Assembly: GCF_024521635.1 (NCBI RefSeq)
Contig: NW_026250410.1
Coordinates: 124,001-188,000, forward strand
DNA from: Tricharina praecox
Taxonomy: Eukaryota
Length of the DNA: 64,000 nt
Reading direction: 5' to 3'
Numbering within the stretch: position 1 is the stretch's first letter; each line of letters starts with the position of its first letter. The notes below the pieces were generated by a model that saw only the letters and a list, made by a program, of their open reading frames with translations, was not told where the DNA came from and made no database searches. The translations under genes were made by a program, and so were the position numbers. Below are positions 1 to 64,000 of this stretch, one piece after another.

Positions 1-1
1 C

Positions 2-934
2 CAACACATCGCGGTCTTCGATCGTATTCAGTTTAAGTCGGCGACCGCCAACAACGGCAAGCGTCGCGCTGCGCAGCAGTACTACCATCTCATCGTCGAG
101 CTCTACGCAGATGTGGGCAGTCCGGCTTCATCCGCGCCCGGCCAGCCCGACGCAACGGGCGGTGACGGAGGTTGGGTCAAGATCGCGCAGAGGATATCGG
201 CTCCCATGGTCGTGCGCGGCCGTAGTCCCGGCCACTACGCGGATGAGCGACGTCAGAGCAGTACGTCGAGCCCGGGAGGAGGCAGCACCGGCGGAAATCC
301 ACAGGGCGGCCCCCACGCCCCCTCGCACACCTCGGCCGGTTCCGGATACATGGGAACGGACGGACTGTCGTCTGCTGGTCCTGGCGGTTCGAATCAGGGC
401 ATGAGTAATTTGCAGCACGTCGCTTCGCCTCCGACATCATCGGTGAACCACCATTCGACCCCGTCCATCGCTAGCGCTTCGCCAGCCTCGCATTACACAC
501 CGATCGATCCCAACCTCGGCGATGCCTCTCCACAGATCTCGGGTACCTTTGACAACTACACGTACGTTCCGTCGACACTGTATCAGTCGGCACATCTCCC
601 CCCGCCACCGAGCGTCGACAGCGGTTACGAGACCCACACGTCGTACAACGGCGATCGCAAGAGCGAACACCCCCTCGACACCTCGTGTCCGCAGTACGAG
701 AATGAGATATCGGCGTATATTCCATCGTCGGTTGCGAACGCCGAATCGTATCGCAACAAGACCATTGTCAAGGAGGAATTTTCCCCAGCGGGTGCGGTTC
801 CCTGGCACGGAAGTGGCGCTATCGCCGGACGCGATCAGCGCTTCAGTCACAGCAATAACCTGTTTACGAAGTGCGGAACCTTTGAGACGGCGGAGACGTC
901 CAAGGGCTACTACCCCGACATTCCTCCGCTGTGA
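2..934 (+). CDS. NDT80: NDT80/PhoG-like DNA-binding transcription factor, 5'-truncated by the window edge
   Basis: Frame 2 from base 2 reads QHIAVFDRIQFKSATANNGKRRAAQQYYHLIVELYAD...WVKIAQRISAPMVVRGRSPGHY, the C-terminal half of the NDT80/PhoG domain. A S/P/G-rich tail follows, with stop at 932-934. Which paralog is uncertain. Confidence 0.9.
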   Translation, partial: QHIAVFDRIQFKSATANNGKRRAAQQYYHLIVELYADVGSPASSAPGQPDATGGDGGWVKIAQRISAPMVVRGRSPGHYADERRQSSTSSPGGGSTGGNPQGGPHAPSHTSAGSGYMGTDGLSSAGPGGSNQGMSNLQHVASPPTSSVNHHSTPSIASASPASHYTPIDPNLGDASPQISGTFDNYTYVPSTLYQSAHLPPPPSVDSGYETHTSYNGDRKSEHPLDTSCPQYENEISAYIPSSVANAESYRNKTIVKEEFSPAGAVPWHGSGAIAGRDQRFSHSNNLFTKCGTFETAETSKGYYPDIPPL

Positions 935-3900
935 TGCGCATCCCGGCAGTTTTCAGTGTGTGTGTGGGGTTAGGTGTGTGCGTAAGGCGTCGGGATCGGC
1001 GGCCTCACCTCAGCCGTCTCACACTAATCACGAACGGATATTCAACCTACCGCTGGCCGTTGACGAAAATGGATGATGAAGCTGTTACGAATGGCATTTC
1101 TAGTTGGCGCGATTTGTGGACTTGTGACTTGTTTTCTTTCCTGCTTCCGGTTCGGAGCAGCTGCTTTGTAACATCATTCATATTGTTTGCTATTCGGGTT
1201 TTACATCTATTTCCCCTGGGTTTGTGTTTCTTTTTCATTGATTCCATTTCCTTTTCTTCCGGGGGTTTTCCATTTTTTTTTTCTTCTCGGCGTGTGTTTC
1301 CATTGCGTGGAATTTCTTGATTGTTCGGGGGATGTTGCGGGTTTACGGCAAAACTGGAGCGCTGCTGGAGCCATGGAATTACTACTTACATCTTCATCAT
1401 CGTTAGGATTGGGATCGGGATATCAGTTGTACTTGCGTTTTGCTTTTTGTTTCTGCTCTTATTGTTTTCTGCTTTTCACTGACATTTTCCTCTTGATAAT
1501 CATATTGTCTTGTTCTATGGTGTTACTGGTGGAGATATCTCGGTTTGGTCAGGGTGTTTAGTTGACTTGATGTCTACTATTTGGGCGCTGTTTTTTTTCT
1601 TTCCGTTCTTCATTGTTTTTTTTTCCCCTCCTCATTTTTTTTCTCCCCATTTGTTTTCTCACCATTACTATTCTCCGAGTGTTTTTTTTTCTTCCACTTT
1701 TACTTTTACTTGTGTGTTTGGCAAACGTAGGGACTGTTTTCTGTGTGTGGAATGGAATGGACTGGACTGGACTGGACCTAGGGGCGGACGGGGAATGGGG
1801 GAAATGGCGAATATTAAGGGTTTTTTTTCTTTTCTTTCTTCTCACTGTTTACCGCAATGCTGGATGGGATGTCGGGATGTTGGGGGGACGAGGGGGACGG
1901 GGACGGCGAGGGGGATGATGGCGGGTGGACGTTGGACGAGGACAGTGGCGGGTGGATGTGTGGGTGGTCTGTAGTTCACTTTACCTTTACCTTTGATTTT
2001 TGACCTTTGACTCTGTCTTTTGACGGATCGGTTTCGATTGGTTTTGATGATACTACAATGTGATGTACGAGCGTATGATTAATGAATTGCTACCTAGAGT
2101 GCTTGTCTCCCTTGCTCTTGCTGAGTGCTGAGTGCTGAGCGTGCTTACATTACGGCCAGGAACGGTGGGTGGCGGGCATGGAATGGGGATGAAATGGCGG
2201 TAGAGGGGGAGGGAGTGTCAAATGGCGGCGGATTGACAAGGGGGGGAGGGGCAGAGACAGAGAGGCAAGGAGGTGATCACCCGATGACGGTGACGTTTTG
2301 GTTTCTCCGTTCTGCGTTGTGTTGAGCACTGAATTGTGAGAAGTGAACACTGAGCACTGAGTAGTGGAAGGAAATAAGGGCGGGTGAGGATCTGCTCCGC
2401 TCGCTGGGCAGTGGGCAGATTGAGGAGATTGGGAAGATTAGGACTGGGACGGTAAACGGTGAACTGGTGAGCGGTTATGATAATGCCGCCGGATCTGTGA
2501 GATGTGGAGAGAGTGGCCGGGCTTAGGTAGGTGTGGGTGCCAAGGTAGGCTGGGTGTGAGCGCTGGCTGGGGGAGAGGGCTGGAAGAGAAGGCTGCTACT
2601 GGGGGTGGGAGGGAGGGCTGGGGGAGGGCGGGCGGGAGGGCTGTAGGAGGAAGCGAAGGCTGACCGCTGGTAGCTGGGAGTGGGAGGGCTGGGGGAGAGC
2701 GGAGAATAAGGCTGCTGAACGGTGTAAATTATTGAAGATACTTGGTTATACAACAATACAAGTGCACGGTGTATCTGTACCTACATGGCTGCAATTCTGA
2801 AATACTGCAATTCTGCGTAGCTTGTCAGCCCGGCGATATCACATGGTAAACAACTGCAAATCTACAAATCTCCGAATCTGCGATCACGCCCCCCCCCCCC
2901 CCCCCCCATGATATCTCGTAGGCAGATCGTGGAGCACTGAATCATCGGCCACCACCGCCACCACCACCTACGTTCAAACCTCCACTTCCAGCGTGCGGCC
3001 ATTATCGTCTCCGCCCGGTCAGCGAGTAGCGACTAAGTACCGGTAGTTAGCACTCCAGCTCCAACCCAGACCCGCACCGGCACCCGAACACAGACCCGAA
3101 GATCTGGTTACCTGCCCTATCTCGCTGGCCGCCTATCTATCCCCCATCCTCCATCCATACATTGGCCTATCCCTCATCCATCCATCATCTGCCAGTCAGT
3201 GAATGTCGCAATTAGGAATCCCCCCCTCCCCCCCGCCCCTCCAAGCTCCAAGACGACGACTTGCCGCCGCCCGCCCAGCCAGCCAGCGAGCCCGGGGGGA
3301 AACGGGAGCGCAACCTTATCCACCACCACCTCCGCCTCCACCTCCACCTCCACCTCTTACAACACTGCTGCACAGCAATGCATTGCACTGCACGCTCCCG
3401 TCGTCGTTGTCGTTGCCTTTGCCTTGTGCTCCCCAACGCCACCCCGTCATGACACACGTCACGTCACCACACCCACTTCACCCACCTCACCCACCTCACC
3501 GCAGACTCTGCATGTACCACGTGAGCCGGGCGGCAGTTGTCCCCTTGGTCCCTTGGCCCTTTGGTCCCTTGGCTCTTGTGTGGTCCCTGGTCCTGCTGCT
3601 GGTTCTGTACAGCGCAGGCAGCTTCCCGTGGCCAGAGTCTGGCAGAGTCTGGATTGGGCGGTTTTTTTGGGCAATGCTCGGCGGTTTTGCTGGATAGGAG
3701 GCGGGGGAGGCGGGTGGTGGTACGGGTGGTGGTACGGGTGGTGGTACTGGTGGTGGTGCTGCTGGTGGTACCCGCTCGTGGAAACTGGACTCTGGCCAGG
3801 TGCGGATGTATAGTAGGATGGTATGGTATGGTATATTGGTACAACGCCTCGACCGATGGGGTGAGCGATGGCGAGCTGCTACCTACTACATACCAGGTAT

Positions 3901-5651
3901 GGTACATATAGTACATACGATCTGTTGGATTGCGTCTTTGCCGTTGTCGAGCGAGGGAGGGAGGACATTCCTCCGCTCTTCCCACTGCCCCATCCGCACA
4001 CCGCCGGTTTCTTCCAGCGCCAGGAGGAGGGAAGGTGCGCTGCTTGCCTTGCTGGCTGGTTGGCTGGGTCGCTGGCAGTTGTTTGCTGCTACTGCTACTG
4101 TTGCTGGTGCTGATGCTGATGCCAAGTCGGGAGTTCGAGCGAAAGAGACACCCACCCGTGATCCGCTGTCTCAGCGGACCCCTTAAGTTGAACCTTGTGC
4201 ACGCCCAGATCACGCCCTGAACACGCCCAGATCACACCCTCCCCTGCCCGGATCGCTCGCTCGCTCCCCCAGATGGATGAAAGCACCACACGGATCCCGT
4301 ACCGGCCTCCCCGGCAGAGATGGGAGCCGCTGCGTGGTTGGTTCTGCGTACAAGGAGAACGAGGGGGAGGATGACAATTATGGCCACGATACCCACGCAC
4401 CCACTGACACTGCTGCTGTGTGAGCACTCGTGAATTTGTCACTGGCTGCTCTACTCAGCTCGGCTCGGCGGTACCGGTCCGCTCCGGGACTGGAATACGC
4501 TCGCTCTTCTCTCTTCTCGTGTCGTGTGTGTGGGTGAGTCCCATCTCGTAGTAACGAGGTAACGGAGTAACGGGACACGACAGCGGGGTGGCGGTTGTCT
4601 TTGCGTTGCATCGCAACGACGACGACGGTTAGTTTCATCTCGCTAACTACGTACCTACCTCGGGCTTGGGCTCGAGATTGGCAGGCAGGAAGTGAGAGTT
4701 GCAGCGCGAGCTGAGTGGGAGTTGATTGAGTGAGTGAGTGATAATTAGCAGCGGTGAGAATCGAGATGCAATGTCAGCTGGTTAGATACGAGCCTAAGTG
4801 AGATGGCTGACGAACGAGTCCGTAGCGGAGGCGGGGCGCTTACGTACCCCGATCCTTCCTCCTGCTCAGTGCTCGCTCGCTGCAGGAGGAGGTCCGATGC
4901 GAAGTGGGACGGATGGATGGATGGAGCGGTCGGATGGAGCGGTCGGACTCGGGGTCGGGAGTGGCGCCGTGCTCAGACAGCTATGGCAGTGGCATAGTGT
5001 CTCGCTCACTCACTCACTCACTCAGCAGGGTCACCACTGTGCTGCGAGTGACTGAATAGTACTGTATGGCAGCCGTACTTACATAAGATGTAGTCTTCTT
5101 GGATTGAATGCGAGTAAGTGACCATGATTAACCGGAAAACCGAGTGAGCGACTGTGTAGGATACCGCGGTCCGGCTAGACGAAACCGATCCCATGCCATC
5201 CCATCCGTTCGGGTCAGGTCTGGTCTGGTCTGAAGGTGCTGCACAAATACGGCGAGTCGAGTCTTTTGTAGCACGGAGGCTGGAAGGCTGGAAGGCTAGA
5301 TGTGGCCGTTATATTGGTTCACTGGTTGGGTTGGGAATATTGCCCAGCGTTTATTGCGTTTAGTCAGCGTCAATTCCTTCGTGGCGGTTTAGCACTGTCC
5401 ATGGCTTCTCATCAGAATCAGCCTCGTTAGCTCGAGTAAAGCCTTCAAGTCTTCAAGCCCATAGTGCAGCCCAGTCCGGCGACGGCGACGGCGACGACTA
5501 TCATCGCATCCTCTCAGAGGTCTGAGGCCCAGCCTTCATCTCGTCGTCTACAGGAGCTCTTTTCCTTTATAATCAGCCTTCTTTCTCATCTTTCTCATAT
5601 CAATACATCCATCAATTGAGTCAAGTCAAGTTCTTTTCTCAATTATAACAC

Positions 5652-5790
5652 GTCACGTGCTTCACTGCACGAGCGAGTGATTTCGCATGAATTGATGATG
5701 ACCCTCCCTCCAAGCAACAATCCAGCTACCTACCTAGGTAGCTAGCCACCCACTCCACAACTAAAAAAGGAAAAGCCGCAACCCGGGTTT
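5652..5790 (-). repeat. Partial copy of tRNA-like/SINE-like repeat module
   Basis: Direct repeat of ~6975-7115 (cacgtgct...ccctccaagcaacaatccagctacctacct...gaaaagccgcaacc). Confidence 0.75.
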
Positions 5791-5796
5791 GACGTA

Positions 5797-6580
5797 GATC
5801 GAGTGCAGACCGCAATTGATAAGAAGCCGATGTCATCCTCTCGCACAGCGGCCAGAGCAACAACATATGGCCAATGGCGCATGCATGCCTCGCCTGCATG
5901 CATGGCCGGAGGAAAGACCTTTGCTCTGAAAGGAAGAAGACCTCCGCGTATAACGTGGGGGAGATAGTAAACCACGTTATGCGTGTATAACTTGGGGCGG
6001 TAGTAGACCAAGTTACACCTTCTTTGGTTTTTTTGTTTCATCATCACGAAACCGTCTGCAGCCCGGTTTCGGAGATTCTTGGGCCTTGGCCATGCATGCG
6101 CGCGGCATGTCTCTCACACATGTGACGTGCATGGCCAGGAGGAAAGACCTTTGCCCTCTCACAGCAAAGGAAGAAAACCTCCGCGTATAACCTGAGGGGG
6201 TAGTAGACCAAGCTATACGCGTATAACTTGGGGGGTGGTAAACCAAGTTATACTTTCTTGGTTTTTTTCTTCCTCGTCAACACGAAACCGTCTGTCACCC
6301 AGTCTCGGAGAGGCCATCCAACGGGAGCAAGTCGGCTCTCACCCGACTTGGACTCCCGGAGGAAGGGGGAAAGAACTTTGCCGGCAGCGGAAGAGAAAAC
6401 CCCGTCCTTGGACCTTTTCTACTCAGCCTCGAGGGTTAGATCCGTCTATTGTCGCTGCAACCTGTCTACTTTGTAGACAGGTTGCACGGATCCCTCAGTT
6501 CCTCGCTGCTACGGCTGAGCAGGATAGCTCTGTAAGGTTATCCTGGAAGTAACAAGTGGGGGGGAAAGAACGACGTACCT
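5797..6580 (-). repeat. Hairpin-array element, copy 1 (candidate structured ncRNA or non-autonomous mobile element)
   Basis: Reverse complement is near-identical to 28533-29308 and 13394-14141 and contains more than 10 inverted-repeat stems. No credible ORF. Confidence 0.85.
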
Positions 6581-6949
6581 GGAAGTTTGATCTCGAGATC
6601 AGGTGGAAGGAAGGAAGGGAGGGAGTAAGGAAGGAAGGAATGAATGAAGGCGAACGGTCGACGAAGAAAGGAAGCTGTGATGGTTGTAAAGAGAAGGAGA
6701 GAAGGAGGAGCAGAAGGGGGGTTTTGTAGGTGATTTAGGAGTTGCCGGGTTCCAAGCTGGTTTTCGCCGCCGCCAGAGGACTAGACCCCACCAAGACTTA
6801 CTCATCCGGTGAATTGAGCAAGCAAACGTGACGACCTCCTAGCCGGAGACGGGTTGATTACCTCGCGCGCCGAAGGAGTCCCCGCCCGGAGTAGAAGAAG
6901 AAGCAAGAAACATAACTACCAATCCTCCTATCGATCTCTGTATATTCGA

Positions 6950-7161
6950 CAAATTCCCTGACACCCATTCCAAACCATCACGTGCTCCACTTCACGAACG
7001 AGTGTTTTCCCCTGATTTCGTGATGTTCCTCCCTCCAAGCAACAATCCAGCTACCTACCTAAGCTAGCCACCCACTCCGCAACAAGAAAAGGAAAAGCCG
7101 CAACCAGGGATTGAACCGCTGCGCAGCAAAAGAGCGTCCTCCCCAAGGCTGCTAGCCTTGT
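6950..7161 (-). repeat. tRNA-like/SINE-like repeat module (A-box-like, B-box-like, T-rich tract)
   Basis: Minus strand reads TAGCAGCCTTGG (7154-7143), then GGTTCAATCCC (7117-7107), then TTTTCCTTTTC. Homologous to 14623-14823 and 29314-29525. Confidence 0.6.
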
Positions 7162-7205
7162 CCCTAGGGTACAAGCAATGCGTTAATCACGCATTTAAAT
7201 GCACC
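7162..7205 (+). mobile_element. Solo terminal inverted repeat of the CCCTAGGGTACAAG family
   Basis: CCCTAGGGTACAAGCAATGCG matches the TIRs at 8421 and 10199. It truncates the adjacent tRNA-like module. No partner end found. Confidence 0.55.
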
Positions 7206-8236
7206 CGAAATGACGCAGAATGCGTTGCACAGTTTTGGTGACAGACACGCACCGTGAAAATTGCGTTGTTGCCAAAACTGCGTGAATTCTGCCAAAGCTT
7301 TACAGTTTACTCACAGCCTTCTTAGAATACGGGGCAGTCGATGCATGCCGAACTTGAGAGGCTGTCCGAGAGGCCTGCTCTCTCTCTCATCATCATGATC
7401 ACATGATCACATGATCAACCTCTACCTCCTCTCTCTCTCGTGATCACCATCGTCTACTCACACGGCCGGAGATTTAGGTACCCCTCCTCTACCTCCACTC
7501 CACTGCAGGATATTATCTGAGGTTGGATCTGTGGATGAGGATGATCAGTTATCCTATGTGACGACATTGAAGAAGCCTCATTCATGAGCAACTATTCAAA
7601 GAACGAGGAGGTGGGGGGGTGGGGGGGGGAACCTAAATTTCCGGCCGTGTGAGTAGTGTGTAGGTTATGATGCCGGGCCGATGTCAAGTCGTATGGTGAG
7701 GCGACTGTGCGGCTGGCTAAGGGATCCCTCAACTGCCCACCGCGCAACCATATGCGCGTCCACTGAACCTTATTTGTGCCAACATCTCCGGGCGTCCAAA
7801 GTTTGGCACCTCCTCTCTCTCTCTCTCTCAGCATCATCATCTACAGAATAGACGATCAACCTCTACCTCATCTCTCTCTACCTCATCTCTCTCTACATAG
7901 TTCCCACTTCAACGAGAGCACCAGATCCACGGGGAGGATATTTGGTTATTTAGTCTTGCGGGGCCACCGTAGCTAGGTTTGTGGCCTCGTCACCAAGAAG
8001 TTAAGCTCATTATTACAAGGTGTCCTTTTGTACACTCTCTCTTTTTCTTCTGAATCGTACACTGTCTGTACATTCGCATCAACATCTTTGCTAATTCTTC
8101 TCCAGTTCGGCCGGCGTGACGAGGATGGGAGCACACACAGAGGAGAGAGCGGAGATGGGAGGTTGACCGTCTATTAAATAAATGATGGTCAAGAAAGAAG
8201 AAGAGAATCCGTGGGTGCCGACTTAGGTCGCCCTGT

Positions 8237-8400
8237 CCTCATTTGGTCAACCCCGCCATGCCCACCAAAGCTGATGCCCACTACTACCACATTCGTTTCC
8301 TCTCGCTGACAGCTCCTCCTCTCACAGACAGCTCCTTCTCCACATCCCCCTCTCGCCTACAGCTCCATCACCACTTTGCCACAACAGTGTACAATCCGCG
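8237..8400 (+). repeat. Fragment related to the interior of the adjacent TIR element
   Basis: ccccgccatgcccaccaaagctgatgcccactact...cctctcgctgacagct matches 8860-9060. Confidence 0.6.
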
Positions 8401-8418
8401 GCGAGAAGGAGTTGTGTA

Positions 8419-10201
8419 GTCCCTAGGGTACAAGGAATGCGGCAAGCCGCAATTAAGCAAATGCGAGCCTGCCTGTAAACTGGCTCCTGACACAAAATGC
8501 GGACCATTTTCTCTGGTAATTCAGGCTTCTGCTAGTAAATTGGCCTAAGCTGATTCAATAGGCGGTAGGTAGTAATTGCGGCCAGCTCACGAGGGTCAAA
8601 TTGGGCTCTTATACTTAATATGGCTGTCAACACTCAATGTGTCGATTGGACAGAAGCCTAATATGGCGATGAGGTGTAAACTGGCGGTTAGCAGTAAATG
8701 CAATGTCTCTCCACCACTCTCTTCGGGCATCCGTTAGTAAAAAGACACCTTACCGCTCATCAGGCTTCCGGCTCGAGTGATGAATAGGCTTCGATTTATA
8801 AATGGACCATTTTCTTCTTATTCGGCCGACCCCGCCATGCGTGCCCCCCGCCATGTCCCCCGCCATGCCCACAAATGTTGATGCCCACTACTAACCACAT
8901 CCGCGTCCTCCCGCCGACGGGTTCTCCATCACTACGTCATCCTCTCACCGGCACTCACGGCTCCTCCGTCACTTCCTTCTCCATCTCTTCCTCCTCCATC
9001 TCTTCCTCCTCTCGCCAACATCTCCTCCTTCACTTCCTCCCCTCGCTGACAGCTATTCCATCAATTCCTCATTTTGCCAATAGCTACTCCTCTCCTCCTT
9101 CTCGCTAACAGCTTCTCCCCATCACTTCCTCATCTCGCTTCACCTCTCGCTAACAGCTCCTTCATCACTTCCTCCTCTCGCCGAGCCCTCATCCGCCACT
9201 CTACCACACAGTATTTCCCTTCGTCGTCGATCACCCTCTGTCTCTGGTCTTCCACAGCAGGTACGTATTGCGTTCCTAGACCTAGCTCGCTGCGGATACC
9301 CCACTGTCATCGCCGGTACTAACAGACTGTCTATTTAGCACGCCGGTCATGTTGAATCTGTGCTAAGGTACCCGGGTGAAGACCGAAGAGCGGGAAGAGC
9401 GGTGGGAGGCGGGGAGATGCGGGTTTCGGTTTGCATAGGAGCGGAGGGGAGGATATATATGGGCTGAGCAGCAGTAGTTATCATACATAGAACCACAGCA
9501 ATTTCAAGCAGCAGTTCGCGCTCGTGTAATTGTTGAGGTTAGCCATATAAGCTCCTAAAAGCCATAACATCAACTCTACCCTTTTATAGCCGTATCAGTG
9601 ACAGCGCCCTTTTGGAACCCTTGTATGAAGAGCCCTTTTAGACTAAAGAGCCCTTTAATAGCCGGAATAGAGCCCTTTTAGAGCCCTTTGACTGTCATCC
9701 TCCCAGGCCGTAATAACGCGGGCCCATTTAGTTAATACGGCAGTGCCTATGGAGTATTCCCGGCGGGATGAGTGGGAAGACCAAAAGCTAACAGCCAGCG
9801 CAGGACAGCAAGAACAGCGACGAGGATGACTACAGCGCCGGCGACGGAAATGTGCTATCTGCCGAGACTGGCGGAGTGTGGTATCCATGGCGGGGAGAGT
9901 GCGGTATGCAGCGAGGCAACTGTAGGAAGGTATAGGAGGACAAGGCACATATGTATCTAGTACTATCATAGATTAATGCAACGCATTTGATAACACTGCA
10001 AATTACCTAAAAGAACGCATTATACACCAGCCCGTTTTGCGACACCGTGGACTCCATTTTTCGACACCGTGGACTCCATTTTGTGACATCGGGAAAACAG
10101 ATTTTGCGACATCTGAAAACAGATTTTGCGACATTTTAGAATCACATTTTGCGGCATCAACGTATATCTCGGCGACAACGCATTCCTTGTACCCTAGGGT
10201 G
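8419..10201 (+). mobile_element. Non-autonomous DNA transposon A (~1.8 kb)
   Basis: Perfect TIR CCCTAGGGTACAAGGAATGCG at 8421-8441 and its reverse complement at 10179-10199. Subterminal repeats: TTTTGCGACA-like x6 at 10035-10160 and AGAGCCCTTT at 9629-9690. Internal TATA (~8797) and intron-like GTACGT...TACTAAC...TAG (9261-9338). No transposase ORF. TA lies outside both ends, so superfamily (hAT vs Tc1/mariner) is unresolved. Confidence 0.75.
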
Positions 10202-10721
10202 TACAGCCGATGGACCTCCTCACCACCTGGGAAATTCACTCCAACTGAGCCACGATCACTGCCTGGTGCTTTCGCCCCTCGCGGAGTTTTGAACTCGCGA
10301 GGTACGCATCGATACCTAACCCACCACATATAAACAAAATAATTGGACACGTCCAGCAACCCACCGCAATACGCAGAGAACCCCCCAAATTAGTATAAGA
10401 CTGCCGAATGGCGCTTTCATTTTCCCGTACGAACATATTGAGGACGTGTGCCAGACAACCACTACATTGCACACTTTCCCTCTCCATATCTTCCTCAACC
10501 CTTGTAGGTATCCTGCCACATGCACTGCAGCGGAGATATATTGATGTACAGATATGATTCATCGCCGACCGCGGATAGCACACTTGAACGGTTGTACGAG
10601 CGCGAACTGCTGCGTGTGATTGCTATCGTTCTAGCTACTGCTACATACTCGCCACATATATCCTCCCCTCCGCGCCTAAACAATCCGAACATATGTACCT
10701 GTTCCCCCCACTACCCCACTT

Positions 10722-12223
10722 CCTATGGTACAGGCGATGGGACAGGGGCCGTTTTGTTGAATGGGCACGCATTTAAATCGGCTCCCAATATTCTTTCTGG
10801 CTGTAATTAGCCTGTATTTGGCTGTGAAAAGGCTGTGAAAAGGCTGTATCCAGGCTTGAAAGATTAAAAGGGCTGTAAGGTATAAAGGGCGATACCTAGT
10901 ACATACGGCTAGAAAAGGGCACAGTTGCTCAACTGGCGTTGATAATAAATGGCTTTTAGGAGTTCATATGGCTGACATTGAACAATTATACGAGTGCAAT
11001 CTGCTGCTTCAGATTTCTGTGATTCTAGCTACTGCTGCTCGCCCAATATATATCCTCCCGTCTGCGCCCAAGCAAACCGAACCCTGCTTGTCCCCGCTTG
11101 TCCCCCGCTCGCCGGCTTCCACCCCGTCATCTTAGCACACATACAACATGACCGGCGTGCTCAATCGACTGTCTGCTAGTATCCGCAGCGAGTCAGGCCT
11201 GATACTGAAGGATGGCATAGGAGGAGAGGACGTACCGGTGACAAGAGGGCCAGGTGCTGTTAGACAGCAAAGGAGGACGAGACAGAGTGCTATTAGCGGC
11301 GATGACAGTGGGGTATCCGCAGCGAAGCAGGTGTGTAGGATAGCATAGGAGCATGATGCGTACCTGCTGTAAGAAGACCAGACACTGTCAAAGAGCGAGT
11401 GGCGGCGAGGGGGAATACTGTGGGGCGGACTGATGGGGGAGCTGTAGCCTGTCAGCGAGAAGAGGAAGTGATGCAGGAGCTGTGGGTGCGAGCAGGGTGA
11501 AGTGATGGAATAGCTGTCAGGGAGATGAAGTGATGGAGGAGTTGTAGGCGAGGGGAGGAAGTGACGGAAGAGCTGTTCGCGGGAGGAAGCGAATGTGATT
11601 AGTATGTAGTGGACTACAACGTTGGTGGGCATGGCGGGGGGCATGGCGGGGTCGGCCGAATAAGGAGAAAATGCTCCATTTATAAATCGAAGCCCATTTT
11701 CACTCAGGCCGGAAGCCTAATGAGCGGGAAAGTTGTCTTTTTATCAACGGATGCCCGAAGAGAGTGGTGGAGACATTGTATTTGCTGCCAATAGCCAATT
11801 TACACCTCAACGCCAAATCTGACCTCTGTCTATTCTTCACATTGAGTATAGACAGCCAAATTAGGCGAAAGAGCCCAGTTTGAGTATTGTAAACTGGCCG
11901 CAATTACTACCAACAGCCCATTGACTCGGCTCCGCCCAATATGACCATCGCAAACTGGCCCGCAATTACTACCAACCGCCTATTGACTAGGCTTCGCCCA
12001 ATTTGAGTATTGTAAACTGGCCGTAATTACTACTAACCCCCCATTGACTCGGCTCCGCCCAAATAAACATGGCAACTTGTGCCCTATGAGGAAAAAAGGC
12101 CAATTTACTGGCAGAAGCCTGAATTACCAGTGCAAACGAGCTGCAATTTGTGCTAATAGCCAGTTTATATGCAGACTCGCATTCAACCAAAGGGGCCTCG
12201 TCCCATTCCCTGTACCCTTAGGG
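10722..12223 (-). mobile_element. Non-autonomous DNA transposon B, diverged relative of A in opposite orientation
   Basis: Ends CCTATGGTACAGGCGATGGGAC and reverse-complement CCTAAGGGTACAGGGAATGGGAC. The interior 10900-11900 aligns as reverse complement to 8590-9600. Confidence 0.7.
11879..12062. repeat. Three ~60-bp tandem repeats inside element B
   Basis: aaactggcc(c)gcaattactaccaac..cc.attgact.ggct.cgcccaa occurs three times. Confidence 0.8.
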
Positions 12224-12369
12224 GTACTGCCACCTCACTCCACCGCTTCCCCACTACCAACTTCCGCATTCTCCGGCATTCACCCCGGCACCTTAGCACA
12301 CATTCAATAATACTCTCCCCGCCGCTGATACCACATTTTCTTCGCCGCGGATAGTACACTCCACCCATC

Positions 12370-12437
12370 GTCGCGGAATCATGAGAAAACACTCGTTCGC
12401 GGAGCACGTGATGTTGTGGAACGGGTGTCATGGAACT
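12370..12437 (+). repeat. 3' part of tRNA-like/SINE-like module
   Basis: ggaatcatgagaaaacactcgttcgcggagcacgtgatgttgtggaacgggtgtcatggaa matches 14759-14818 and 29459-29518. Confidence 0.75.
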
Positions 12438-12562
12438 GTTGAGGGCAGGGGAAGTAGGGCGCCTCATCGGACTGGTCGGTACCGGGGCTTTCACCTCGAC
12501 TGGCCAGGGCGGGCAGGAAAAATAGTGCGTTGGTTCGCCATAGTCTAGATCGCAGTCGACGC

Positions 12563-12946
12563 CAGTCGACGGCACTCGAGTATTTGTGCACTCCCGCAAT
12601 GATCACAGAGCCTGAACGAGGCTTTAATGGGGCCAAAATTACTCTCTCTCGTCGCCGGTGCTGCATGGGTGATGACGCGCTGGAGGCACTGGAATGTATC
12701 AAAAGCTGGCAATGGAATGGTCTTGTCGTTGGTACAAAGGGCGGTATCAAGGAGATGGGGACTATGCTAGTTGTACTGTACGAGTGGGATCTATGATAGC
12801 TGTACTATAGACGTATATAAAAGGTTCATCAGTGGCAAGTGCTTCTGACAGTGGTTCGTTCCTTCCATCTTAGTCCATAGTAGCTTTGGGTCGGCTGCTG
12901 TTACAGCATAAAAGTTGCACATGCGTGCTCTTAGGAGAGCATACTC
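12563..12946 (+). pseudogene. hAT transposase C-terminal dimerisation-domain relic
   Basis: ALEYLCTPAMITEPERGFNGAKITLSRRRCCMGDDALEALECIKSW matches the hAT dimerisation motif (LSIPAxSAExERxFS...LxxxxIEALECLKSW). The segment is absent from the homologous locus at ~28061. Confidence 0.8.
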
Positions 12947-14141
12947 TATATGGAGAGTAGCAAAGTTGCTCGCCACCATTTCACGTTTGTCTCTATTCCG
13001 CGCTGTGAATCGTATTCAATAATACTCACTCGCACTTCGAGTGACTCCGGGTGATGCCAAGCACATGCCGACACCTTGGAATGAAGCGGTTGTTTGCTGA
13101 AAAGCTAGCTTTGGAGTCACGGCTAGTGCGCTAGCAGTGGTTGTTTGGAATCTTACCCACTTCACTTATAAAATCTCACCTTTCCTCCCAACTTTTCCTC
13201 CCTCTCTCCTCCACACATCCAGAACCAACCGCTATCCAGAACTAATCGCTATCCAGAACAATCATTACCCACACATTAACCTCTTCTTCTTCTTTCCCGT
13301 ACGAGACTACCAGGTATGTACTTGTTGATTCATGCTACTGACTTATGATTAGTTTTCACGGTCCGATATCGGCCCCGAGGCCTACTCTTTGAGGTACGTG
13401 CTGTCTCCCCCCACCCTCTTTTTACTTCCAGGATAACCTTACAGAGCTATCCTGCTCAGCCGTAGCAGCGAGGAACTGAGGGATCCGTGCAACCTGTCTA
13501 CAAAGTAGACGGTTGCAGCGACAATAGACGGATCCAACCCTCGAGGCTGAGTAGAAAAGGTCCAAGGACGGGGTTTTCTCTTCTGCTGCCGGCAAAGTTC
13601 TTTCCCCCTTCCTCCGGGAGTCCAAGTCGGGTGAGAGCCGACTTGCTCCCGTTGGATGGCCTCTCCGAAACCGGGTGACAGACGGTTTCGTGTTGACGAG
13701 GAAGAAAAATCAAAGAAAGTATAACTTGGTTTACTACCCCCCAAGTTATATATAGAGGTTTTCTTCCTTTGCTGTGAGAGAGCAAAGGTCTTTCCTCCTG
13801 GCCATGCATGTCACATGTGTGAGAGACATGCCGCGAGCATGCATGGCCAAGGCCCAAGAATCTCCGAAACCGGGCTGCAGACGGTTTCGTGATGATGAAA
13901 CAAAAAAACCAAAGAAGGTATAACTTGGTATACTACCGCTCCAAGTTATACGTGTATAACGTGGTTTACTATCCCGCCATGTTATACACGGAGGTCTTCT
14001 TCCTTTCACAGCAAAGGTCTTTCCTCCGGCCATGCATGCAGTGAGGCATGCATGCGCCATTGGCCATATGTTGTTGCTCTGGCCGCTGTGCGAGAGGATG
14101 ACATCGGCTTCTTAATCGATTGCGGTCTGCACCCTCGATCC
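12947..14141 (+). repeat. Hairpin-array element, copy 2 (leader 12947-13431, array 13432-14141)
   Basis: Near-identical to 28061-29308. TATAAAA at 13167-13173. One GTATAAC hairpin is deleted relative to copies 1 and 3. Confidence 0.85.
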
Positions 14142-14622
14142 ACGGCTGCTTCCCGGCGTCTCCGTGGTTTTTAGTTGTCAAATATACTGATATTGATAGG
14201 AGTATAGGTAGCAAGATTTGTTGCTTGCTTCTTCGTCTACTCCGGGTCGGTGCCCTTCCATATATACAGAATATGTCTGTCATTGAAAGTTAGACCCCCC
14301 GGCGAGACCGGACAGCAGAACACAAATCCTCCTCCGGATTTAGTTCGCATGACCTAATCCTTGACTCCTTCAAAACATTGCTTGTTGCAGCTTCACCATC
14401 GTCTTACAGTGGACATGAGGAGAGATCCTTCATATGCTCCGGACGCCGTAATTTGACAGAATTAGTGGTGATGCCGTGTTGTAGGTAGCAAGTGCTGCAG
14501 TGTCATCTTCTCTTTTCTATGGTGGAGGAGGTTGCAATTCTAAAAGCGAGGAAGTCACCAGCAGAAATCATGGCTCAGTTGGAGCGAATTTCCCAGAAGG
14601 TGGGGGGTCAGCACGCCCCAAG

Positions 14623-14823
14623 CCTTAGCTGTTACAAGGGTAGCAACCTTGGGGAGGACGCTCTTTTGCTGCGTTTCAAGCCTGGGTTGCTGCTTTACTT
14701 TTTCTTTTGCTGGAGTGCCTGGCTAGCTGGACTGTTGCTTCGAGGGGAGGATCATCACGGAATCATGGGAAAACACTCGTCGTGAAGCACGTGAGGGTTT
14801 GGAACGGGTGTTATGCAATTAGT
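14623..14823 (+). repeat. tRNA-like/SINE-like repeat module
   Basis: tgttacaagggtagcaaccttggggaggacgctcttttgctgcgtttcaagcc... homologous to 29314-29525. Confidence 0.7.
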
Positions 14824-15192
14824 CATCGTGTATCTACATTTCTGGCACTGGCCGGGGTGGAGGGCAGGGAAAGCCACATCGGGCCGATACGTGAAGGTCG
14901 GTTTGGATAGTGGCGTGGAAACGGGGGGGTGTATGGGTTGATGTTGCCATGATCTAGACAGGTCGCACGCAACTAATGATCAAACAACAAAACAAAGATT
15001 CCCAAATCATCCCCCACGGGGCTGACCGGATAGGTAGGACGGTCAGCAGAGTCACCATGGTCTAGAAGACCGTACGAAATGATGTATCTAGTAGATTGAA
15101 GCCCCCTCTCTCCCTCATTCTCAAAACCAGATCAAAGCTTCTAAACTACAAGAACGCCTCTCGAGTCTCAAACCGGGTGTTTACTCTAGTGC

Positions 15193-15795
15193 TCATGCCG
15201 GCTTAGGCGCACCGCCGCCGAGACCACCAGGGCCTCCAGGAGCGCTACCGCCGGGAGCAGTGGGGGTTCCACCGGGTGGCTTGGGAGTGCCAGTAGTCCC
15301 ACCAGGGCCACCGGAGCCACTAGAACCACCTCCAAGACTTCCCATTCCGCCACCCGGCGGCTTTCCACCACCGTTGCCGCCTCCATGACCGCCTCCATGG
15401 TCGTTGCCACCTCCATGGCCGTTGCCGCCTCCGTGGCCGTGGTCGTTGCCGCCTCCATGGCCGTGGCCATGATCACCATGACCACCATGACCATGACCAC
15501 CATGACCACCATGACCACCATGACCACCATGATCATCATAACCACCGTGGCCGCCGCTGCCGCCACCACCACCACCACCTCCGGGCGGCTTACCGCCACC
15601 CATACCGCCGCCCATACCGCCGCCCATACTGCCGCCTGGCGGCGATGAGGTTCCGCCCGCGCCTGCGCCTCCAGCAGCGCCCCCGGCACCGGGAAGACCG
15701 GTAGGAATAGTATCCGCTGGTGGAGATATGCCCTGGGCTACTGGGGCTGCCAGGGTGGTTGCGAGGAGGGTGGAGAGGAGGAGGAGGAAGTGCAT
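15193..15795 (-). CDS. Secreted Gly/His-rich protein (200 aa)
   Basis: ATG in aaaATG context. Signal-peptide-like MHFLLLLSTLLATTLA-AP. Central GGH/GH repeats. TATAAA ~170 bp upstream. Single exon. Confidence 0.85.
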   Translation of the reverse strand: MHFLLLLSTLLATTLAAPVAQGISPPADTIPTGLPGAGGAAGGAGAGGTSSPPGGSMGGGMGGGMGGGKPPGGGGGGGGSGGHGGYDDHGGHGGHGGHGGHGHGGHGDHGHGHGGGNDHGHGGGNGHGGGNDHGGGHGGGNGGGKPPGGGMGSLGGGSSGSGGPGGTTGTPKPPGGTPTAPGGSAPGGPGGLGGGAPKPA

Positions 15796-15868
15796 TTTGT
15801 CTTAGTATGGAATATTGTTGGTTGAAACTTGAAGGAGTGGGGCCGGCCTGTGGGGAATGAATGGTGTG

Positions 15869-15925
15869 GAGTGAGTGAGTGAGTGAGTGAGTAAGTGAGT
15901 GAGTGAGTGAGTGAGTGAGTGAGTG
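15869..15925. repeat. (GAGT)n microsatellite in the 5' region of the Gly/His gene
   Basis: Directly visible tetranucleotide run. Confidence 0.9.
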
Positions 15926-16402
15926 GATGTAGGGTAAGAAGAGGGGTGATCTCGGGAACTTTATACCCACTCCTTATCCTCAGCGTGGTATGTGCGGAGA
16001 CCTCTGACTGATGAGAATCTGCGGTTTCCGTCTGCGTTCGGTCGGTCGGTTCCTATTTGTCCTGGCTGTCCAGACCCCATCGTGGCCGGTGGGAATGAAC
16101 TAATGACATCGTGATGTCAGGAAGAGATTACCGATTTGCAGCCTGTTGCTCCGGTTGATTGGACCCAATGATCACGGCGGCCGAGGGAGTCTGCGCACCG
16201 TACATACTGGATCTCCGAGTGTTATCATAGCTGGCTGATAACGATTGCTCGGTGTAGGCAGTTAAAGTTTCTTCGGATACATTAGGCACTGTAGCCGATC
16301 AGCCCACGCAGCCGAGCAGTGCACGGATGACCATTGACAGGTAGACAGAGCGAAGCGGCAGTTCTTCGGCTGCGACTGTCACGTCAGAATACGTCAGAAT
16401 GT

Positions 16403-17411
16403 ATCTGTTCTAGCCTGCCAGGCAAAACTAGTATTTCATGAATGGACTGGGCCACCCGACCAAGTGACCGGCCCCCAGACGAAGTGACTGGATATACGAA
16501 GTGACCGGACAGTGAGGAATATTTTTTCACGGACAGACCGGTCTTCCGGCATATTTGTGTGCAGGTCAGCCTGGCCGTAAATTCCTGGCGCTACTCGGTA
16601 ACTAAAACGTTTTTTGGTGCCATTAGAGAAAATCTTTTTCTCGCTACCATGAAAGAGCCGTTCCTCTTGCCACCATGAAAGAACCGTATCTCTTGCCACC
16701 ATGAATAGACAAACATCACTTTTGACACTTTTGATATTCCGCTTCATATCTTCAAGCACCATGCCTTTACATATCACCGCTCTTAATGCGATAGTAGAAG
16801 CTAGAGATGCCTCTTCCGAACCTTCAAGTATTGGTGGACAGAACTGTCCACCGGCCGGCGTCGCTGTTCGACCAACACCGACAACAGGCCGCCGCAGTCT
16901 CCGCGCAGGTATGTACTCAAACAGCATCTGGCCAGAAAAGGGTTCGGCCTACGGTGGTAGTATTAATAGGGATGCTGGAGAGGAAGGGGTCGGGCAGGAA
17001 GCCGGAGAGGATGCTGGAGAGGACGCAGGAGAGGATGCTGGAGAGCAAGCTGGAGAGCAAGCTGGACGGGTGTTGAGAAAGATAAGGAGGGTGAAAAGCT
17101 GAGGCGATGACCTGTGATTGATCATTGACTGCATGAGGGCTGTGTAAAGAGTTGAGTATTGGGCCGATAGGAAATTACTGGCTGATATTATTGACTGCTG
17201 ACATAGGTACCTCACTCCATCGCCCTGTTGTGATATCCAAGTATCTGCACATAAATTATGCCCGGCAGGCTGGTATACTTGTAAAATATTCCCCGGTTTG
17301 CCCAGAATATTTTCTGACTCGGCAGTCCGGTCAGATCGCATATCCAGTCGCTTGCCTTACGGGCCGGTCTATTTATAAAAAACCCATTTTGCCCGGCAGG
17401 CTAGAACATAT
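16403..17411. mobile_element. Non-autonomous TIR element C (~1.0 kb)
   Basis: TIR ATCTGTTCTAGCCTGCCAGGCAAAA vs reverse complement ATATGTTCTAGCCTGCCGGGCAAAA (23/25). GACCGG subterminal motifs on the left and CCGGTC on the right. Internal 12-bp tandem (16975-17065). No clear TSD. Confidence 0.7.
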
Positions 17412-19342
17412 CTTGGTGCCAGGTCGATCGTTAACATTCCCATTCCCGCCGCATCGATCTATCCCGAACCATTACTGAAGTCTGAAACTCGATCTCACGG
17501 GGGTCTGGGCGTCTGGCCCGGATCGTTGTAGTATACAGATGTCGAGGTTGATGATGTGATCCTGGTTTCCCACCAGCCTGCAAAGGGATCTTTGTGCTGA
17601 TGCTATGTTTCGACATGATCTTGATCTTTGGACCATTGTCTCCAGATCCCAACCATTCCCACGAGGGTCTCTTCGGTTTCTGTCTTCATTTTCCATGCCC
17701 ATCACTCTGAAAGTCACCGATATCGAGGATTCCGGCTCATTTTTATCATTAATAGCCATAAATCACAAATTCCTGGCTGCAAACCTCACGTTCCAGATTG
17801 AATCCGTCGTCGCCGTGGCCGGTCGGTAGTGGAAAGCTTACATACTCTGTACCGGCGGTACCCATAGTACTCTACCGCCATTATCGATGCCGGGGTACCT
17901 CGGATTGTGGGGGAAATATAGGTAAAGTTGCCTGTATTTGTAAGGTTGTTTCATGTTCTAACTTCTGCCTATAGCCTGAGGAAGTAGTGTCGGAGTTGGA
18001 GCGGACGTTGGTTTGGGAAGATAAACTTGAAGTTGAAAACTTGGCATCCAGCTTGAGTTCAAGACTCGGACTGTCCCGAGGGATGGTAACTCTGTTGGTA
18101 GATAGGGCGTGAGATTTACAGTTTCCGGCCTGCTAAGTACCTGAGATCATGACCGGTCAACATATGGCTGCTCGGAGGCTGGTATAAAGTACCCCATGGA
18201 CCATGGTCTCGCATATTTTGGATCGATGTTTGCTTGTGCTCCTCTCCCTCGCTTAGGTGTGTCGATCAGCGTTTATATTGACATATTTTATTCTCGAGCT
18301 TCCTCTGATCTTCCCTTAGCTCCCAGCTGCCTTGAATTCATTGCATCTTCAAAGTTCAGCGATCAACCCAATGTCGTACATAGAAGTAGTAAACTTACAG
18401 CAAATTTATGGTTGAGTTGACTCGCAGACGATGCGTAGTACCTTTGTCGGCGTAGGAGCGACTTGCTCAGGTTTGTAGTTCTGGTTTGAGGAGAACTGGT
18501 TTGTACTCAATTAGGCTCTGGGTTCGTCGATAGCTGGAGGAAGTCAAGTAACTTATGTGCTAATTGGATATCCCTGCAGCTAGACACGGGAGTCCAGACG
18601 CCGGACAGTAGCTAGCTCCATTCCGGCCCTCGTCACGAAATCCGTGGTAATAGAATTCATTGAATTGGAGGCCGTTTTGTCGCGGATTCGTCCATTCTCT
18701 GGCCAAAGTGTCGCGCGTCTCGAAATTTTCGAACACACAAATCAGACCTTCCACACTGTTAACTATTATGTAACCGAAGAAAGATACTTGCCGCGACCGC
18801 TTTCCAACCGAGCAGTCGTTCAAGACCGACAGCCACTCACGTCCCATCACTCCCCATCGTGTCCCCAACAGCCGCTCGCCAAGAATTGGACGGCAGCAGT
18901 GCCTCGAAGCAGGTCGTGCTAGTTACATAATAGTGGGGAACGGACCTCTCTTGCAGGAAGCTTGCGGGAGGGGTAGTTACTCGACCTGTGGGTGTGTTCA
19001 CGATCAGAGCTTCGGTGGATGCTGCCGTCGGAAGCGCAGATATTGGTCCGGGATGGCGAAAGAAAAGAGAAAGAGAGAGGGGAAACAGCCACGATAAACT
19101 CTGCCGTTGTATATGAATTCTCTATGCAGGTTTCATTGCATTAGCCGTCGTCTCGAGGCACACACGATCCGTAAGGTTTAGCCGCCGCGGCGCTTTGCCG
19201 AGCATGGTGTGGTGGGTGGGTGGGTAAGTAAGCTTCCGTCGGCAAGTTACACCTCTGCATCCACGTTACTCTCCACGCCCCCCCTTCACCCCACCAACCT
19301 CAATCACTACATGCCTTTCCTCGGTGGCCACCTTCGTCGACA

Positions 19343-20401
19343 ATGACCAACAATCCTACGGCGACATCGACGACCACGACGCTCCGCCCGCGCCGCCGCG
19401 CTCCCCATCCGCACCCTCAGCGCTCCCCCTCTCCAACCCCCACAAAGCAATGGAGCACGCTGCAGTCTCTGGCGCCCTCCTTCCTGTCCACGCCATCGAG
19501 CTCCAATCCCCCAGCTGCAGCAAGTAAAAGCTGGTTCTCCGACTTCCTTTCGCTGCCACCGTCCTCGCCGCCCCGCTCTCGCCGCCCCACAAAGGCATTC
19601 GACACCTCACCGCCGACCTCCCCGCCCGCCACTACTACTACTACCAAACACGAGCCGCAGCTAGTCTACGTCCACCCCGTAACGCCCTCCACCACGCTGC
19701 AGGGGGTGATCATCGCCTTCGACACGAATGCCTCCTCCGTTCTCCGCACAAACCAGCTCTGGCCTGGCGACCCACTGCAGTCGCGGGGGGAGCTATTGAT
19801 TCCCGTCGATGCATGTCGGATCAAGGGGAGTCCCCTGGGCGATGGAGGAGGGGGTGGGGGAGGGGGTGGGGAGGGGGACGCGGACGTGGGCGACGAGGAG
19901 AAGCGGTGGAAACCGCACAGCTACACCATGCTCCCGGCGCCGCTGGGGAAGACACAGATCGGGCTGCTGTACCCACGGCGGCCGGCGCGGCGGCGGAAAT
20001 CAGCCGTGCAGGAGGAGGAGGAGCACAGAGAGGCGCCGCCGGAGATGAATGGCGAGAGGAAGCCTGCGTGGATGAAACCTGGTGTCCACAGCTTTCATCC
20101 CGAGACTGAGGCGGCGCTGCCTGAGTGGGAGGAGCTGGTGAAGGGCGCCGAGGTCGTTGGCGGGACCGTCGAGGGCTGGGTACGCAGGCTCGGCGAGGGG
20201 ATTAAATCTGCCGCCGCGGTGGATTTCGGCGGCGAGCTTATTGAGATGGTTGCCGGGGTGGGCGGGGAGAGCGTAGGCTCGAGTGTCGCTGGGAGCTCGA
20301 CGAGTGGCAGGCGGCCGACGAGGAGGCGGAAATTTAAGATGGAAGATAGGAGTGGTGAGGGGGAAGAGGACGGCGCGGGAGAGAGGTGGAGAGATGTTTA
20401 G
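19343..20401 (+). CDS. LysM (CBM50)-domain protein, non-secreted type
   Basis: VYVHPVTPSTTLQGVIIAFDTNASSVLRTNQLWPGDPLQSRGELLIPVDAC fits a single LysM domain. No signal peptide. Intact 352-aa ORF. Confidence 0.8.
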   Translation: MTNNPTATSTTTTLRPRRRAPHPHPQRSPSPTPTKQWSTLQSLAPSFLSTPSSSNPPAAASKSWFSDFLSLPPSSPPRSRRPTKAFDTSPPTSPPATTTTTKHEPQLVYVHPVTPSTTLQGVIIAFDTNASSVLRTNQLWPGDPLQSRGELLIPVDACRIKGSPLGDGGGGGGGGGEGDADVGDEEKRWKPHSYTMLPAPLGKTQIGLLYPRRPARRRKSAVQEEEEHREAPPEMNGERKPAWMKPGVHSFHPETEAALPEWEELVKGAEVVGGTVEGWVRRLGEGIKSAAAVDFGGELIEMVAGVGGESVGSSVAGSSTSGRRPTRRRKFKMEDRSGEGEEDGAGERWRDV

Positions 20402-20996
20402 ACGTGAGGACGTTGCTTTGCTTATTTTTTTTTGGCGTTACGGTGGGTTGGTGCTGTCGCTTGCTTACTTGCGAGTTTCTTTCCTTGTGTCGTGGATGCA
20501 TTTATTTACTTATTCCCTTCGGCTGTCCTTGATATTGGTATATCGTCGTACCACTACACTACTAGCATGTGCATCTGTTTTGCTTTTGTCTGTTATAGGT
20601 TTGCTTAATTGTTACATTGTGGAGATTGTTATACGTCGAATTGTACAGATTCCCATACGATAGATGGTAGTTACGTCGTGGTGGTGGTGATCCAGCTCCA
20701 GCTACATACGAGTGCATCACCGAATTTCAGGAATCATGTGACAAAAGAGTTTCGCTGGTATGATGTACCAGTACTTGGTGACTTGAGTGTTCCATCATTG
20801 TGGCTTGCATCTTTCGTGTGGCGGCGGCGCAAGCTTAGTTCGAGTCACGCTTGCTTCTCCGAAGCTTCGCGCCACGGAACCTTCCGTCGTCCTGCCAGCT
20901 CCCCACCACACCTACCCACCTCCACAGCCAGCTCCCCCCGCCACCACCAGCACCGCCACCACCACCACCACCACCACCACCACCACCAGCCCAATC

Positions 20997-21842
20997 ATGC
21001 TCCCAACCTCCATCTCCTTCGGCGACGCCCCTCCGCCCAAGTCGATCCTCAAATCCTCCGGCGCTGCCCGTCGCACTCCCTCGGAAGCGCGCAAAATCGC
21101 CTTAACCCACGCCTCAACCCTCCAAATCCGCAAGTCCCTCGAACTCTCGATCCTCTCCTCCCTCACTTTCCTCCTCGACCTCCCACCCCCCTCCGCAGAA
21201 GTATTTAAGCACCACATCCGCTTCTTCACGCCGGCGGACTACGACGGGCTGCTCGAGGAGCGCAACATCCTCGAGCTGTGCGGGTACGCGCTTTGTGCGC
21301 GGCCGGTGGCGCGGCGGAGGGTGCGCTCTAGGCTCGCGAGGACACAAGGCGGAGAGTGGGTGCAGAGGGAACAGCTCGAGAGGTTTTGTGGTGAGGCCTG
21401 TAGGAAACGCACCCTGTGGGTTAGGGTGCAGTTGAGTGAGGAGGCGGCGTGGAATAGAGGGGATGTGGTCGGGCGCGCGGAGGTGGATGAAGTCACCGGA
21501 GAGGTGAGAGGTGTCGATTTGGATAGTGAGGTGCCGCCGGTGGGGTGGAGGGGCGGGGTGAGGTTGCTTGAGGAGGAGGAGGGGGCGGGGGAGGCGGGGG
21601 AGAGGGAGAAGGGCTGGGCGGGCGGCGAGGGGAAGGATGTGTGGAAGCTTGCGGAGGATCTTAAGGGCGTGGGGATTGCGGAGGATGGGAAGGGCGGCGT
21701 TAAGGGAGGGGTGCTGGCGGATGTGGTGGAGAGGAGGACTGAGGTCACGATTGTTACGTTACCGCAGGCTGACGATCATGGCGCTGCGGCAGCAATCGAG
21801 GGCTATGTTCCCAAGGCTCAGAGGGGAAATGATAAGGAGTAA
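20997..21842 (+). CDS. RTR1: Rtr1/RPAP2 family RNA polymerase II CTD phosphatase-like protein
   Basis: FTPADYDGLLEERNILELCGYALC...FCGEAC...VRVQLSEEAAW is the RTR1-type zinc-finger signature. First in-frame ATG at 20997. Confidence 0.85.
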   Translation: MLPTSISFGDAPPPKSILKSSGAARRTPSEARKIALTHASTLQIRKSLELSILSSLTFLLDLPPPSAEVFKHHIRFFTPADYDGLLEERNILELCGYALCARPVARRRVRSRLARTQGGEWVQREQLERFCGEACRKRTLWVRVQLSEEAAWNRGDVVGRAEVDEVTGEVRGVDLDSEVPPVGWRGGVRLLEEEEGAGEAGEREKGWAGGEGKDVWKLAEDLKGVGIAEDGKGGVKGGVLADVVERRTEVTIVTLPQADDHGAAAAIEGYVPKAQRGNDKE

Positions 21843-22246
21843 AATAATACGATACAAAAACGATCATGGCTCCACAGGAATATATCCCTTGCTTACAGGT
21901 TCATCTGCAAGACTGCACAAATACTCCACAGCCACACCATCACAACCAGAAAACGTCTACAATCAACCACCAGCTCAATTCCAGTATAGAGTGAAGTAAA
22001 GGACGTAAGTATGTATGCAAAGCGGGAAGGAAAAAATAACAGCAACTCAAAAGGAGGGAATGTAAATGCTGCTCTCAAGTAGAGTGATACCCTCCCCCAA
22101 AAAAGAAACACAGAAAAGTAGAGTAAAGAAAACAGCAATGACTATCATTAATCGTACGAGAAGAGCAGGAAAGCGACAGAAATATAACATCGACGGAGGC
22201 CAACACAGTATCCTATAAGCAAAGCAAGCAATAAGGGTAGAAGGGA

Positions 22247-25200
22247 TTACTCCTGCGGAGCCCATCCAACCCAGTTACGGCCCGCGACCCTCCACACCTT
22301 AACCTCGCCACTCCTGAGATCCCCAATCTTGAAACTCTCCAATTTCACCTTCCTCGACTCCCTGCCCTGCTCATATGCTCTAATCTTCTTCTTTGTCCCA
22401 TCCCAGTCCATGACCACCGCCACATGCTCGGGCTTTCCGACCTCTACCGAGTACTTCTGGTGCAGCCCACCCTTGTGGCCTTGGAACCGTGTGTTACGGA
22501 AAGTGATGATGTCTCCAGGTCTGATCTCGTCGAATTGCTGCGTGGAGGCATTGGCCAGGTTGGCGTAGACAAGACAGCCGAAAGCCCGGGTTCCTACGGG
22601 CAGCAAAGCCTCTGGAACCAGTGTGAATAGCTCTTTGATAAGCGACATTGGATCTCCGTCCCCGACGACAGCTCCCTCGCGAGATTTAACACCATTGAAA
22701 ATCTTAGCTCCATACTGCGCTTGGAAATCCTCCAGTTGGTCCTGGCGGGGCTGAGACGGCGGTGCTTCGTGACGTTGCGTGACAGTGGCGTTTGAAGGGT
22801 CATCGCGGTCGTAGCGGACACTGATTACCGTCTGGGAGTAGTCGTGGAACAGAACATACACCTCTTTCTGAATTACCATTCGTCCCGAATCGGCATGAGG
22901 TGTTTCGTCCATCTCGTATCTCAGATCCTTGCCGCGAGTCTGCAGCGTGGGAGGAAGCGCGTTCGTCTTTATCCACCACACAGAGCCCTCTCCGAGGTCG
23001 ATGTCGCGCGCGACATAGTCCGAGTGTGGCCGACTTTGATCCATAGAGCGCCGGCTGCCCATGCCACCACGCGGCACATCCATTGAAGCACGAGAGCCCG
23101 TAGGTCGTGGGGAGTCAAATGACGTGCGCCCGGACCCGCCGCGGGACGCATCCATCGATGGCCTGGAACCGCCGCGTGATGGAAGTCTCTCTCCTGGAGT
23201 CGATGGCGGATGGGGAGGCGCAGCATGTGGCAGGGGAGGTGGAGGGGACGAGTATTGTCCTGGGGGAGGAGGTGGTGGGGGCAGAGCATTAGGTGGTTGG
23301 TATGCGGACGTTGGCGAGTTGTAGCTATAAGGATCGTACGGTTCGTCCCCGCTGTCATCGTCGTCGTCTGACACCGGAAGGGCTGCGGGTGCCTGCGGGG
23401 GAGGGGGAGGAGGGGGAGCTCTGGGCATGTCTATGCTCGACCGTGCCGCCGGAGTTGGGTTTGAGGGGATAGGAGGCGGTGGCGGGACCGCGCGTGTTGG
23501 AGCCTGGACCGGAGTGACGATTGGCGAGGGCAGTGGTGTATCGTCTTGACTGGGGTCACGACGTTCCTTTCCATGCTGAGCGGTTAGGGCATCCCGATGC
23601 GCAACCTTGTTTGCGATATCCGTATCATAATCTGCCTCGTATTCCGTCACCTCTTCATCGGTATCAGACCGCGACTCATCGTGACTCTGTCGCTCTGGTA
23701 CAGGAGGTGGAGGCGGAGGCCTGGTGACAGCAGGTGTCGTAGGGAATGCGCCGGGAACTGGAGGAATCGATCCGGCAGCTCTCTGATAACTAGCGCGCTT
23801 GTTTGCGGCAGCGTTAGGAGAAAGCGGCGTGCTCCCACCAGGTGACATCGGCGCGTTACCAAAGTAGGACTGTGACTGACGTCTGGGCGGTGGAGAGGAT
23901 GGCGACATCATACCCGTGCCCGAAGACGAAGGGCGAGACGAGACCGGCGGCGGCGGAGGAGGAGGCGCACTTCGTGGCTGATCTGCATTTACGCTTCCTT
24001 TGCTGGTCGTGGTTGTTGACATCTCATCGCCCGACTCAGACCCTTCAGAGGGTGTCTTCGTCTGTACTGGCGGCGGTGGGGGTGGAGCCGGACGGCCTGT
24101 AGTCTCGTCAATTACCGGATGAGCTACGGATGCCGTTCAGTTGAACCTACCTTCAGGAGCCGTTGGGGGGCGAGGAACAGGACGTTCGGTTGGGGGAGGT
24201 GGTGGTGAACCAGGTACATCTGAGTAGTTGGAATCAGCGCCAAAGTAAACTATGAAAGTATGATGAAACAAATTACCGTCGTGGGCAGTCGGCGGAGACC
24301 GCGGAGGCATTGGCCGTGGGCCGTGGGGGTGCTTCTCCGTCGGCTTCATGTCTTCCAGATCCACAGGCTCATCGGCAGGTAAATCCTCTGAAATTCTGTG
24401 GCCGGCCGGCGCTTGCCTGGACTGGTCCTCCTCCTCTTCCGGCTCATGCTCCACTGCTGGCGGCGATTGAACTCTGGGCATGGCAAATGGCAGCACTGGA
24501 ACTGGAGCACGAGGGACCTCGGGGGACCTCTCTTCTTCGTCCTCGCCAGTTATGGATTTACCGCCAGTGCTCTTCTTCTTTTTTGCCGGTGCGCCCATCG
24601 GGATTCCTAGGGGCGGACCAAACATCCCATGCATTCCCATGCCACCACTCATCTTCATCATTCTTTCCCTAAGCGCTATCTTCCTCTGAAGCTCAGGATC
24701 GATCTCTTCCTCCTCCTCGTCATCCGAATCCGGTACATCTGGAGTATCGTTTGCACCTTCATCGTCACCGAAGTCCGATTGATGCGCAGGGGCTGTACGA
24801 CGAACTCTTGCCTCACTTGGGCCGACCGAAGCCGAGGAAACATCCGCATCGCCGACGCTGCTATCATCCGCGATCTCCTCCCGTTTGATATCCATGCTCC
24901 TCTGGGCTCTGGGCGGCGGCGGCGGAACGTTTTCCTCTTCTACGTCTACCACTTTCTCGGGCCGCGGCTCATCGTGGGATTTCCTGCCAGTCTCGGTAGT
25001 TGCAGACAGCGGGGAAGTGATTTCGGCCTCTTCCGGCTGCTGCTGCTGCTGCTGTTGCTCGCTCTTTTCACTCGTCACTCTCTTGGGCTTGGGCCGTGGC
25101 TTTGGCTTCACGCCTGGCAAAGCGCTGGGATCCAACTGCTGGGTTTGTAGCAAAGCGATTCTTTCCTTCAAGCTCTGCTTCGGTACGTTTTCCTCCTCAT

Positions 25201-26002
25201 CGCGCTCGACGTCACCGGAAGCTTTAGCCGAGGGCTCCGCATGGGCAGGCGGTGGCGGCGGCGCCCCCTCATCTCTCTTGGGTTTTGCGACATGTGAGAT
25301 CGGTGGTGGGACATACGCATTCTTGCTGGGAGGTGGTGGGACGAACGGTTTCTTGACGAAATCCTGTCGAGGTTTAAGCGGATTGTAGGGAGTGACCGGA
25401 GCTGCGCCTCCCTTGTTGAACAGAGCAAGGCGATCCTTAAAAGAGCTCGACGACGGCTTATCCGGAGGTGGAGGCTTATTCGACGGACCCGGTTTATCGG
25501 CCGCAGCTTGGGCAGGAGGAGGCGGGGGTTTCGCGGCAGCTTTCGGCGCTAACGATCGGGGTGCTTCCACCTGTTTCGGCAACTCAGCAGGCGGCGGCGG
25601 CGGAGGAGATCTCGTCTCGACGAGTTTGGAAATCGGGGGCGAAAAGGGAACGGGATCCGGCTTCTCGATAGGTGGCGGGGACATTGGCGGTGGAGCTACC
25701 CTCTCCGCGACAGGGCTCGTAGGCAGCTCTGGCTCGACCTCGGACTCGACCTTCTTTCGGGCACCGCTCCTCGTAGGCCTCGCTGGCACCTCGACCACAA
25801 TACGCTCTACAAAGTTCTTGGGGAATATTCCCTCCTTCTTGTCGCCTGTAGCCTTGTCCACGTATTCGCCGAAGTACCAATCGTCATCTTCGAGAGCCGA
25901 CACGGTGATTACGACATCGGCGGGGAAGTTGAGGTCGTCCGCGTGCGGAGACGTGTAGTCGAACAAGGCTTTGACCTTGAAGGGTGGTTCAGGGGAAGCC
26001 AT
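22247..26002 (-). CDS. BBC1: SH3-domain, proline-rich myosin tail region-interacting protein (Bbc1/Mti1)
   Basis: N-terminal SH3 (FKVKALFDY...DLNF...WYFG...GIFPKNFV), long Pro-rich linker, conserved C-terminal domain (EIRPGDII...VKVWRV). Introns 24220-24276 and 24097-24150 join the two ORFs in frame. Confidence 0.88.
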
Positions 26003-27259
26003 GATGCTCCGTCAGCAATGCCGGCGGCGACGGTATCCGGCAGATGGGTGGCAGACGTGGGGGGGGTAGGTGGGAAGGGAGGGTGTTTGCGGTAGCTGTA
26101 GGTGATTGAGGGGGATAGGTGTGTCGATGAGATGGGATGCTGCCGGAACGGGATGGAGAAGGGCAGCAGTCGTAGTGGGATGATTGCTTCACTGTGGGGG
26201 TGAAAGAGGGGGATGGAGTCTGTTGTGATGCAGGTTGCGAGCAGTGTTTTGCAGCAGTGCGGTTGCTGTGGTTGCTTAGTGTAGTGGGTGGGCGGCGGTA
26301 AAACGGGCGAGACTTCTTCCGGCTAGTGTCTACGTCAGCGCGGGGAGGAGGAGGGGGAGGGATGACTGCGATGGTTCGACGGAGGAACCGCCACGCCGAA
26401 GCTCTCGATTACCACCCTATCAGGGACGGAGAAGAAGAGAATGGGGAAAAGCTAGAGACTATTGAATAATCGGAGGGACTTTTTCGGCGGGTGTCGTACA
26501 CAGGATTAGGTCACATTTTATGCACTGGAAAGCACGAGCAAGCCAGGCCAGTCATCTACGAGAGTTTACGCTACCGGACTGACCCCGGTCCGACGATATC
26601 CAGCTCGGTTTCACCACGCGATCGAGAGTCAGAGGAATATTCACCGGATACCAAACATGTATTTTACCAATCTACAGCTTCATGGAAGCTTCTGTTGATA
26701 CCTGTACAATTTCGCCGGCTAGGACTTGTCTGAAACGCAGCCTCTCTGGATTTGGTAAATCACGGAGTATTCTATGTAGAAAGTGTGTTTCGAGATTCGG
26801 AGAACGGTTTTCATCCCGGCGTCCCTGAAATCGAATTCCATTCGCCGCTTCGATTTGTGTCCATTCTCTGAACTCCATAGAGCATTAAAGTTCCTCAAAG
26901 TTGCTCGAGGAGCAGTTGGTTGGAAATTAACGTCATGTCGGCGGGTCTTCACTGACGATCACTCACGCCAAGCAATATACCAAGGATGCGAGCACCTGCT
27001 AGATCTAGCGCCCAGGCATTCACCTTTCATGACCCGACCTGCCAGTAGTTTTGCAGTTGAACCAGTTATCCAGTTCAACCGTTTGCTCGGTCGGTTCGTT
27101 CTTAACTGTTTGTTTGTTTGGTGGATTCTGCGTATCCAGTTAGTTGGAATGTTGCTCTTCGAAATCTGCTTCATTTGTCAGTTCTATGTAACCGGTGCAA
27201 GCTCGATCGAGTGCTAGCCTGGAAGCATAAGCGTGGGCAAGCTTGGTACTCCTAACGTC

Positions 27260-27390
27260 AACTGTCAGGACTTGCTGTCAATTCCAGCCATGTCATCGGA
27301 ACCGAAACGCATGTTCTCTGATCATCCAGGTGACCGTCACTCGCCGCACTCTGATACAATTGAGGATTTGGATTACCTAAAAAGCTACCA
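27260..27390 (+). pseudogene. hAT transposase dimerisation-domain relic
   Basis: QDLLSIPAMSSEPKRMFSD...DTIEDLDYLKSY. Confidence 0.75.
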
Positions 27391-27956
27391 CTGCAATTTG
27401 ATATGTTCTAGGTCGCTGAAACGCCAGATGACTCCGTTTCCAGATTGGCCGGCCCATTCGTAGACTGGCGAGACCGGCGAGACTTCATGGCAAGTCAGCT
27501 CCATGAGAATATGCGAGTTGACTAGAAAGGCATCGAGGAGGAAGAAGAATAACGACAACCAATTTCGACAGGTCCGCTGATGAGTTGTGTAGAGTATTCA
27601 GCTCGGCGCTGGCCCGCTACTTCCACGCTGTTCATGTGGTTGTTGTAATCATCTTCCGTTCTGTGTCTCCAAGACCCGGCGGACAGCAGCAGCATTGGTA
27701 CTGGTTGTTCGCGGCTTGCGGCTTGTGCCGTAGCTTGAGTGTGGCCTCGTTCCGCGGATGAACTGTTGTAAGAAAGCGGACAATATTGCTATCCTCCCAT
27801 GGTCCTCAGGAGCTTCAAGGCAACGACAAAGCTGAAAGATCGCCGAACGAGTGCAGTGGGTGTCAACTCTGTGGCCTGCTGAAGACCGCCAATCGAGTGG
27901 ATGCGAGATGTGTATAGCCAGTCGAGGATGTAGCCGGCGTCACAGATGTAGGCAGC

Positions 27957-29308
27957 GGCGCCACATCGGGCTGGGTAGTATCGGGGTCTCAACCCTCGGC
28001 CGACCAGAGTGGGCAGGAAAGGAGTGCGACGGTTCGCCATAATCTACACTGCAGTCGACGCATATGGAGAGTAGCAAAGGTGCTCGCCACCATCTCACGT
28101 TTGTCTCTGTTCCACGTTGTGGGATCGTATTCAATAATACTCACTCGCACTTCGAGTGACTCCGGGTGATGCCAAGCACATGCCGACACCTTGGAATGAA
28201 GCGGTTGTTTGCTGAAAAGCTAGCGTTGGAGTCGCGGCTAGTGCGCTAGCAGTGGTTGTTTGGAATCTTACCCACTTCACTTATAAAATCTCACCTTTCC
28301 TCCCAACTCTTCCTCCCTCTCCTCCACACATCCAGAACCAACCGCTATCCAGAACCAACCGCTATCCAGAACCAATCGCTATCCAGAACCAATCGCTATT
28401 CAGAACAATCAGTACCCATACATTAACCTTTTCCTCTTCTTTCCCGTGCGAGACCACCTACTTGTTGATTCATGCTACTGACTTATGATTAGTTTTCACG
28501 GTCTGATATCGGCCCCGAGGCCTACTCTTTGAGGTACGTGCTCTCTCCCCCCGCCCTCTTTTTACTTCCAGGATAACCTTACAGAGCTATCCTGCTCAGC
28601 CGTAGCAGCGAGGAACTGAGGGATCCGTGCAACCTGTCTACAAAGTAGACAGGTTGCAGCGACAATAGACGGATCCAACCCTCGAGGCTGAGTAGAAAAG
28701 GTCCAAGGACGGGGTTTTCTCTTCTGCTGCCGGCAAAGTTCTTTCCCCCTTCCTCCGGGAGTCCAAGTCGGGTGAGAGCCGACTTGCTCCCGTTGGATGG
28801 CCTCTCCGAGACTGGGTGACAGACGGTTTCGTGTTGACGAGGAAGAAAAAAACCAAGAAAGTATAACTTGGTTTACCACCCCCCAAGTTATACGCGTATA
28901 GCTTGGTCTACTACCCCCTCAGGTTATACGCGGAGGTTTTCTTCCTTTGCTGTGAGAGGGCAAAGGTCTTTCCTCCTGGCCATGCACGTCACATGTGTGA
29001 GAGACATGCCACGAGCATGCATGGCCAAGGCCCAAGAATCTCCGAAACCGGGCTGCAGACGGTTTCGTGATGATGAAACAAAAAAACCAAAGAAGGTGTA
29101 ACTTGGTCTACTACCGCCCCAAGTTATACACGCATAACGTGGTTTACTACCCCCCCACGTTATATGCGGAGGTCTTCTTCCTTTCAGAGCAAAGGTCTTT
29201 CCTCCGGCCATGCATTCAGTTGAGGCATGCATGCGCCATTGGCCATATGTTTTTGCTCTGGCCGCTGTGCGAGATGATGATATTGGCTTCTTAATCGACT
29301 GCGGTCTG
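27957..29308 (+). repeat. Hairpin-array element, copy 3 (array 28572-29308)
   Basis: 27957-28061 matches 12457-12562 and 28061-29308 matches 12947-14130. The 17-bp tandem TCCAGAACCAAYCGCTA is expanded at 28331-28408. Confidence 0.85.
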
Positions 29309-29313
29309 AAGGT

Positions 29314-29525
29314 CCTGAGCTGTTACAAGGATAGCAACCTTGGGGAGGACGCTCTTTTGCTGCGGTTCAAACTCGAGTTGCTACTTTCCTTTTCATTTCT
29401 TTCTTCTGGAATGGCTAACTGGCTAGGTAGATTGTTGCTTGGAGGGAGAATCATCACGAAATCATGGGAAAACACTCGTTCGTTGAGCACGTGATGTTTT
29501 TGAATGGGTGTCATGGAATTAATTC
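29314..29525 (+). repeat. tRNA-like/SINE-like repeat module directly downstream of hairpin array
   Basis: TAGCAACCTTGG at 29332, GGTTCAAACTC at 29364, then a T-rich tract. Confidence 0.65.
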
Positions 29526-29587
29526 AAAAGATCCTCACTACAACACACTCGCATCCTAGTTTCGCCAAAACGCCAAGCGCATGTAGT

Positions 29588-30196
29588 TATGGTGCCTGCG
29601 GTTTTGGAGGCCCATCTTTTCGCGATGCCTATTTCAAGCCAGCTAGCAGCCGACAGCAGATATGAAACCCAGGGTGTGGAAAAGTCACAGGTTAGTTATG
29701 TACCTTCCTATGGATTTGGATTCCTGGACATATGTTGGTGTGAAGTTCTTTTACAAGAAGAAGCCCTAGGTTTTGTATGCAAATCAAGCTCCAGTGCACC
29801 AAACTCTCACGAGTGGCGACTAATTTTCACTCTAAAGTCGAGTGTAGTGTAGTGGTCACACGTACTCGGTCGGAGTATGAACTTAAAGTTCGGAGAACTT
29901 TTCGGACCCGGAACTCAGCTGTTCAACTACCATCCGAAATACAGGCCGCCATATAGAGAATTCACCAGCAGATAGCTTGTCCCAGGATATGAATAGTCAA
30001 CCACCGGCAGTGATTGATTCTCATAGTGGAAAGGAACAGGTGTAGGTATACTAGTCACCGTGGAGTAGTGAAGTTGCATGTTTGAGAGTTGTCAGGTGAT
30101 CATTTTTGTTCTTGTGGTGGGGTCGGCTGTTGCCATGTAAACTTTCTGGGTGAAGAGCTAAAACCCACTGTGCCTTTCTAGACCGCAGGCACCATA
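29588..30196. mobile_element. MITE D, copy 1
   Basis: TIRs TATGGTGCCTGCGG ... CCGCAGGCACCATA. Reverse-complement homolog at 43662-44091. This copy has ~200 bp extra at ~29820-30025. Confidence 0.8.
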
Positions 30197-30558
30197 TATG
30201 TTCTTGGTGCGATTTCCTATGTTTTGGTAGGCGGCGGCGGTGTGAAGGGTGGTTCTAAACTCTTGCCAAGTTATCATTCCTCTAGATGACTATTTCTATT
30301 GAAAGGAAATGTAGTTCATTGCATACCGGGGACGGGCGAATGCTGTTGCTATCAAGATTTAGAACCTTTGCAAGAAAGTGGGTGGAATCACTCGACATCA
30401 CTCACCCCACTAGGGGATTGCAGGAACGGCCCTTCAAAAGTCTACCTTTAACCACCTTCTACTTCTCCTCCTACTTCATCCTACCAACCACTCGACACCA
30501 TAGAAACAGCATCCTACATCCCGAGTCTCCCATCACCACCACCACCACCACCATCAAA

Positions 30559-31107
30559 ATGTCCACCCACCCATCCAATCCGCCCCACCCGCCCAACCCG
30601 CCCATCAACGAGGACCCCCAGGTTATCGACGAAAAGGTGTTCATAGCTCTCCTGGAGCAGCAGATCCTCCGGCAGTTGCACGAACACGAGGAGCTCGTTC
30701 AGTTACACTCGGCCCGCGCCCCCTCCCCGCACGACGAGCCTGCATTCTCCCTGCACCGACACCACCACCAGCAGCTCCTATCGCAGCAGCAAGCGGCTCT
30801 CGACCGGTACCTCTCGCGAGACCTGATCGAATACATTCCGGCCTCCGTCCTCGTCGCCGAGCAGGCAGCGCTCGCTCGCCAAGTCCAGGAGCTGGAGCAA
30901 ACGCGCGTCTATGAGCTTACCGCGGCCGCTAACGAAAGGACCTGCTGGGTAAGGGTGTGCGCTACCCAGGCCTTCGCGAGAAAGGTCCGCCGGTGCGTCG
31001 CGGCCGCGGTCTTGGCTTGCGGCGTGGCGATTTTTGTACGTGACTTTGGGTGGAGGGGGCTGGCGATCGTGGTTTTTGCTGCGTTGGCGGTGAGGTTTGG
31101 GGCTTAG
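30559..31107 (+). CDS. Orphan protein with helical core and C-terminal hydrophobic hairpin (182 aa), paralog 1
   Basis: ATG in accatcaaaATGtcc context, shared with the paralog at 43121. LDRYLSRDLIEYIPASV aligns to FDRFLGEDVAAYTPAAV. Confidence 0.7.
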   Translation: MSTHPSNPPHPPNPPINEDPQVIDEKVFIALLEQQILRQLHEHEELVQLHSARAPSPHDEPAFSLHRHHHQQLLSQQQAALDRYLSRDLIEYIPASVLVAEQAALARQVQELEQTRVYELTAAANERTCWVRVCATQAFARKVRRCVAAAVLACGVAIFVRDFGWRGLAIVVFAALAVRFGA

Positions 31108-31234
31108 TAGGGTGGGGACCGGAGTGGTGAGGTGCGGAATGGTTACAATGGCTTGGGCGTTTGGTGGAAAGATTTGTGTGGAGAGTGGTGGGCTGAGGAA
31201 TACAATGGACTTGGCTTGCGGTTGGGTACTGTGT

Positions 31235-31271
<37 letters not shown>

Positions 31272-32252
31272 TGTGACCTGTCTCGCCGTGGTCTCTTCAG
31301 ACGCATGGATTTACGGATGCTCATATGTAGTAGGTAGTTGCCCAAGCAGCGAGCGCGAAACTAATGATTGAGGATATTTTCCTCTCTTCATATCCAGAGG
31401 CTCCCACATAGGGATGTGAGCGAGTATCCTCGAGTGATACCCGTCAAAACTCGGGAGGATTCCGAATTCCTGATTACTCTAGCACAGCGAGAGATCACCA
31501 AGCACTATGTAGTTCCAAGTTGGAAAGACCCTCCAAAGTCAAGACCCGCAGAGTATATGCGTCGGGACGAGTGGCATTCTACCAAATTACTCTACCATCA
31601 ACGACGAGTGATATCGAACGCATCACATGATACACCGATTCCTTTCTCGATTCCTCTTACCAAGCGTCAAGTCTCAAGAACTTCCAAGTCCCCCCTCTCC
31701 CTCCCCCTCCCCCTCCCCCCTGCAAGTCAATGAGTCAATAAGTCCACACACCAACGTTACCACCAGTCGAAAATCCAGTTCCAGTTCCAGTTCCAGTTTT
31801 CATTCCGCTACACCCGCACCACACCTTAGTACCTATCCCCTCTAAGTCCAATAGATCAAAGAAAGAAGTACTTACCTAGGTACCGTATACCTAGCAAGGT
31901 AAAAAACACACACAATTCGGATACCCGTCAGCCCATGATCAAGAGAACGAAAGAGCCATCAAATGCCAAGGATAGGTATCGTACAATGTAGCGGTAAAAG
32001 TAAAAGTAAAAGTAAAAGTAAAGTAAAGTAAGTCCCCCCATAAACAAAAACTCAAATAGATAAAAAAGTGAAACACAAGAATCAAAAGAAGAAGAAGAAG
32101 CAGAAACTGTTTACAAATGACCCGGCCCGTTGTAGGTACTTTTCCCTTTTCCCTTCTCCCGTCCCGTCACAAGTCACAAACATCAGCATAGCGTAAGTAA
32201 ACATAAACATCAATCATACATAGCGTACATAAGTAACAAACATCACATCACA

Positions 32253-35200
32253 TCACCCCAACGCCGCAGGCCCCAACTCCCCATTCAGCCCAAAGAAATT
32301 AAACCTGCGAGAAGGACCACCATCGTTAGCATGCGTGTTGTTGTTTTCGTCCCCTCCCGTCGCGGCGTTCAAGAAAACAAACCAGTCCTCGACGTTTAGC
32401 GTGGTCGGCACGATGCCGCCCTTGCTGCTATTGCTCCATGTGTCGTCTGGTGAGCTGCCTGCGGCCATTCCGTTGCCGCCGCCCATGTCCTGGCCCTGCA
32501 TGCTGTCGTACCCGCCTGTGTTCCATTGCTTGCCGTCGTGGTGCATCATTCCTGGCTGCATTATTTGTGAGCCGTCGCCCATGCCCATTCCGCCTACACC
32601 CTGCTGCAGTTGCGGATCCAGCGTGTTGGGGCCTGGTGGCGGCGGCGAGAAATACGACAAGCCCGAATCGTCCGGGAAGAGCTGGTTGGGCTGAAAGTTC
32701 TCCCAGAGGCTCTGTGAGATGTGTGTGTCGGGTGCCGTGACGAGGAAGATCTCGGGTGGAGTAGCGGGGACGGAGAGGGATGGGTTGAAGGGTGTTGGAG
32801 GCCTGGTAGCGCCGCGCGAGTGCATCCCGCTCATGAAGCTGTCTCGCATATGTTGACCGGGTGTTGTTGGACCGGGGGCCACCATCGGAGGTCCGTCATT
32901 CCCGGGGGTGGGGGCAGGAGTTTGGGGACGAGAGCGCTCGTAAGATACGTTGGGAACGGGGCCGGTGGACATCGGTCCCAGATCCATCTGGTCGAATTTA
33001 CGTTTGGGTGGTTCTTGTGCCTGCACGGGATCCACATTGCCGTTCATGCCAGCGGCGTGGTTGTGCCGGCGGTTTTGGTGGCGTCGGGTGGTCGACTTGT
33101 GGAGACGGTCCTCGAGCGCTTTGTTGCCCAGGATCGACTCAAACAGCGTGTAGACCATCTTGGCCACAATCCATACCCGCGATACGGCTTGCAATGCGTC
33201 CATGCACTTGCGCATCCTTTCTCGCGTTTCCAGCGCCACTTGAGGATTAGTCGAGCGCATCTGGTAGACATGCATGATGAGTGCAGAGAATAAACTGTAG
33301 ACACTGTATTCCCCATCTGTTAGTGGCTGAGCGGGAGAGAGGAGAACTATACACAGGCTTACATGAAGGCGGGACAGTATTTCAACTGGTCATGCTCCAC
33401 CAGGTTGTCAACGATGGATGTGATGCCGTGAGCAGCACGGAAAGCGATATTGCGTGACGGGTAATGATCCTCATTAATCGAAGGGTCCTGCTGACCTTGG
33501 CTCGTAGATATCGCCGGCGGCATGTGCGCGCGGTGAAGTAGACATAGAGTTGTACTAAATTCCATGGTCAGCATCACTCTCTACCTAGCTCCATTTTCCC
33601 AGGGCTACCCACTAGTACGTGGAATTCAGCAACGCCGCCCAAAAGTTCTGTCTCGACTTGTCCTCGACATGGTAACGCATCTCGGACGGAACGTGCACCA
33701 TCCAATCCGCAAGTGCGAGATCACTCTGCATCAGATCGATCTGGTTGTTTCTCCTCGCCTTCGAAGCAACCGAGTATTGCTGCGCCAGCACCAATCCCAT
33801 AATCTCGCAGAGCTTGACGTGATGGAGGAAGAACTGCACGTGCAGGGGATCCGGGGGATATTCGGCAGGAAATCCAGGCTCGTCGTCCAGGAAATCTTCT
33901 TCCGTCACCATTTCAACGTCCGAATCGTCGGTATTGATGTGCACCGGTCTTCCCAAAGCTACGGCCACAGACCGATCACGTGTGAAGAGTGTCCACCAAA
34001 TTCGTTTCCACAGCCGCTTATCGGCCTGACTTAATTGCGAGTGCTCCACACTGTATCAATCCGTCAGCCTTCGGCCCCACAATCGCAGATGGGATGCAAT
34101 ATGGCGAACCTCCTGTGCATGCCGGATCCCTGCGCCACTATTGTTGCTACCCGACTCCAATAGAAAACGTTCTTGGTAACATCTGGGGTAGCTGTCAGCT
34201 GGAGGCGCCTTGCATCTGGGCCGTGGGGAGTGGTATCCCACCTTCTGGCCCTTCCCAGTACCAGCCCATCAGCACTAAGCTCTGCACGATTGTGACCCTG
34301 TCATCCTCATAGTTGGCGTCATACAATGCCTTCGCCCGCTTGTAAAACGTCATTGCTGCGGGAGTCGTCGAGCCGCTCGGGTCCTTTAACTGGGGGTTAT
34401 CGCACACTCGGGATCCAGCCAGCAAAACGCTCTGCAGTAGCAGTAGCGATGGTGGATTCTTAGGGTCCCGATACCGACGCATAAACCTGCTCCGATTGAT
34501 TACCGGGACGATCGGGGCCACCCACTTGAAGTATGCCGCAACGAGCTCGTCGCAGAGTGCTCGTGGTGGCAGCAAGAAGGCGCCTCGCTGGTGTAGAATA
34601 TCGATTTCGATCGTGTCGAGTTCTGTCAACCGTGCTCTCGTCCCGCGAATGTTCTCGGGCAGCGGATAATGGACAACGTCGGTCGATCCATGCTTGTCCT
34701 GCACGAGCAAACTCAGATTCGACGATTCGCCTGTGTGAACCCCCCTCATCAGCACCACCGCCATATGGCCAAACCCGGGGATCTCGATGCTAACCTAAAT
34801 ATGCCACTCTTCCAGCCTCCTTAATGGGTGCTCGCGCGAACTTGGGTCTCATGAACTGCGTATAGGTTCCGGAATCAGTTGCGACTTGGGCGAATTTGGC
34901 GTCGGGGTAGGTCACCGGAGGCGTGCCGTCGAGATGCGGCGCAACGATTGTTTGTGGGGTGCGATTGAAATTCATGGGATTACCATCCACCGGCGAAGGT
35001 GAAGGGCCGACTGTGGAGCCGCGCCTGCCATAACCACTGCGCCCAACAGTCAGCTACACTCCCCTTCCTCTGATGGACCCATCCCAGACCAACATACTCC
35101 GTCTCGTCTTTCTTTCCGCCGGCAAGCTTTTTTCGTTTCGGCGTGGGGATTTTGCAGTCGATCGAGAAGGCGACACAGTTCGTACAAGGTACGCCGAGGC

Positions 35201-35703
35201 TAGCAGCATCGCAACGAACCTAGAATTTCACTTTTCGTGAGCATGGGCCGCAAGGCATGCCTTGGGGAGCGCGCTGAAAGTACCTTTCTCGCGTGGCATG
35301 TCTGAAACCCAGATAAGAGCAATCGTTAGCGCATGTCTCAAGCGACCGAGGTCCGCAATGCCTCGACAACCATCATCGCGAAACCAGCCATGCGGAGGTA
35401 GGTCGAGTAGCGAGTTGGACGGATGGATACTCACTTCGCAAGCTCGCGCGGCACGTTGTCTATTACGCGCAAAGACATCAGCATCGACACCATCCGCGCT
35501 CATGCGCTCTCCGGCGAAGCGGTCGGGGGAGACGGAGCAGCCTACCTCCGAAAACTCTGGCCTCCACCATTGCTCCCGGTGCCGTCGTCGGCACCGCCGC
35601 CGCCGCCAATGCTATCCCGCCGCGCACAATCTCCGCCGTTGTTCGAGTTCGACACGTTGGAAGCGGTGCTAGCCGTGCTCTCTGCGCGATGTTCCGGCGA
35701 CAT
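32253..35703 (-). CDS. farA: Zn(II)2Cys6 transcription factor FarA / cutinase transcription factor 1-alpha
   Basis: Spliced micro-exons (35435-35459, 35284-35301) give SFRRQRAARACETCHARKVRCDAASLGVPCTNCVAFSIDCKIPTPKRKK. Fungal TF middle homology region (KRLWKRIWWTLFTRDRSVAVALGRP). C-terminal LNVEDW-FNFFG. Multiple introns; not all internal boundaries verified. Confidence 0.92.
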
Positions 35704-38700
35704 GTTGTCGTTCTCTTACGTCCACTGACAGGCTCCCGCGCGAACTTATGACGTCGTCGGATACGCGACGGTGTCGTGAAGCAATATTTATTTTTTTCGG
35801 CCGACGCCGTCCTACCTTAAATGATGACAACTTTCTTCCTTTCTTTTCCCCGCGCTGTATGTTTAGGTGTATGTGTATGTGTAGGTTTATTCTCTGTTCG
35901 TAGATGCGATCGTCTCTCTCGGAGGTGGTTATCGGTGGCAATAGTCAAAAGTGTAATAGCAATAGGCCCGTCAGCTCAAAGTTTGGAAGCGAGAAATCAG
36001 CGTTGATGGCGGCGGGTAGACGGTAAGGTAAATCGAGGAACGGAGCTCGGAAGCGTGGGGAGGGGAACTGGATGGGATGAGTTGTGGGGGGTGGATGATG
36101 GTGAGTATGTGTGGTTGTGGTGGTGGTAGCGAGTGGTGGTGTGAGATGGATGGATGGCTGGAATGGGGTTTGGGTTTGGATGATCAGTAGTGCGTCGGAA
36201 CCGGAGAAGATGACTTGCAACGACGACGGGGTTGCGATGCGGATGTGCGATGGTGATAAGGTTTAGTTCAGGCCAGAGAGCATCGAGATTCGACTGCGGA
36301 GTACATAAGCCGGAAAGGAAGGCAGGAGGGGAGGGATGTGGGGAATTCGAGGGCGACGGTTAGTTAGTTGGTTGGTTAGACTGGGCTGGGGGGGAGGGGG
36401 GGCAGTCTACATGTACCAAGTGAGTATGAAGGCAGGACGAAGGACGATGACGGGCGGGGGAGAGTGTGGAGGAGGAGGGTGGAGGGGAAAGTGATTCTGC
36501 CGTGTGACTCGAAACGGTGGAGGGAAGGTGGAGAACCGAAGAAGATTGGAAGAAAGAGTTGGACTTCAGTGGTGGCAGGCCAACACGTCGATATTCGTCA
36601 GGACAACCGTCATGAAGCCTAGCCCAGGGGATGATGGGAACTATCGAGTAAAGGTCCCTGGATTAATCTACGACCAGGCCACCACCACAACCTCCTCTTG
36701 CTCCCCATTCTTCTCTGTAGCACCGGTAAGTCTTTCTTGTCTTCGTCTTCGTCTTCCGCTGACCTTCTCTGTGATAAGTTGACTCTCACGAAACAAACCA
36801 GACCGCATGGTGCCCACGCCCCCCGACTGATGTTGTTGATGAGCGGAGTGCCGGCGGCGATATCGGGGGAGCGAGAGCTCTTCGCGGCAAGTGCTTAGCC
36901 GCTCATCCGCAGCAAGAAAGTCGAGGCGGTGAAGTCGGAGATGCGAGCGAGCGATGGCCGACTAAGACACACCAGAATGGCAAGACAGAGCGGCACGGAA
37001 CGACAGCAGCTCCCGCTCGGTTCCACTGATTACATACAACTCAACTCGATTCGATTCCACAGCATATCGGTACCTATCTCTCGAGTCTCGCCGTCTTGCG
37101 AAACCCTACGCGAACAAACTCGGTCACGCAATACCAGGTAAGTAACCGAACACGCCGCGCAAAAGCGTGAAGAGACGTCGAGAGTCGAGACTCAAGACCG
37201 GCGATACGATGTATGATTGGATTTCAAAGAGTGCTCCGAACATCCGACCCGTCGCGGCAGACAGCCAGGAAAGAAGTATATGAGATCACCGCCCTCATCT
37301 CACATCTCGCTTCTATCTGGAGCTTGAATCCCTCCCCTTTATACCGGTGCTCATCTGGCTCTCGTCAGAAAATCCAGGGTCGGATATTTGAAAGCACCCC
37401 TTACGGCCAGTCTGCCCAGTGCCCAGTGCCCACTTCCCTCCCTCCACCACCACCACCACCACCACCACCAGGGTCCGCACGAACGTTGAGCCTGAAAATC
37501 ATATCAGCCCCATCTATGGAATTCGGTAACCCCGATGGTGAAGGTGATCAGACAGCCTACCTAGACGAAACGCGGGGTAACTATCCGCTGCTTCTCGAAG
37601 TCCTCCCAACCCTCTGGTTTTGTTCGATTTTTTCCGACGACCGTGTGGCAGGCCCCGTCCACGAGCAAGGCTTTGGTACACACACATAACGGGCCCGTCC
37701 CGTCCAAGTATCCAAGTACTTACTTCATGCTTCATACTTGCTTTACTTGCATGTGTATCTGATAGCTTGCTTAGGCACATACTGATCACTCTACTGACTG
37801 CTCTAGTGCTGGCAGATGGCTGCACCTTCGGTGGGCGCAGCACGTAAGTAAGTAAGACGCCAGCCTGCCAAAAAGCACATGCGAATGCTCGAAATCAACC
37901 ATTCCAATTCCTCCCAAGCTGCAGAAACTTGATAGTTCTCCAACAGTCACAAGTCAGAGATCCCACGAAGTCTCTGCAGACCCCAAGCCCAAGCCCAAGC
38001 CCAAGCCCACGCCTTCACCGGTGCGCGCCCCGCAAGAACAACCGTCGCACAATTACCTCGTCGCGTGGTCAAACATCGTATGTAAGTATTGTATTGTACA
38101 TACATGGCACGCGGGCCACATACACAGGTAGGTAGGTAGGCAGGCAAGCAGCATCACCACAATTCCCGCTCATCCTCCGGATCTTCCCGGTCCTCTTTCT
38201 CCCCCAGTGCCCCCACCCCTCCACCCCCCAGAAAATCTGCGGATCCGGGGGAGTCCCCTTTCGCTTTCTTTTGCCTCAGCTCCGCTCAGGGGCAAGAGAC
38301 TGATGATTCGTTGCGTTGCGTTGGATGACGCGCGAGAAAAAACGCTAGCATTTGTACCGAGGCTCAGAAAGCTTGGTGGAGGTTTCCGGGGTAGCGCCAA
38401 ACATGTGCTGGTCCCTTGCAGGTCATGATATGTATGATGTACGAGAAGGTACTTACCGTGCTTGGCACCCGTTGGGAAAACTGATGGCCCCGTTGGAACT
38501 GGAACTGGAGACGGGGAGATTGCTGGATTCCTGCTGGAAAATATCGCGATATTCATGGTAAAGCCCGTGGTTTCCCGTCTGGTACTCGCATTACTCGTAT
38601 TGTACATACCCTCACAGCGCAAAATATAGAGTAGCTGAGCGCAGTTCAAAAGTTCCCAGAGCCCACACTCCGTCGTCCGGAATCCGGATACCACTGTACA

Positions 38701-41700
38701 CCGCCCTCAATAATCGGTGTATATTCGGCGCATTCTCCATTCTTTGTTCCTGCATCTCTTCTTCCTGGCTGGCCGGGAGTCGAGTGCAGTAGGTAGTTGT
38801 TCTGCGCAGCAGTACCGGTTTCAGACCACCGTCGAATTCCGAGGCCGAGGCCGAAACTCCGAAACGGAAAATATTTGTCACTCGGAGTTTAGGCCCAGTG
38901 CCGCAGAGAGTGCAGCTGGAATCCCGGAATCAAAAGTTCAAAACACAACAGCTGCACGGAAAGATTCAAGATATGTGGGTACATGTATAGGTATGGTGCA
39001 TTTGGGTTTTGATTTTGGGCATGTATGGACGGAAAGGAAAGGAGTAGAGTGGGATACGCACTCCCACTCCACTCCAGTCGCATAATTTCAAATTCCCTTG
39101 GTGGATACTTCGTACCGATGGGTGCACTGGGTGGAAGTGGGAGGATATTACATAGCAGCAGCAGCAGCGGCGGATCGATATGATCACCCACCACCACCAC
39201 TACCACCACTACATACCATCAACAAAAACCCGCCGAAACAATGCGTGAGATGGCAATAACTCTGCATCAAACAATCCTCATCTCCAATCTCACCTCTGAC
39301 CTCCCACCTCTCACCTATAACCTCTCACCTTTCATCCTTTCATCTCCATGTCAGCCTGCACATTGAATGCATGCAAGACGGCGTGGTGATCTCCGTATCA
39401 TGTATGTATGTATAAGTAGGTGTGCATAGATATCCCCACCCACCCTTTCGTTTCCTTTCCTTTCCATGGTCGTACATACATCATATTTATGTAGGTTTTC
39501 ATGGTCCGCAAGCTTGGGTGGTGGTGGTGCCGGGGGGACTCGCTAATGCGCTCGCTATATATCAACGGCGGCTTGAGCGGGGAATGGGTTGGGGGAATGG
39601 GTTGGGGGAATGGAAGGGGGTGCGGAAGATTACGTAGGCTTGCTATGTATGCTTCTCGCCACTGTGCCGTGACTGTAAGTCTGCAATATGCAATATCATG
39701 GAATGGAAAGATCCGGGCTGGAGATGCGATGCGATGCGTGACTTATGTACATAGCTGCCTTGCTTCTTCGTCGGAACCGGAACCGGACTCGGAGCCGGGC
39801 CGGGCCAGCTGCCAGGTAAACGCTACAAGTGTTTACGAGTACTCTGCGGCCTATGGGCGCTGTACTGTACAGTGTAGGCTGCCGCTGTCATAGTCGTGGG
39901 TACATAATCACAAGGAAGGAAGGAAGTTAACCGTTGCGCTCATACGATCACATATATGTAGAGTACCTAGATCCAGGACTCGCCTCGCCTCGCCTCGAGT
40001 CCCATCCGAGCGGCGAGCGCACAGTGGAGTAAAACAGAGTAGAGTGCGGTGATGTCCGAAATACCGGTAACAGGATATGTATGACCAGTGGCCACGAGCA
40101 ATGTACCTACCTCAGACCTGATCGCGGGGTCAGGACGCCTTCTACCGGGTTGCTGGAGTCTTGGAGTCTTGGAGTCTTGGAGATACTTCCAGCTTCACGG
40201 TGGCGAGATTGGTAAACGTTGTGACTCGTGAGATTCCGGCCAGTTCCGTAATCGTCCGGACAGCGGCCGAGTGCGAGTGGAGTGCGAGTGCTCCCGTATG
40301 CACCCACGGCGAACCGCACTCCTACCTAGTAGATACTGGTAGATGGACGAATGGAGGTCGGCGCTGGTCTCCAGTTCGGTTCGGGTTGGTAACTGGTTCT
40401 ATCTCGCCACATTGCCATAGTGTATCCGACCTATGCACTTCCGTAGACTCGGAGTTGGACAGGGGGACAGGAGGACAAGAGGGAGGCTGGCTGGTAGCTA
40501 CTGTTGAGAAATCGGGAATGTCCCAGTTTAAATCATAGCCGATCGTTCACGCCAGGTGCGTTCTTGACGGAATAAAAACCAAAACCAAAACCAAAAAAGC
40601 AAGCTACTTGCAAACCACTTGCAAACTATAGTAGAAATCGGAGGCACACGTCCAACGAGGTCTTGAAAAGAAGAGAAGTGAAGAGAAGTGAAGTCAAGTG
40701 AAGTCACGAGATCCTCTCGGCGGCGAGGCCTACCAAGTACTCAGTTGGAAGATGAAACTAAGTAAGAAAATCATAAGAAAAAAGAAGGAAATGGCCTAGG
40801 TAAATTACTGTATGTTAAGCGGTATGTACAGCTCAGCTCTATAGTAGTTGCCACTGTTCTCTAAAGCTGATCAATTCTACCACACTTTCTTTCCTTTTTG
40901 TTTTCATTTCTTTCCTGTTGAAATTTAGAGAAGAACTTGACTTGATTGATGTATTGGTACGAGAAAGAAGAGAAAGAGGGCTGCTTATAAAGGGAAACGA
41001 GCTTGTGTGGACGACGAGAAGGCCGGGCCTCAGACAGAGTATGCGACGATAGTCGTCGCCGGACTGGGCTGGGGGCTTGAAGGCTTTCAACTGACGAGGC
41101 TGATTATGATGAGACGCCACAGATAAAGCCACGAAGGAAATGAGGGCAGTATGCAAAGGAAAGTGGAAAGTAGCAGTGACACCGGAAACAGGTAACAAGA
41201 CGCATAATATCAACATTTCCTCCTTCAGGACTGCCGAGTGATTATTAGTGATAACAATAGATAATATAGCACTAGGCAACGCCGCCATTCGTGAAAAAAC
41301 CTGAGTAATCTGGAGATATATACCGGCATACTACTGAGGAGTAAAGTAGTCGACCTGACTTATGTGGGTTCTACCGGAGGGATGGGCAAGGGGTGGGTAA
41401 TCGGCGCTGTTGTATGATACGCATGGAACTTCATGAGAGGGTACGACCTTCAACCCACAAGGACTAGTCGAGCAGCAGGTTGGACGACTGGCACTATAAA
41501 GGCAACGGGAATCTGGCCTGGTTGGCCTAGAAATCTCCAGCCAATGTAGGTACATAACGTGCCAGCCACTCAATAGGTAGCGTCCCGTCCCCGCAAGGCC
41601 GATTAATTCTTCACGATCCCGGGCCGTGATGCTCGCATTGAATGAGTGAGCCCCACGTACCTTACCATAGTTGTGAGCTGTATAGAGTAGATTAAACCCT

Positions 41701-42022
41701 CGCTCTGACTGCCACGACTCACGAGCACCAAAACTCGGCCATGAAAGCGCAGCCGAGAAGGTGGGAATTCTCCTCTACTACACAAGTAAACACAGCATCC
41801 TCGATGACTTGATTCGGCGGGCATCTATGGGCGTTCTGGTTTCTGCTGTATGGTGGCTGGAGGGTAATTCCAACTGAAATACATCGTGCTTCAGGATCTC
41901 TCGCTGTGCTCGAGTAACCAGGAATTCAGATTTGCCCCGAGTTTTGACGAGCATCACTCGAGGACACTCACTCCCATCCCTACATGGCAGGATCCGGACG
42001 GGCAGAGAGGAAAATATCCTCG

Positions 42023-42306
42023 CAAGTGTTCTCCATAGTCCGATCCGGACGAGACGGACTGCCAAGTCCCAGTCCCGTCCGTGCCTCTTGGTTGGAGGAC
42101 GGGACAAAAGTCGTCCGTCCCGTCCCGTCCGCCAATCTGCTGGACGGGGTTGGACTGCAGTCGACTGCAGTCCGTCCTGTCCGTCCTGACTGGTAGACTA
42201 GTCCGTCTGAACACTACCTCCAGACGGACTGCCAGGATACAGCCCAGTCCAGTCCGGGGCTCAGGACGGACGGACGGACTGACGGACTGGACTATGTAGA
42301 ACACTG
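42023..42306. mobile_element. hAT-type MITE with degenerate 8-bp TSD
   Basis: TIRs CAAGTGTTCTCCATAGTCC and reverse-complement CAGTGTTCTACATAGTCC. Flanks TATCCTCG and AAGCCTCG. Empty site present in the paralogous segment at ~31361-31380. Interior rich in GTCC/GGAC motifs. Confidence 0.8.
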
Positions 42307-42518
42307 AAGCCTCGGTCATTAGTTTGCACTCGCTGCTTGGAGAATTACTATGGGAATCCATAAATCAATGGGGCTGAAGAGAAGAAGCTCAGTATAGAGC
42401 ACTAGCAATGCCACTCAGAGACAGGTCACATCACACGCGCACACGCACACAGAAGACAGCACCCTCTCCCAACCAAGACCGTTTTATTCCTCGTCACATC
42501 ATCTGCACCCAAAGCCCT

Positions 42519-43121
42519 CTACAAGAGTCTAAAGTGCACCAACAGAGTAAAGAAGCCCACAGCCGCCAGGCCATGGAGCGCAAAGTACGCCACAAGCGTG
42601 ACTCCTCCGCAGACCTTGTTCCTGAAGTCCTTCTGGGCTTGCACGCTTCTCTCGCGCACGCTTCCCTCGCCGGCGCTCACTTTCTTAACTCTATCAGCAG
42701 CCCTCTCCGCAGCAAGCGCCTTCTCCAGCTGCTCCCTTGCCTGCATCACAGCGGCGGGAGTGTAAGCGGCGACATCTTCGCCAAGGAAGCGGTCGAAGAC
42801 CTGCTGCTCGTACTTGTAGAGGCGCTGGCGGCGGAGACGAACGTGGCGCTCGAGAAGTGCCTTGCCGGTAGGCAATGACTCCACCAGCTCCGTTACCTCG
42901 CGGTCGAGAGCCCGCTTCTTCTGGATCAGGTGGTGGAAGTCTTGCACTAGCTGGATTGAGCGCTGCTCCAGCTCTGCTACAGCCGCTGGGGTCGCCGGCT
43001 TGTCAGTGGTCTGGGTTGCGACGGCGGGCGGATCGACAGCCTGCGTATCCGAGTTGGAAGGCGGGTTGGGCGGGTTGAACTGCTTGGAGGTGTCGGACAT
43101 CCTGGAAGCGGTGTCGGACAT
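42519..43121 (-). CDS. Orphan coiled-coil protein with C-terminal hydrophobic segment (200 aa), paralog 2
   Basis: accatcaagATGtcc start. NPPNPP motif. Lies in the inverted duplicate of 29588-31630. Confidence 0.7.
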   Translation of the reverse strand: MSDTASRMSDTSKQFNPPNPPSNSDTQAVDPPAVATQTTDKPATPAAVAELEQRSIQLVQDFHHLIQKKRALDREVTELVESLPTGKALLERHVRLRRQRLYKYEQQVFDRFLGEDVAAYTPAAVMQAREQLEKALAAERAADRVKKVSAGEGSVRERSVQAQKDFRNKVCGGVTLVAYFALHGLAAVGFFTLLVHFRLL

Positions 43122-43661
43122 CTTGATGGTGGTGCGACCGGTGGCTGGAGACTCGTGTGTTAGGATGTCGTTTCGTTTCGTTTCGGTAGTGTTGAATGAT
43201 TGGCTGGCAGGATGGTAGAGGAGTAGAACCAAAAGCTGGTTAAAATCTCAGTCGACCTCAGCTTTTGAAGGGTTCGTTCTTGAAATGCGCTAGCGGGGCG
43301 AGTGATCACGAATGATTCCACTCACCCTCTCGCAAAGATTCTAAATCTTGATGGTAACCGCATGCTCCCATCTCGACATGCAGTAAACTCTCCCAGTCAA
43401 TGGCGACAAGTTCCCTGGAGGTATAGTATCCTGACAAGAGTTTAGAGCATGTAGCTTTCACACTGCCGGCAGTGCCAGTTGCGAAGGAATCTTCGAAGCA
43501 ATTCTCATGAGATTTGAGTGCTTCATCAAACCTCAATCCCCTTCCACGAGTAATTTCCAGTGTGTTTGAAACAGTTATCGGTGAAGAAAGTAAGAAATGT
43601 TATGATGTAAGAGATAGAGAGCTACATACTTCTTACTTGGTATGAAAGTAAAGTACACATA

Positions 43662-44091
43662 TATGGTGCCTGCGGCCTAGAAGGGCACAGTGTTTTTTTT
43701 AGCTCTCCACGCGGAAAGTTTACATGACTTTACATGGAAACAGTCGGCCCCACCAAAAAGATCAAAAAAGATCACCTAACAACTCTCGAACCTACAACTT
43801 CACTACTCGGCGATGACTAGTATACCACACCCGTTCCTTTCCACTCGCCACTCGTGAGAGTGTGGTGCGCCGCAGCCTGATTTCCCTACAAAACCCAGTG
43901 TTTCCTCTTGTCAAAGATCTCTACACCCACATCACATTGGTCTAGGAATCCAAATCCATACATAGGAAGGCACATAGCCTGTGACTTTCCCCCACCATGG
44001 GTTTCACATCTGCTGCTGGCTGCTGCCGGCTGCTAGCTGGCTTGAAAATAGAACCGCAAAAAGATGGGCCTCCAAAAGCGCAGGCACCATA
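43662..44091. mobile_element. MITE D, copy 2 (inverted relative to copy 1)
   Basis: TATGGTGCCTGCG ... CGCAGGCACCATA termini. Interior aligns to the reverse complement of 29588-30196. Confidence 0.8.
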
Positions 44092-44095
44092 CAGT

Positions 44096-44098
<3 letters not shown>

Positions 44099-44126
<28 letters not shown>
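44099..44126 (+). repeat. poly(A) tract
   Basis: About 28 consecutive A, a few bases after the MITE end. Confidence 0.9.
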
Positions 44127-44607
44127 GTGGGGGCGCGATTGATTAATTGATACGGGAAGGATACAGCGGTCGTTTGAATACCGAAGAACTACTGCTAGTA
44201 TGATGTGGAGTACTCACAACCTCCGCTCTTATTTCGTCATCTTCCGGTGAGTGATATTTCATGCGGCAGTACTTTTTACTTCAAAAGTTTAGACAAGTGA
44301 AAACACTACTTCATCTAGTTGCACTTGAAGAATTCATGACGCCATGCAATGATGTTTGTAAATAAATTTACTAGTAAATCAACTATATGCAGCAAAAGAA
44401 ACGCACAAAACACAGATCCATGTATCAATCAATCAATCATCAAGCCCAGATCCAGCCGTGGGTATATCCACCTAGGTATCCACCCCACCTCACCCCATCA
44501 ACGTTCAGGTGTCCAGTAAAATACAATCCCACGCAAACATCGCTCGCAAACATCAACATCAAGCGCCCAGTCCTCGTCTAGTCCGAAAATCCAAACTCCA
44601 CTCCCTC

Positions 44608-45179
44608 CTAAAACTCAACCGCAAACCCATTCTCGACCAACAGCCTACCCACGCTTCCCCTGAGACCCTCCCTCCTTTTCGTCAGCCTCTCCAGACGGTG
44701 CATCTTATCCTCAGCGACGACCTTAACCGTATCTACACGAGCAGCAACGACCCTCCTCCTCTTCCTGCCAGCCTCTCGAATCTTCTCCTCGAGCTCTCGC
44801 TTGCGGGCGACAATGATGTCGCCTGCGGCTTCGTAGGCGGCGTCCGGGAGCGCGGCGAACATACTGCCGACCTTGTCGGCGTCGCGGCCTGGGTACGCGA
44901 ATGCGAGCAGCGTTTTGAGCTCGTTCTCGAGGTCTTGCGGCGGCGAGGAGCGGCTGGCGGCGTGGGTGGCTTGGAGGTGCGAGAGGAGCGCGGAGAAGCT
45001 GGGGATTGGGCGCAGCTCGGCGTCGGTGAGGAAGGGCTGCGGGCTGGCGGGCTCCGGTGGGCGAGGTGTGGAGTCTGGTGAGCGGTGGGCGGGGGCGAGG
45101 CGCACGGTGCGGTCGGGGTCCGGGCCCGCGGGCTGGACTAGTCGGTGTTGCTGCACCTGCGGTTGCGGCTGCGCAAGGG

Positions 45180-45210
<31 letters not shown>

Positions 45211-46122
45211 GACGGGGAGGCGCTTGAAGAGGCCGAAGGGTGGGGCTGGGGGGTCTTTGGGATGGGGAGCCTCAAAGCGAGTACTGCGGACGGGGAGGTT
45301 TTGGAGACGGGGCGGTGAGTCTGTGGCAATTAGTATCGCGAAGCTGTATCAGTAGAGAGGGTACATACCGGGCGATCTCTGCCTCCGAGGTGGAGAGCGC
45401 TGCATGAAGATGTTGTCGGCGGTCTGATCAAACATTCCCCCACTGGTCCGAGTATCATCCCACAGTCCGCCGCCAGGCACGACGCGCTGCGTCACGTCCT
45501 CCTCGTCTTCCGACTTCTCCTCCTCCTCATCGTACTCCTCCTCATCCGGCACGCCCACACCGCCCCTGTCGGTGCCATAGCGGTCGTCCTCCGGATACAT
45601 GCTGTAGCTGTCAACGCCGCCGTAGCCATCGTGATCGGTGCCGTTATCGTCATCGTACTCGCCATCCTGCGCATCGAAGTTCTCAAGGGGCGGGAAGACG
45701 TCGTCGTCCTCCTCGTGCTGTTGCTGCTGAAACATTCTGGGCTTTTCATCCTTGACATCGGCCCTCTTGCGCACTGCCGCACCAACAAGTGGAACTGGCA
45801 GCTTCTGCGCCTCGAGCATCTGGCGCCGCGACATGGTTGAGTCAGTGTCTGTAAGCGACGAGTCGAACAGATGGCCGGTGGGAGGGTCGTCCTGTGTCTC
45901 GCGATTGTGGCGACGATCGGAGTATTCCGATTGCGACGGGGAGGGCGAGGGCGAGGGCGAGGGCGAGGGCGCCTCGTTCCGGCCGAGGAAGGGAGTGCGG
46001 TTGCGACGGTTGACGAAGTCACGCACATTGCTGGTTGTGCGGGGGTTGGGGGAGGCGGTGTTTGAATTCATGTGGGACGCTCGATGGAAAGAGTTGGTGG
46101 AGGAGGGGCGGGAGGTAGTCAT
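44608..46122 (-). CDS. ECM11-like protein (disordered N-terminus, C-terminal coiled coil)
   Basis: Intron 45321-45368 (GTATGT...CTAAT...CAG) joins the two ORFs. C-terminal MFAALPDAAYEAAGDIIVARKRELEEKIREAGRKRR resembles the ECM11 domain. Family call is from memory. Confidence 0.65.
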
Positions 46123-46658
46123 GGCTGCGACTGCGACTGCGACGGGGACGGGGACGGTGATGGCGGGGAGATGTAGCGACGGTGCAATGGAAAGCACAAG
46201 TGTCCGATGTGAGTTACACACAGACTGGGCCTATTCCTCTTTCCCGTTAACTCTAGCGGGCCAGAACTCCAGGGTAATATGCACCGCAGCTGGAGTGATT
46301 CTTCTCCGTCGTCGCAGTCGCGCATTGAGTGCCTGGCGATTGTCGTGTGCGTCTGAAGACCTGCGGGAGGACGCGCTCAGAGTGGCCGCGGCTCTTTCTG
46401 CGTTCTCTTCACGCGGTATTCTCCATGCAGTTTAGCGGAGACTCTTCTCGCCAGGTATCACATCACATGTGTTCTCGCCCCCCAAGCCTCGCATCTCAAG
46501 GCGATCCATGTAACTCAACCACGACAGCGCTCGAAGAACTTCGTGGCATACATAACATTCACCCACCCCCCCCCCCCAGTAGTCAACATCACCACGCTCT
46601 TCTTTCAACCACAACCACCACCACTGCATACAAACCCCGACTCACTTCCATCGCCACA

Positions 46659-47998
46659 ATGACTTCCGGCACCGGTCGCAAATCCAAGCTACTGGTGGAC
46701 ATCCTCTGGGTAGCCGCGGCAGTAAGCAACCCCCCCCCCCGTCCCAGCCCGGGGCCCGCGCGCGCAGGCACTTTAACTGATGCCCCATCTAGCAAGTGTC
46801 AGCCTACTACCTAATACGCTGGCTCATATCGTATCGCGATCCCGAGCGCGAAAAGAAAGCGGCCGTGAAGAAAAAGTCGGATGCGATCCTGCGGCGACTA
46901 GACGCGAACGGCGGCGCAACCTCAGCCGGCGGGAAGGTGGAAAAGCTCGTGCTCAACTCCTACGAGCAGACCATCCTGACCGAGGTTGTCGCGCCCGAGG
47001 ATATTCATGTTTCTTTTGATGGTTAGTTTCCCTCCGATGTGTGGCGCGCGGGGTGGTGCGAGAGGCTGATGTTGCGATTGGCGAATGCAGATATCGGTGG
47101 GCTGGAACCAATCATCGAGGAGCTGAAGGAAAGCGTGATCTACCCGCTCACGCTCCCGGGGCTGTTCTCGAGCACGTCGACGCTGCTGTCCGCGCCCAAG
47201 GGAGTTCTGCTCTACGGGCCGCCAGGCTGCGGCAAAACGATGCTTGCGCGGGCGCTCGCGCGGGAGTCCGGCGCCTGCTTCATCAACCTGCACATCAGCA
47301 CGCTGACAGAGAAGTGGTACGGCGACTCGAACAAGCTGGTGACGGCGGTGTTCTCGCTGGCTAAGAAGCTGCAGCCCACAATCGTGTTCATCGACGAGAT
47401 CGATGCGGTGCTGCGCTCGCGCAGCTCCACCGACCACGAGGCGAGCACTATGGTCAAGGCCGAGTTCATGACGCACTGGGACGGGCTGCTGTCGACGAAC
47501 TCGTCCGGCACCCCCGCGCAGATCATGATCCTCGGCGCGACAAACCGCATCCAGGACATTGACGAGGCGATCCTGCGGCGCATGCCGAAGAAGTTCTCGA
47601 TCAACCTGCCGGACGCCGCGCAGCGCCGCAGGATCCTCGGCTTGATCCTCAAGGACACGAAGCTCGCCACGGAGGACTTCGATCTCGAGGAGCTCGTTGC
47701 GAAGACCGCCGGCATGAGTGGCAGCGATCTTACCGAGGCCTGCCGCGACGCCGCGATGGTCCCCGTCCGCGAGTACATCAAGACGAAGGTCGCGCAGGGG
47801 CGCAAGGTCGGCGAGGCTGGCCTCGGGAGCATCAACCGCGAGGAAGTGCGCGGCGTCGCAACGTCGGACTTCTTCCGCCGTGGGGCGGGCGGGAGGAGGC
47901 CCGTCGAGGAGGAGATCGAGGCGTTTAGCAGGGTCGTTGGAGAGGTCGAGGAGCGACTGGGGAAGGCGAGGCGCATCGAGGAGGAGAGGGTCGATTGA
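46659..47998 (+). CDS. MSP1: Mitochondrial/peroxisomal membrane AAA+ ATPase Msp1/ATAD1
   Basis: N-terminal TM, Walker A GPPGCGKT, pore loop EKWYGDSNK, Walker B IVFIDEID, HEAS..KAEFM..WDGL. Introns 46722-46792 and 47022-47090. Confidence 0.95.
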
Positions 47999-48255
47999 TT
48001 ATACTATCTAGACTAAGTAACTTAGAGCGCATGTTTTTTTGTTGCTCCCCTTTGCCTTCTTGCTTTCTTTCGTTGGGTTGTCACGTTGGGTTGGGTTGTC
48101 ACGACCGGTTTGATGAGATGAGATGAGGGACGGGATATGTATTATACACGCGTTTACCGCGACAGTTCACGACGGCGAGCGGGGGGGCGGGGCGGGGTGG
48201 GTGGGGTGGGTCCCATATTGGCATTAATAACCGCGTTGAATACACATCTGTTTGG

Positions 48256-48693
48256 CTACGTCTCCCCAGCCGTCCACACCCTCCCCAGCCCCACCTCCCC
48301 GTCCCCCATCCCCTCGTCCTCGCCCTCGACCAACAGCACCCGATCCACCCTCACCTCCACCCGAATCTCGACCCTGACCTCCCCCTGCACCCCCTCCCCC
48401 TCCAGCTGCACATCAGGATCAACAGCACTCCCACGGAACAACCCCGCCTCATCCATCCACTCCTCGAGGCGTGGGCGGTGTTCGAACTCCGCTGCGTGGT
48501 TGCGCAGCTCCCGGCGCGCGACGGCGTTCGCGCGTATGCGCGACGTGAACGCGTGTGTGCTGGCGGACGGGGAGGATGAGGGGGATGAGGGGGAGGGGGA
48601 GTCGAGGTTGAGTGTGCGACTGGCGGGGAGGAGTGTGATGATGTAGATGTAGGTCGTGCGCTGCGGCTGGGGTGCAGGCTGGGGGGGCGACAT
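48256..48693 (-). CDS. Hypothetical protein (145 aa)
   Basis: ATG in cacaATG context, GC-rich codon usage like neighbouring genes, globular-looking sequence. No family recognised. Confidence 0.55.
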   Translation of the reverse strand: MSPPQPAPQPQRTTYIYIITLLPASRTLNLDSPSPSSPSSSPSASTHAFTSRIRANAVARRELRNHAAEFEHRPRLEEWMDEAGLFRGSAVDPDVQLEGEGVQGEVRVEIRVEVRVDRVLLVEGEDEGMGDGEVGLGRVWTAGET

Positions 48694-49136
48694 TGTGTGG
48701 TGCGTGGTGCGTGGTGCTGGTGGTGCTGGTAAAGAACGGACGGACGGATGGTGGGATGGGATGGTTACTTCCTATGTGCGTGTGCTAAGAGGTATGATGT
48801 AGGTGCCTGATGCACTCGCCGAGTCGCTGTTCCAAGGCGGACGCCCGCCGTTCGTGGTTTGTCTTGTTTGAACTTTGAACTCTGCCGACGCACCCACGAA
48901 GATAGCCGGCTGATGTTTAAGGTCTGGTATCGAACAGTGTATCCTACTGCATCACGATCAGACGAAACCACATTCAGTCACTGCGCGCTCGCACCCGCAA
49001 GAAGCCAGAAGCCAGAAGAAAAAGCCAAATCCATCCATCCATCCATCCAAGTAAAGCATCTACATAGAAATACAAGAGTATATCCTTGCCCACAATCCAA
49101 TCCAAAAATCTATCATGCATCACTTATCCCACATCA

Positions 49137-52100
49137 TTACATCTCCTTCCGCTCCGCCTTACTTTCCAGTGCCGGGGCAGCGGCAGCAGGAACATGTACC
49201 TGCACACCCTTCCCCCACCAAGTACCGAGTCCCTCGAGCCCAGCCAGGAACACGCCCAGTGCACCACCTATACAAAAGTGCGAAATCCCCGTTCCAATCT
49301 CCAGCCAGCTACCCTCATCCCTGACGAGCCAGAAGAAGTTGAGGGTGAGGACGTCGCTCAGGGCAGTGACGCACATGAACACCGCGCTACCGCCGAGTCC
49401 GGCGCGGCGATTGAGCACCGCTAGGTTGGCGGAGATGAGCGCGAACGGGATGAGCAGCTTTAGGATCAGCAGCGCTCCCATTGCGAAGGGGGAGAAGATC
49501 GGCAGCAGCCGGTAGACGCTGTCAAGGCTGAAGGAGCTGATCGAGGCGATGTTGCCCGTGCTGAAGAAGGCGGATTGCAGGAACAGCGTGAGTGCTAGGG
49601 AGAGACGGAGGTCGGCTAGTTTTAGGGCGCGGGGCTGCGTGGTGTTGGGGGTGGAGGATGAGAGGAGCGACTCGAGCGAGATCCAGAGGTGCAGCGTGCT
49701 CGCGAAGACGATGTAGAAGAGGCCCTCGTAGGAGATGCTGAGGATGACAAAGATCGGCGCAAAGGTGAGGAATAATACCGCCAGGCGGTGGAAGTAGTGG
49801 GGGTTCGGTTGGAGGGCATGGAGGAGAGGGATGGTGAGGGAGAGGACGAGGATACTCCAGCCCAGGACTTGGTTCCCGAGTGGGAGGCCTTGCTTTTGTT
49901 GCAGGCTCCGCAGAGAGGAGGAAGTGACGATCATGGAAAGGGCGATCAGTCCCACTTGAGCTCCGACGATTGACTTGGAGATAACGTCGCGGCTATAATT
50001 CGCGAGGATAGTTGCGCCGAGAGTTTGCCCCTTCGGTACACCGTCGGAAATGGTGGTGCCGAAAATCATGTACGCAACGCCCATGAAGAACATTATGCCG
50101 CCGCCGAGGAGTCTATCATCATTAGATACCACCATAAAGGATGGAGGGAAGGGCGCTTACATCTGAGTTTCACTCTCAGTCTTGACGACTGGAAGCAAAG
50201 TGAAAGTACTCATGAGAAAACAGCACACTGGCCATAGGGTGCACAGCAGCTTGTTGGTCTTCATGAACGCCGCACCATACATCATCGGCCAGAAGGCCGC
50301 AAGTATGAAGCAAACCGAAAATACCTCACGGTGGAAATACCCGAGAACAATCGCCTCCAACAAAGCCACACCCATCACCGCCTGCACTGCCAGTCCCAGG
50401 TATTTGCTCGTTCCGCCGGGCACTTCGCGCACAAGCTGTGCTACACCCCTGACGACCGACCTGCGCCGGACGAAGACCTCTTCCCAGAAGACAACGGGGA
50501 AGAGGGCATATGCGTAGTATGTTGGGCGCGACTTCTGAATAAAGAAGAGGGTATACAAGCCCACTAGGACTCCCGAAAACAGGAAGGTGGACACCGGAGT
50601 GCGATCAGCTTCAGCGGTGCCATCGACAATGTGGGAGTCGAGAACGGTAGTGAGGGCGAATGCCATCCAGCCGAGATAGCCGAGCGTCACGATTGTGCGT
50701 AGGAGGAGCCAATCGTAGGTTTGGAGGTAGCGGAGGCCCTCGAGACCGGTCTTAATCAGTCTCATGGACTTCTTAATGGTAAGTTCGTAAGCACCATCCT
50801 CGAGAAGGCCTTCGATCTCAGCGAACTGCTCCAGGAGGTTGGCCAGAGGTGCGTATGGCTTGTAATTGATGTGGGTGGCCTTTTTCTGCGCTGCTAGCTG
50901 TCAGCTTTCAAGGAATAATCACTAGGCATCACTCGGACAATACCCTCTTTGACACTGTACATTTCCAGGATCTGTTTCGCGTTTGTCAACGCAGCCTTCG
51001 CCTTAGTCTCGTCATCTGCATCCAAGAAGTCCAGCGGCAGCTCTCCAACAGAGTTGACCGGGAAGTCCAGGCCGACAAGGTACGCCATCAGCGCCGCCAC
51101 ATCAGCCTGCGCTACGTCGTGTCGAAGGACACTTCCCAGGCCCCAGTCTCCCGAGAACCCATCCTCGTGTCCGTTCTTCTCTCCGGCAGGAAGGCTCAGC
51201 GTACTTTCCGGCTTCTTGACACCAGCTCCCCAGGCGACCAGAGGCGTCCGTGTGTTGTCCGGATGTCCGTCGCCGTGCGATCCCCAATCACTCATACCGT
51301 GGTCCGCAGTAAACACCCACGCCGTCTTGCCATCATGTCCATAGAATTCCTCCACCAGCGTATGCACCTCCTTCAGGCCCTGATCCACCACCTTGATATT
51401 CTTCAAGTACTCGGGGCTGTATGGTCTGTACGAGTGTCCGGTGGTGTCCAATCCCAGCAGATGCAAGAAAAACACCAACTTATCCTTCTGCAGCAGGTCT
51501 GCCAACTCGGAATCCCTGCGCGCATCCTCAAAGAACGCCTTGACCCGGTCGAAGACCCAGATATCGAGGTTTGTAGCATCCTGCGTAAAGTCCTCCATCT
51601 CCTCGTCATACGTCCAAGCGTCGACCCGCGACTTGTCCGAAGCGCCAAGCTGGAACATGGGCAAGATATCGGGCGAGCCCCACGACCACGTATGGCGCGA
51701 CTCGTTGAAGACCGAGTCGAAGTTGACCGGGTTGACTTTCCATCCCGTCGTCACCGCCGAGACGTCTTCGTAGAGGCCGGCAATGAGCGCTACATGGCCG
51801 GGCCGGGACTCGGTGGGGACGCGCGTGTGCGATACGCCGAATGTTCCCTCGTTCAGGACTTTGTCGCGGATGAAGGGCGCGAGATACCGGGTCTGCGAGG
51901 GCTCGTCGGGATCGATGTGCTGCTGGAAGCACTTGTCGGCGCGAAGGCCATCACCTGCAGCGGAGGGACCCTGTGAGCTTCGGTTTCTACGGGAAAGAGA
52001 CGAGCAACGTACCGACAACGAGGAACAGGCGCTTTGCGGGTGCCGGCGCATCGACGTGATGCGGCCGCATGCCCGACACTATCGGAGAGACAAAATAAAT

Positions 52101-52178
52101 GTCGAAGATGGAGTAAATGTAGATCAAGTGAAAGACAACACCGACGGCTAGAAAGCCGAGTCGCCCGAGGCGAGCCAT
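49137..52178 (-). CDS. MCD4: GPI ethanolamine-phosphate transferase 1 (Mcd4/PIG-N)
   Basis: SIFDIYF..P, GDGLRADK, GVSHTRVPTESRPGHVA, HLLGLDTTGH, TADHGM..WGSHGDG and a multi-TM PigN C-terminus. Introns near 51957-52011, 50892-50943 and 50122-50160. Confidence 0.96.
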
Positions 52179-52688
52179 GATTGCGGAGAAGGAATGGCAC
52201 GCTCCAGTAGAGCTTGGAGAAGGCGGAAGAGCTGGTTCCGGGAATGGCAGAGTAGTTTCTGCTTCGTGGTGAGGAATTGAGATGAAGACGGGAGGTGTGT
52301 CCCTGTAGCTATGGTATTCCTACCAGCTGTAGCGGCTCAAATAAAGTCAGGGGAACTTGTGTGACTATAATACAACCACAGCCCTACCGAGAATTGGCAG
52401 AGTGGCGATGGGCTTACGATGGCGATGGTGGTTACTGGACCACAACAGGATGCAGCAGTATCGGCTGCTTATGAATGTCCCTTTGCTCCTTTTATACTCT
52501 CGCGTTATAATGTACAATTGATGATCATCCCACCACACGCACACGCGTCCATGTGTCCTTTTCGCGGCACCCTGCTGGTTACATACCCGGAGCAACTACC
52601 GCCAATCAACCGCACCGTCTGTGTACATCCTGAACCTGAACCCAAATCCAATCCCCCCATCCACTTCCCCACGTCATAACCGCAACCT

Positions 52689-53300
52689 CTACATTCCCTT
52701 CTTCTTCATATCCAGCACCACCGAGATCATCCTCCTGAATCCCTCCTTAAAACGCACACGGTACCGCTCGCTGCGCAACCGCTTGCGCCTTATACCCTTG
52801 GGCTCGTAGAACTTCTGGCGGTGGAAGTCCTGGCGGACTTTGTTCTGCGAGATTATTGACCGCAGCTTCATGAAGGCCTGTGCAACGTCCGCCTGAACGA
52901 TGATGGAGCGTCCCGCGGTCGGCCCCATTTTCGGGAGTTTGGTGTTCATGCTACTCGTAAGGTGCTCCAACGGAGGAGAGTCCATCGCCGTACGGTTGTT
53001 GTGCTGAGGACGATATTGGCTGGTTGATGCCATGGTAGTCGCCGTGAGGTCATTCAGCCATTCTGTGTTCCACATATTTCCTCGGCCGGTAGCATTGTTG
53101 CTGCCGGTAGTTTTGCTGGCGCTGGCGCTGCTGCTGGCACTGCTGGCACTGCTGGCGCCGCTGCTGTTGGCATTGGCATTGGGGTTTTGGTCATCGGCAA
53201 GGCGGGCGGCGGAGGTACCGAATTGTCGGACGGCGCGGGGATAGAGAGAGGCGACTGGCCGTGTAGAGATAGCCGTGTAGGCGAACCGTCGGAACTCCAT
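52689..53300 (-). CDS. MRP21: Mitochondrial ribosomal protein bS21m
   Basis: Arg-rich presequence (MEFRRFAYT...). C-terminal S21 domain GRSIIV..DVAQAF..L......NKVRQDFHRQKFYEPKGIRRKRLRSER. Confidence 0.85.
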   Translation of the reverse strand: MEFRRFAYTAISTRPVASLYPRAVRQFGTSAARLADDQNPNANANSSGASSASSASSSASASKTTGSNNATGRGNMWNTEWLNDLTATTMASTSQYRPQHNNRTAMDSPPLEHLTSSMNTKLPKMGPTAGRSIIVQADVAQAFMKLRSIISQNKVRQDFHRQKFYEPKGIRRKRLRSERYRVRFKEGFRRMISVVLDMKKKGM

Positions 53301-53648
53301 GGCGGATTGAGAAGGGTTGAAGGAGTGTTCAGCTCCCTTTGACGGTGGTGGGGGCGATGGTGGGGGTAGCAATTGACAGCCGGTGGTGGGTGGGCGATGT
53401 GAGTTGGAGCCGAAAGAAGGTGAGCCACAAAAGCCGTAACTGCCAAGCCCTAGCCAACAACAACCGCTAGCGCAACTTTCACGGCGGATACGTCTTGAGT
53501 TCTTTTCGGTGCTGCTTCGACTTTGCTCTAACTCTGCCATTCTCCAGCAACAACTCAATCACAACGTGACTCTCATTTCAACTTCGCGTCAATCTACAGT
53601 ACCACCTTCACCCTACCTACTCAGATTCGATAGCATAAACAGAAGACA

Positions 53649-56128
53649 ATGTACCAGTATCCTGGCCGTACGCATCCTCTTCCACGCCCGCTTGTCGCGT
53701 GTCGCTGACAGTCTGCAGAAGCGCCGTTTGGCCGCCCCGGAATGCCGCCGGGCATGCCGCCTGGATTTGGGATGGGAGTTCCTGGTGTTCCTCCAGGCTT
53801 CGGTATGCCCCCTGGCACAGCTCCTGGAATGGGTGGGCCTCCGGGCATGCCGCCTCCACCTGGCGTTGGCGCACCTGGCACTGGAGCTCCCCCCGGCACC
53901 CAACAGGCCAATATGGGCGCACGTCCTGGAATAGCTGGCTTCGCGCCGCCCGCGAATCTTCCGAACATAAACTTCAATGCGCCAATCATCAGACTGGGCA
54001 CCTCGGTGACGCGGCAGAATCCTCTACCTACACAGAGTTCGACGGCGGGCAAGGCAGCAGGCTCGATGGCAAGGGAGGTCAATGAACTTCTGCCACCGAC
54101 GGTTGAGGAGCAGCTTAAGACTGTTTTCGTGGGTGGAATACCGAAGGGCGTCGATGATGAGTGGATGGAACGAATCTTGAGGGTGAGCACCCTTGATTTG
54201 AACTTGGAAGTTGGAATTGTGCTGATTGAGTACACAGGCGACGGCGACGCTGAGGAAGTGGACGAGAGCGACTGATGAAGACGGAAAACCGTGCAAGTTC
54301 GGATTCGCAGAATATGCGGATCCAGAGTCTCTTGGGTGCGCATATGAAGTTCTTAAGGATTTAGAGATACCTGCTGTTGACAATCTTACGGAAGGTTCCA
54401 AATTACTGGTACCGATTCCCCACATACACCCCGCCCTTGCGATGTCCAGACTGACCAACTCTTCTATCGATAGGTAACAATCGACGATAAATCGAAGACT
54501 TACCTCGACAACGTGGAGGATGCCAACAACGCCGATCTACGGGAAATCCGTCTCGACACAGCAAAGACCAATCTCGAGAACGCGCTCGCCGAATTCAAAG
54601 ATCCCACGAAACACACGGCGAAACCTACTGAGAGCACGCCTGTTCAGGAGAAGGCCTCCTCTCCAAAACCAGATGAGTCCACCCCGCAGCCTGAAATCGT
54701 CACCATTCCTCTCTCCACCGACGACGAGCTTTCGGATATCCCAGCAGATATGCGAGAGATGGTGGCGAAAGAGATCCAAGCTTTCCGCGAGCGCTCCAAC
54801 CGTCGCGACATGGAGCGGCTGAAGCGGGAAGAAGAGATCGAACGCATGGAGCGGGAACGGAACAACCCTCCCAGTTCTCGCGTCAGTCGTCTTGCCTCAC
54901 CGCCCGCATCAGCTCCTACTGGCCCCAGCGGTGGCGCGAATGCAATCCCCATCGGCCCCAGCCGCATTAGAGACCAACAGACACCCACCGCTCCCCGTAT
55001 CCCTACAGGTCCCTCCTCTGCCCCTCGCGACTACCAAAAAGGTGTTTCCTTTGTTAACGGTGGTGGTCTCAATGGCTATGCATACACCCGTGAAGAAGAA
55101 GAGTCCGATGCTTCTGACTCGGAGCTCGAACGCAGGAGAAAAGAACGCAAGACCGCGGACCAGGAGAAGACATACCTGGACCACGAGCGCCGCTGGTTAA
55201 ATCGTGAGCGCTCCCGCACCTCTGCCCTCGAGCGTGAGCGCCAGCGAGATGACGATGACAAGCGTCGCGAGGAGGTGGATCGCACCGCCATGGCGAAAAG
55301 ACTAGCGGAGTGGGATGATGACATCGAGGCCGAGAACAAGACCGAGGAGTACTATGTAGACCGCTCCGTATGGATCCGTAACCGTAGTGCGTTCCGCCAG
55401 CGAGAGATTGAGCTCGATGAACGGGACCGTGCTGCGGAGCAGAGACAGCTCGAGGCCGACACTGACAAGAAGCGTGCGGCGGAGAGCATGGCCGACAGCT
55501 TCCTTGCCCAGCAGGCGGCGGAGATGGAGAAGGCGGCTGCTGCGCGCGAAGAGCCGAGACGATTCAAGTTGTCGCTCGGTGCGGCGGCGGCCACTCGCAA
55601 GGCGAATGAGGAGAAACCGAGGAGAAAGACTGCTGCCGATGTCGAGAACCTGCTCGAAGATGAGGAGGAAGATGAAACTAAGACTCGTCGTGTGCTCATT
55701 CCCATACAGTATGATGTCTCCAGCTCGATGGACGACGAGACACGAGAGCGCCTGGTCAGACAACTGGCACAAGAGATTCCAACTGAGCGGAGGGGCTTGT
55801 TCGAGTGGAAAGTGCAGTGGGATCAGGTCGACGAAGCTATCGTCAAGGAGAAGCTGCAGCCATTCGTCGAGAAGAAGATTGTCGAGTACCTTGGTGTTCA
55901 GGAACAAGAGCTTGTCGGCTTCGTGCTCGGCCACATCAAGAAGAGAGGCAGTGCTGAGGAACTAGTCAAGGAACTGGAGATGGTAAGATTCCCTTCATAT
56001 ACCTCCGCGAAGACTCCCAGGTACTAACACGATTCCAGGCACTCGACGAAGACGCCGAGACCATGGTCAGGAAAGTGTGGAGGATGTTGATCTTCTACTC
56101 TGAGAGCGAGAAGAGGGGCCTGAACTAG
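53649..56128 (+). CDS. SNU71: U1 snRNP-associated PWI-domain protein (Snu71/RBM25-like)
   Basis: Pro/Gly N-terminus, RRM-like (TVFVGGI, KFGFAEY), RE-rich region and C-terminal PWI (KLQPFVEKKIVEYLGVQEQELV...KVWRMLIF). Four predicted introns. Stop at 56126-56128. Confidence 0.88.
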
Positions 56129-58249
56129 TCGAAGACAAGACGCATCTTCGAACTCTTTTATTTTTGTGTTTTTTTTTGATGACGGCCAGCTTTGTATAAT
56201 ATCAGGTTGCCTGCCCAGTTTCTACTTTCTTCCTGCTGCTTCACTGCTTCACTGCTTGCTTGCTTTTCTTGCCACACGTAATTTTTTGGAGTTTTTTTGA
56301 TCCCTTATGTCTGGTACCTATTCGTTCCCATAGAGAATTACCTACCTCCTGCGCCTGATCTGATTTGATCTGATCTGCGCAAGCCTAATGGATGTGGATG
56401 ACTACCGACATGGGGATGGAATCGAGGGCTGGGACCGAGTGACCAAAAGCGCGGTATCAAAAGATATGTAGCTTTTCCCAGACTTCACATGATGAGTGTC
56501 GAATCCGCCCGACAAACTCTGGCATATGTAGACCGACTGACGCAGCGCAAATCTGACCTGCCCCAGACCCCGTATCAGTTCAGTACATAAGAACATACTA
56601 GAAGTACATAGAAACATCCCAAATCCCACTTCCATCCATCCATCCATCCATCCACAAATCCTTCAACTGGGTAACCTCATATAACCCCAGTCGCATATAA
56701 AAAGGGCGCATACGCGTACCTACTATCCACACGAACATCCACTGTAATCCACTCTAAATTATCTGGGGAGGATGATCTTCGGTTATTCCCGAGGCTGTAT
56801 GTGCATGGGGTACCTATATAGTACTTACCGGTGGTTGATCTCGCGTTGTCGGTAGAGTAGAGTACATGGACCGAGGCTTATCCAAACTCCAACTCCAACT
56901 GGTACGTTTCGGATTGTGAGACGGGGGGGCTTTCAGATAAACAACGTCCAGCTTCCAAGCTTGAAGTCGCCACCCCACCCCACCCTTCCGACGGATCTGG
57001 GTAGGTATTTGTGTAAGGCTTCAGGTACAGTTAAGATCACCACGTGTTTCCTTTGAAGTTTGGTAGCTTGAGTATTTACACATACAGCCAATACAATCTG
57101 TCAACGTAACAAGTAACCAACCACGTTTTCCAAATTCCCTTTCCTACGGTATTCATGTAAAATCTCGCCTTGAATTGAATTGAGTGTTCACCGCAATCTA
57201 CGGCTCGTCCGATATCGCAGCAGACGGATGTCACTGCCGACGAGCCGGAGACGGAGGTGGGACGGAGACGGTGGTTCGCGATTTATGACGACTGGTTGAT
57301 AGGTTGATGCTGCGGTGAGTGGTGTTGTTGCAGAGCATGCATGCACGCACAGGTACCGTCCGTACCGCAAGACACACAGAGTCGCTATGATGGTTCTCCC
57401 GGTAAAGAACCCCGGCCTACCCAGCTAGCTGTAATACTCTCTTACATGGCCGGAGTTTCGGCCAGGCCAGACTGTGTTCACCCGCCCGCCCGAGTGGGCG
57501 GTATGCCGATGTGGAAGCCGATCGCAGCCCCGTTTCGTTTCGTTTCGAACAAATGCAGATGCAGATGCAGAGGTGGAAGTGGAGTTGCCTGCATCACATC
57601 ACATCAAGCCCTAGAATCTTCAGTGAGGAGTCACTGAGCTGTAGCATCGCCGATTGGGTTCCTACTGGTGGACGCATACCACCGAGGCTTGTTTCTCTGT
57701 TTCGAAGATATTTTTCCGTCATCGTCTCCGTCTCCGTTCGCGTCTTCGAGGGATTTTCAGCGTGCTGGGGTCATGCTGGCGGTAGGTATGCCGGTACTTC
57801 CAAGTTTCTTTGGTGCTCTGACTCCTGAGCATCGATACGGGTAGCTGGGTAGGCATAACAGTCAATGGTAGCGGTTGGATGTAGAGTACCCGTGACGCCA
57901 CAGCCAGGCATCTCGCCTCTGCAGCCTTACAAACAAAACAAAACCCCCAGCTACGATGATCGCTACACGGTTAATCTTCCCGTAACAGTGCGCAAGGATG
58001 TTGTTTCCGAGTCCCTGGCCGTGGAGATGTTGATGCACCAGAGGAGAAGAACAACACTCGAGTTCGGTATATAAGTCCCAGAGTCCCGCCCAGACCCAAC
58101 ATCACTTGCATCATCAGCATCAACAGCAGCTCCCTTCCAGTCTTTCCATTCCGAACCGCAGGCCGTGTTTCCCTCCTTCTTTCTTTCTCTTCTTCTTCTT
58201 CACACAAAAGCCAGCCTTTTATCATACTTTCATTCCCACCATCTTGAAG

Positions 58250-59377
58250 ATGTACGCCTCCTCGACATTCGTCGCTCTCCTCTTCGCGGCACTTGCGGTT
58301 GCCGCGCCGATGCCGAAGCCGCAGCATATCCCTAGCAGTGCTGCTGATGGGTCGATGACCATCTTGCCAATGCCGACTGGTACCGGGGCTCCCAGCGGTA
58401 TGCCTACGGGCCTACCGGAAGTGGGACTTCCGAGTGGTTTGCCTACTGGTATACCGACAGGCTTCCCCGAGGGCAGCCTGCTCAGCGGCATGCCAACCGG
58501 CCTGCCGACTGGCGGCTTCTCTGATATGCCGACTGGTCTGCCTACCGGCGGGTTTCCCGGTATGCCGACTGGCGGCTTCACTGGTATGCCGACTGGCCTC
58601 CCTACTGGCAGTTTCCCCGGCATGCCGACTGGTCTCCCCACTGGCGGGTTTCCCGGCATGCCAACCGGTGGCTTCCCCGGCATGCCAACTGGCCTTCCTA
58701 CCGGTCTTCCCACTGGCGGTTTCCCCGGCATGCCAGCCGGCAGCTTGTCCGGCCAGCACGCCGTCCAACACGCCGGCCAGCACCACGGCGGCTTCCCCGG
58801 CGGCTTTCCGGGCGGCTTCCCCGGTTCGCCCACCGGCGGGCTACCCTCCGGCTTCCCTAGCTTCCCCTCGGGCATCTTCCCGCCCAGCGGCGGCGCGTAC
58901 CCCACCGGCATCCCAGCAGGAATCTTCCCTCCCAGCGGCGCATACCCTACCGGCATCCCAGCGGGAATCTTCCCACCCAGCGGCGGCGCTTACCCAACCG
59001 GCGGTGCCGGCGACTACACGGACATTCCCGCCGCTCCGTCCGGACTAGTCGCCCCCACCGCCGGCTCAGACGCCCCCGTATCGCCGCAGGCATCCACCTA
59101 CGCCGGCGAGCCCGCGGTCCCCACCGCGACCGGCACCGCAGACGCCCCGGCTGCCACGACCACGACGGCCCTCGGCGGCCTCCCTGATCTTAGCAGCTTG
59201 TTGAGCGGGCTGTTGGGTGGCACGGGCGGCACGGGAGATCTGAGTAGTCTGCTGAGCGGGCTGCTGGGCGGTACGGGCGGCACGGGAGGCACGGGAGATC
59301 TGAGTAGTCTGCTCAGTGGGCTGCTCGGGGGTGTGACTGGTGAGGCGGCGGGTGAGGTTGTTGGTGGGTCGGAGTAG
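58250..59377 (+). CDS. Secreted Gly/Pro/Thr-rich repeat protein (375 aa)
   Basis: Signal peptide MYASSTFVALLFAALAVA-AP. Repeats of GMPTG(LPTG)GFP, YPTGIPAGIFPPSG and DLSSLLSGLLGG x3. TATATAAG at ~58068. Confidence 0.88.
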   Translation: MYASSTFVALLFAALAVAAPMPKPQHIPSSAADGSMTILPMPTGTGAPSGMPTGLPEVGLPSGLPTGIPTGFPEGSLLSGMPTGLPTGGFSDMPTGLPTGGFPGMPTGGFTGMPTGLPTGSFPGMPTGLPTGGFPGMPTGGFPGMPTGLPTGLPTGGFPGMPAGSLSGQHAVQHAGQHHGGFPGGFPGGFPGSPTGGLPSGFPSFPSGIFPPSGGAYPTGIPAGIFPPSGAYPTGIPAGIFPPSGGAYPTGGAGDYTDIPAAPSGLVAPTAGSDAPVSPQASTYAGEPAVPTATGTADAPAATTTTALGGLPDLSSLLSGLLGGTGGTGDLSSLLSGLLGGTGGTGGTGDLSSLLSGLLGGVTGEAAGEVVGGSE

Positions 59378-60050
59378 AACAGGTGGGCGGAGTGTATATA
59401 AGGGTGGATTTCCGGCTGCGCCGGAGGGGATTTGGGATTTGGGGTTTGGGGTTTGGGATTTGGGGTTTGGGGGTGGGGGTGGTTGTACTGTAGTGTACGG
59501 GAAAGAAATGCACATATAACATACTTCATACACACATACACATATACACACATGCATACATGCGAATAACAGCGTGATCTGGGGATGGTCACTTCTGGAT
59601 ATCCCCAGGAAAGTCTTCCCGACTTTCCTGTCCTAAGTGGGCCGACACCTAGGTGCTCGGGATCCCTATTAGTTAGGGCCGAGTGACGAGACGTTGCACC
59701 GGACCTCGCTCTAGCCTAGCCCAGTCAGTGCTTCAGATCTAAACTAGAGCTGCACACGATATCATTCGTAGTGTGAGTCCGAGTGATCGTGATCCCACCT
59801 CACAACGGGCAAGTTCGGGGTCGATTGTCTGTGGGCCATAACATGTGCTTGGTGGCTAGCCCACTACCACCACTACCCCTCCTCCTCCTCCTCCTCCTCC
59901 TCCTCCTCCTCCACCTCTACCTTCCCCCCTCTCCACCTCCTCCTCCTCCTCCACCTCTACCTTCCCCCCTCTCCACCTCCTCCTCCACCACCAACATCAA
60001 CATCACCCTCCCCTCCCCCGACCATCCACCCCAACACCCCTCGAGTCACG

Positions 60051-60494
60051 ATGCCGACCACCAATCCCCCTCCTCTCACGCCCGCCGAGCGCCAAGCCCT
60101 CGAGGAGTTTATGCTACCCCGCCAGCACTCCCTCCGCCACTCATCACCATACACCCCGCTGGACGACGCCCACGCCTCCTCACACGTCTCCCCGCAGGTC
60201 GCCACCTACCTCCAAGGCTGCCCTTCCTCTTCCCACCCCTCCTCGTCCCACCCCCCCTCCTCCCGCACCTCCTCTCTGGAACAGCGTGGCCAGCCCGGAG
60301 AATCTAAATGGTGGGAACACAACCCGTCTATCCCCGAGCATACGGCGCGCCGGGCGCTGAAGCTGGTCAAGATCGCGCTGTATGCGGTCGGTGCCGCGAT
60401 CGTGGTGCATGAGCTCGGCGTGGCTGGGGGGGTGGTCGCACTGGTCACCGCTGCTGCCGTGGTGGTGGGGGGGAGGGGAGGGGGGGTGTGGTAG
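60051..60494 (+). CDS. Orphan protein with C-terminal hydrophobic hairpin (147 aa), possible paralog 3
   Basis: N-terminal NPPP. C-terminus ARRALKLVKIALYAVGAAIVVHELGVAGGVVALV parallels ARKVRRCVAAAVLACGVAIFVRDFGWRGLAIVV of 30559-31107. Confidence 0.6.
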   Translation: MPTTNPPPLTPAERQALEEFMLPRQHSLRHSSPYTPLDDAHASSHVSPQVATYLQGCPSSSHPSSSHPPSSRTSSLEQRGQPGESKWWEHNPSIPEHTARRALKLVKIALYAVGAAIVVHELGVAGGVVALVTAAAVVVGGRGGGVW

Positions 60495-61598
60495 ATGGAT
60501 ACGAAGATGGAGCTGGGGCTGCTGCTAAAATCCAAGGCTTTGCGGTTCGAGTGCCGAGTGTGATGCGGTGGAACTGGGCGAAGCGGTAGATTGTCATGAT
60601 ACCTAAAAATCTTCTGGCCTCTCTTCTTAGTCTTTGTCTTTGTCTTCTTCTTGGTCTCGCTTCTCTCTTCTTCCGGTGCCGTATCTATCTAATCTGTAAT
60701 CTGTAAACCGTGTAAACTGTGAACCGTGTGATTGGTTACCAACTTACCGTTGACTTTGGGGATTGGGACTGGCACTCGCCCAGGTATGGATGTGCATACA
60801 TAAGATGCAGATGGCACGCATGCACTCCGCACCGCAATGATCTACAGCACTCTACCTACCGGCCCAGAGGCGAATGTTGGGGAAGCCTAGCAGTGAACAC
60901 CGCCGGGCGGTGATATGTACCTAGATTACCTGCTTGCGTAGTAGTTAGAGTACGAGGTAAATGCATGCACCGTCGATCCGCTCTGCTTGAGGAATGGGGA
61001 GAGCGAGTGATATCGAAAGCATATAGTCGAGTGAGGAGTGGACGGTTGGACGGATAGCCTGATATATAGCGCACGATTTGGCATTCCTGTGTGTGCCTGT
61101 AGGCTGTTCGTTCCCCAGTGGATGCACTCGGAGTTTGCTTCCTTCCGCCGAGTCGGTACATTTTATGCATGTACCTACTCTAGGTATCAGTTGGAAAGTG
61201 GCCGTTGGCAGCGAGTGGAGTCACTACGGTACAGACGGTCAACACACCAGTAACCACCCTCTTCCAGTCGAAAACTCGAGAGACGGCCGGCCGGTTATCT
61301 CCGCAGAGGCAGAAGCGGGGACGGGGGGGGGAATCATTTTATTGACGTGTCTATAGACCTAAGTAGATCACAACGTCCACACAAAAGGGAGCCACCGCCG
61401 CCGCCTGTCTGCGAGAGAGAAGTGCACTGTCCAATGAAAAAGAAGCGGGGACGTCGTCGAGGTCTTTGACTCTCTGGCGGCTATGGAGAGGTAGATCTTC
61501 GAGACTAGGCGCTGCGCACTGGGCGGCACCGGGCGGCAGTGTTGACTCTTTGAGAAGCGCCGCGCCCAGAATAGTAACCGGTCCGTTGACGGTCCACT

Positions 61599-61844
61599 GG
61601 TCCAGTACCTTTAAACTACTACACTTGTTAAAAAAACGAATTCCTTGCGTTTTTACTGGTGCGTGGGTGCGTGGCAGGTTAACTGTTCGCCAAGGCCGCG
61701 CGTCTGTGGACTCCATTGACAGGGAGATGGGCTATGTAGCGCACGGTATGGGGGGCTGAGGCGGTGGAGCACCTACCGTACCTGCCTATATAGGCTGCGG
61801 CCACTGTATGAAAAGAACATACAGTAGTTTAAAGGTACTGGACC
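61599..61844. repeat. Perfect 22-bp inverted repeat pair (possible MITE or transposon ends)
   Basis: GGTCCAGTACCTTTAAACTACT (61599-61620) and AGTAGTTTAAAGGTACTGGACC (61823-61844). Confidence 0.7.
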
Positions 61845-62159
61845 GTCGAACACCTGCGCCAATCATCTTCCAGTGCTTAGTGTTCACAGCCTTCCCCATC
61901 TACCATGTCGCTCGCCAGTGCCACCAGCCACCGACCACCAGCCACCGACCGCCCCTCTCATCCCATCCCATCCCATCCCAGCACCCCCTCTCCCCTCTTG
62001 GCTCTCCCCCCGGGCTCTCAGCCGCGCACCCTCCCAGCTCCCAGCTCCAGGCTGCAGCACCCCTCCGGGAAGCTCCGGGAAGCTCCGGTCACCCACCGGT
62101 GACCATGAGGCTGAGGCTGAACCCTCACGCTCATTATTTTTTGTTTGAATCTTGATGCC

Positions 62160-62228
62160 GCCCACGCAGCCCTCGCAGCCCTCGCAGCCCACGCAGCCCT
62201 CGCAGCCCACGCAGCCCTCGCAGCCCAC
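62160..62228. repeat. 9-bp tandem repeat (CGCAGCCCW)n
   Basis: About 7 visible units. Confidence 0.9.
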
Positions 62229-63090
62229 GTTTTTTTCTTCTTTTCGTGTGTGAGCAGCACGCGTCGGAATCCAATCATATCACAGACCGTAGATGTGATC
62301 GGAGCCGAAGTAGGGGAAGGATGGTTAGGTGGTGGACTATCTCGGGTACTCCAGGATCGCACATGGTTCTCTGCTGACTCTTTGGTTGCGGGATGGATGG
62401 ATGGATGGATGGATGGATGGTTGGATGGTTGGATGATGCGCGGCTGCACGGAATGTTTCTCCCTACCTAGAGTAAACTGGATACCTACACTACACTACCT
62501 GATATGATACTGTAAACAGCTTCCTGATCTCGGCTTTGCACCTGCACAGTGCTCGCATGAAGCCCAACACACTCAGAATACCGAAGTAGAGTACCTACAT
62601 AAAAGGTAAATGGCACCTTACTGTTTGGTCTCGAGTCTCTGCGGACTGGCGGCTGGCCCATCCCATCCTCGACTCCGAGTCCCGAGCGATAAACAATAAA
62701 CAAGCTGGGACCACCCTCCATCCATCCACCATGGCACCACCACCACCACCACCAGCAGCAGGCCTCGAAGAGTCAGAGGGGCGCGAATGTGTGGCGCCCC
62801 GACAAGTGAACCTCATAGCCGCCGCCCTCAACGCAACTTGCTTATTTTTGCTTGCCTTACCGCTTCAGAGTCCAGCTGGCTTCCACGGTTGCACCCTCCA
62901 CGGTTCCACCCTCCACCCGCAACCCTCCATTCCCGTGACGCATCCCTTACCGCGAGCGCGGTGCTCGGTGGGGTACCGGGTGGGCCAACCGGATTCGTTA
63001 GCCGTGGGCGCTCTTCGTCGTCTTCTCCTTCGTCTTTTTATATCTATCTGGCCCGGTCGGGTTATCTACTACCTGGAAGGCGGCAGAAAG

Positions 63091-63093
<3 letters not shown>

Positions 63094-63126
<33 letters not shown>

Positions 63127-63158
63127 AGGAGAGAAAGAAAGAAAGAAAGAAAGAAAGA
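63094..63158. repeat. (GAAA)n microsatellite
   Basis: Directly visible. Confidence 0.9.
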
Positions 63159-64000
63159 AGATTTTTATAGCCAGGTGGGTGTGCTACTAGGTAGTAGGAA
63201 GTAGTATCATGAGCTCAATTCTGGGGACTTTCTTCTTCTTCTTCTTCTTCTTCCTCCCCATTCGTGACTGACTGACTGACTGACTGACCGCACTTCCATT
63301 TCCTTAGCCCTTCCTTCTACTTGCTCCATCACTCTGCAAGGTACTCCACATCCGCGTTTTTCTCATCGTTGCGCCGATAGATTAATTGCCATTCTTCGCG
63401 TTCTGCACGTCTACATAACTATCATACCTATCTGGTTACCGTATCGTTACTGTCTATATACTGCCCAGCATCCCGTGCGCCTGCCTGCCTGCCGTGCCTC
63501 ACTCTCACTTCTACTCGCGATCCGGACGCCTCGAGTCTGCTTGCTTGCCTGTGCTTGCTTCTTGCTGGGAGTATCCATCTCACTAACTCCCACTAACCCC
63601 TCATCTCATCGCTCCATCTTCGATTCCACACTCACCGCCGCCGCACGGCAGAAGGGATTCTCGCTTCCTTTCATTCCTCCTTCCCCATGTTAGCATCGCC
63701 CCGTTGAAAAAGGTCCCTTACGCAACCCCCCCCCCCCCCCCCCCCCCCACCACCCCATCCCATAAACAACAATAACTACCTCCCTCCACCAACAACAACA
63801 ACAACAACAACACTCCATTCTTCCTCCTACTCCTTGTGCGCCGAAGACTTTCCAAGACCCAATCCAATCCACAATCGCCAGTCATCATCTCGAGAGTCAC
63901 CAACCAACTCGCGAGCCACCAGCCTTTATCCCCCATCATTTGCCACTCCCCCAAAGCTTGAAACCCACACCCCCCCCGTCCCCCACCCACTCGTACATAG

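Follow-up and report, generated by a model that had tools for sequence, protein, structure and literature searches.

The hairpin-rich DNA at 28532-29308 is best explained, tentatively and at a probability of about 0.45, as one decaying copy from a family of selfish dispersed repeats, lineage-specific and non-coding, with hairpins that function while the element is copied through a single-stranded stage. The multiplied unit would be the ~0.8-kb core described below, perhaps together with the first ~110 nt of an adjoining repeat, module X. The window, by which we mean the whole 64-kb stretch of DNA analysed, is ascomycete nuclear DNA: its large ORFs carry AIM3/BBC1, SH3, Rtr1/RPAP2 and NDT80/PhoG domains, and the protein-atlas clusters nearest to the BBC1 domain are mostly from Ascomycota.

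Comparison of the window with itself bore out the claim of a first-pass annotation, made from the letters alone, that the region exists in three near-identical copies. The shared core measures ~0.78 kb at 93-97% identity, and the two intervals that the annotation had given for the other copies, 13432-14141 (+) and 5797-6543 (-), lie close to the measured 13392-14144 and 5793-6580. The duplicated ~240-bp multi-hairpin unit that it had described within the region is likewise present, with a period of 236 bp. These features are as follows.

28532-29308, + strand: core copy C, beginning AG/GTACGT (slash, putative splice junction), with the GT at 28534
13392-14144, + strand: core copy B, ~93-95% identical to C
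5793-6580, - strand: core copy A, in reverse orientation, 96.8% identical to C
28803-28986, + strand: matched part of tandem unit 1, 82.9% identical to unit 2 over 187 columns
29039-29214, + strand: matched part of tandem unit 2, 82.9% identical to unit 1

The alignment of A (5806-6580, -) with C (28532-29308, +) gave 96.8% identity over 778 columns, including one 607-nt stretch at 99%, and in the first ~30 nt past the donor-like start the two are only ~70% identical. In copy B the 14-bp stem is 1 bp short, and the loss of ~35 bp has fused two hairpins of the GTATAAC type. An nhmmer profile built from A, B and C detected no further full copy in the 64-kb window. Tandem unit 1 contains the CGAGACTG hairpin, an A-rich tract, two GTATAAC hairpins and a nested GGAGG/CCTTTGC hairpin; a third, partial and more diverged unit is visible upstream by eye. 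Compared with the core at 93-99% identity, flanks at the same positions are only 77-83% identical (module X 79.8-82.8%, module M1 77.6%), a difference that may reflect conversion from other family members, recent replacement or constraint. The right edge shared by the copies, at 29308 plus ~15 nt in A and B, suggests that the high-identity block may be a discrete unit.

Hairpins cover the core nearly wall to wall, as had been proposed, and every stem then listed is present in the sequence, including the perfect 14-bp stem, the nested GGATCCG and CTCAGCC stems around it, CAAGTCGG, CGAAACCG, CCTTTGC, TGGCCATGCA and four hairpins of the GTATAAC type. Several elements of this array are listed here by position.

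28596-28694, + strand: long nested hairpin, in which CTCAGCC/GGCTGAG encloses GGATCCG/CGGATCC, which encloses the perfect 14-bp stem at 28628-28658
28861-28893 and 28896-28929, + strand: twin GTATAAC hairpins h1 and h2
29096-29129 and 29132-29165, + strand: twin GTATAAC hairpins h3 and h4

Counting perfect stems of at least 7 bp with loops of 3-45 nt, a measure neutral to strand, gave 13 hairpin centres in the core versus 1.54 +/- 1.37 in dinucleotide shuffles (maximum 5, n = 200) and a median of 2 per 785-bp tile of the window. The tile at 42001-42500, which is also hairpin-dense, consists of a GGAC/GTCC simple repeat and is unrelated to the core. The first-pass annotation had pointed to shuffled-MFE z-scores as a check, and for the 890-nt stretch 28536-29425 these were -7.67 (+) and -5.94 (-). 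The ~12 stem sequences of the core are mutually unrelated, which speaks against a by-product of duplicating one palindrome and equally against binding sites for a dozen different dimeric DNA-binding proteins. Single-strand folding would be the simplest common denominator of the hairpins.

Both strands fold equally well in all three copies, with local MFEs (kcal/mol, +/-) of -267.6/-266.2 for C, -261.4/-260.2 for B and -274.2/-277.5 for A. Substitutions fell on paired and unpaired positions at the same rate between A and C (9/447 paired, 6/299 unpaired) and between B and C (19/422 and 11/286), and the counts between A and B were 14/422 and 12/285; a clear two-sided compensatory change was seen at one pair only among the three window copies. 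Across 11 hairpins of the GTATAAC type, 97.7% of 88 cells pair, compared with 22-47% in slid controls, and 6 of 500 shuffles reached the observed level. One column of these hairpins exchanges T-A for G-C, and on the + strand they hold 7 G.U cells versus 2 C.A cells. We rejected this G.U excess as a sign of a + strand RNA: of the Watson-Crick pairs of C that differ in A or B, 4 became G.U and 6 became A.C, and the strand energies are equal.

To place the window copies within a wider family, contigs of four public sequencing runs were aligned on 27000-30500. Run X1, a soil metagenome, was the best matching and may be the source sample of the window itself. The summed contig depths in X1, which are not equivalent to copy number and can include other organisms, were distributed as follows.

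27000-27935, unique flank: 7-10
27936-28052, module M1, hAT-derived: 401
28053-28520, module P: 19-54
28521-28988, core: 187-292
28989-29105, core: 59
29106-29339, core: 166-179
first half of module X: 106
second half of module X: 34

Most of the core thus lies at a summed depth of 166-292, versus 7-10 on the unique flank (two soil-metagenome runs). Single core variants were each carried by up to 15-18 different contigs, and the 343 pieces from X1 spread widely in identity, with 74 at 99% or above, 78 at 95-99%, 106 at 90-95% and 85 below 90%. Contig joints that skip 240-242 nt (X1, X2 and X4) mark copies one tandem unit short, and joints going back 170 or 586 nt mark copies with extra units. 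Related pieces of 85-95% identity occur in two other organisms. Run X5, which may be an RNA run, yielded only short, mostly diverged contigs. The depth, the variant contigs and the joints together indicate that the core is a dispersed, variable family which has multiplied more than its neighbours.

The contigs also gave the states that prevail in this family. For 15 of the 16 core variants listed, which come from the best-supported 40 of 267 variable places, the letter other than that of the window held more than half of the depth in X1. Placing these 15 majority bases into copy C lowered the local MFE from -267.6 to -288.3 kcal/mol on the + strand and from -266.2 to -290.2 kcal/mol on the - strand. 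Random sets of same-type substitutions elsewhere changed it by +10.1 +/- 6.9 (minimum -6.5), and none of 150 such sets matched the gain. With partners read by eye, seven majority states restore or extend Watson-Crick pairs (28793, 28810, 28813, 29098, 29130, 29133 and 29165). Three others make pairing weaker, at 28635, at 28987 (now a wobble) and at 29275, which belongs to a weak stem. In the 14-bp stem the majority state at 28635 is a G opposite A at 28651, with no compensating change among the variants listed. The improvement of ~21-24 kcal/mol indicates that the source sequence was more palindromic than the decayed copies in the window. Together with the equal rates at paired and unpaired positions, it points to hairpins that are selected on the source while the copies decay neutrally, and this is the signature of a selfish element and not of a host gene maintained locus by locus. 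The earlier proposal that a folded single-stranded molecule is the functional form accordingly has support in one part, given the unrelated stems and the better-folding majority, and lacks it in another, as nothing favours RNA or one strand.

The window copies are embedded in old repeat debris, comprising hAT transposase remnants, module X and a large inverted duplication (~5.6-14.8 kb) whose opposite arms hold copies A and B and whose inner arms are 73-83% identical. The modules around the cores are listed below.

28062-28533, + strand, and 12948-13393: module P of copies C and B, 97-100% identical in most 60-nt bins, lower at indels
13314-13352, + strand: canonical-looking 39-nt intron in P of copy B, GTATGT ... 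CTGAC ... TAG
29314-29521, + strand: module X at copy C, a ~210-bp older repeat 3' of the core
6948-7161, - strand: module X upstream of core A
5668-5792, - strand: partial module X downstream of core A
14623-14821, + strand: module X downstream of core B
12367-12435: partial module X upstream of core B
12458-12793, + strand: remnant of the C-terminal dimerisation domain of a hAT transposase, upstream of B (PF05699, E 9.7e-8)
27218-27460 (tblastn 27239-27418), + strand: second, weaker hAT C-terminal remnant, upstream of C

Module X lies downstream of all three cores and flanks the core on both sides in A and B. Its 3' end, ...GGGTGTCATGGAAT, is sharply defined in four copies. The gap from core B to its X (14130-14622) is specific to B except for 76 bp (14175-14250) common to copy A. 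The X beside C contains a pyrimidine tract, GCTAAC at 29414-29419 and TAG at 29424-29426 and 29428-29430, as well as CACGTG and an ATG at 29464-29466 in good context that opens no conserved reading frame. The canonical branch point GCTAAC followed by TAG is present in one of the five X copies, that of C. As for the hAT debris, tblastn with ten long hAT-like proteins matched only the two C-terminal remnants, at 12545-12784 and 27239-27418, and a protein search with the hAT ORF for "longer" lengths gave no match. Module M1 corresponds to the first ~105 nt of 12458-12793 and recurs at 27957-28061, upstream of C, at 77.6% identity. The order in copy B is X, M1, hAT C-terminus, P, core, X, M1; a hAT remnant stands beside two of the three cores, and copy A has none adjoining.

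The left edge of the core resembles a splice donor. Homology among all three copies starts at AG/GTACGT (C 28532, B 13392, A 6580 on the - strand), and of the six occurrences of the donor sequence AGGTACGT on both strands of the window, three are copy starts. Two unrelated kinds of CT-rich leader precede it: P in B and C, ending ...TTTGAG, and P' in A, ending ...CAG. Module P contains TATAAAA at 28282-28288, a CT-rich tract and a 17-nt repeat in 4.5 tandem copies at 28330-28406, and from these motifs it looks like a putative Pol II promoter plus leader. The donor of the 39-nt intron in P of copy B is lost in copy C through a 7-bp deletion; the strict intron pattern used occurred 2.4 times per strand in the block-shuffled 64-kb window, or ~0.02 expected per 470 bp. 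Three contigs lack the donor: they run from P at 28317-28318 directly into 28548-28550 or 28458, across weak joints with sides of 22-25 nt. With a donor at the start of each copy behind a CT-rich leader, transcripts crossing a copy may splice out a long intron.

Searches for coding potential, known RNAs and terminal signals agreed with the first impression that the region holds no credible ORF, no familiar ncRNA and no TIR. None of the 12 ORFs within the copies matched Pfam at E<=0.01, a protein search with the 118-aa ORF crossing the core gave no match, and reading frames are broken by indels between core copies. With Rfam 15 covariance models, 27500-30500 had no match at E<=1 and the 64-kb window as a whole had none at gathering score; a search of the window for tRNA genes was also negative. 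The candidate snoRNA suggested by C/D-box-like motifs near 29270-29306 was rejected, given that the motifs are not kept in A and B and that Rfam was negative. Neither TIRs nor LTR ends, a PBS or poly(A) were found in the three copies, no TSD (including the 8-bp hAT type) was found at their candidate boundaries, and no inverted repeat spans any copy or module boundary, so that the start of P and the end of X were rejected as TIRs. The idea of a LARD or retrozyme did not hold up, since the ~200-bp direct repeat X has no LTR-like ends or PBS and no hammerhead was found: X does not have TG...CA ends, the bases that follow it on both sides of the core are identical, leaving no PBS, and no purine tract precedes the downstream X. 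By eye, the core ends ...GCGGTCTG(C/A)A and X ends ...CATGGAAT, neither of them the CTRR of Helitron-type ends, and these edges may not be the termini of the family. In JGI metagenome contigs, a 26-base pattern present in all six window units had 0 loci; a degenerate GTATAAC-hairpin pattern had 19, none with BLASTN similarity to 27500-30300, and these are unrelated perfect palindromes.

Under the favoured reading of a selfish dispersed repeat, the hairpins would belong to the source (master) sequence and would be required at the step of copying that exposes one strand, either RNA or single-stranded DNA. The host would not maintain them at each locus, so inserted copies would slowly lose them, and recent arrival, or conversion from other members of the family, would explain why the window copies resemble one another far more than their flanks do. 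Since the copies have no TIR, TSD, LTR ends, PBS or poly(A), the mobility of the family is something that we infer. It also counts against this reading that all three copies fall inside 24 kb, where some of the copies in the window are accounted for by segmental duplication on the spot, and that the same neighbour X follows every core, which is odd for independent insertions. Segmental duplication on a purely local scale, of a palindrome-rich regulatory region between genes and with neither mobility nor an RNA role, would account for this closeness, for the position of A and B in opposite arms of the inverted duplication and for X on the 3' side of every copy. We nevertheless regard it as very improbable in view of the many distinct variants and contexts in metagenome contigs, depths 20-40 times those of the flanks, the upstream context of A, which is unrelated to that of B and C, and a core much younger than its flanks. 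There is also little to commend the core as a non-coding internal or subterminal part of a non-autonomous hAT element, with palindromes as transposase-binding or end-recognition sites and the transposase encoded elsewhere. The dimerisation-domain remnants upstream of two copies and the module order in B, which resembles adjoining deletion derivatives, fit such an origin, but no candidate boundary shows a TIR or 8-bp TSD, copy A lacks an adjoining hAT piece, the core has 5-10 times the depth of module P that links it to the hAT remnant, and divergence is much greater in the hAT pieces (77%) than in the core. Similarly improbable is a host family of structured ncRNA genes, or of small-RNA or snoRNA precursors, under purifying selection at each locus. 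It would explain a core conserved at 93-99% within duplications whose flanks are at 77-83%, the many unrelated hairpins, the 97.7% pairing of the GTATAAC hairpins with their T-A to G-C column and 7 G.U versus 2 C.A cells, and the TATA box and leader upstream of B and C. It is opposed by the negative Rfam results, by strands that fold equally and paired and unpaired positions that mutate at the same rate, by window copies that fold worse than the family majority, which is decay and not maintenance, by the differing number of tandem units among copies and by the loss of the C/D-box-like motifs in A and B.

The main rival to the dispersed-repeat reading is an introner-like element, in which the mobile unit is a ~0.8-0.9-kb spliceosomal intron running from GT 28534 to AG 29426 or 29430. 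It would spread into transcribed DNA, and its hairpins would compact the intron for a spliceosome used to short introns or serve reverse splicing. We hold this to be rather unlikely, with evidence on both sides at the two ends of the unit. The AG/GTACGT start is present in all three copies behind two unrelated kinds of CT-rich leader, preceded in B and C by a TATA box and leader and in B by the canonical-looking 39-nt upstream intron; against this, identity between A and C is only ~70% over the ~30 nt that follow the donor, and the three contigs with weak joints bypass the donor. At the 3' side, copy C has a pyrimidine tract, GCTAAC and TAG ~105 nt past the core, and the stretch of high depth from 28521 to ~29456 roughly matches donor to acceptor, but just one of five X copies has a canonical branch point. 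Window ORF and domain searches placed none of the three core copies inside a recognisable coding gene. The lack of TIRs and TSDs has a parallel in the sister (stw)introns of Hypoxylaceae (PMC8469720). Published fungal introner-like elements are multi-copy, long and stably folded, with compensatory mutations, although the core is several times longer than these elements (~2x a normal intron, PMC3609843) and carries a minisatellite. In its fullest form, a "giant introner", the family would be a mobile ascomycete intron of ~0.8-0.9 kb with its own donor, whose dozen hairpins bring its ends together for a short-intron spliceosome, which multiplies without TIRs or TSDs via an RNA or single-strand intermediate and whose minisatellite expands and contracts; we consider this picture doubtful.

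Set beside known systems, the core shares features with several of them. Non-autonomous hAT elements and MITEs, such as Ds-like deletion derivatives, have TIRs and, for hAT, an 8-bp TSD. The core is, like them, non-coding and multi-copy, lies beside transposase remnants and has short motifs in both orientations; unlike them, it shows a TIR or 8-bp TSD at no examined boundary and is younger and more abundant than the adjacent hAT pieces (M1 itself has a depth of 401). A non-coding interior with the ~200-bp direct repeat X on both sides in two copies recalls LARDs, TRIMs and retrozymes, from which the family differs in that X lacks TG...CA ends, a PBS and a purine tract, no tRNA gene was found in the window and Rfam detected no hammerhead. 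Bacterial REP, BIME and REPIN arrays are prokaryotic, built of 20-40-nt units and mobilised by a known Y1 transposase. By analogy only, they resemble the core in being dispersed mosaics of short palindromes, with equal folding of the two strands and a tie to single-strand transposition, whereas we know of no Y1-type enzyme or link for the core family.

Closer parallels are found among fungal introns. Introner-like elements (ILEs) were reportedly described in fungi by van der Burgt et al. in 2012. Symmetrical sister (stw)introns of Hypoxylaceae have proliferated, with strong internal symmetry and without flanking duplications (Fekete et al. 2021, PMC8469720). The core is similarly rich in symmetry and free of flanking duplications, with structure suspected to serve proliferation in both. 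The sister (stw)introns have one pair of 45-55-nt terminal inverted repeats forming a single long duplex (PMC8469720), whereas the core forms a dozen short hairpins independent of one another and lacks a terminal inverted repeat. For fungal ILEs, Collemare et al. (2013, PMC3609843) describe multi-copy elements of ~2x normal intron length that have a stable fold and compensatory mutations and degenerate rapidly. The core shares with ILEs its multiple non-coding copies, an unusually stable predicted structure with some compensatory changes, the absence of TIRs and TSDs, a good donor at the 5' edge and the degeneration of copies after insertion. ILEs lie in protein-coding genes at about twice ordinary intron length; the core differs in measuring 0.78 kb, or 0.9 kb from donor to acceptor, in its 236-bp minisatellite, in a branch point that is not conserved, in having no recognisable host gene in three copies and in its intron status, which is predicted.

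Little is understood about fungal repeat families that have neither TIRs nor LTRs nor coding capacity, and how ILEs multiply is an open question. Three traits are unusual here, namely ~12 unrelated stems in 0.8 kb, a family majority that folds better than the copies and a splice donor at the edge, and they make the family a candidate system in which to ask whether such repeats are driven to spread by single-strand structure. Should the core be only transposon debris, its entry in repeat libraries would prevent false ncRNA calls. Should the "giant introner" be true, it would extend fungal ILEs to an undescribed size and architecture and offer a tractable case for ILE movement.

Summed contig depth, which is not a copy number, reached its maximum for the compared stretch at window 27936-28052, where contigs gave 401 in X1, a public soil metagenome run, and 73 in X5, another public run. 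Past 28041-28046, most of these contigs diverge from the window and run on into another sequence common to them. This interval is a portion of a far more abundant hAT-related repeat. The window also carries the following features:

about 5650-14820: large, old inverted duplication, centred near 10250
11873-12062: short tandem array, three 61-62-bp units, adjoining an arm of the duplication
12458-12793 (+) and 27239-27418 (+): hAT transposase remnants, C-terminal dimerisation domain only
28330-28406: short tandem array, 4.5 copies of the 17-nt unit ATCCAGAACCAACCGCT, within module P (the segment upstream of core copy C)
29588-31535 (+) and 41858-44091 (-): inverted segment pair, ~80% identity
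30286-31107 (+) and 42522-43247 (-): small-protein ORF in each segment of the pair
42072-42293: second hairpin-dense patch, GGAC/GTCC simple repeats
58482-58745: coding-looking degenerate tandem repeat within the long ORF 58034-59374 (+)

Protein searches with the hAT remnants returned 236 matches at E<=0.001, the best of which were mostly short (75-240 aa) and confined to the C-terminal dimerisation domain. Core copies A and B of the non-coding hairpin-packed repeat lie in opposite arms of the large inverted duplication, whose inner arms (8251-9565 versus 10949-12227) share 73-83% identity. The hairpin-dense patch has 12 perfect stems of at least 7 bp within 500 bp; it consists of simple repeats and has no relation to the core.

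Metagenome contigs gave moderately elevated summed depth over the inverted segment pair. Its two small predicted proteins are 31% identical across 102 aa and both end in a hydrophobic tail; Pfam returned no match for either. Among the tandem repeats, the 17-nt array lies directly downstream of module P's TATA box. The degenerate one recurs at intervals of 24, 36 and 48 nt and would encode a predicted Gly/Pro/Thr/Met-rich repeat protein.

Follow-up and report, generated by a model that had tools for sequence, protein, structure and literature searches.

The window analysed here, a stretch of 64,000 nucleotides from the cup fungus Tricharina praecox (positions 124,001 to 188,000 of contig NW_026250410.1), carries three copies of a repeat (Table 1). 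An array of hairpins in the third copy had been singled out in a preliminary description of this DNA, and these hairpins are part of a modular non-coding element of about 700–720 nt that is present in more than 30 copies in this ascomycete genome. Among named relatives, those nearest to a mitochondrial ribosomal protein of this genome come from Sphaerosporella and Wilcoxina, both Pyronemataceae. A search of the genome (38.4 Mb, 104 contigs) yielded at least 44 matches to the core of the element, with 40 of 48 candidates scored, and 33 copies on 12 contigs made up the set analysed below. Pairwise identity between copies, computed over aligned module columns, ranges from 0.81 to 0.99 with a median of 0.885. 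The copies are clustered on contigs C28, C2 and C83, where they lie in both orientations between ordinary host genes; neighbours of the clusters include a GMC oxidoreductase, a ZIP transporter, a malic enzyme and a subtilase. Some copies are truncated or interrupted, one unit has been lost in seven copies, and the flanks of the element taper as mosaics. No conserved ORF was found in the element, and indels of every length occur among the copies.

Table 1. Copies of the element in the window and features of copy 3, from 5' to 3' on the strand given
Feature	Positions	Strand	Remarks
Copy 1	5823..6856	-	putative promoter of type B (6616-6856); intron-like segment 6543-6578
Copy 2	12950..14110	+	putative promoter of type A; extra upstream predicted intron with canonical branch point, 13314-13352
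Copy 3	28060..29308	+	
Putative promoter module, type A (copy 3)	28060..28335	+	TATA-like box 28281-28288; 14 aligned copies; of 30 matches in the genome, most lie immediately upstream of an element
Intron-like GT-AG segment	28534..28571	+	38 nt, at the start of the conserved core; GT in 30/31 and AG in 30/31 copies
5' domain	28592..28695	+	long interrupted stem, five helices; from folds; 30 G·U vs 15 A·C events
U-rich internal loop 1 (ENE-like)	28711..28748	+	G-C lower stem, UUUUCU / UUCUUU loop, upper stem; from consensus fold; 4 events in 384 site-copies
Linker domain	28749..28845	+	hairpins 28757-28791 and 28807-28831, enclosed by a putative closing helix (28749-28755 paired with 28839-28845)
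A-rich tract 1	28846..28860	+	ends AAGAA; candidate third strand for loop 1
Hairpins 1 and 2	28861..28929	+	11-12 bp, C-rich loops; number differs between copies
U-rich internal loop 2 (ENE-like)	28932..28976	+	UUUUCUU / UCUUU loop between a GGAGG/CCUCC stem and an upper stem whose length varies; 5 events in 312 site-copies
Two linker hairpins	28978..29067	+	28978-29026 and 29043-29067; from folds
A-rich tract 2	29078..29094	+	ends AAAGAA (29089-29094); candidate third strand for loop 2; last seven columns invariant
Hairpins 3 and 4	29096..29165	+	pair 8 is U-A, G-C or C-G across the family
U-rich internal loop 3	29168..29205	+	more degenerate; no encoded tract downstream; 12 events in 372 site-copies
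Last linker hairpin and 3'-terminal hairpin	29206..29287	+	rich in G·U variants

The covariance models of Rfam 15 gave four matches in 27800–29800, all at chance level, and none at E ≤ 0.5 in eight further loci. Telomerase RNA, H/ACA snoRNA and self-cleaving ribozymes were weighed on the motifs typical of them and set aside, with no support from Rfam. No relatives were found among at least 119 metagenome stretches listed, in viral contigs (86 + 5 stretches) or in prokaryotic genomes (29 stretches), all of them collections poor in fungal genomes, and the best alignments in these scans were at chance level and no longer than 44 nt. Individual copies have been altered in their own ways. At locus L034 (contig C31, 1650–3580) the element is split at A-rich tract 1 by about 2 kb of unrelated DNA and its 5' part is gone; a comparison gave no support for this insert as a member of a small-ORF family. 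At locus L013 (contig C2) a near-perfect palindromic, MITE-like insertion of about 90 nt lies in the leader, about 110–210 nt upstream of the core. Short repeated modules also flank the elements (29321–29520, 14630–14820 and 6952–7161; 27956–28050 and 12458–12547), and the summed contig depth of the module at 27956–28050 is high in one soil run.

The window also holds a separate non-autonomous DNA transposon at 8421–10199 (+), with a second copy at about 10950–12227 (−) and a lone end at 7162. This transposon is 1.36–1.78 kb long and has 21-bp terminal inverted repeats starting CCCTAGGG. When 40 of 142 candidates were scored, at least 25 long matches turned up in the genome; target duplications of 3–4 bp were seen in some of the 10 copies checked. 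It contains an internal TATA-like box (8796), a branch-point-plus-AG array (8991–9160) and a predicted intron (9261–9338), and no ORF is common to its copies. Two small proteins of about 190 aa, both with a hydrophobic C-terminus and no Pfam family, are encoded at 30550–31107 (+) and 42519–43121 (−); they are 28% identical, and the DNA upstream of them is inverted-repeated (29588–30439 and 43264–44091). A third similar small ORF, its likeness judged by eye, lies near 59793–60494 (+). Finally, signal-peptide-like repeat proteins, Gly/His- and Pro/Gly/Thr-rich and without a Pfam match, are encoded at 15193–15801 (−) and 58034–59377 (+).

The copies are preceded by a promoter-like module of one of two types, each type having a TATA-like box and being represented by 14 aligned copies, and most genome matches of these modules sit upstream of an element. 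The modules are putative promoters. A pyrimidine-rich leader connects the promoter module to the GT-AG segment; in type A copies the leader contains a 17-bp tandem repeat, with 4.5 units at 28330–28406 and 2.5 units at 13217–13259. The GT-AG segment is 33–51 nt long across copies and begins with GTACGT in 19 of them and with GTAAGT in eight. Other consensus introns found nearby are longer (15 of 16 candidates are at least 56 nt long), and the segment lacks a canonical branch point. From these signals we infer that the element may be transcribed and spliced. In assembled contigs from four runs, one of them taken to be RNA on a guess, the GT-AG segment showed no joint; such contigs are blind to starts, ends and strand, and they are given no weight here.

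Downstream of this segment the core consists of a 5' stem domain followed by three units, in each of which G-C-rich helices enclose a U-rich internal loop. The + strand folds at lower energy than the − strand in 22 of 29 copies. For the 3'-terminal hairpin the values are −14.5 kcal/mol on the + strand and −8.0 kcal/mol on the − strand, neither of them significant against shuffles. Of 28 copies, most have the 7-mer complementarity that would close the linker domain; one of its pairs is U·G in seven copies and broken in five, the partner of the 7-mer being the best match chosen by script; the helix is absent from one consensus fold. The inner linker hairpin has been cleanly deleted in four copies. 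The heptaloop GUGAGAG occurs on three different hairpins (28770–28780, 28952–28958 and 28997–29003), with related loops on the last linker hairpin, and is possibly a protein site or a tertiary contact. Kissing between the C-rich hairpin loops and a loop of the 5' domain was considered by eye and rejected, the partner varying without covariation.

The preliminary description had argued from a handful of compensatory and G·U-type substitutions that structure is selected in the orientation of the upstream TATA box and splice signals. A direct sequence check of the window located every motif it quoted. The double compensatory change it reported is real: the pair in question is G-C in hairpin 4 and U-A in the other hairpins (the four of copy 3 start at 28861, 28896, 29096 and 29132). 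The same pair is G·U in the last hairpin of copy 2 (13954), as had been claimed, and the two-wobble variant of the CGAAACCG hairpin lies at 28807 and is found in copy 1 as well. Copies 1 and 3 are 98% identical, so that changes common to both represent one event and not two, and little can be proved by five selected examples when the three copies they come from are almost identical. A counter-example was also missing from that account, namely C29133 opposite A29164 in hairpin 4 of copies 3 and 1, which is of the A·C type on the + strand. Copy 2 does have one hairpin instead of two at 13719–13751, but this is a common state of the family: among 26 instances of the first unit, a single long hairpin is found in 12, a short and a long one in another 12, and two long ones in two (window copies 1 and 3). 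Since the single-hairpin state is common across the family, the difference is no less likely to be due to a gain in copies 1 and 3 than to a loss in copy 2.

To read strand preference from substitutions, we compared changes that turn a Watson-Crick pair into G·U with those that turn it into A·C. A Watson-Crick pair in an inverted repeat presents mirror-image contexts on the two strands, so strand-symmetric mutation, including that at methylated CpG, should yield both kinds equally often. Equality, which would have spoken against the earlier view, was not what the larger alignment gave: when changes at 149 consensus Watson-Crick pairs were counted by parsimony on a tree relating the 33 copies, 133 G·U stood against 83 A·C changes on the + strand (p = 0.0008), and loops, leaders/tails and promoters were without such a bias. 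Only in this larger set does the pattern go beyond chance. The orientation proposed for the selected structure is thereby supported. Helices for this count were defined by hand on copy 3. Pairs were left out if seen in fewer than 10 copies or if their commonest state was not Watson-Crick or fell below 55%, as were the fragments L034–L037, partial second copies inside other loci and short UUCC-loop hairpins.

A pair-level sign-flip test of the G·U excess gave p = 0.002; 58 pairs lean to G·U and 33 to A·C, and of 31 copies 19 lean to G·U and nine to A·C. The modules of the hairpin range (28806..29167) contribute 65 G·U against 35 A·C. Without CpG-containing pairs the count is 110 vs 69, for helix-internal pairs 93 vs 58, and in raw alignment cells 154 vs 76. 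A-U pairs show 58 vs 30 (p = 0.004), while G-C pairs taken alone show 75 vs 53, which is not significant (p = 0.06). Shared changes number 25 vs 11 and singletons 108 vs 72; divided by contig strand, the singletons are 57 vs 45 in + copies (p = 0.28, not significant) and 51 vs 27 in − copies. Counting distinct column states, the most conservative approach and one that saturates, left 73 vs 56 (p = 0.16). The observed G·U share of 0.616 compares with shares of 0.499, 0.415 and 0.425 predicted from leaders/tails, loops and promoters, respectively (p ≤ 0.0006), these controls being computed on their own trees or themselves constrained. Gene conversion between copies makes the tree only approximate.

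Stems also accumulate few transversions, about 8 per 1000 site-copies as against 23–28 in controls. Double changes from one Watson-Crick pair to another are rare, with only eight among the 149 pairs in addition to the polymorphic hairpin pair 8, and one-sided changes do not count as covariation (PMC11234323). The effect is of moderate size, about 1.6:1. The strand it favours is the one that carries the TATA-like box and the GT-AG segment, and we regard selection on + strand structure as highly probable. As G·T is tolerated in single-stranded DNA too, the reading of the folded strand as RNA rests on the promoter and splice-like signals and not on the wobble count.

The best-conserved positions of the element are in U-rich loops 1 and 2. 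Events per 1000 site-copies amount to 33 in stems, 56 in unpaired loops and 62–64 in promoters, and to 10, 16 and 32 in U-rich loops 1, 2 and 3; loops 1 and 2 together have nine events where about 37 would be expected at promoter rates (p = 4 × 10^-8). Both strands of these two loops contain a C, and AAGA stands directly 5' of the hairpins in 54 of 57 units. When read as a triplex, the 3' strand of a loop would pair with AAAGA(A) and its 5' strand would lie parallel, C over G. For loop 2, the 3' strand matches the downstream tract over the full five pairs in all 23 three-unit copies and the upstream tract in 10 of the 23; for loop 1, a run of at least five pairs is found with the downstream tract in 26 of 32 copies and with the upstream tract in 17. 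The register in which each loop binds its upstream tract therefore fits worse and was rejected. Loop 3, with no downstream tract, drifts, and the tract before loop 1, with no upstream loop, is more variable.

The predicted triplexes are short (4–6 triples), and in no copy have the loop C and the tract G changed jointly. The putative 7-bp linker helix could place tract 1 at the foot of loop 1. The consensus folds contain both U-rich loops, with the competing upstream tract omitted from one alignment and covariation terms near zero, and in five single-sequence minimum-energy folds loop 1 formed in three and loop 2 in three.

On the strength of these sequence features, we see about an even chance that the copies form a lineage-restricted family of polymerase II ncRNA genes whose + strand transcript contains ENE-like triplexes. 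The family would have spread by copying of promoter and core, at the DNA level, into intergenic spaces. Its + strand transcript would be a chain of folded modules on which purifying selection is moderate, and a good many copies would be in partial decay. Loops 1 and 2 would each form a short U·A-U triple helix with the first encoded AAAGAA tract downstream of the loop, and one C·G-C triple would set the register of each, as in MALAT1. Such triplexes would stall 3'-to-5' decay and so give rise to stable RNAs ending near 28860 and 29094, and loop 3 would either be degenerate or take the poly(A) tail. In the least supported step, proteins would bind the repeated hairpins that lie between modules, and the RNA would be a long-lived scaffold or decoy. 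A fuller form of the proposal has MALAT1-type self-clamping triplexes in series, each with its own encoded A-rich tract and then a variable number of protein-binding hairpins, in more than 30 genes that are driven by two interchangeable promoters and produce a ladder of stable non-polyadenylated RNAs; we offer this tentatively, as something we rather doubt than believe.

The same structured + strand RNA might do without triplexes, its loops and tracts being kept for alternative Watson-Crick duplexes, as in a conformational switch, or for protein binding. The purine tract at 28839–28854 can indeed pair with the 5' strand of loop 2 or with either strand of loop 1, the A-to-G variant at 28840 is compatible with more than one of these pairings, and covariation between loop and tract is absent. 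The alternative duplexes differ, however, from copy to copy, and they leave unexplained why tract 2 and the 3' strand of loop 2 are nearly invariant and complementary, and we consider this explanation unlikely.

Alternatively, the copies may be those of a non-autonomous selfish element whose folded + strand, as RNA or ssDNA, serves as substrate for replication or mobilisation, so that copying is selected without any host function. The ENE-like loops would then shield the transcript of the element itself, as happens in plant retrotransposons; transposons of plants and fungi are known to carry ENEs (PMC7583470, PMC12501189), and this genome has another non-autonomous element with an internal promoter. 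The clustering of copies in both orientations between host genes, their mosaic flanks and their truncations and interruptions would also be in keeping with such an element. Against this, no terminal inverted or long direct repeats are common to the 1.25–1.45 kb flanks of 30 copies, as would be looked for in a TIR transposon or solo LTR (ends further out were examined for some copies only). No reverse transcriptase lies beside a copy among 140 matches listed, the nearest to a cluster being about 35 kb away, and no transposon family was recognised among 77 scanned ORFs of the 95 found in the cluster regions. The promoter and intron-like segment have been kept, unlike in retrocopies, and the presence of the G·U excess among singletons points to selection on resident copies. 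A selfish element of this kind seems improbable to us.

Least plausible, and already weakened, is an origin of the hairpins as neutral DNA palindromes homogenised by gene conversion and template switching, with the G·U excess due to strand-biased mutation (non-template deamination) and the double changes to quasi-palindrome repair: C>T does exceed G>A at a similar ratio in unpaired loops (20/482 vs 25/863), double changes are rare, the mixed states of the arms at hairpin pair 8 point to recombination and the singletons of + contig copies are not significant. Stems, however, have A>G and T>C at 58 vs 30, where loops have 14/915 vs 35/609 and leaders/tails 26/689 vs 42/1377, the shortage of transversions is confined to stems when set against controls, and palindrome repair cannot be the source of unpaired U-rich loops 1 and 2 that are better conserved than stems.

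We compared the element with RNAs that are stabilised by triple helices. An ENE is defined by an internal loop rich in U, with G-C pairs flanking it (PMC7583470, PMC13541005, PMC12501189). Loops 1 and 2 appear with this structure in the consensus folds, three-unit copies have three such motifs, and the conservation of loops 1 and 2 goes beyond what pairing explains. In MALAT1, a C-interrupted U-rich loop is combined with a downstream encoded A-rich tract that has a matching G (PMC7583470, PMC8457004, PMC6633196). The element resembles it in having a U-rich internal loop between short helices, a C interruption in both loop strands and the matching G in a downstream encoded A-rich tract. It differs from MALAT1, with its nine U·A-U triples and one C·G-C, in being fungal and having 4–6 predicted triples, and further in arranging two or three modules in series in an RNA of about 700 nt, with plain hairpins after the tracts and more than 30 paralogues. 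ARAGORN found no tRNA-like structure in 12 loci, hence no MALAT1-type RNase P module after the tract, where simple hairpins are found.

According to reviews, the plant and fungal ENEs described are transposon elements predicted to bind poly(A), while encoded-tract triplexes have been described for vertebrate MALAT1 and MEN-beta. The transposon ENEs (Tycowski, Shu and Steitz 2016; Evade ENE), as described in PMC7583470, PMC13541005 and PMC12501189, are like the element in having a U-rich loop flanked by G-C pairs, here too in a repeated fungal element. They are situated in LTRs or in transposase or retroelement mRNAs, whereas the copies examined have no LTR, terminal repeat or coding gene attached and lie in no such transcript. 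Double-domain ENEs stack two loops in one stem; the loops of the element are in separate stems and have their C matched by encoded tracts. The ENE of KSHV PAN RNA, a stability element of an abundant lncRNA with about five U·A-U triples and flanking G-C pairs, is comparable with the modules proposed here, but it is viral and single, has a pure-U loop and binds poly(A) (PMC7583470). By analogy, the element most likely works like an ENE-stabilised lncRNA that falls outside both the MALAT1-family and the transposon-ENE classes.

Sets of fungal structured RNA motifs (PMC5640933, PMC8216456) and Rfam 15 offer the parallel of fungal ncRNAs found by comparison. A word search of the accessible text of the two papers returned no triple-helix, repeat or multicopy motif. 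Our literature search, which covered papers available without subscription, found no description of the element.

If the proposal of ENE-like triplexes is true, two or three modules with encoded tracts, arranged one after another in a fungal RNA, would represent a new architecture. Its 33 natural variants, with module deletions, differing hairpin numbers and loop mutations, would provide a ready series for studying how short triplexes block decay. The triplex aside, the copies constitute a large undescribed family of structured RNAs or selfish elements on which selection for one strand can be measured.
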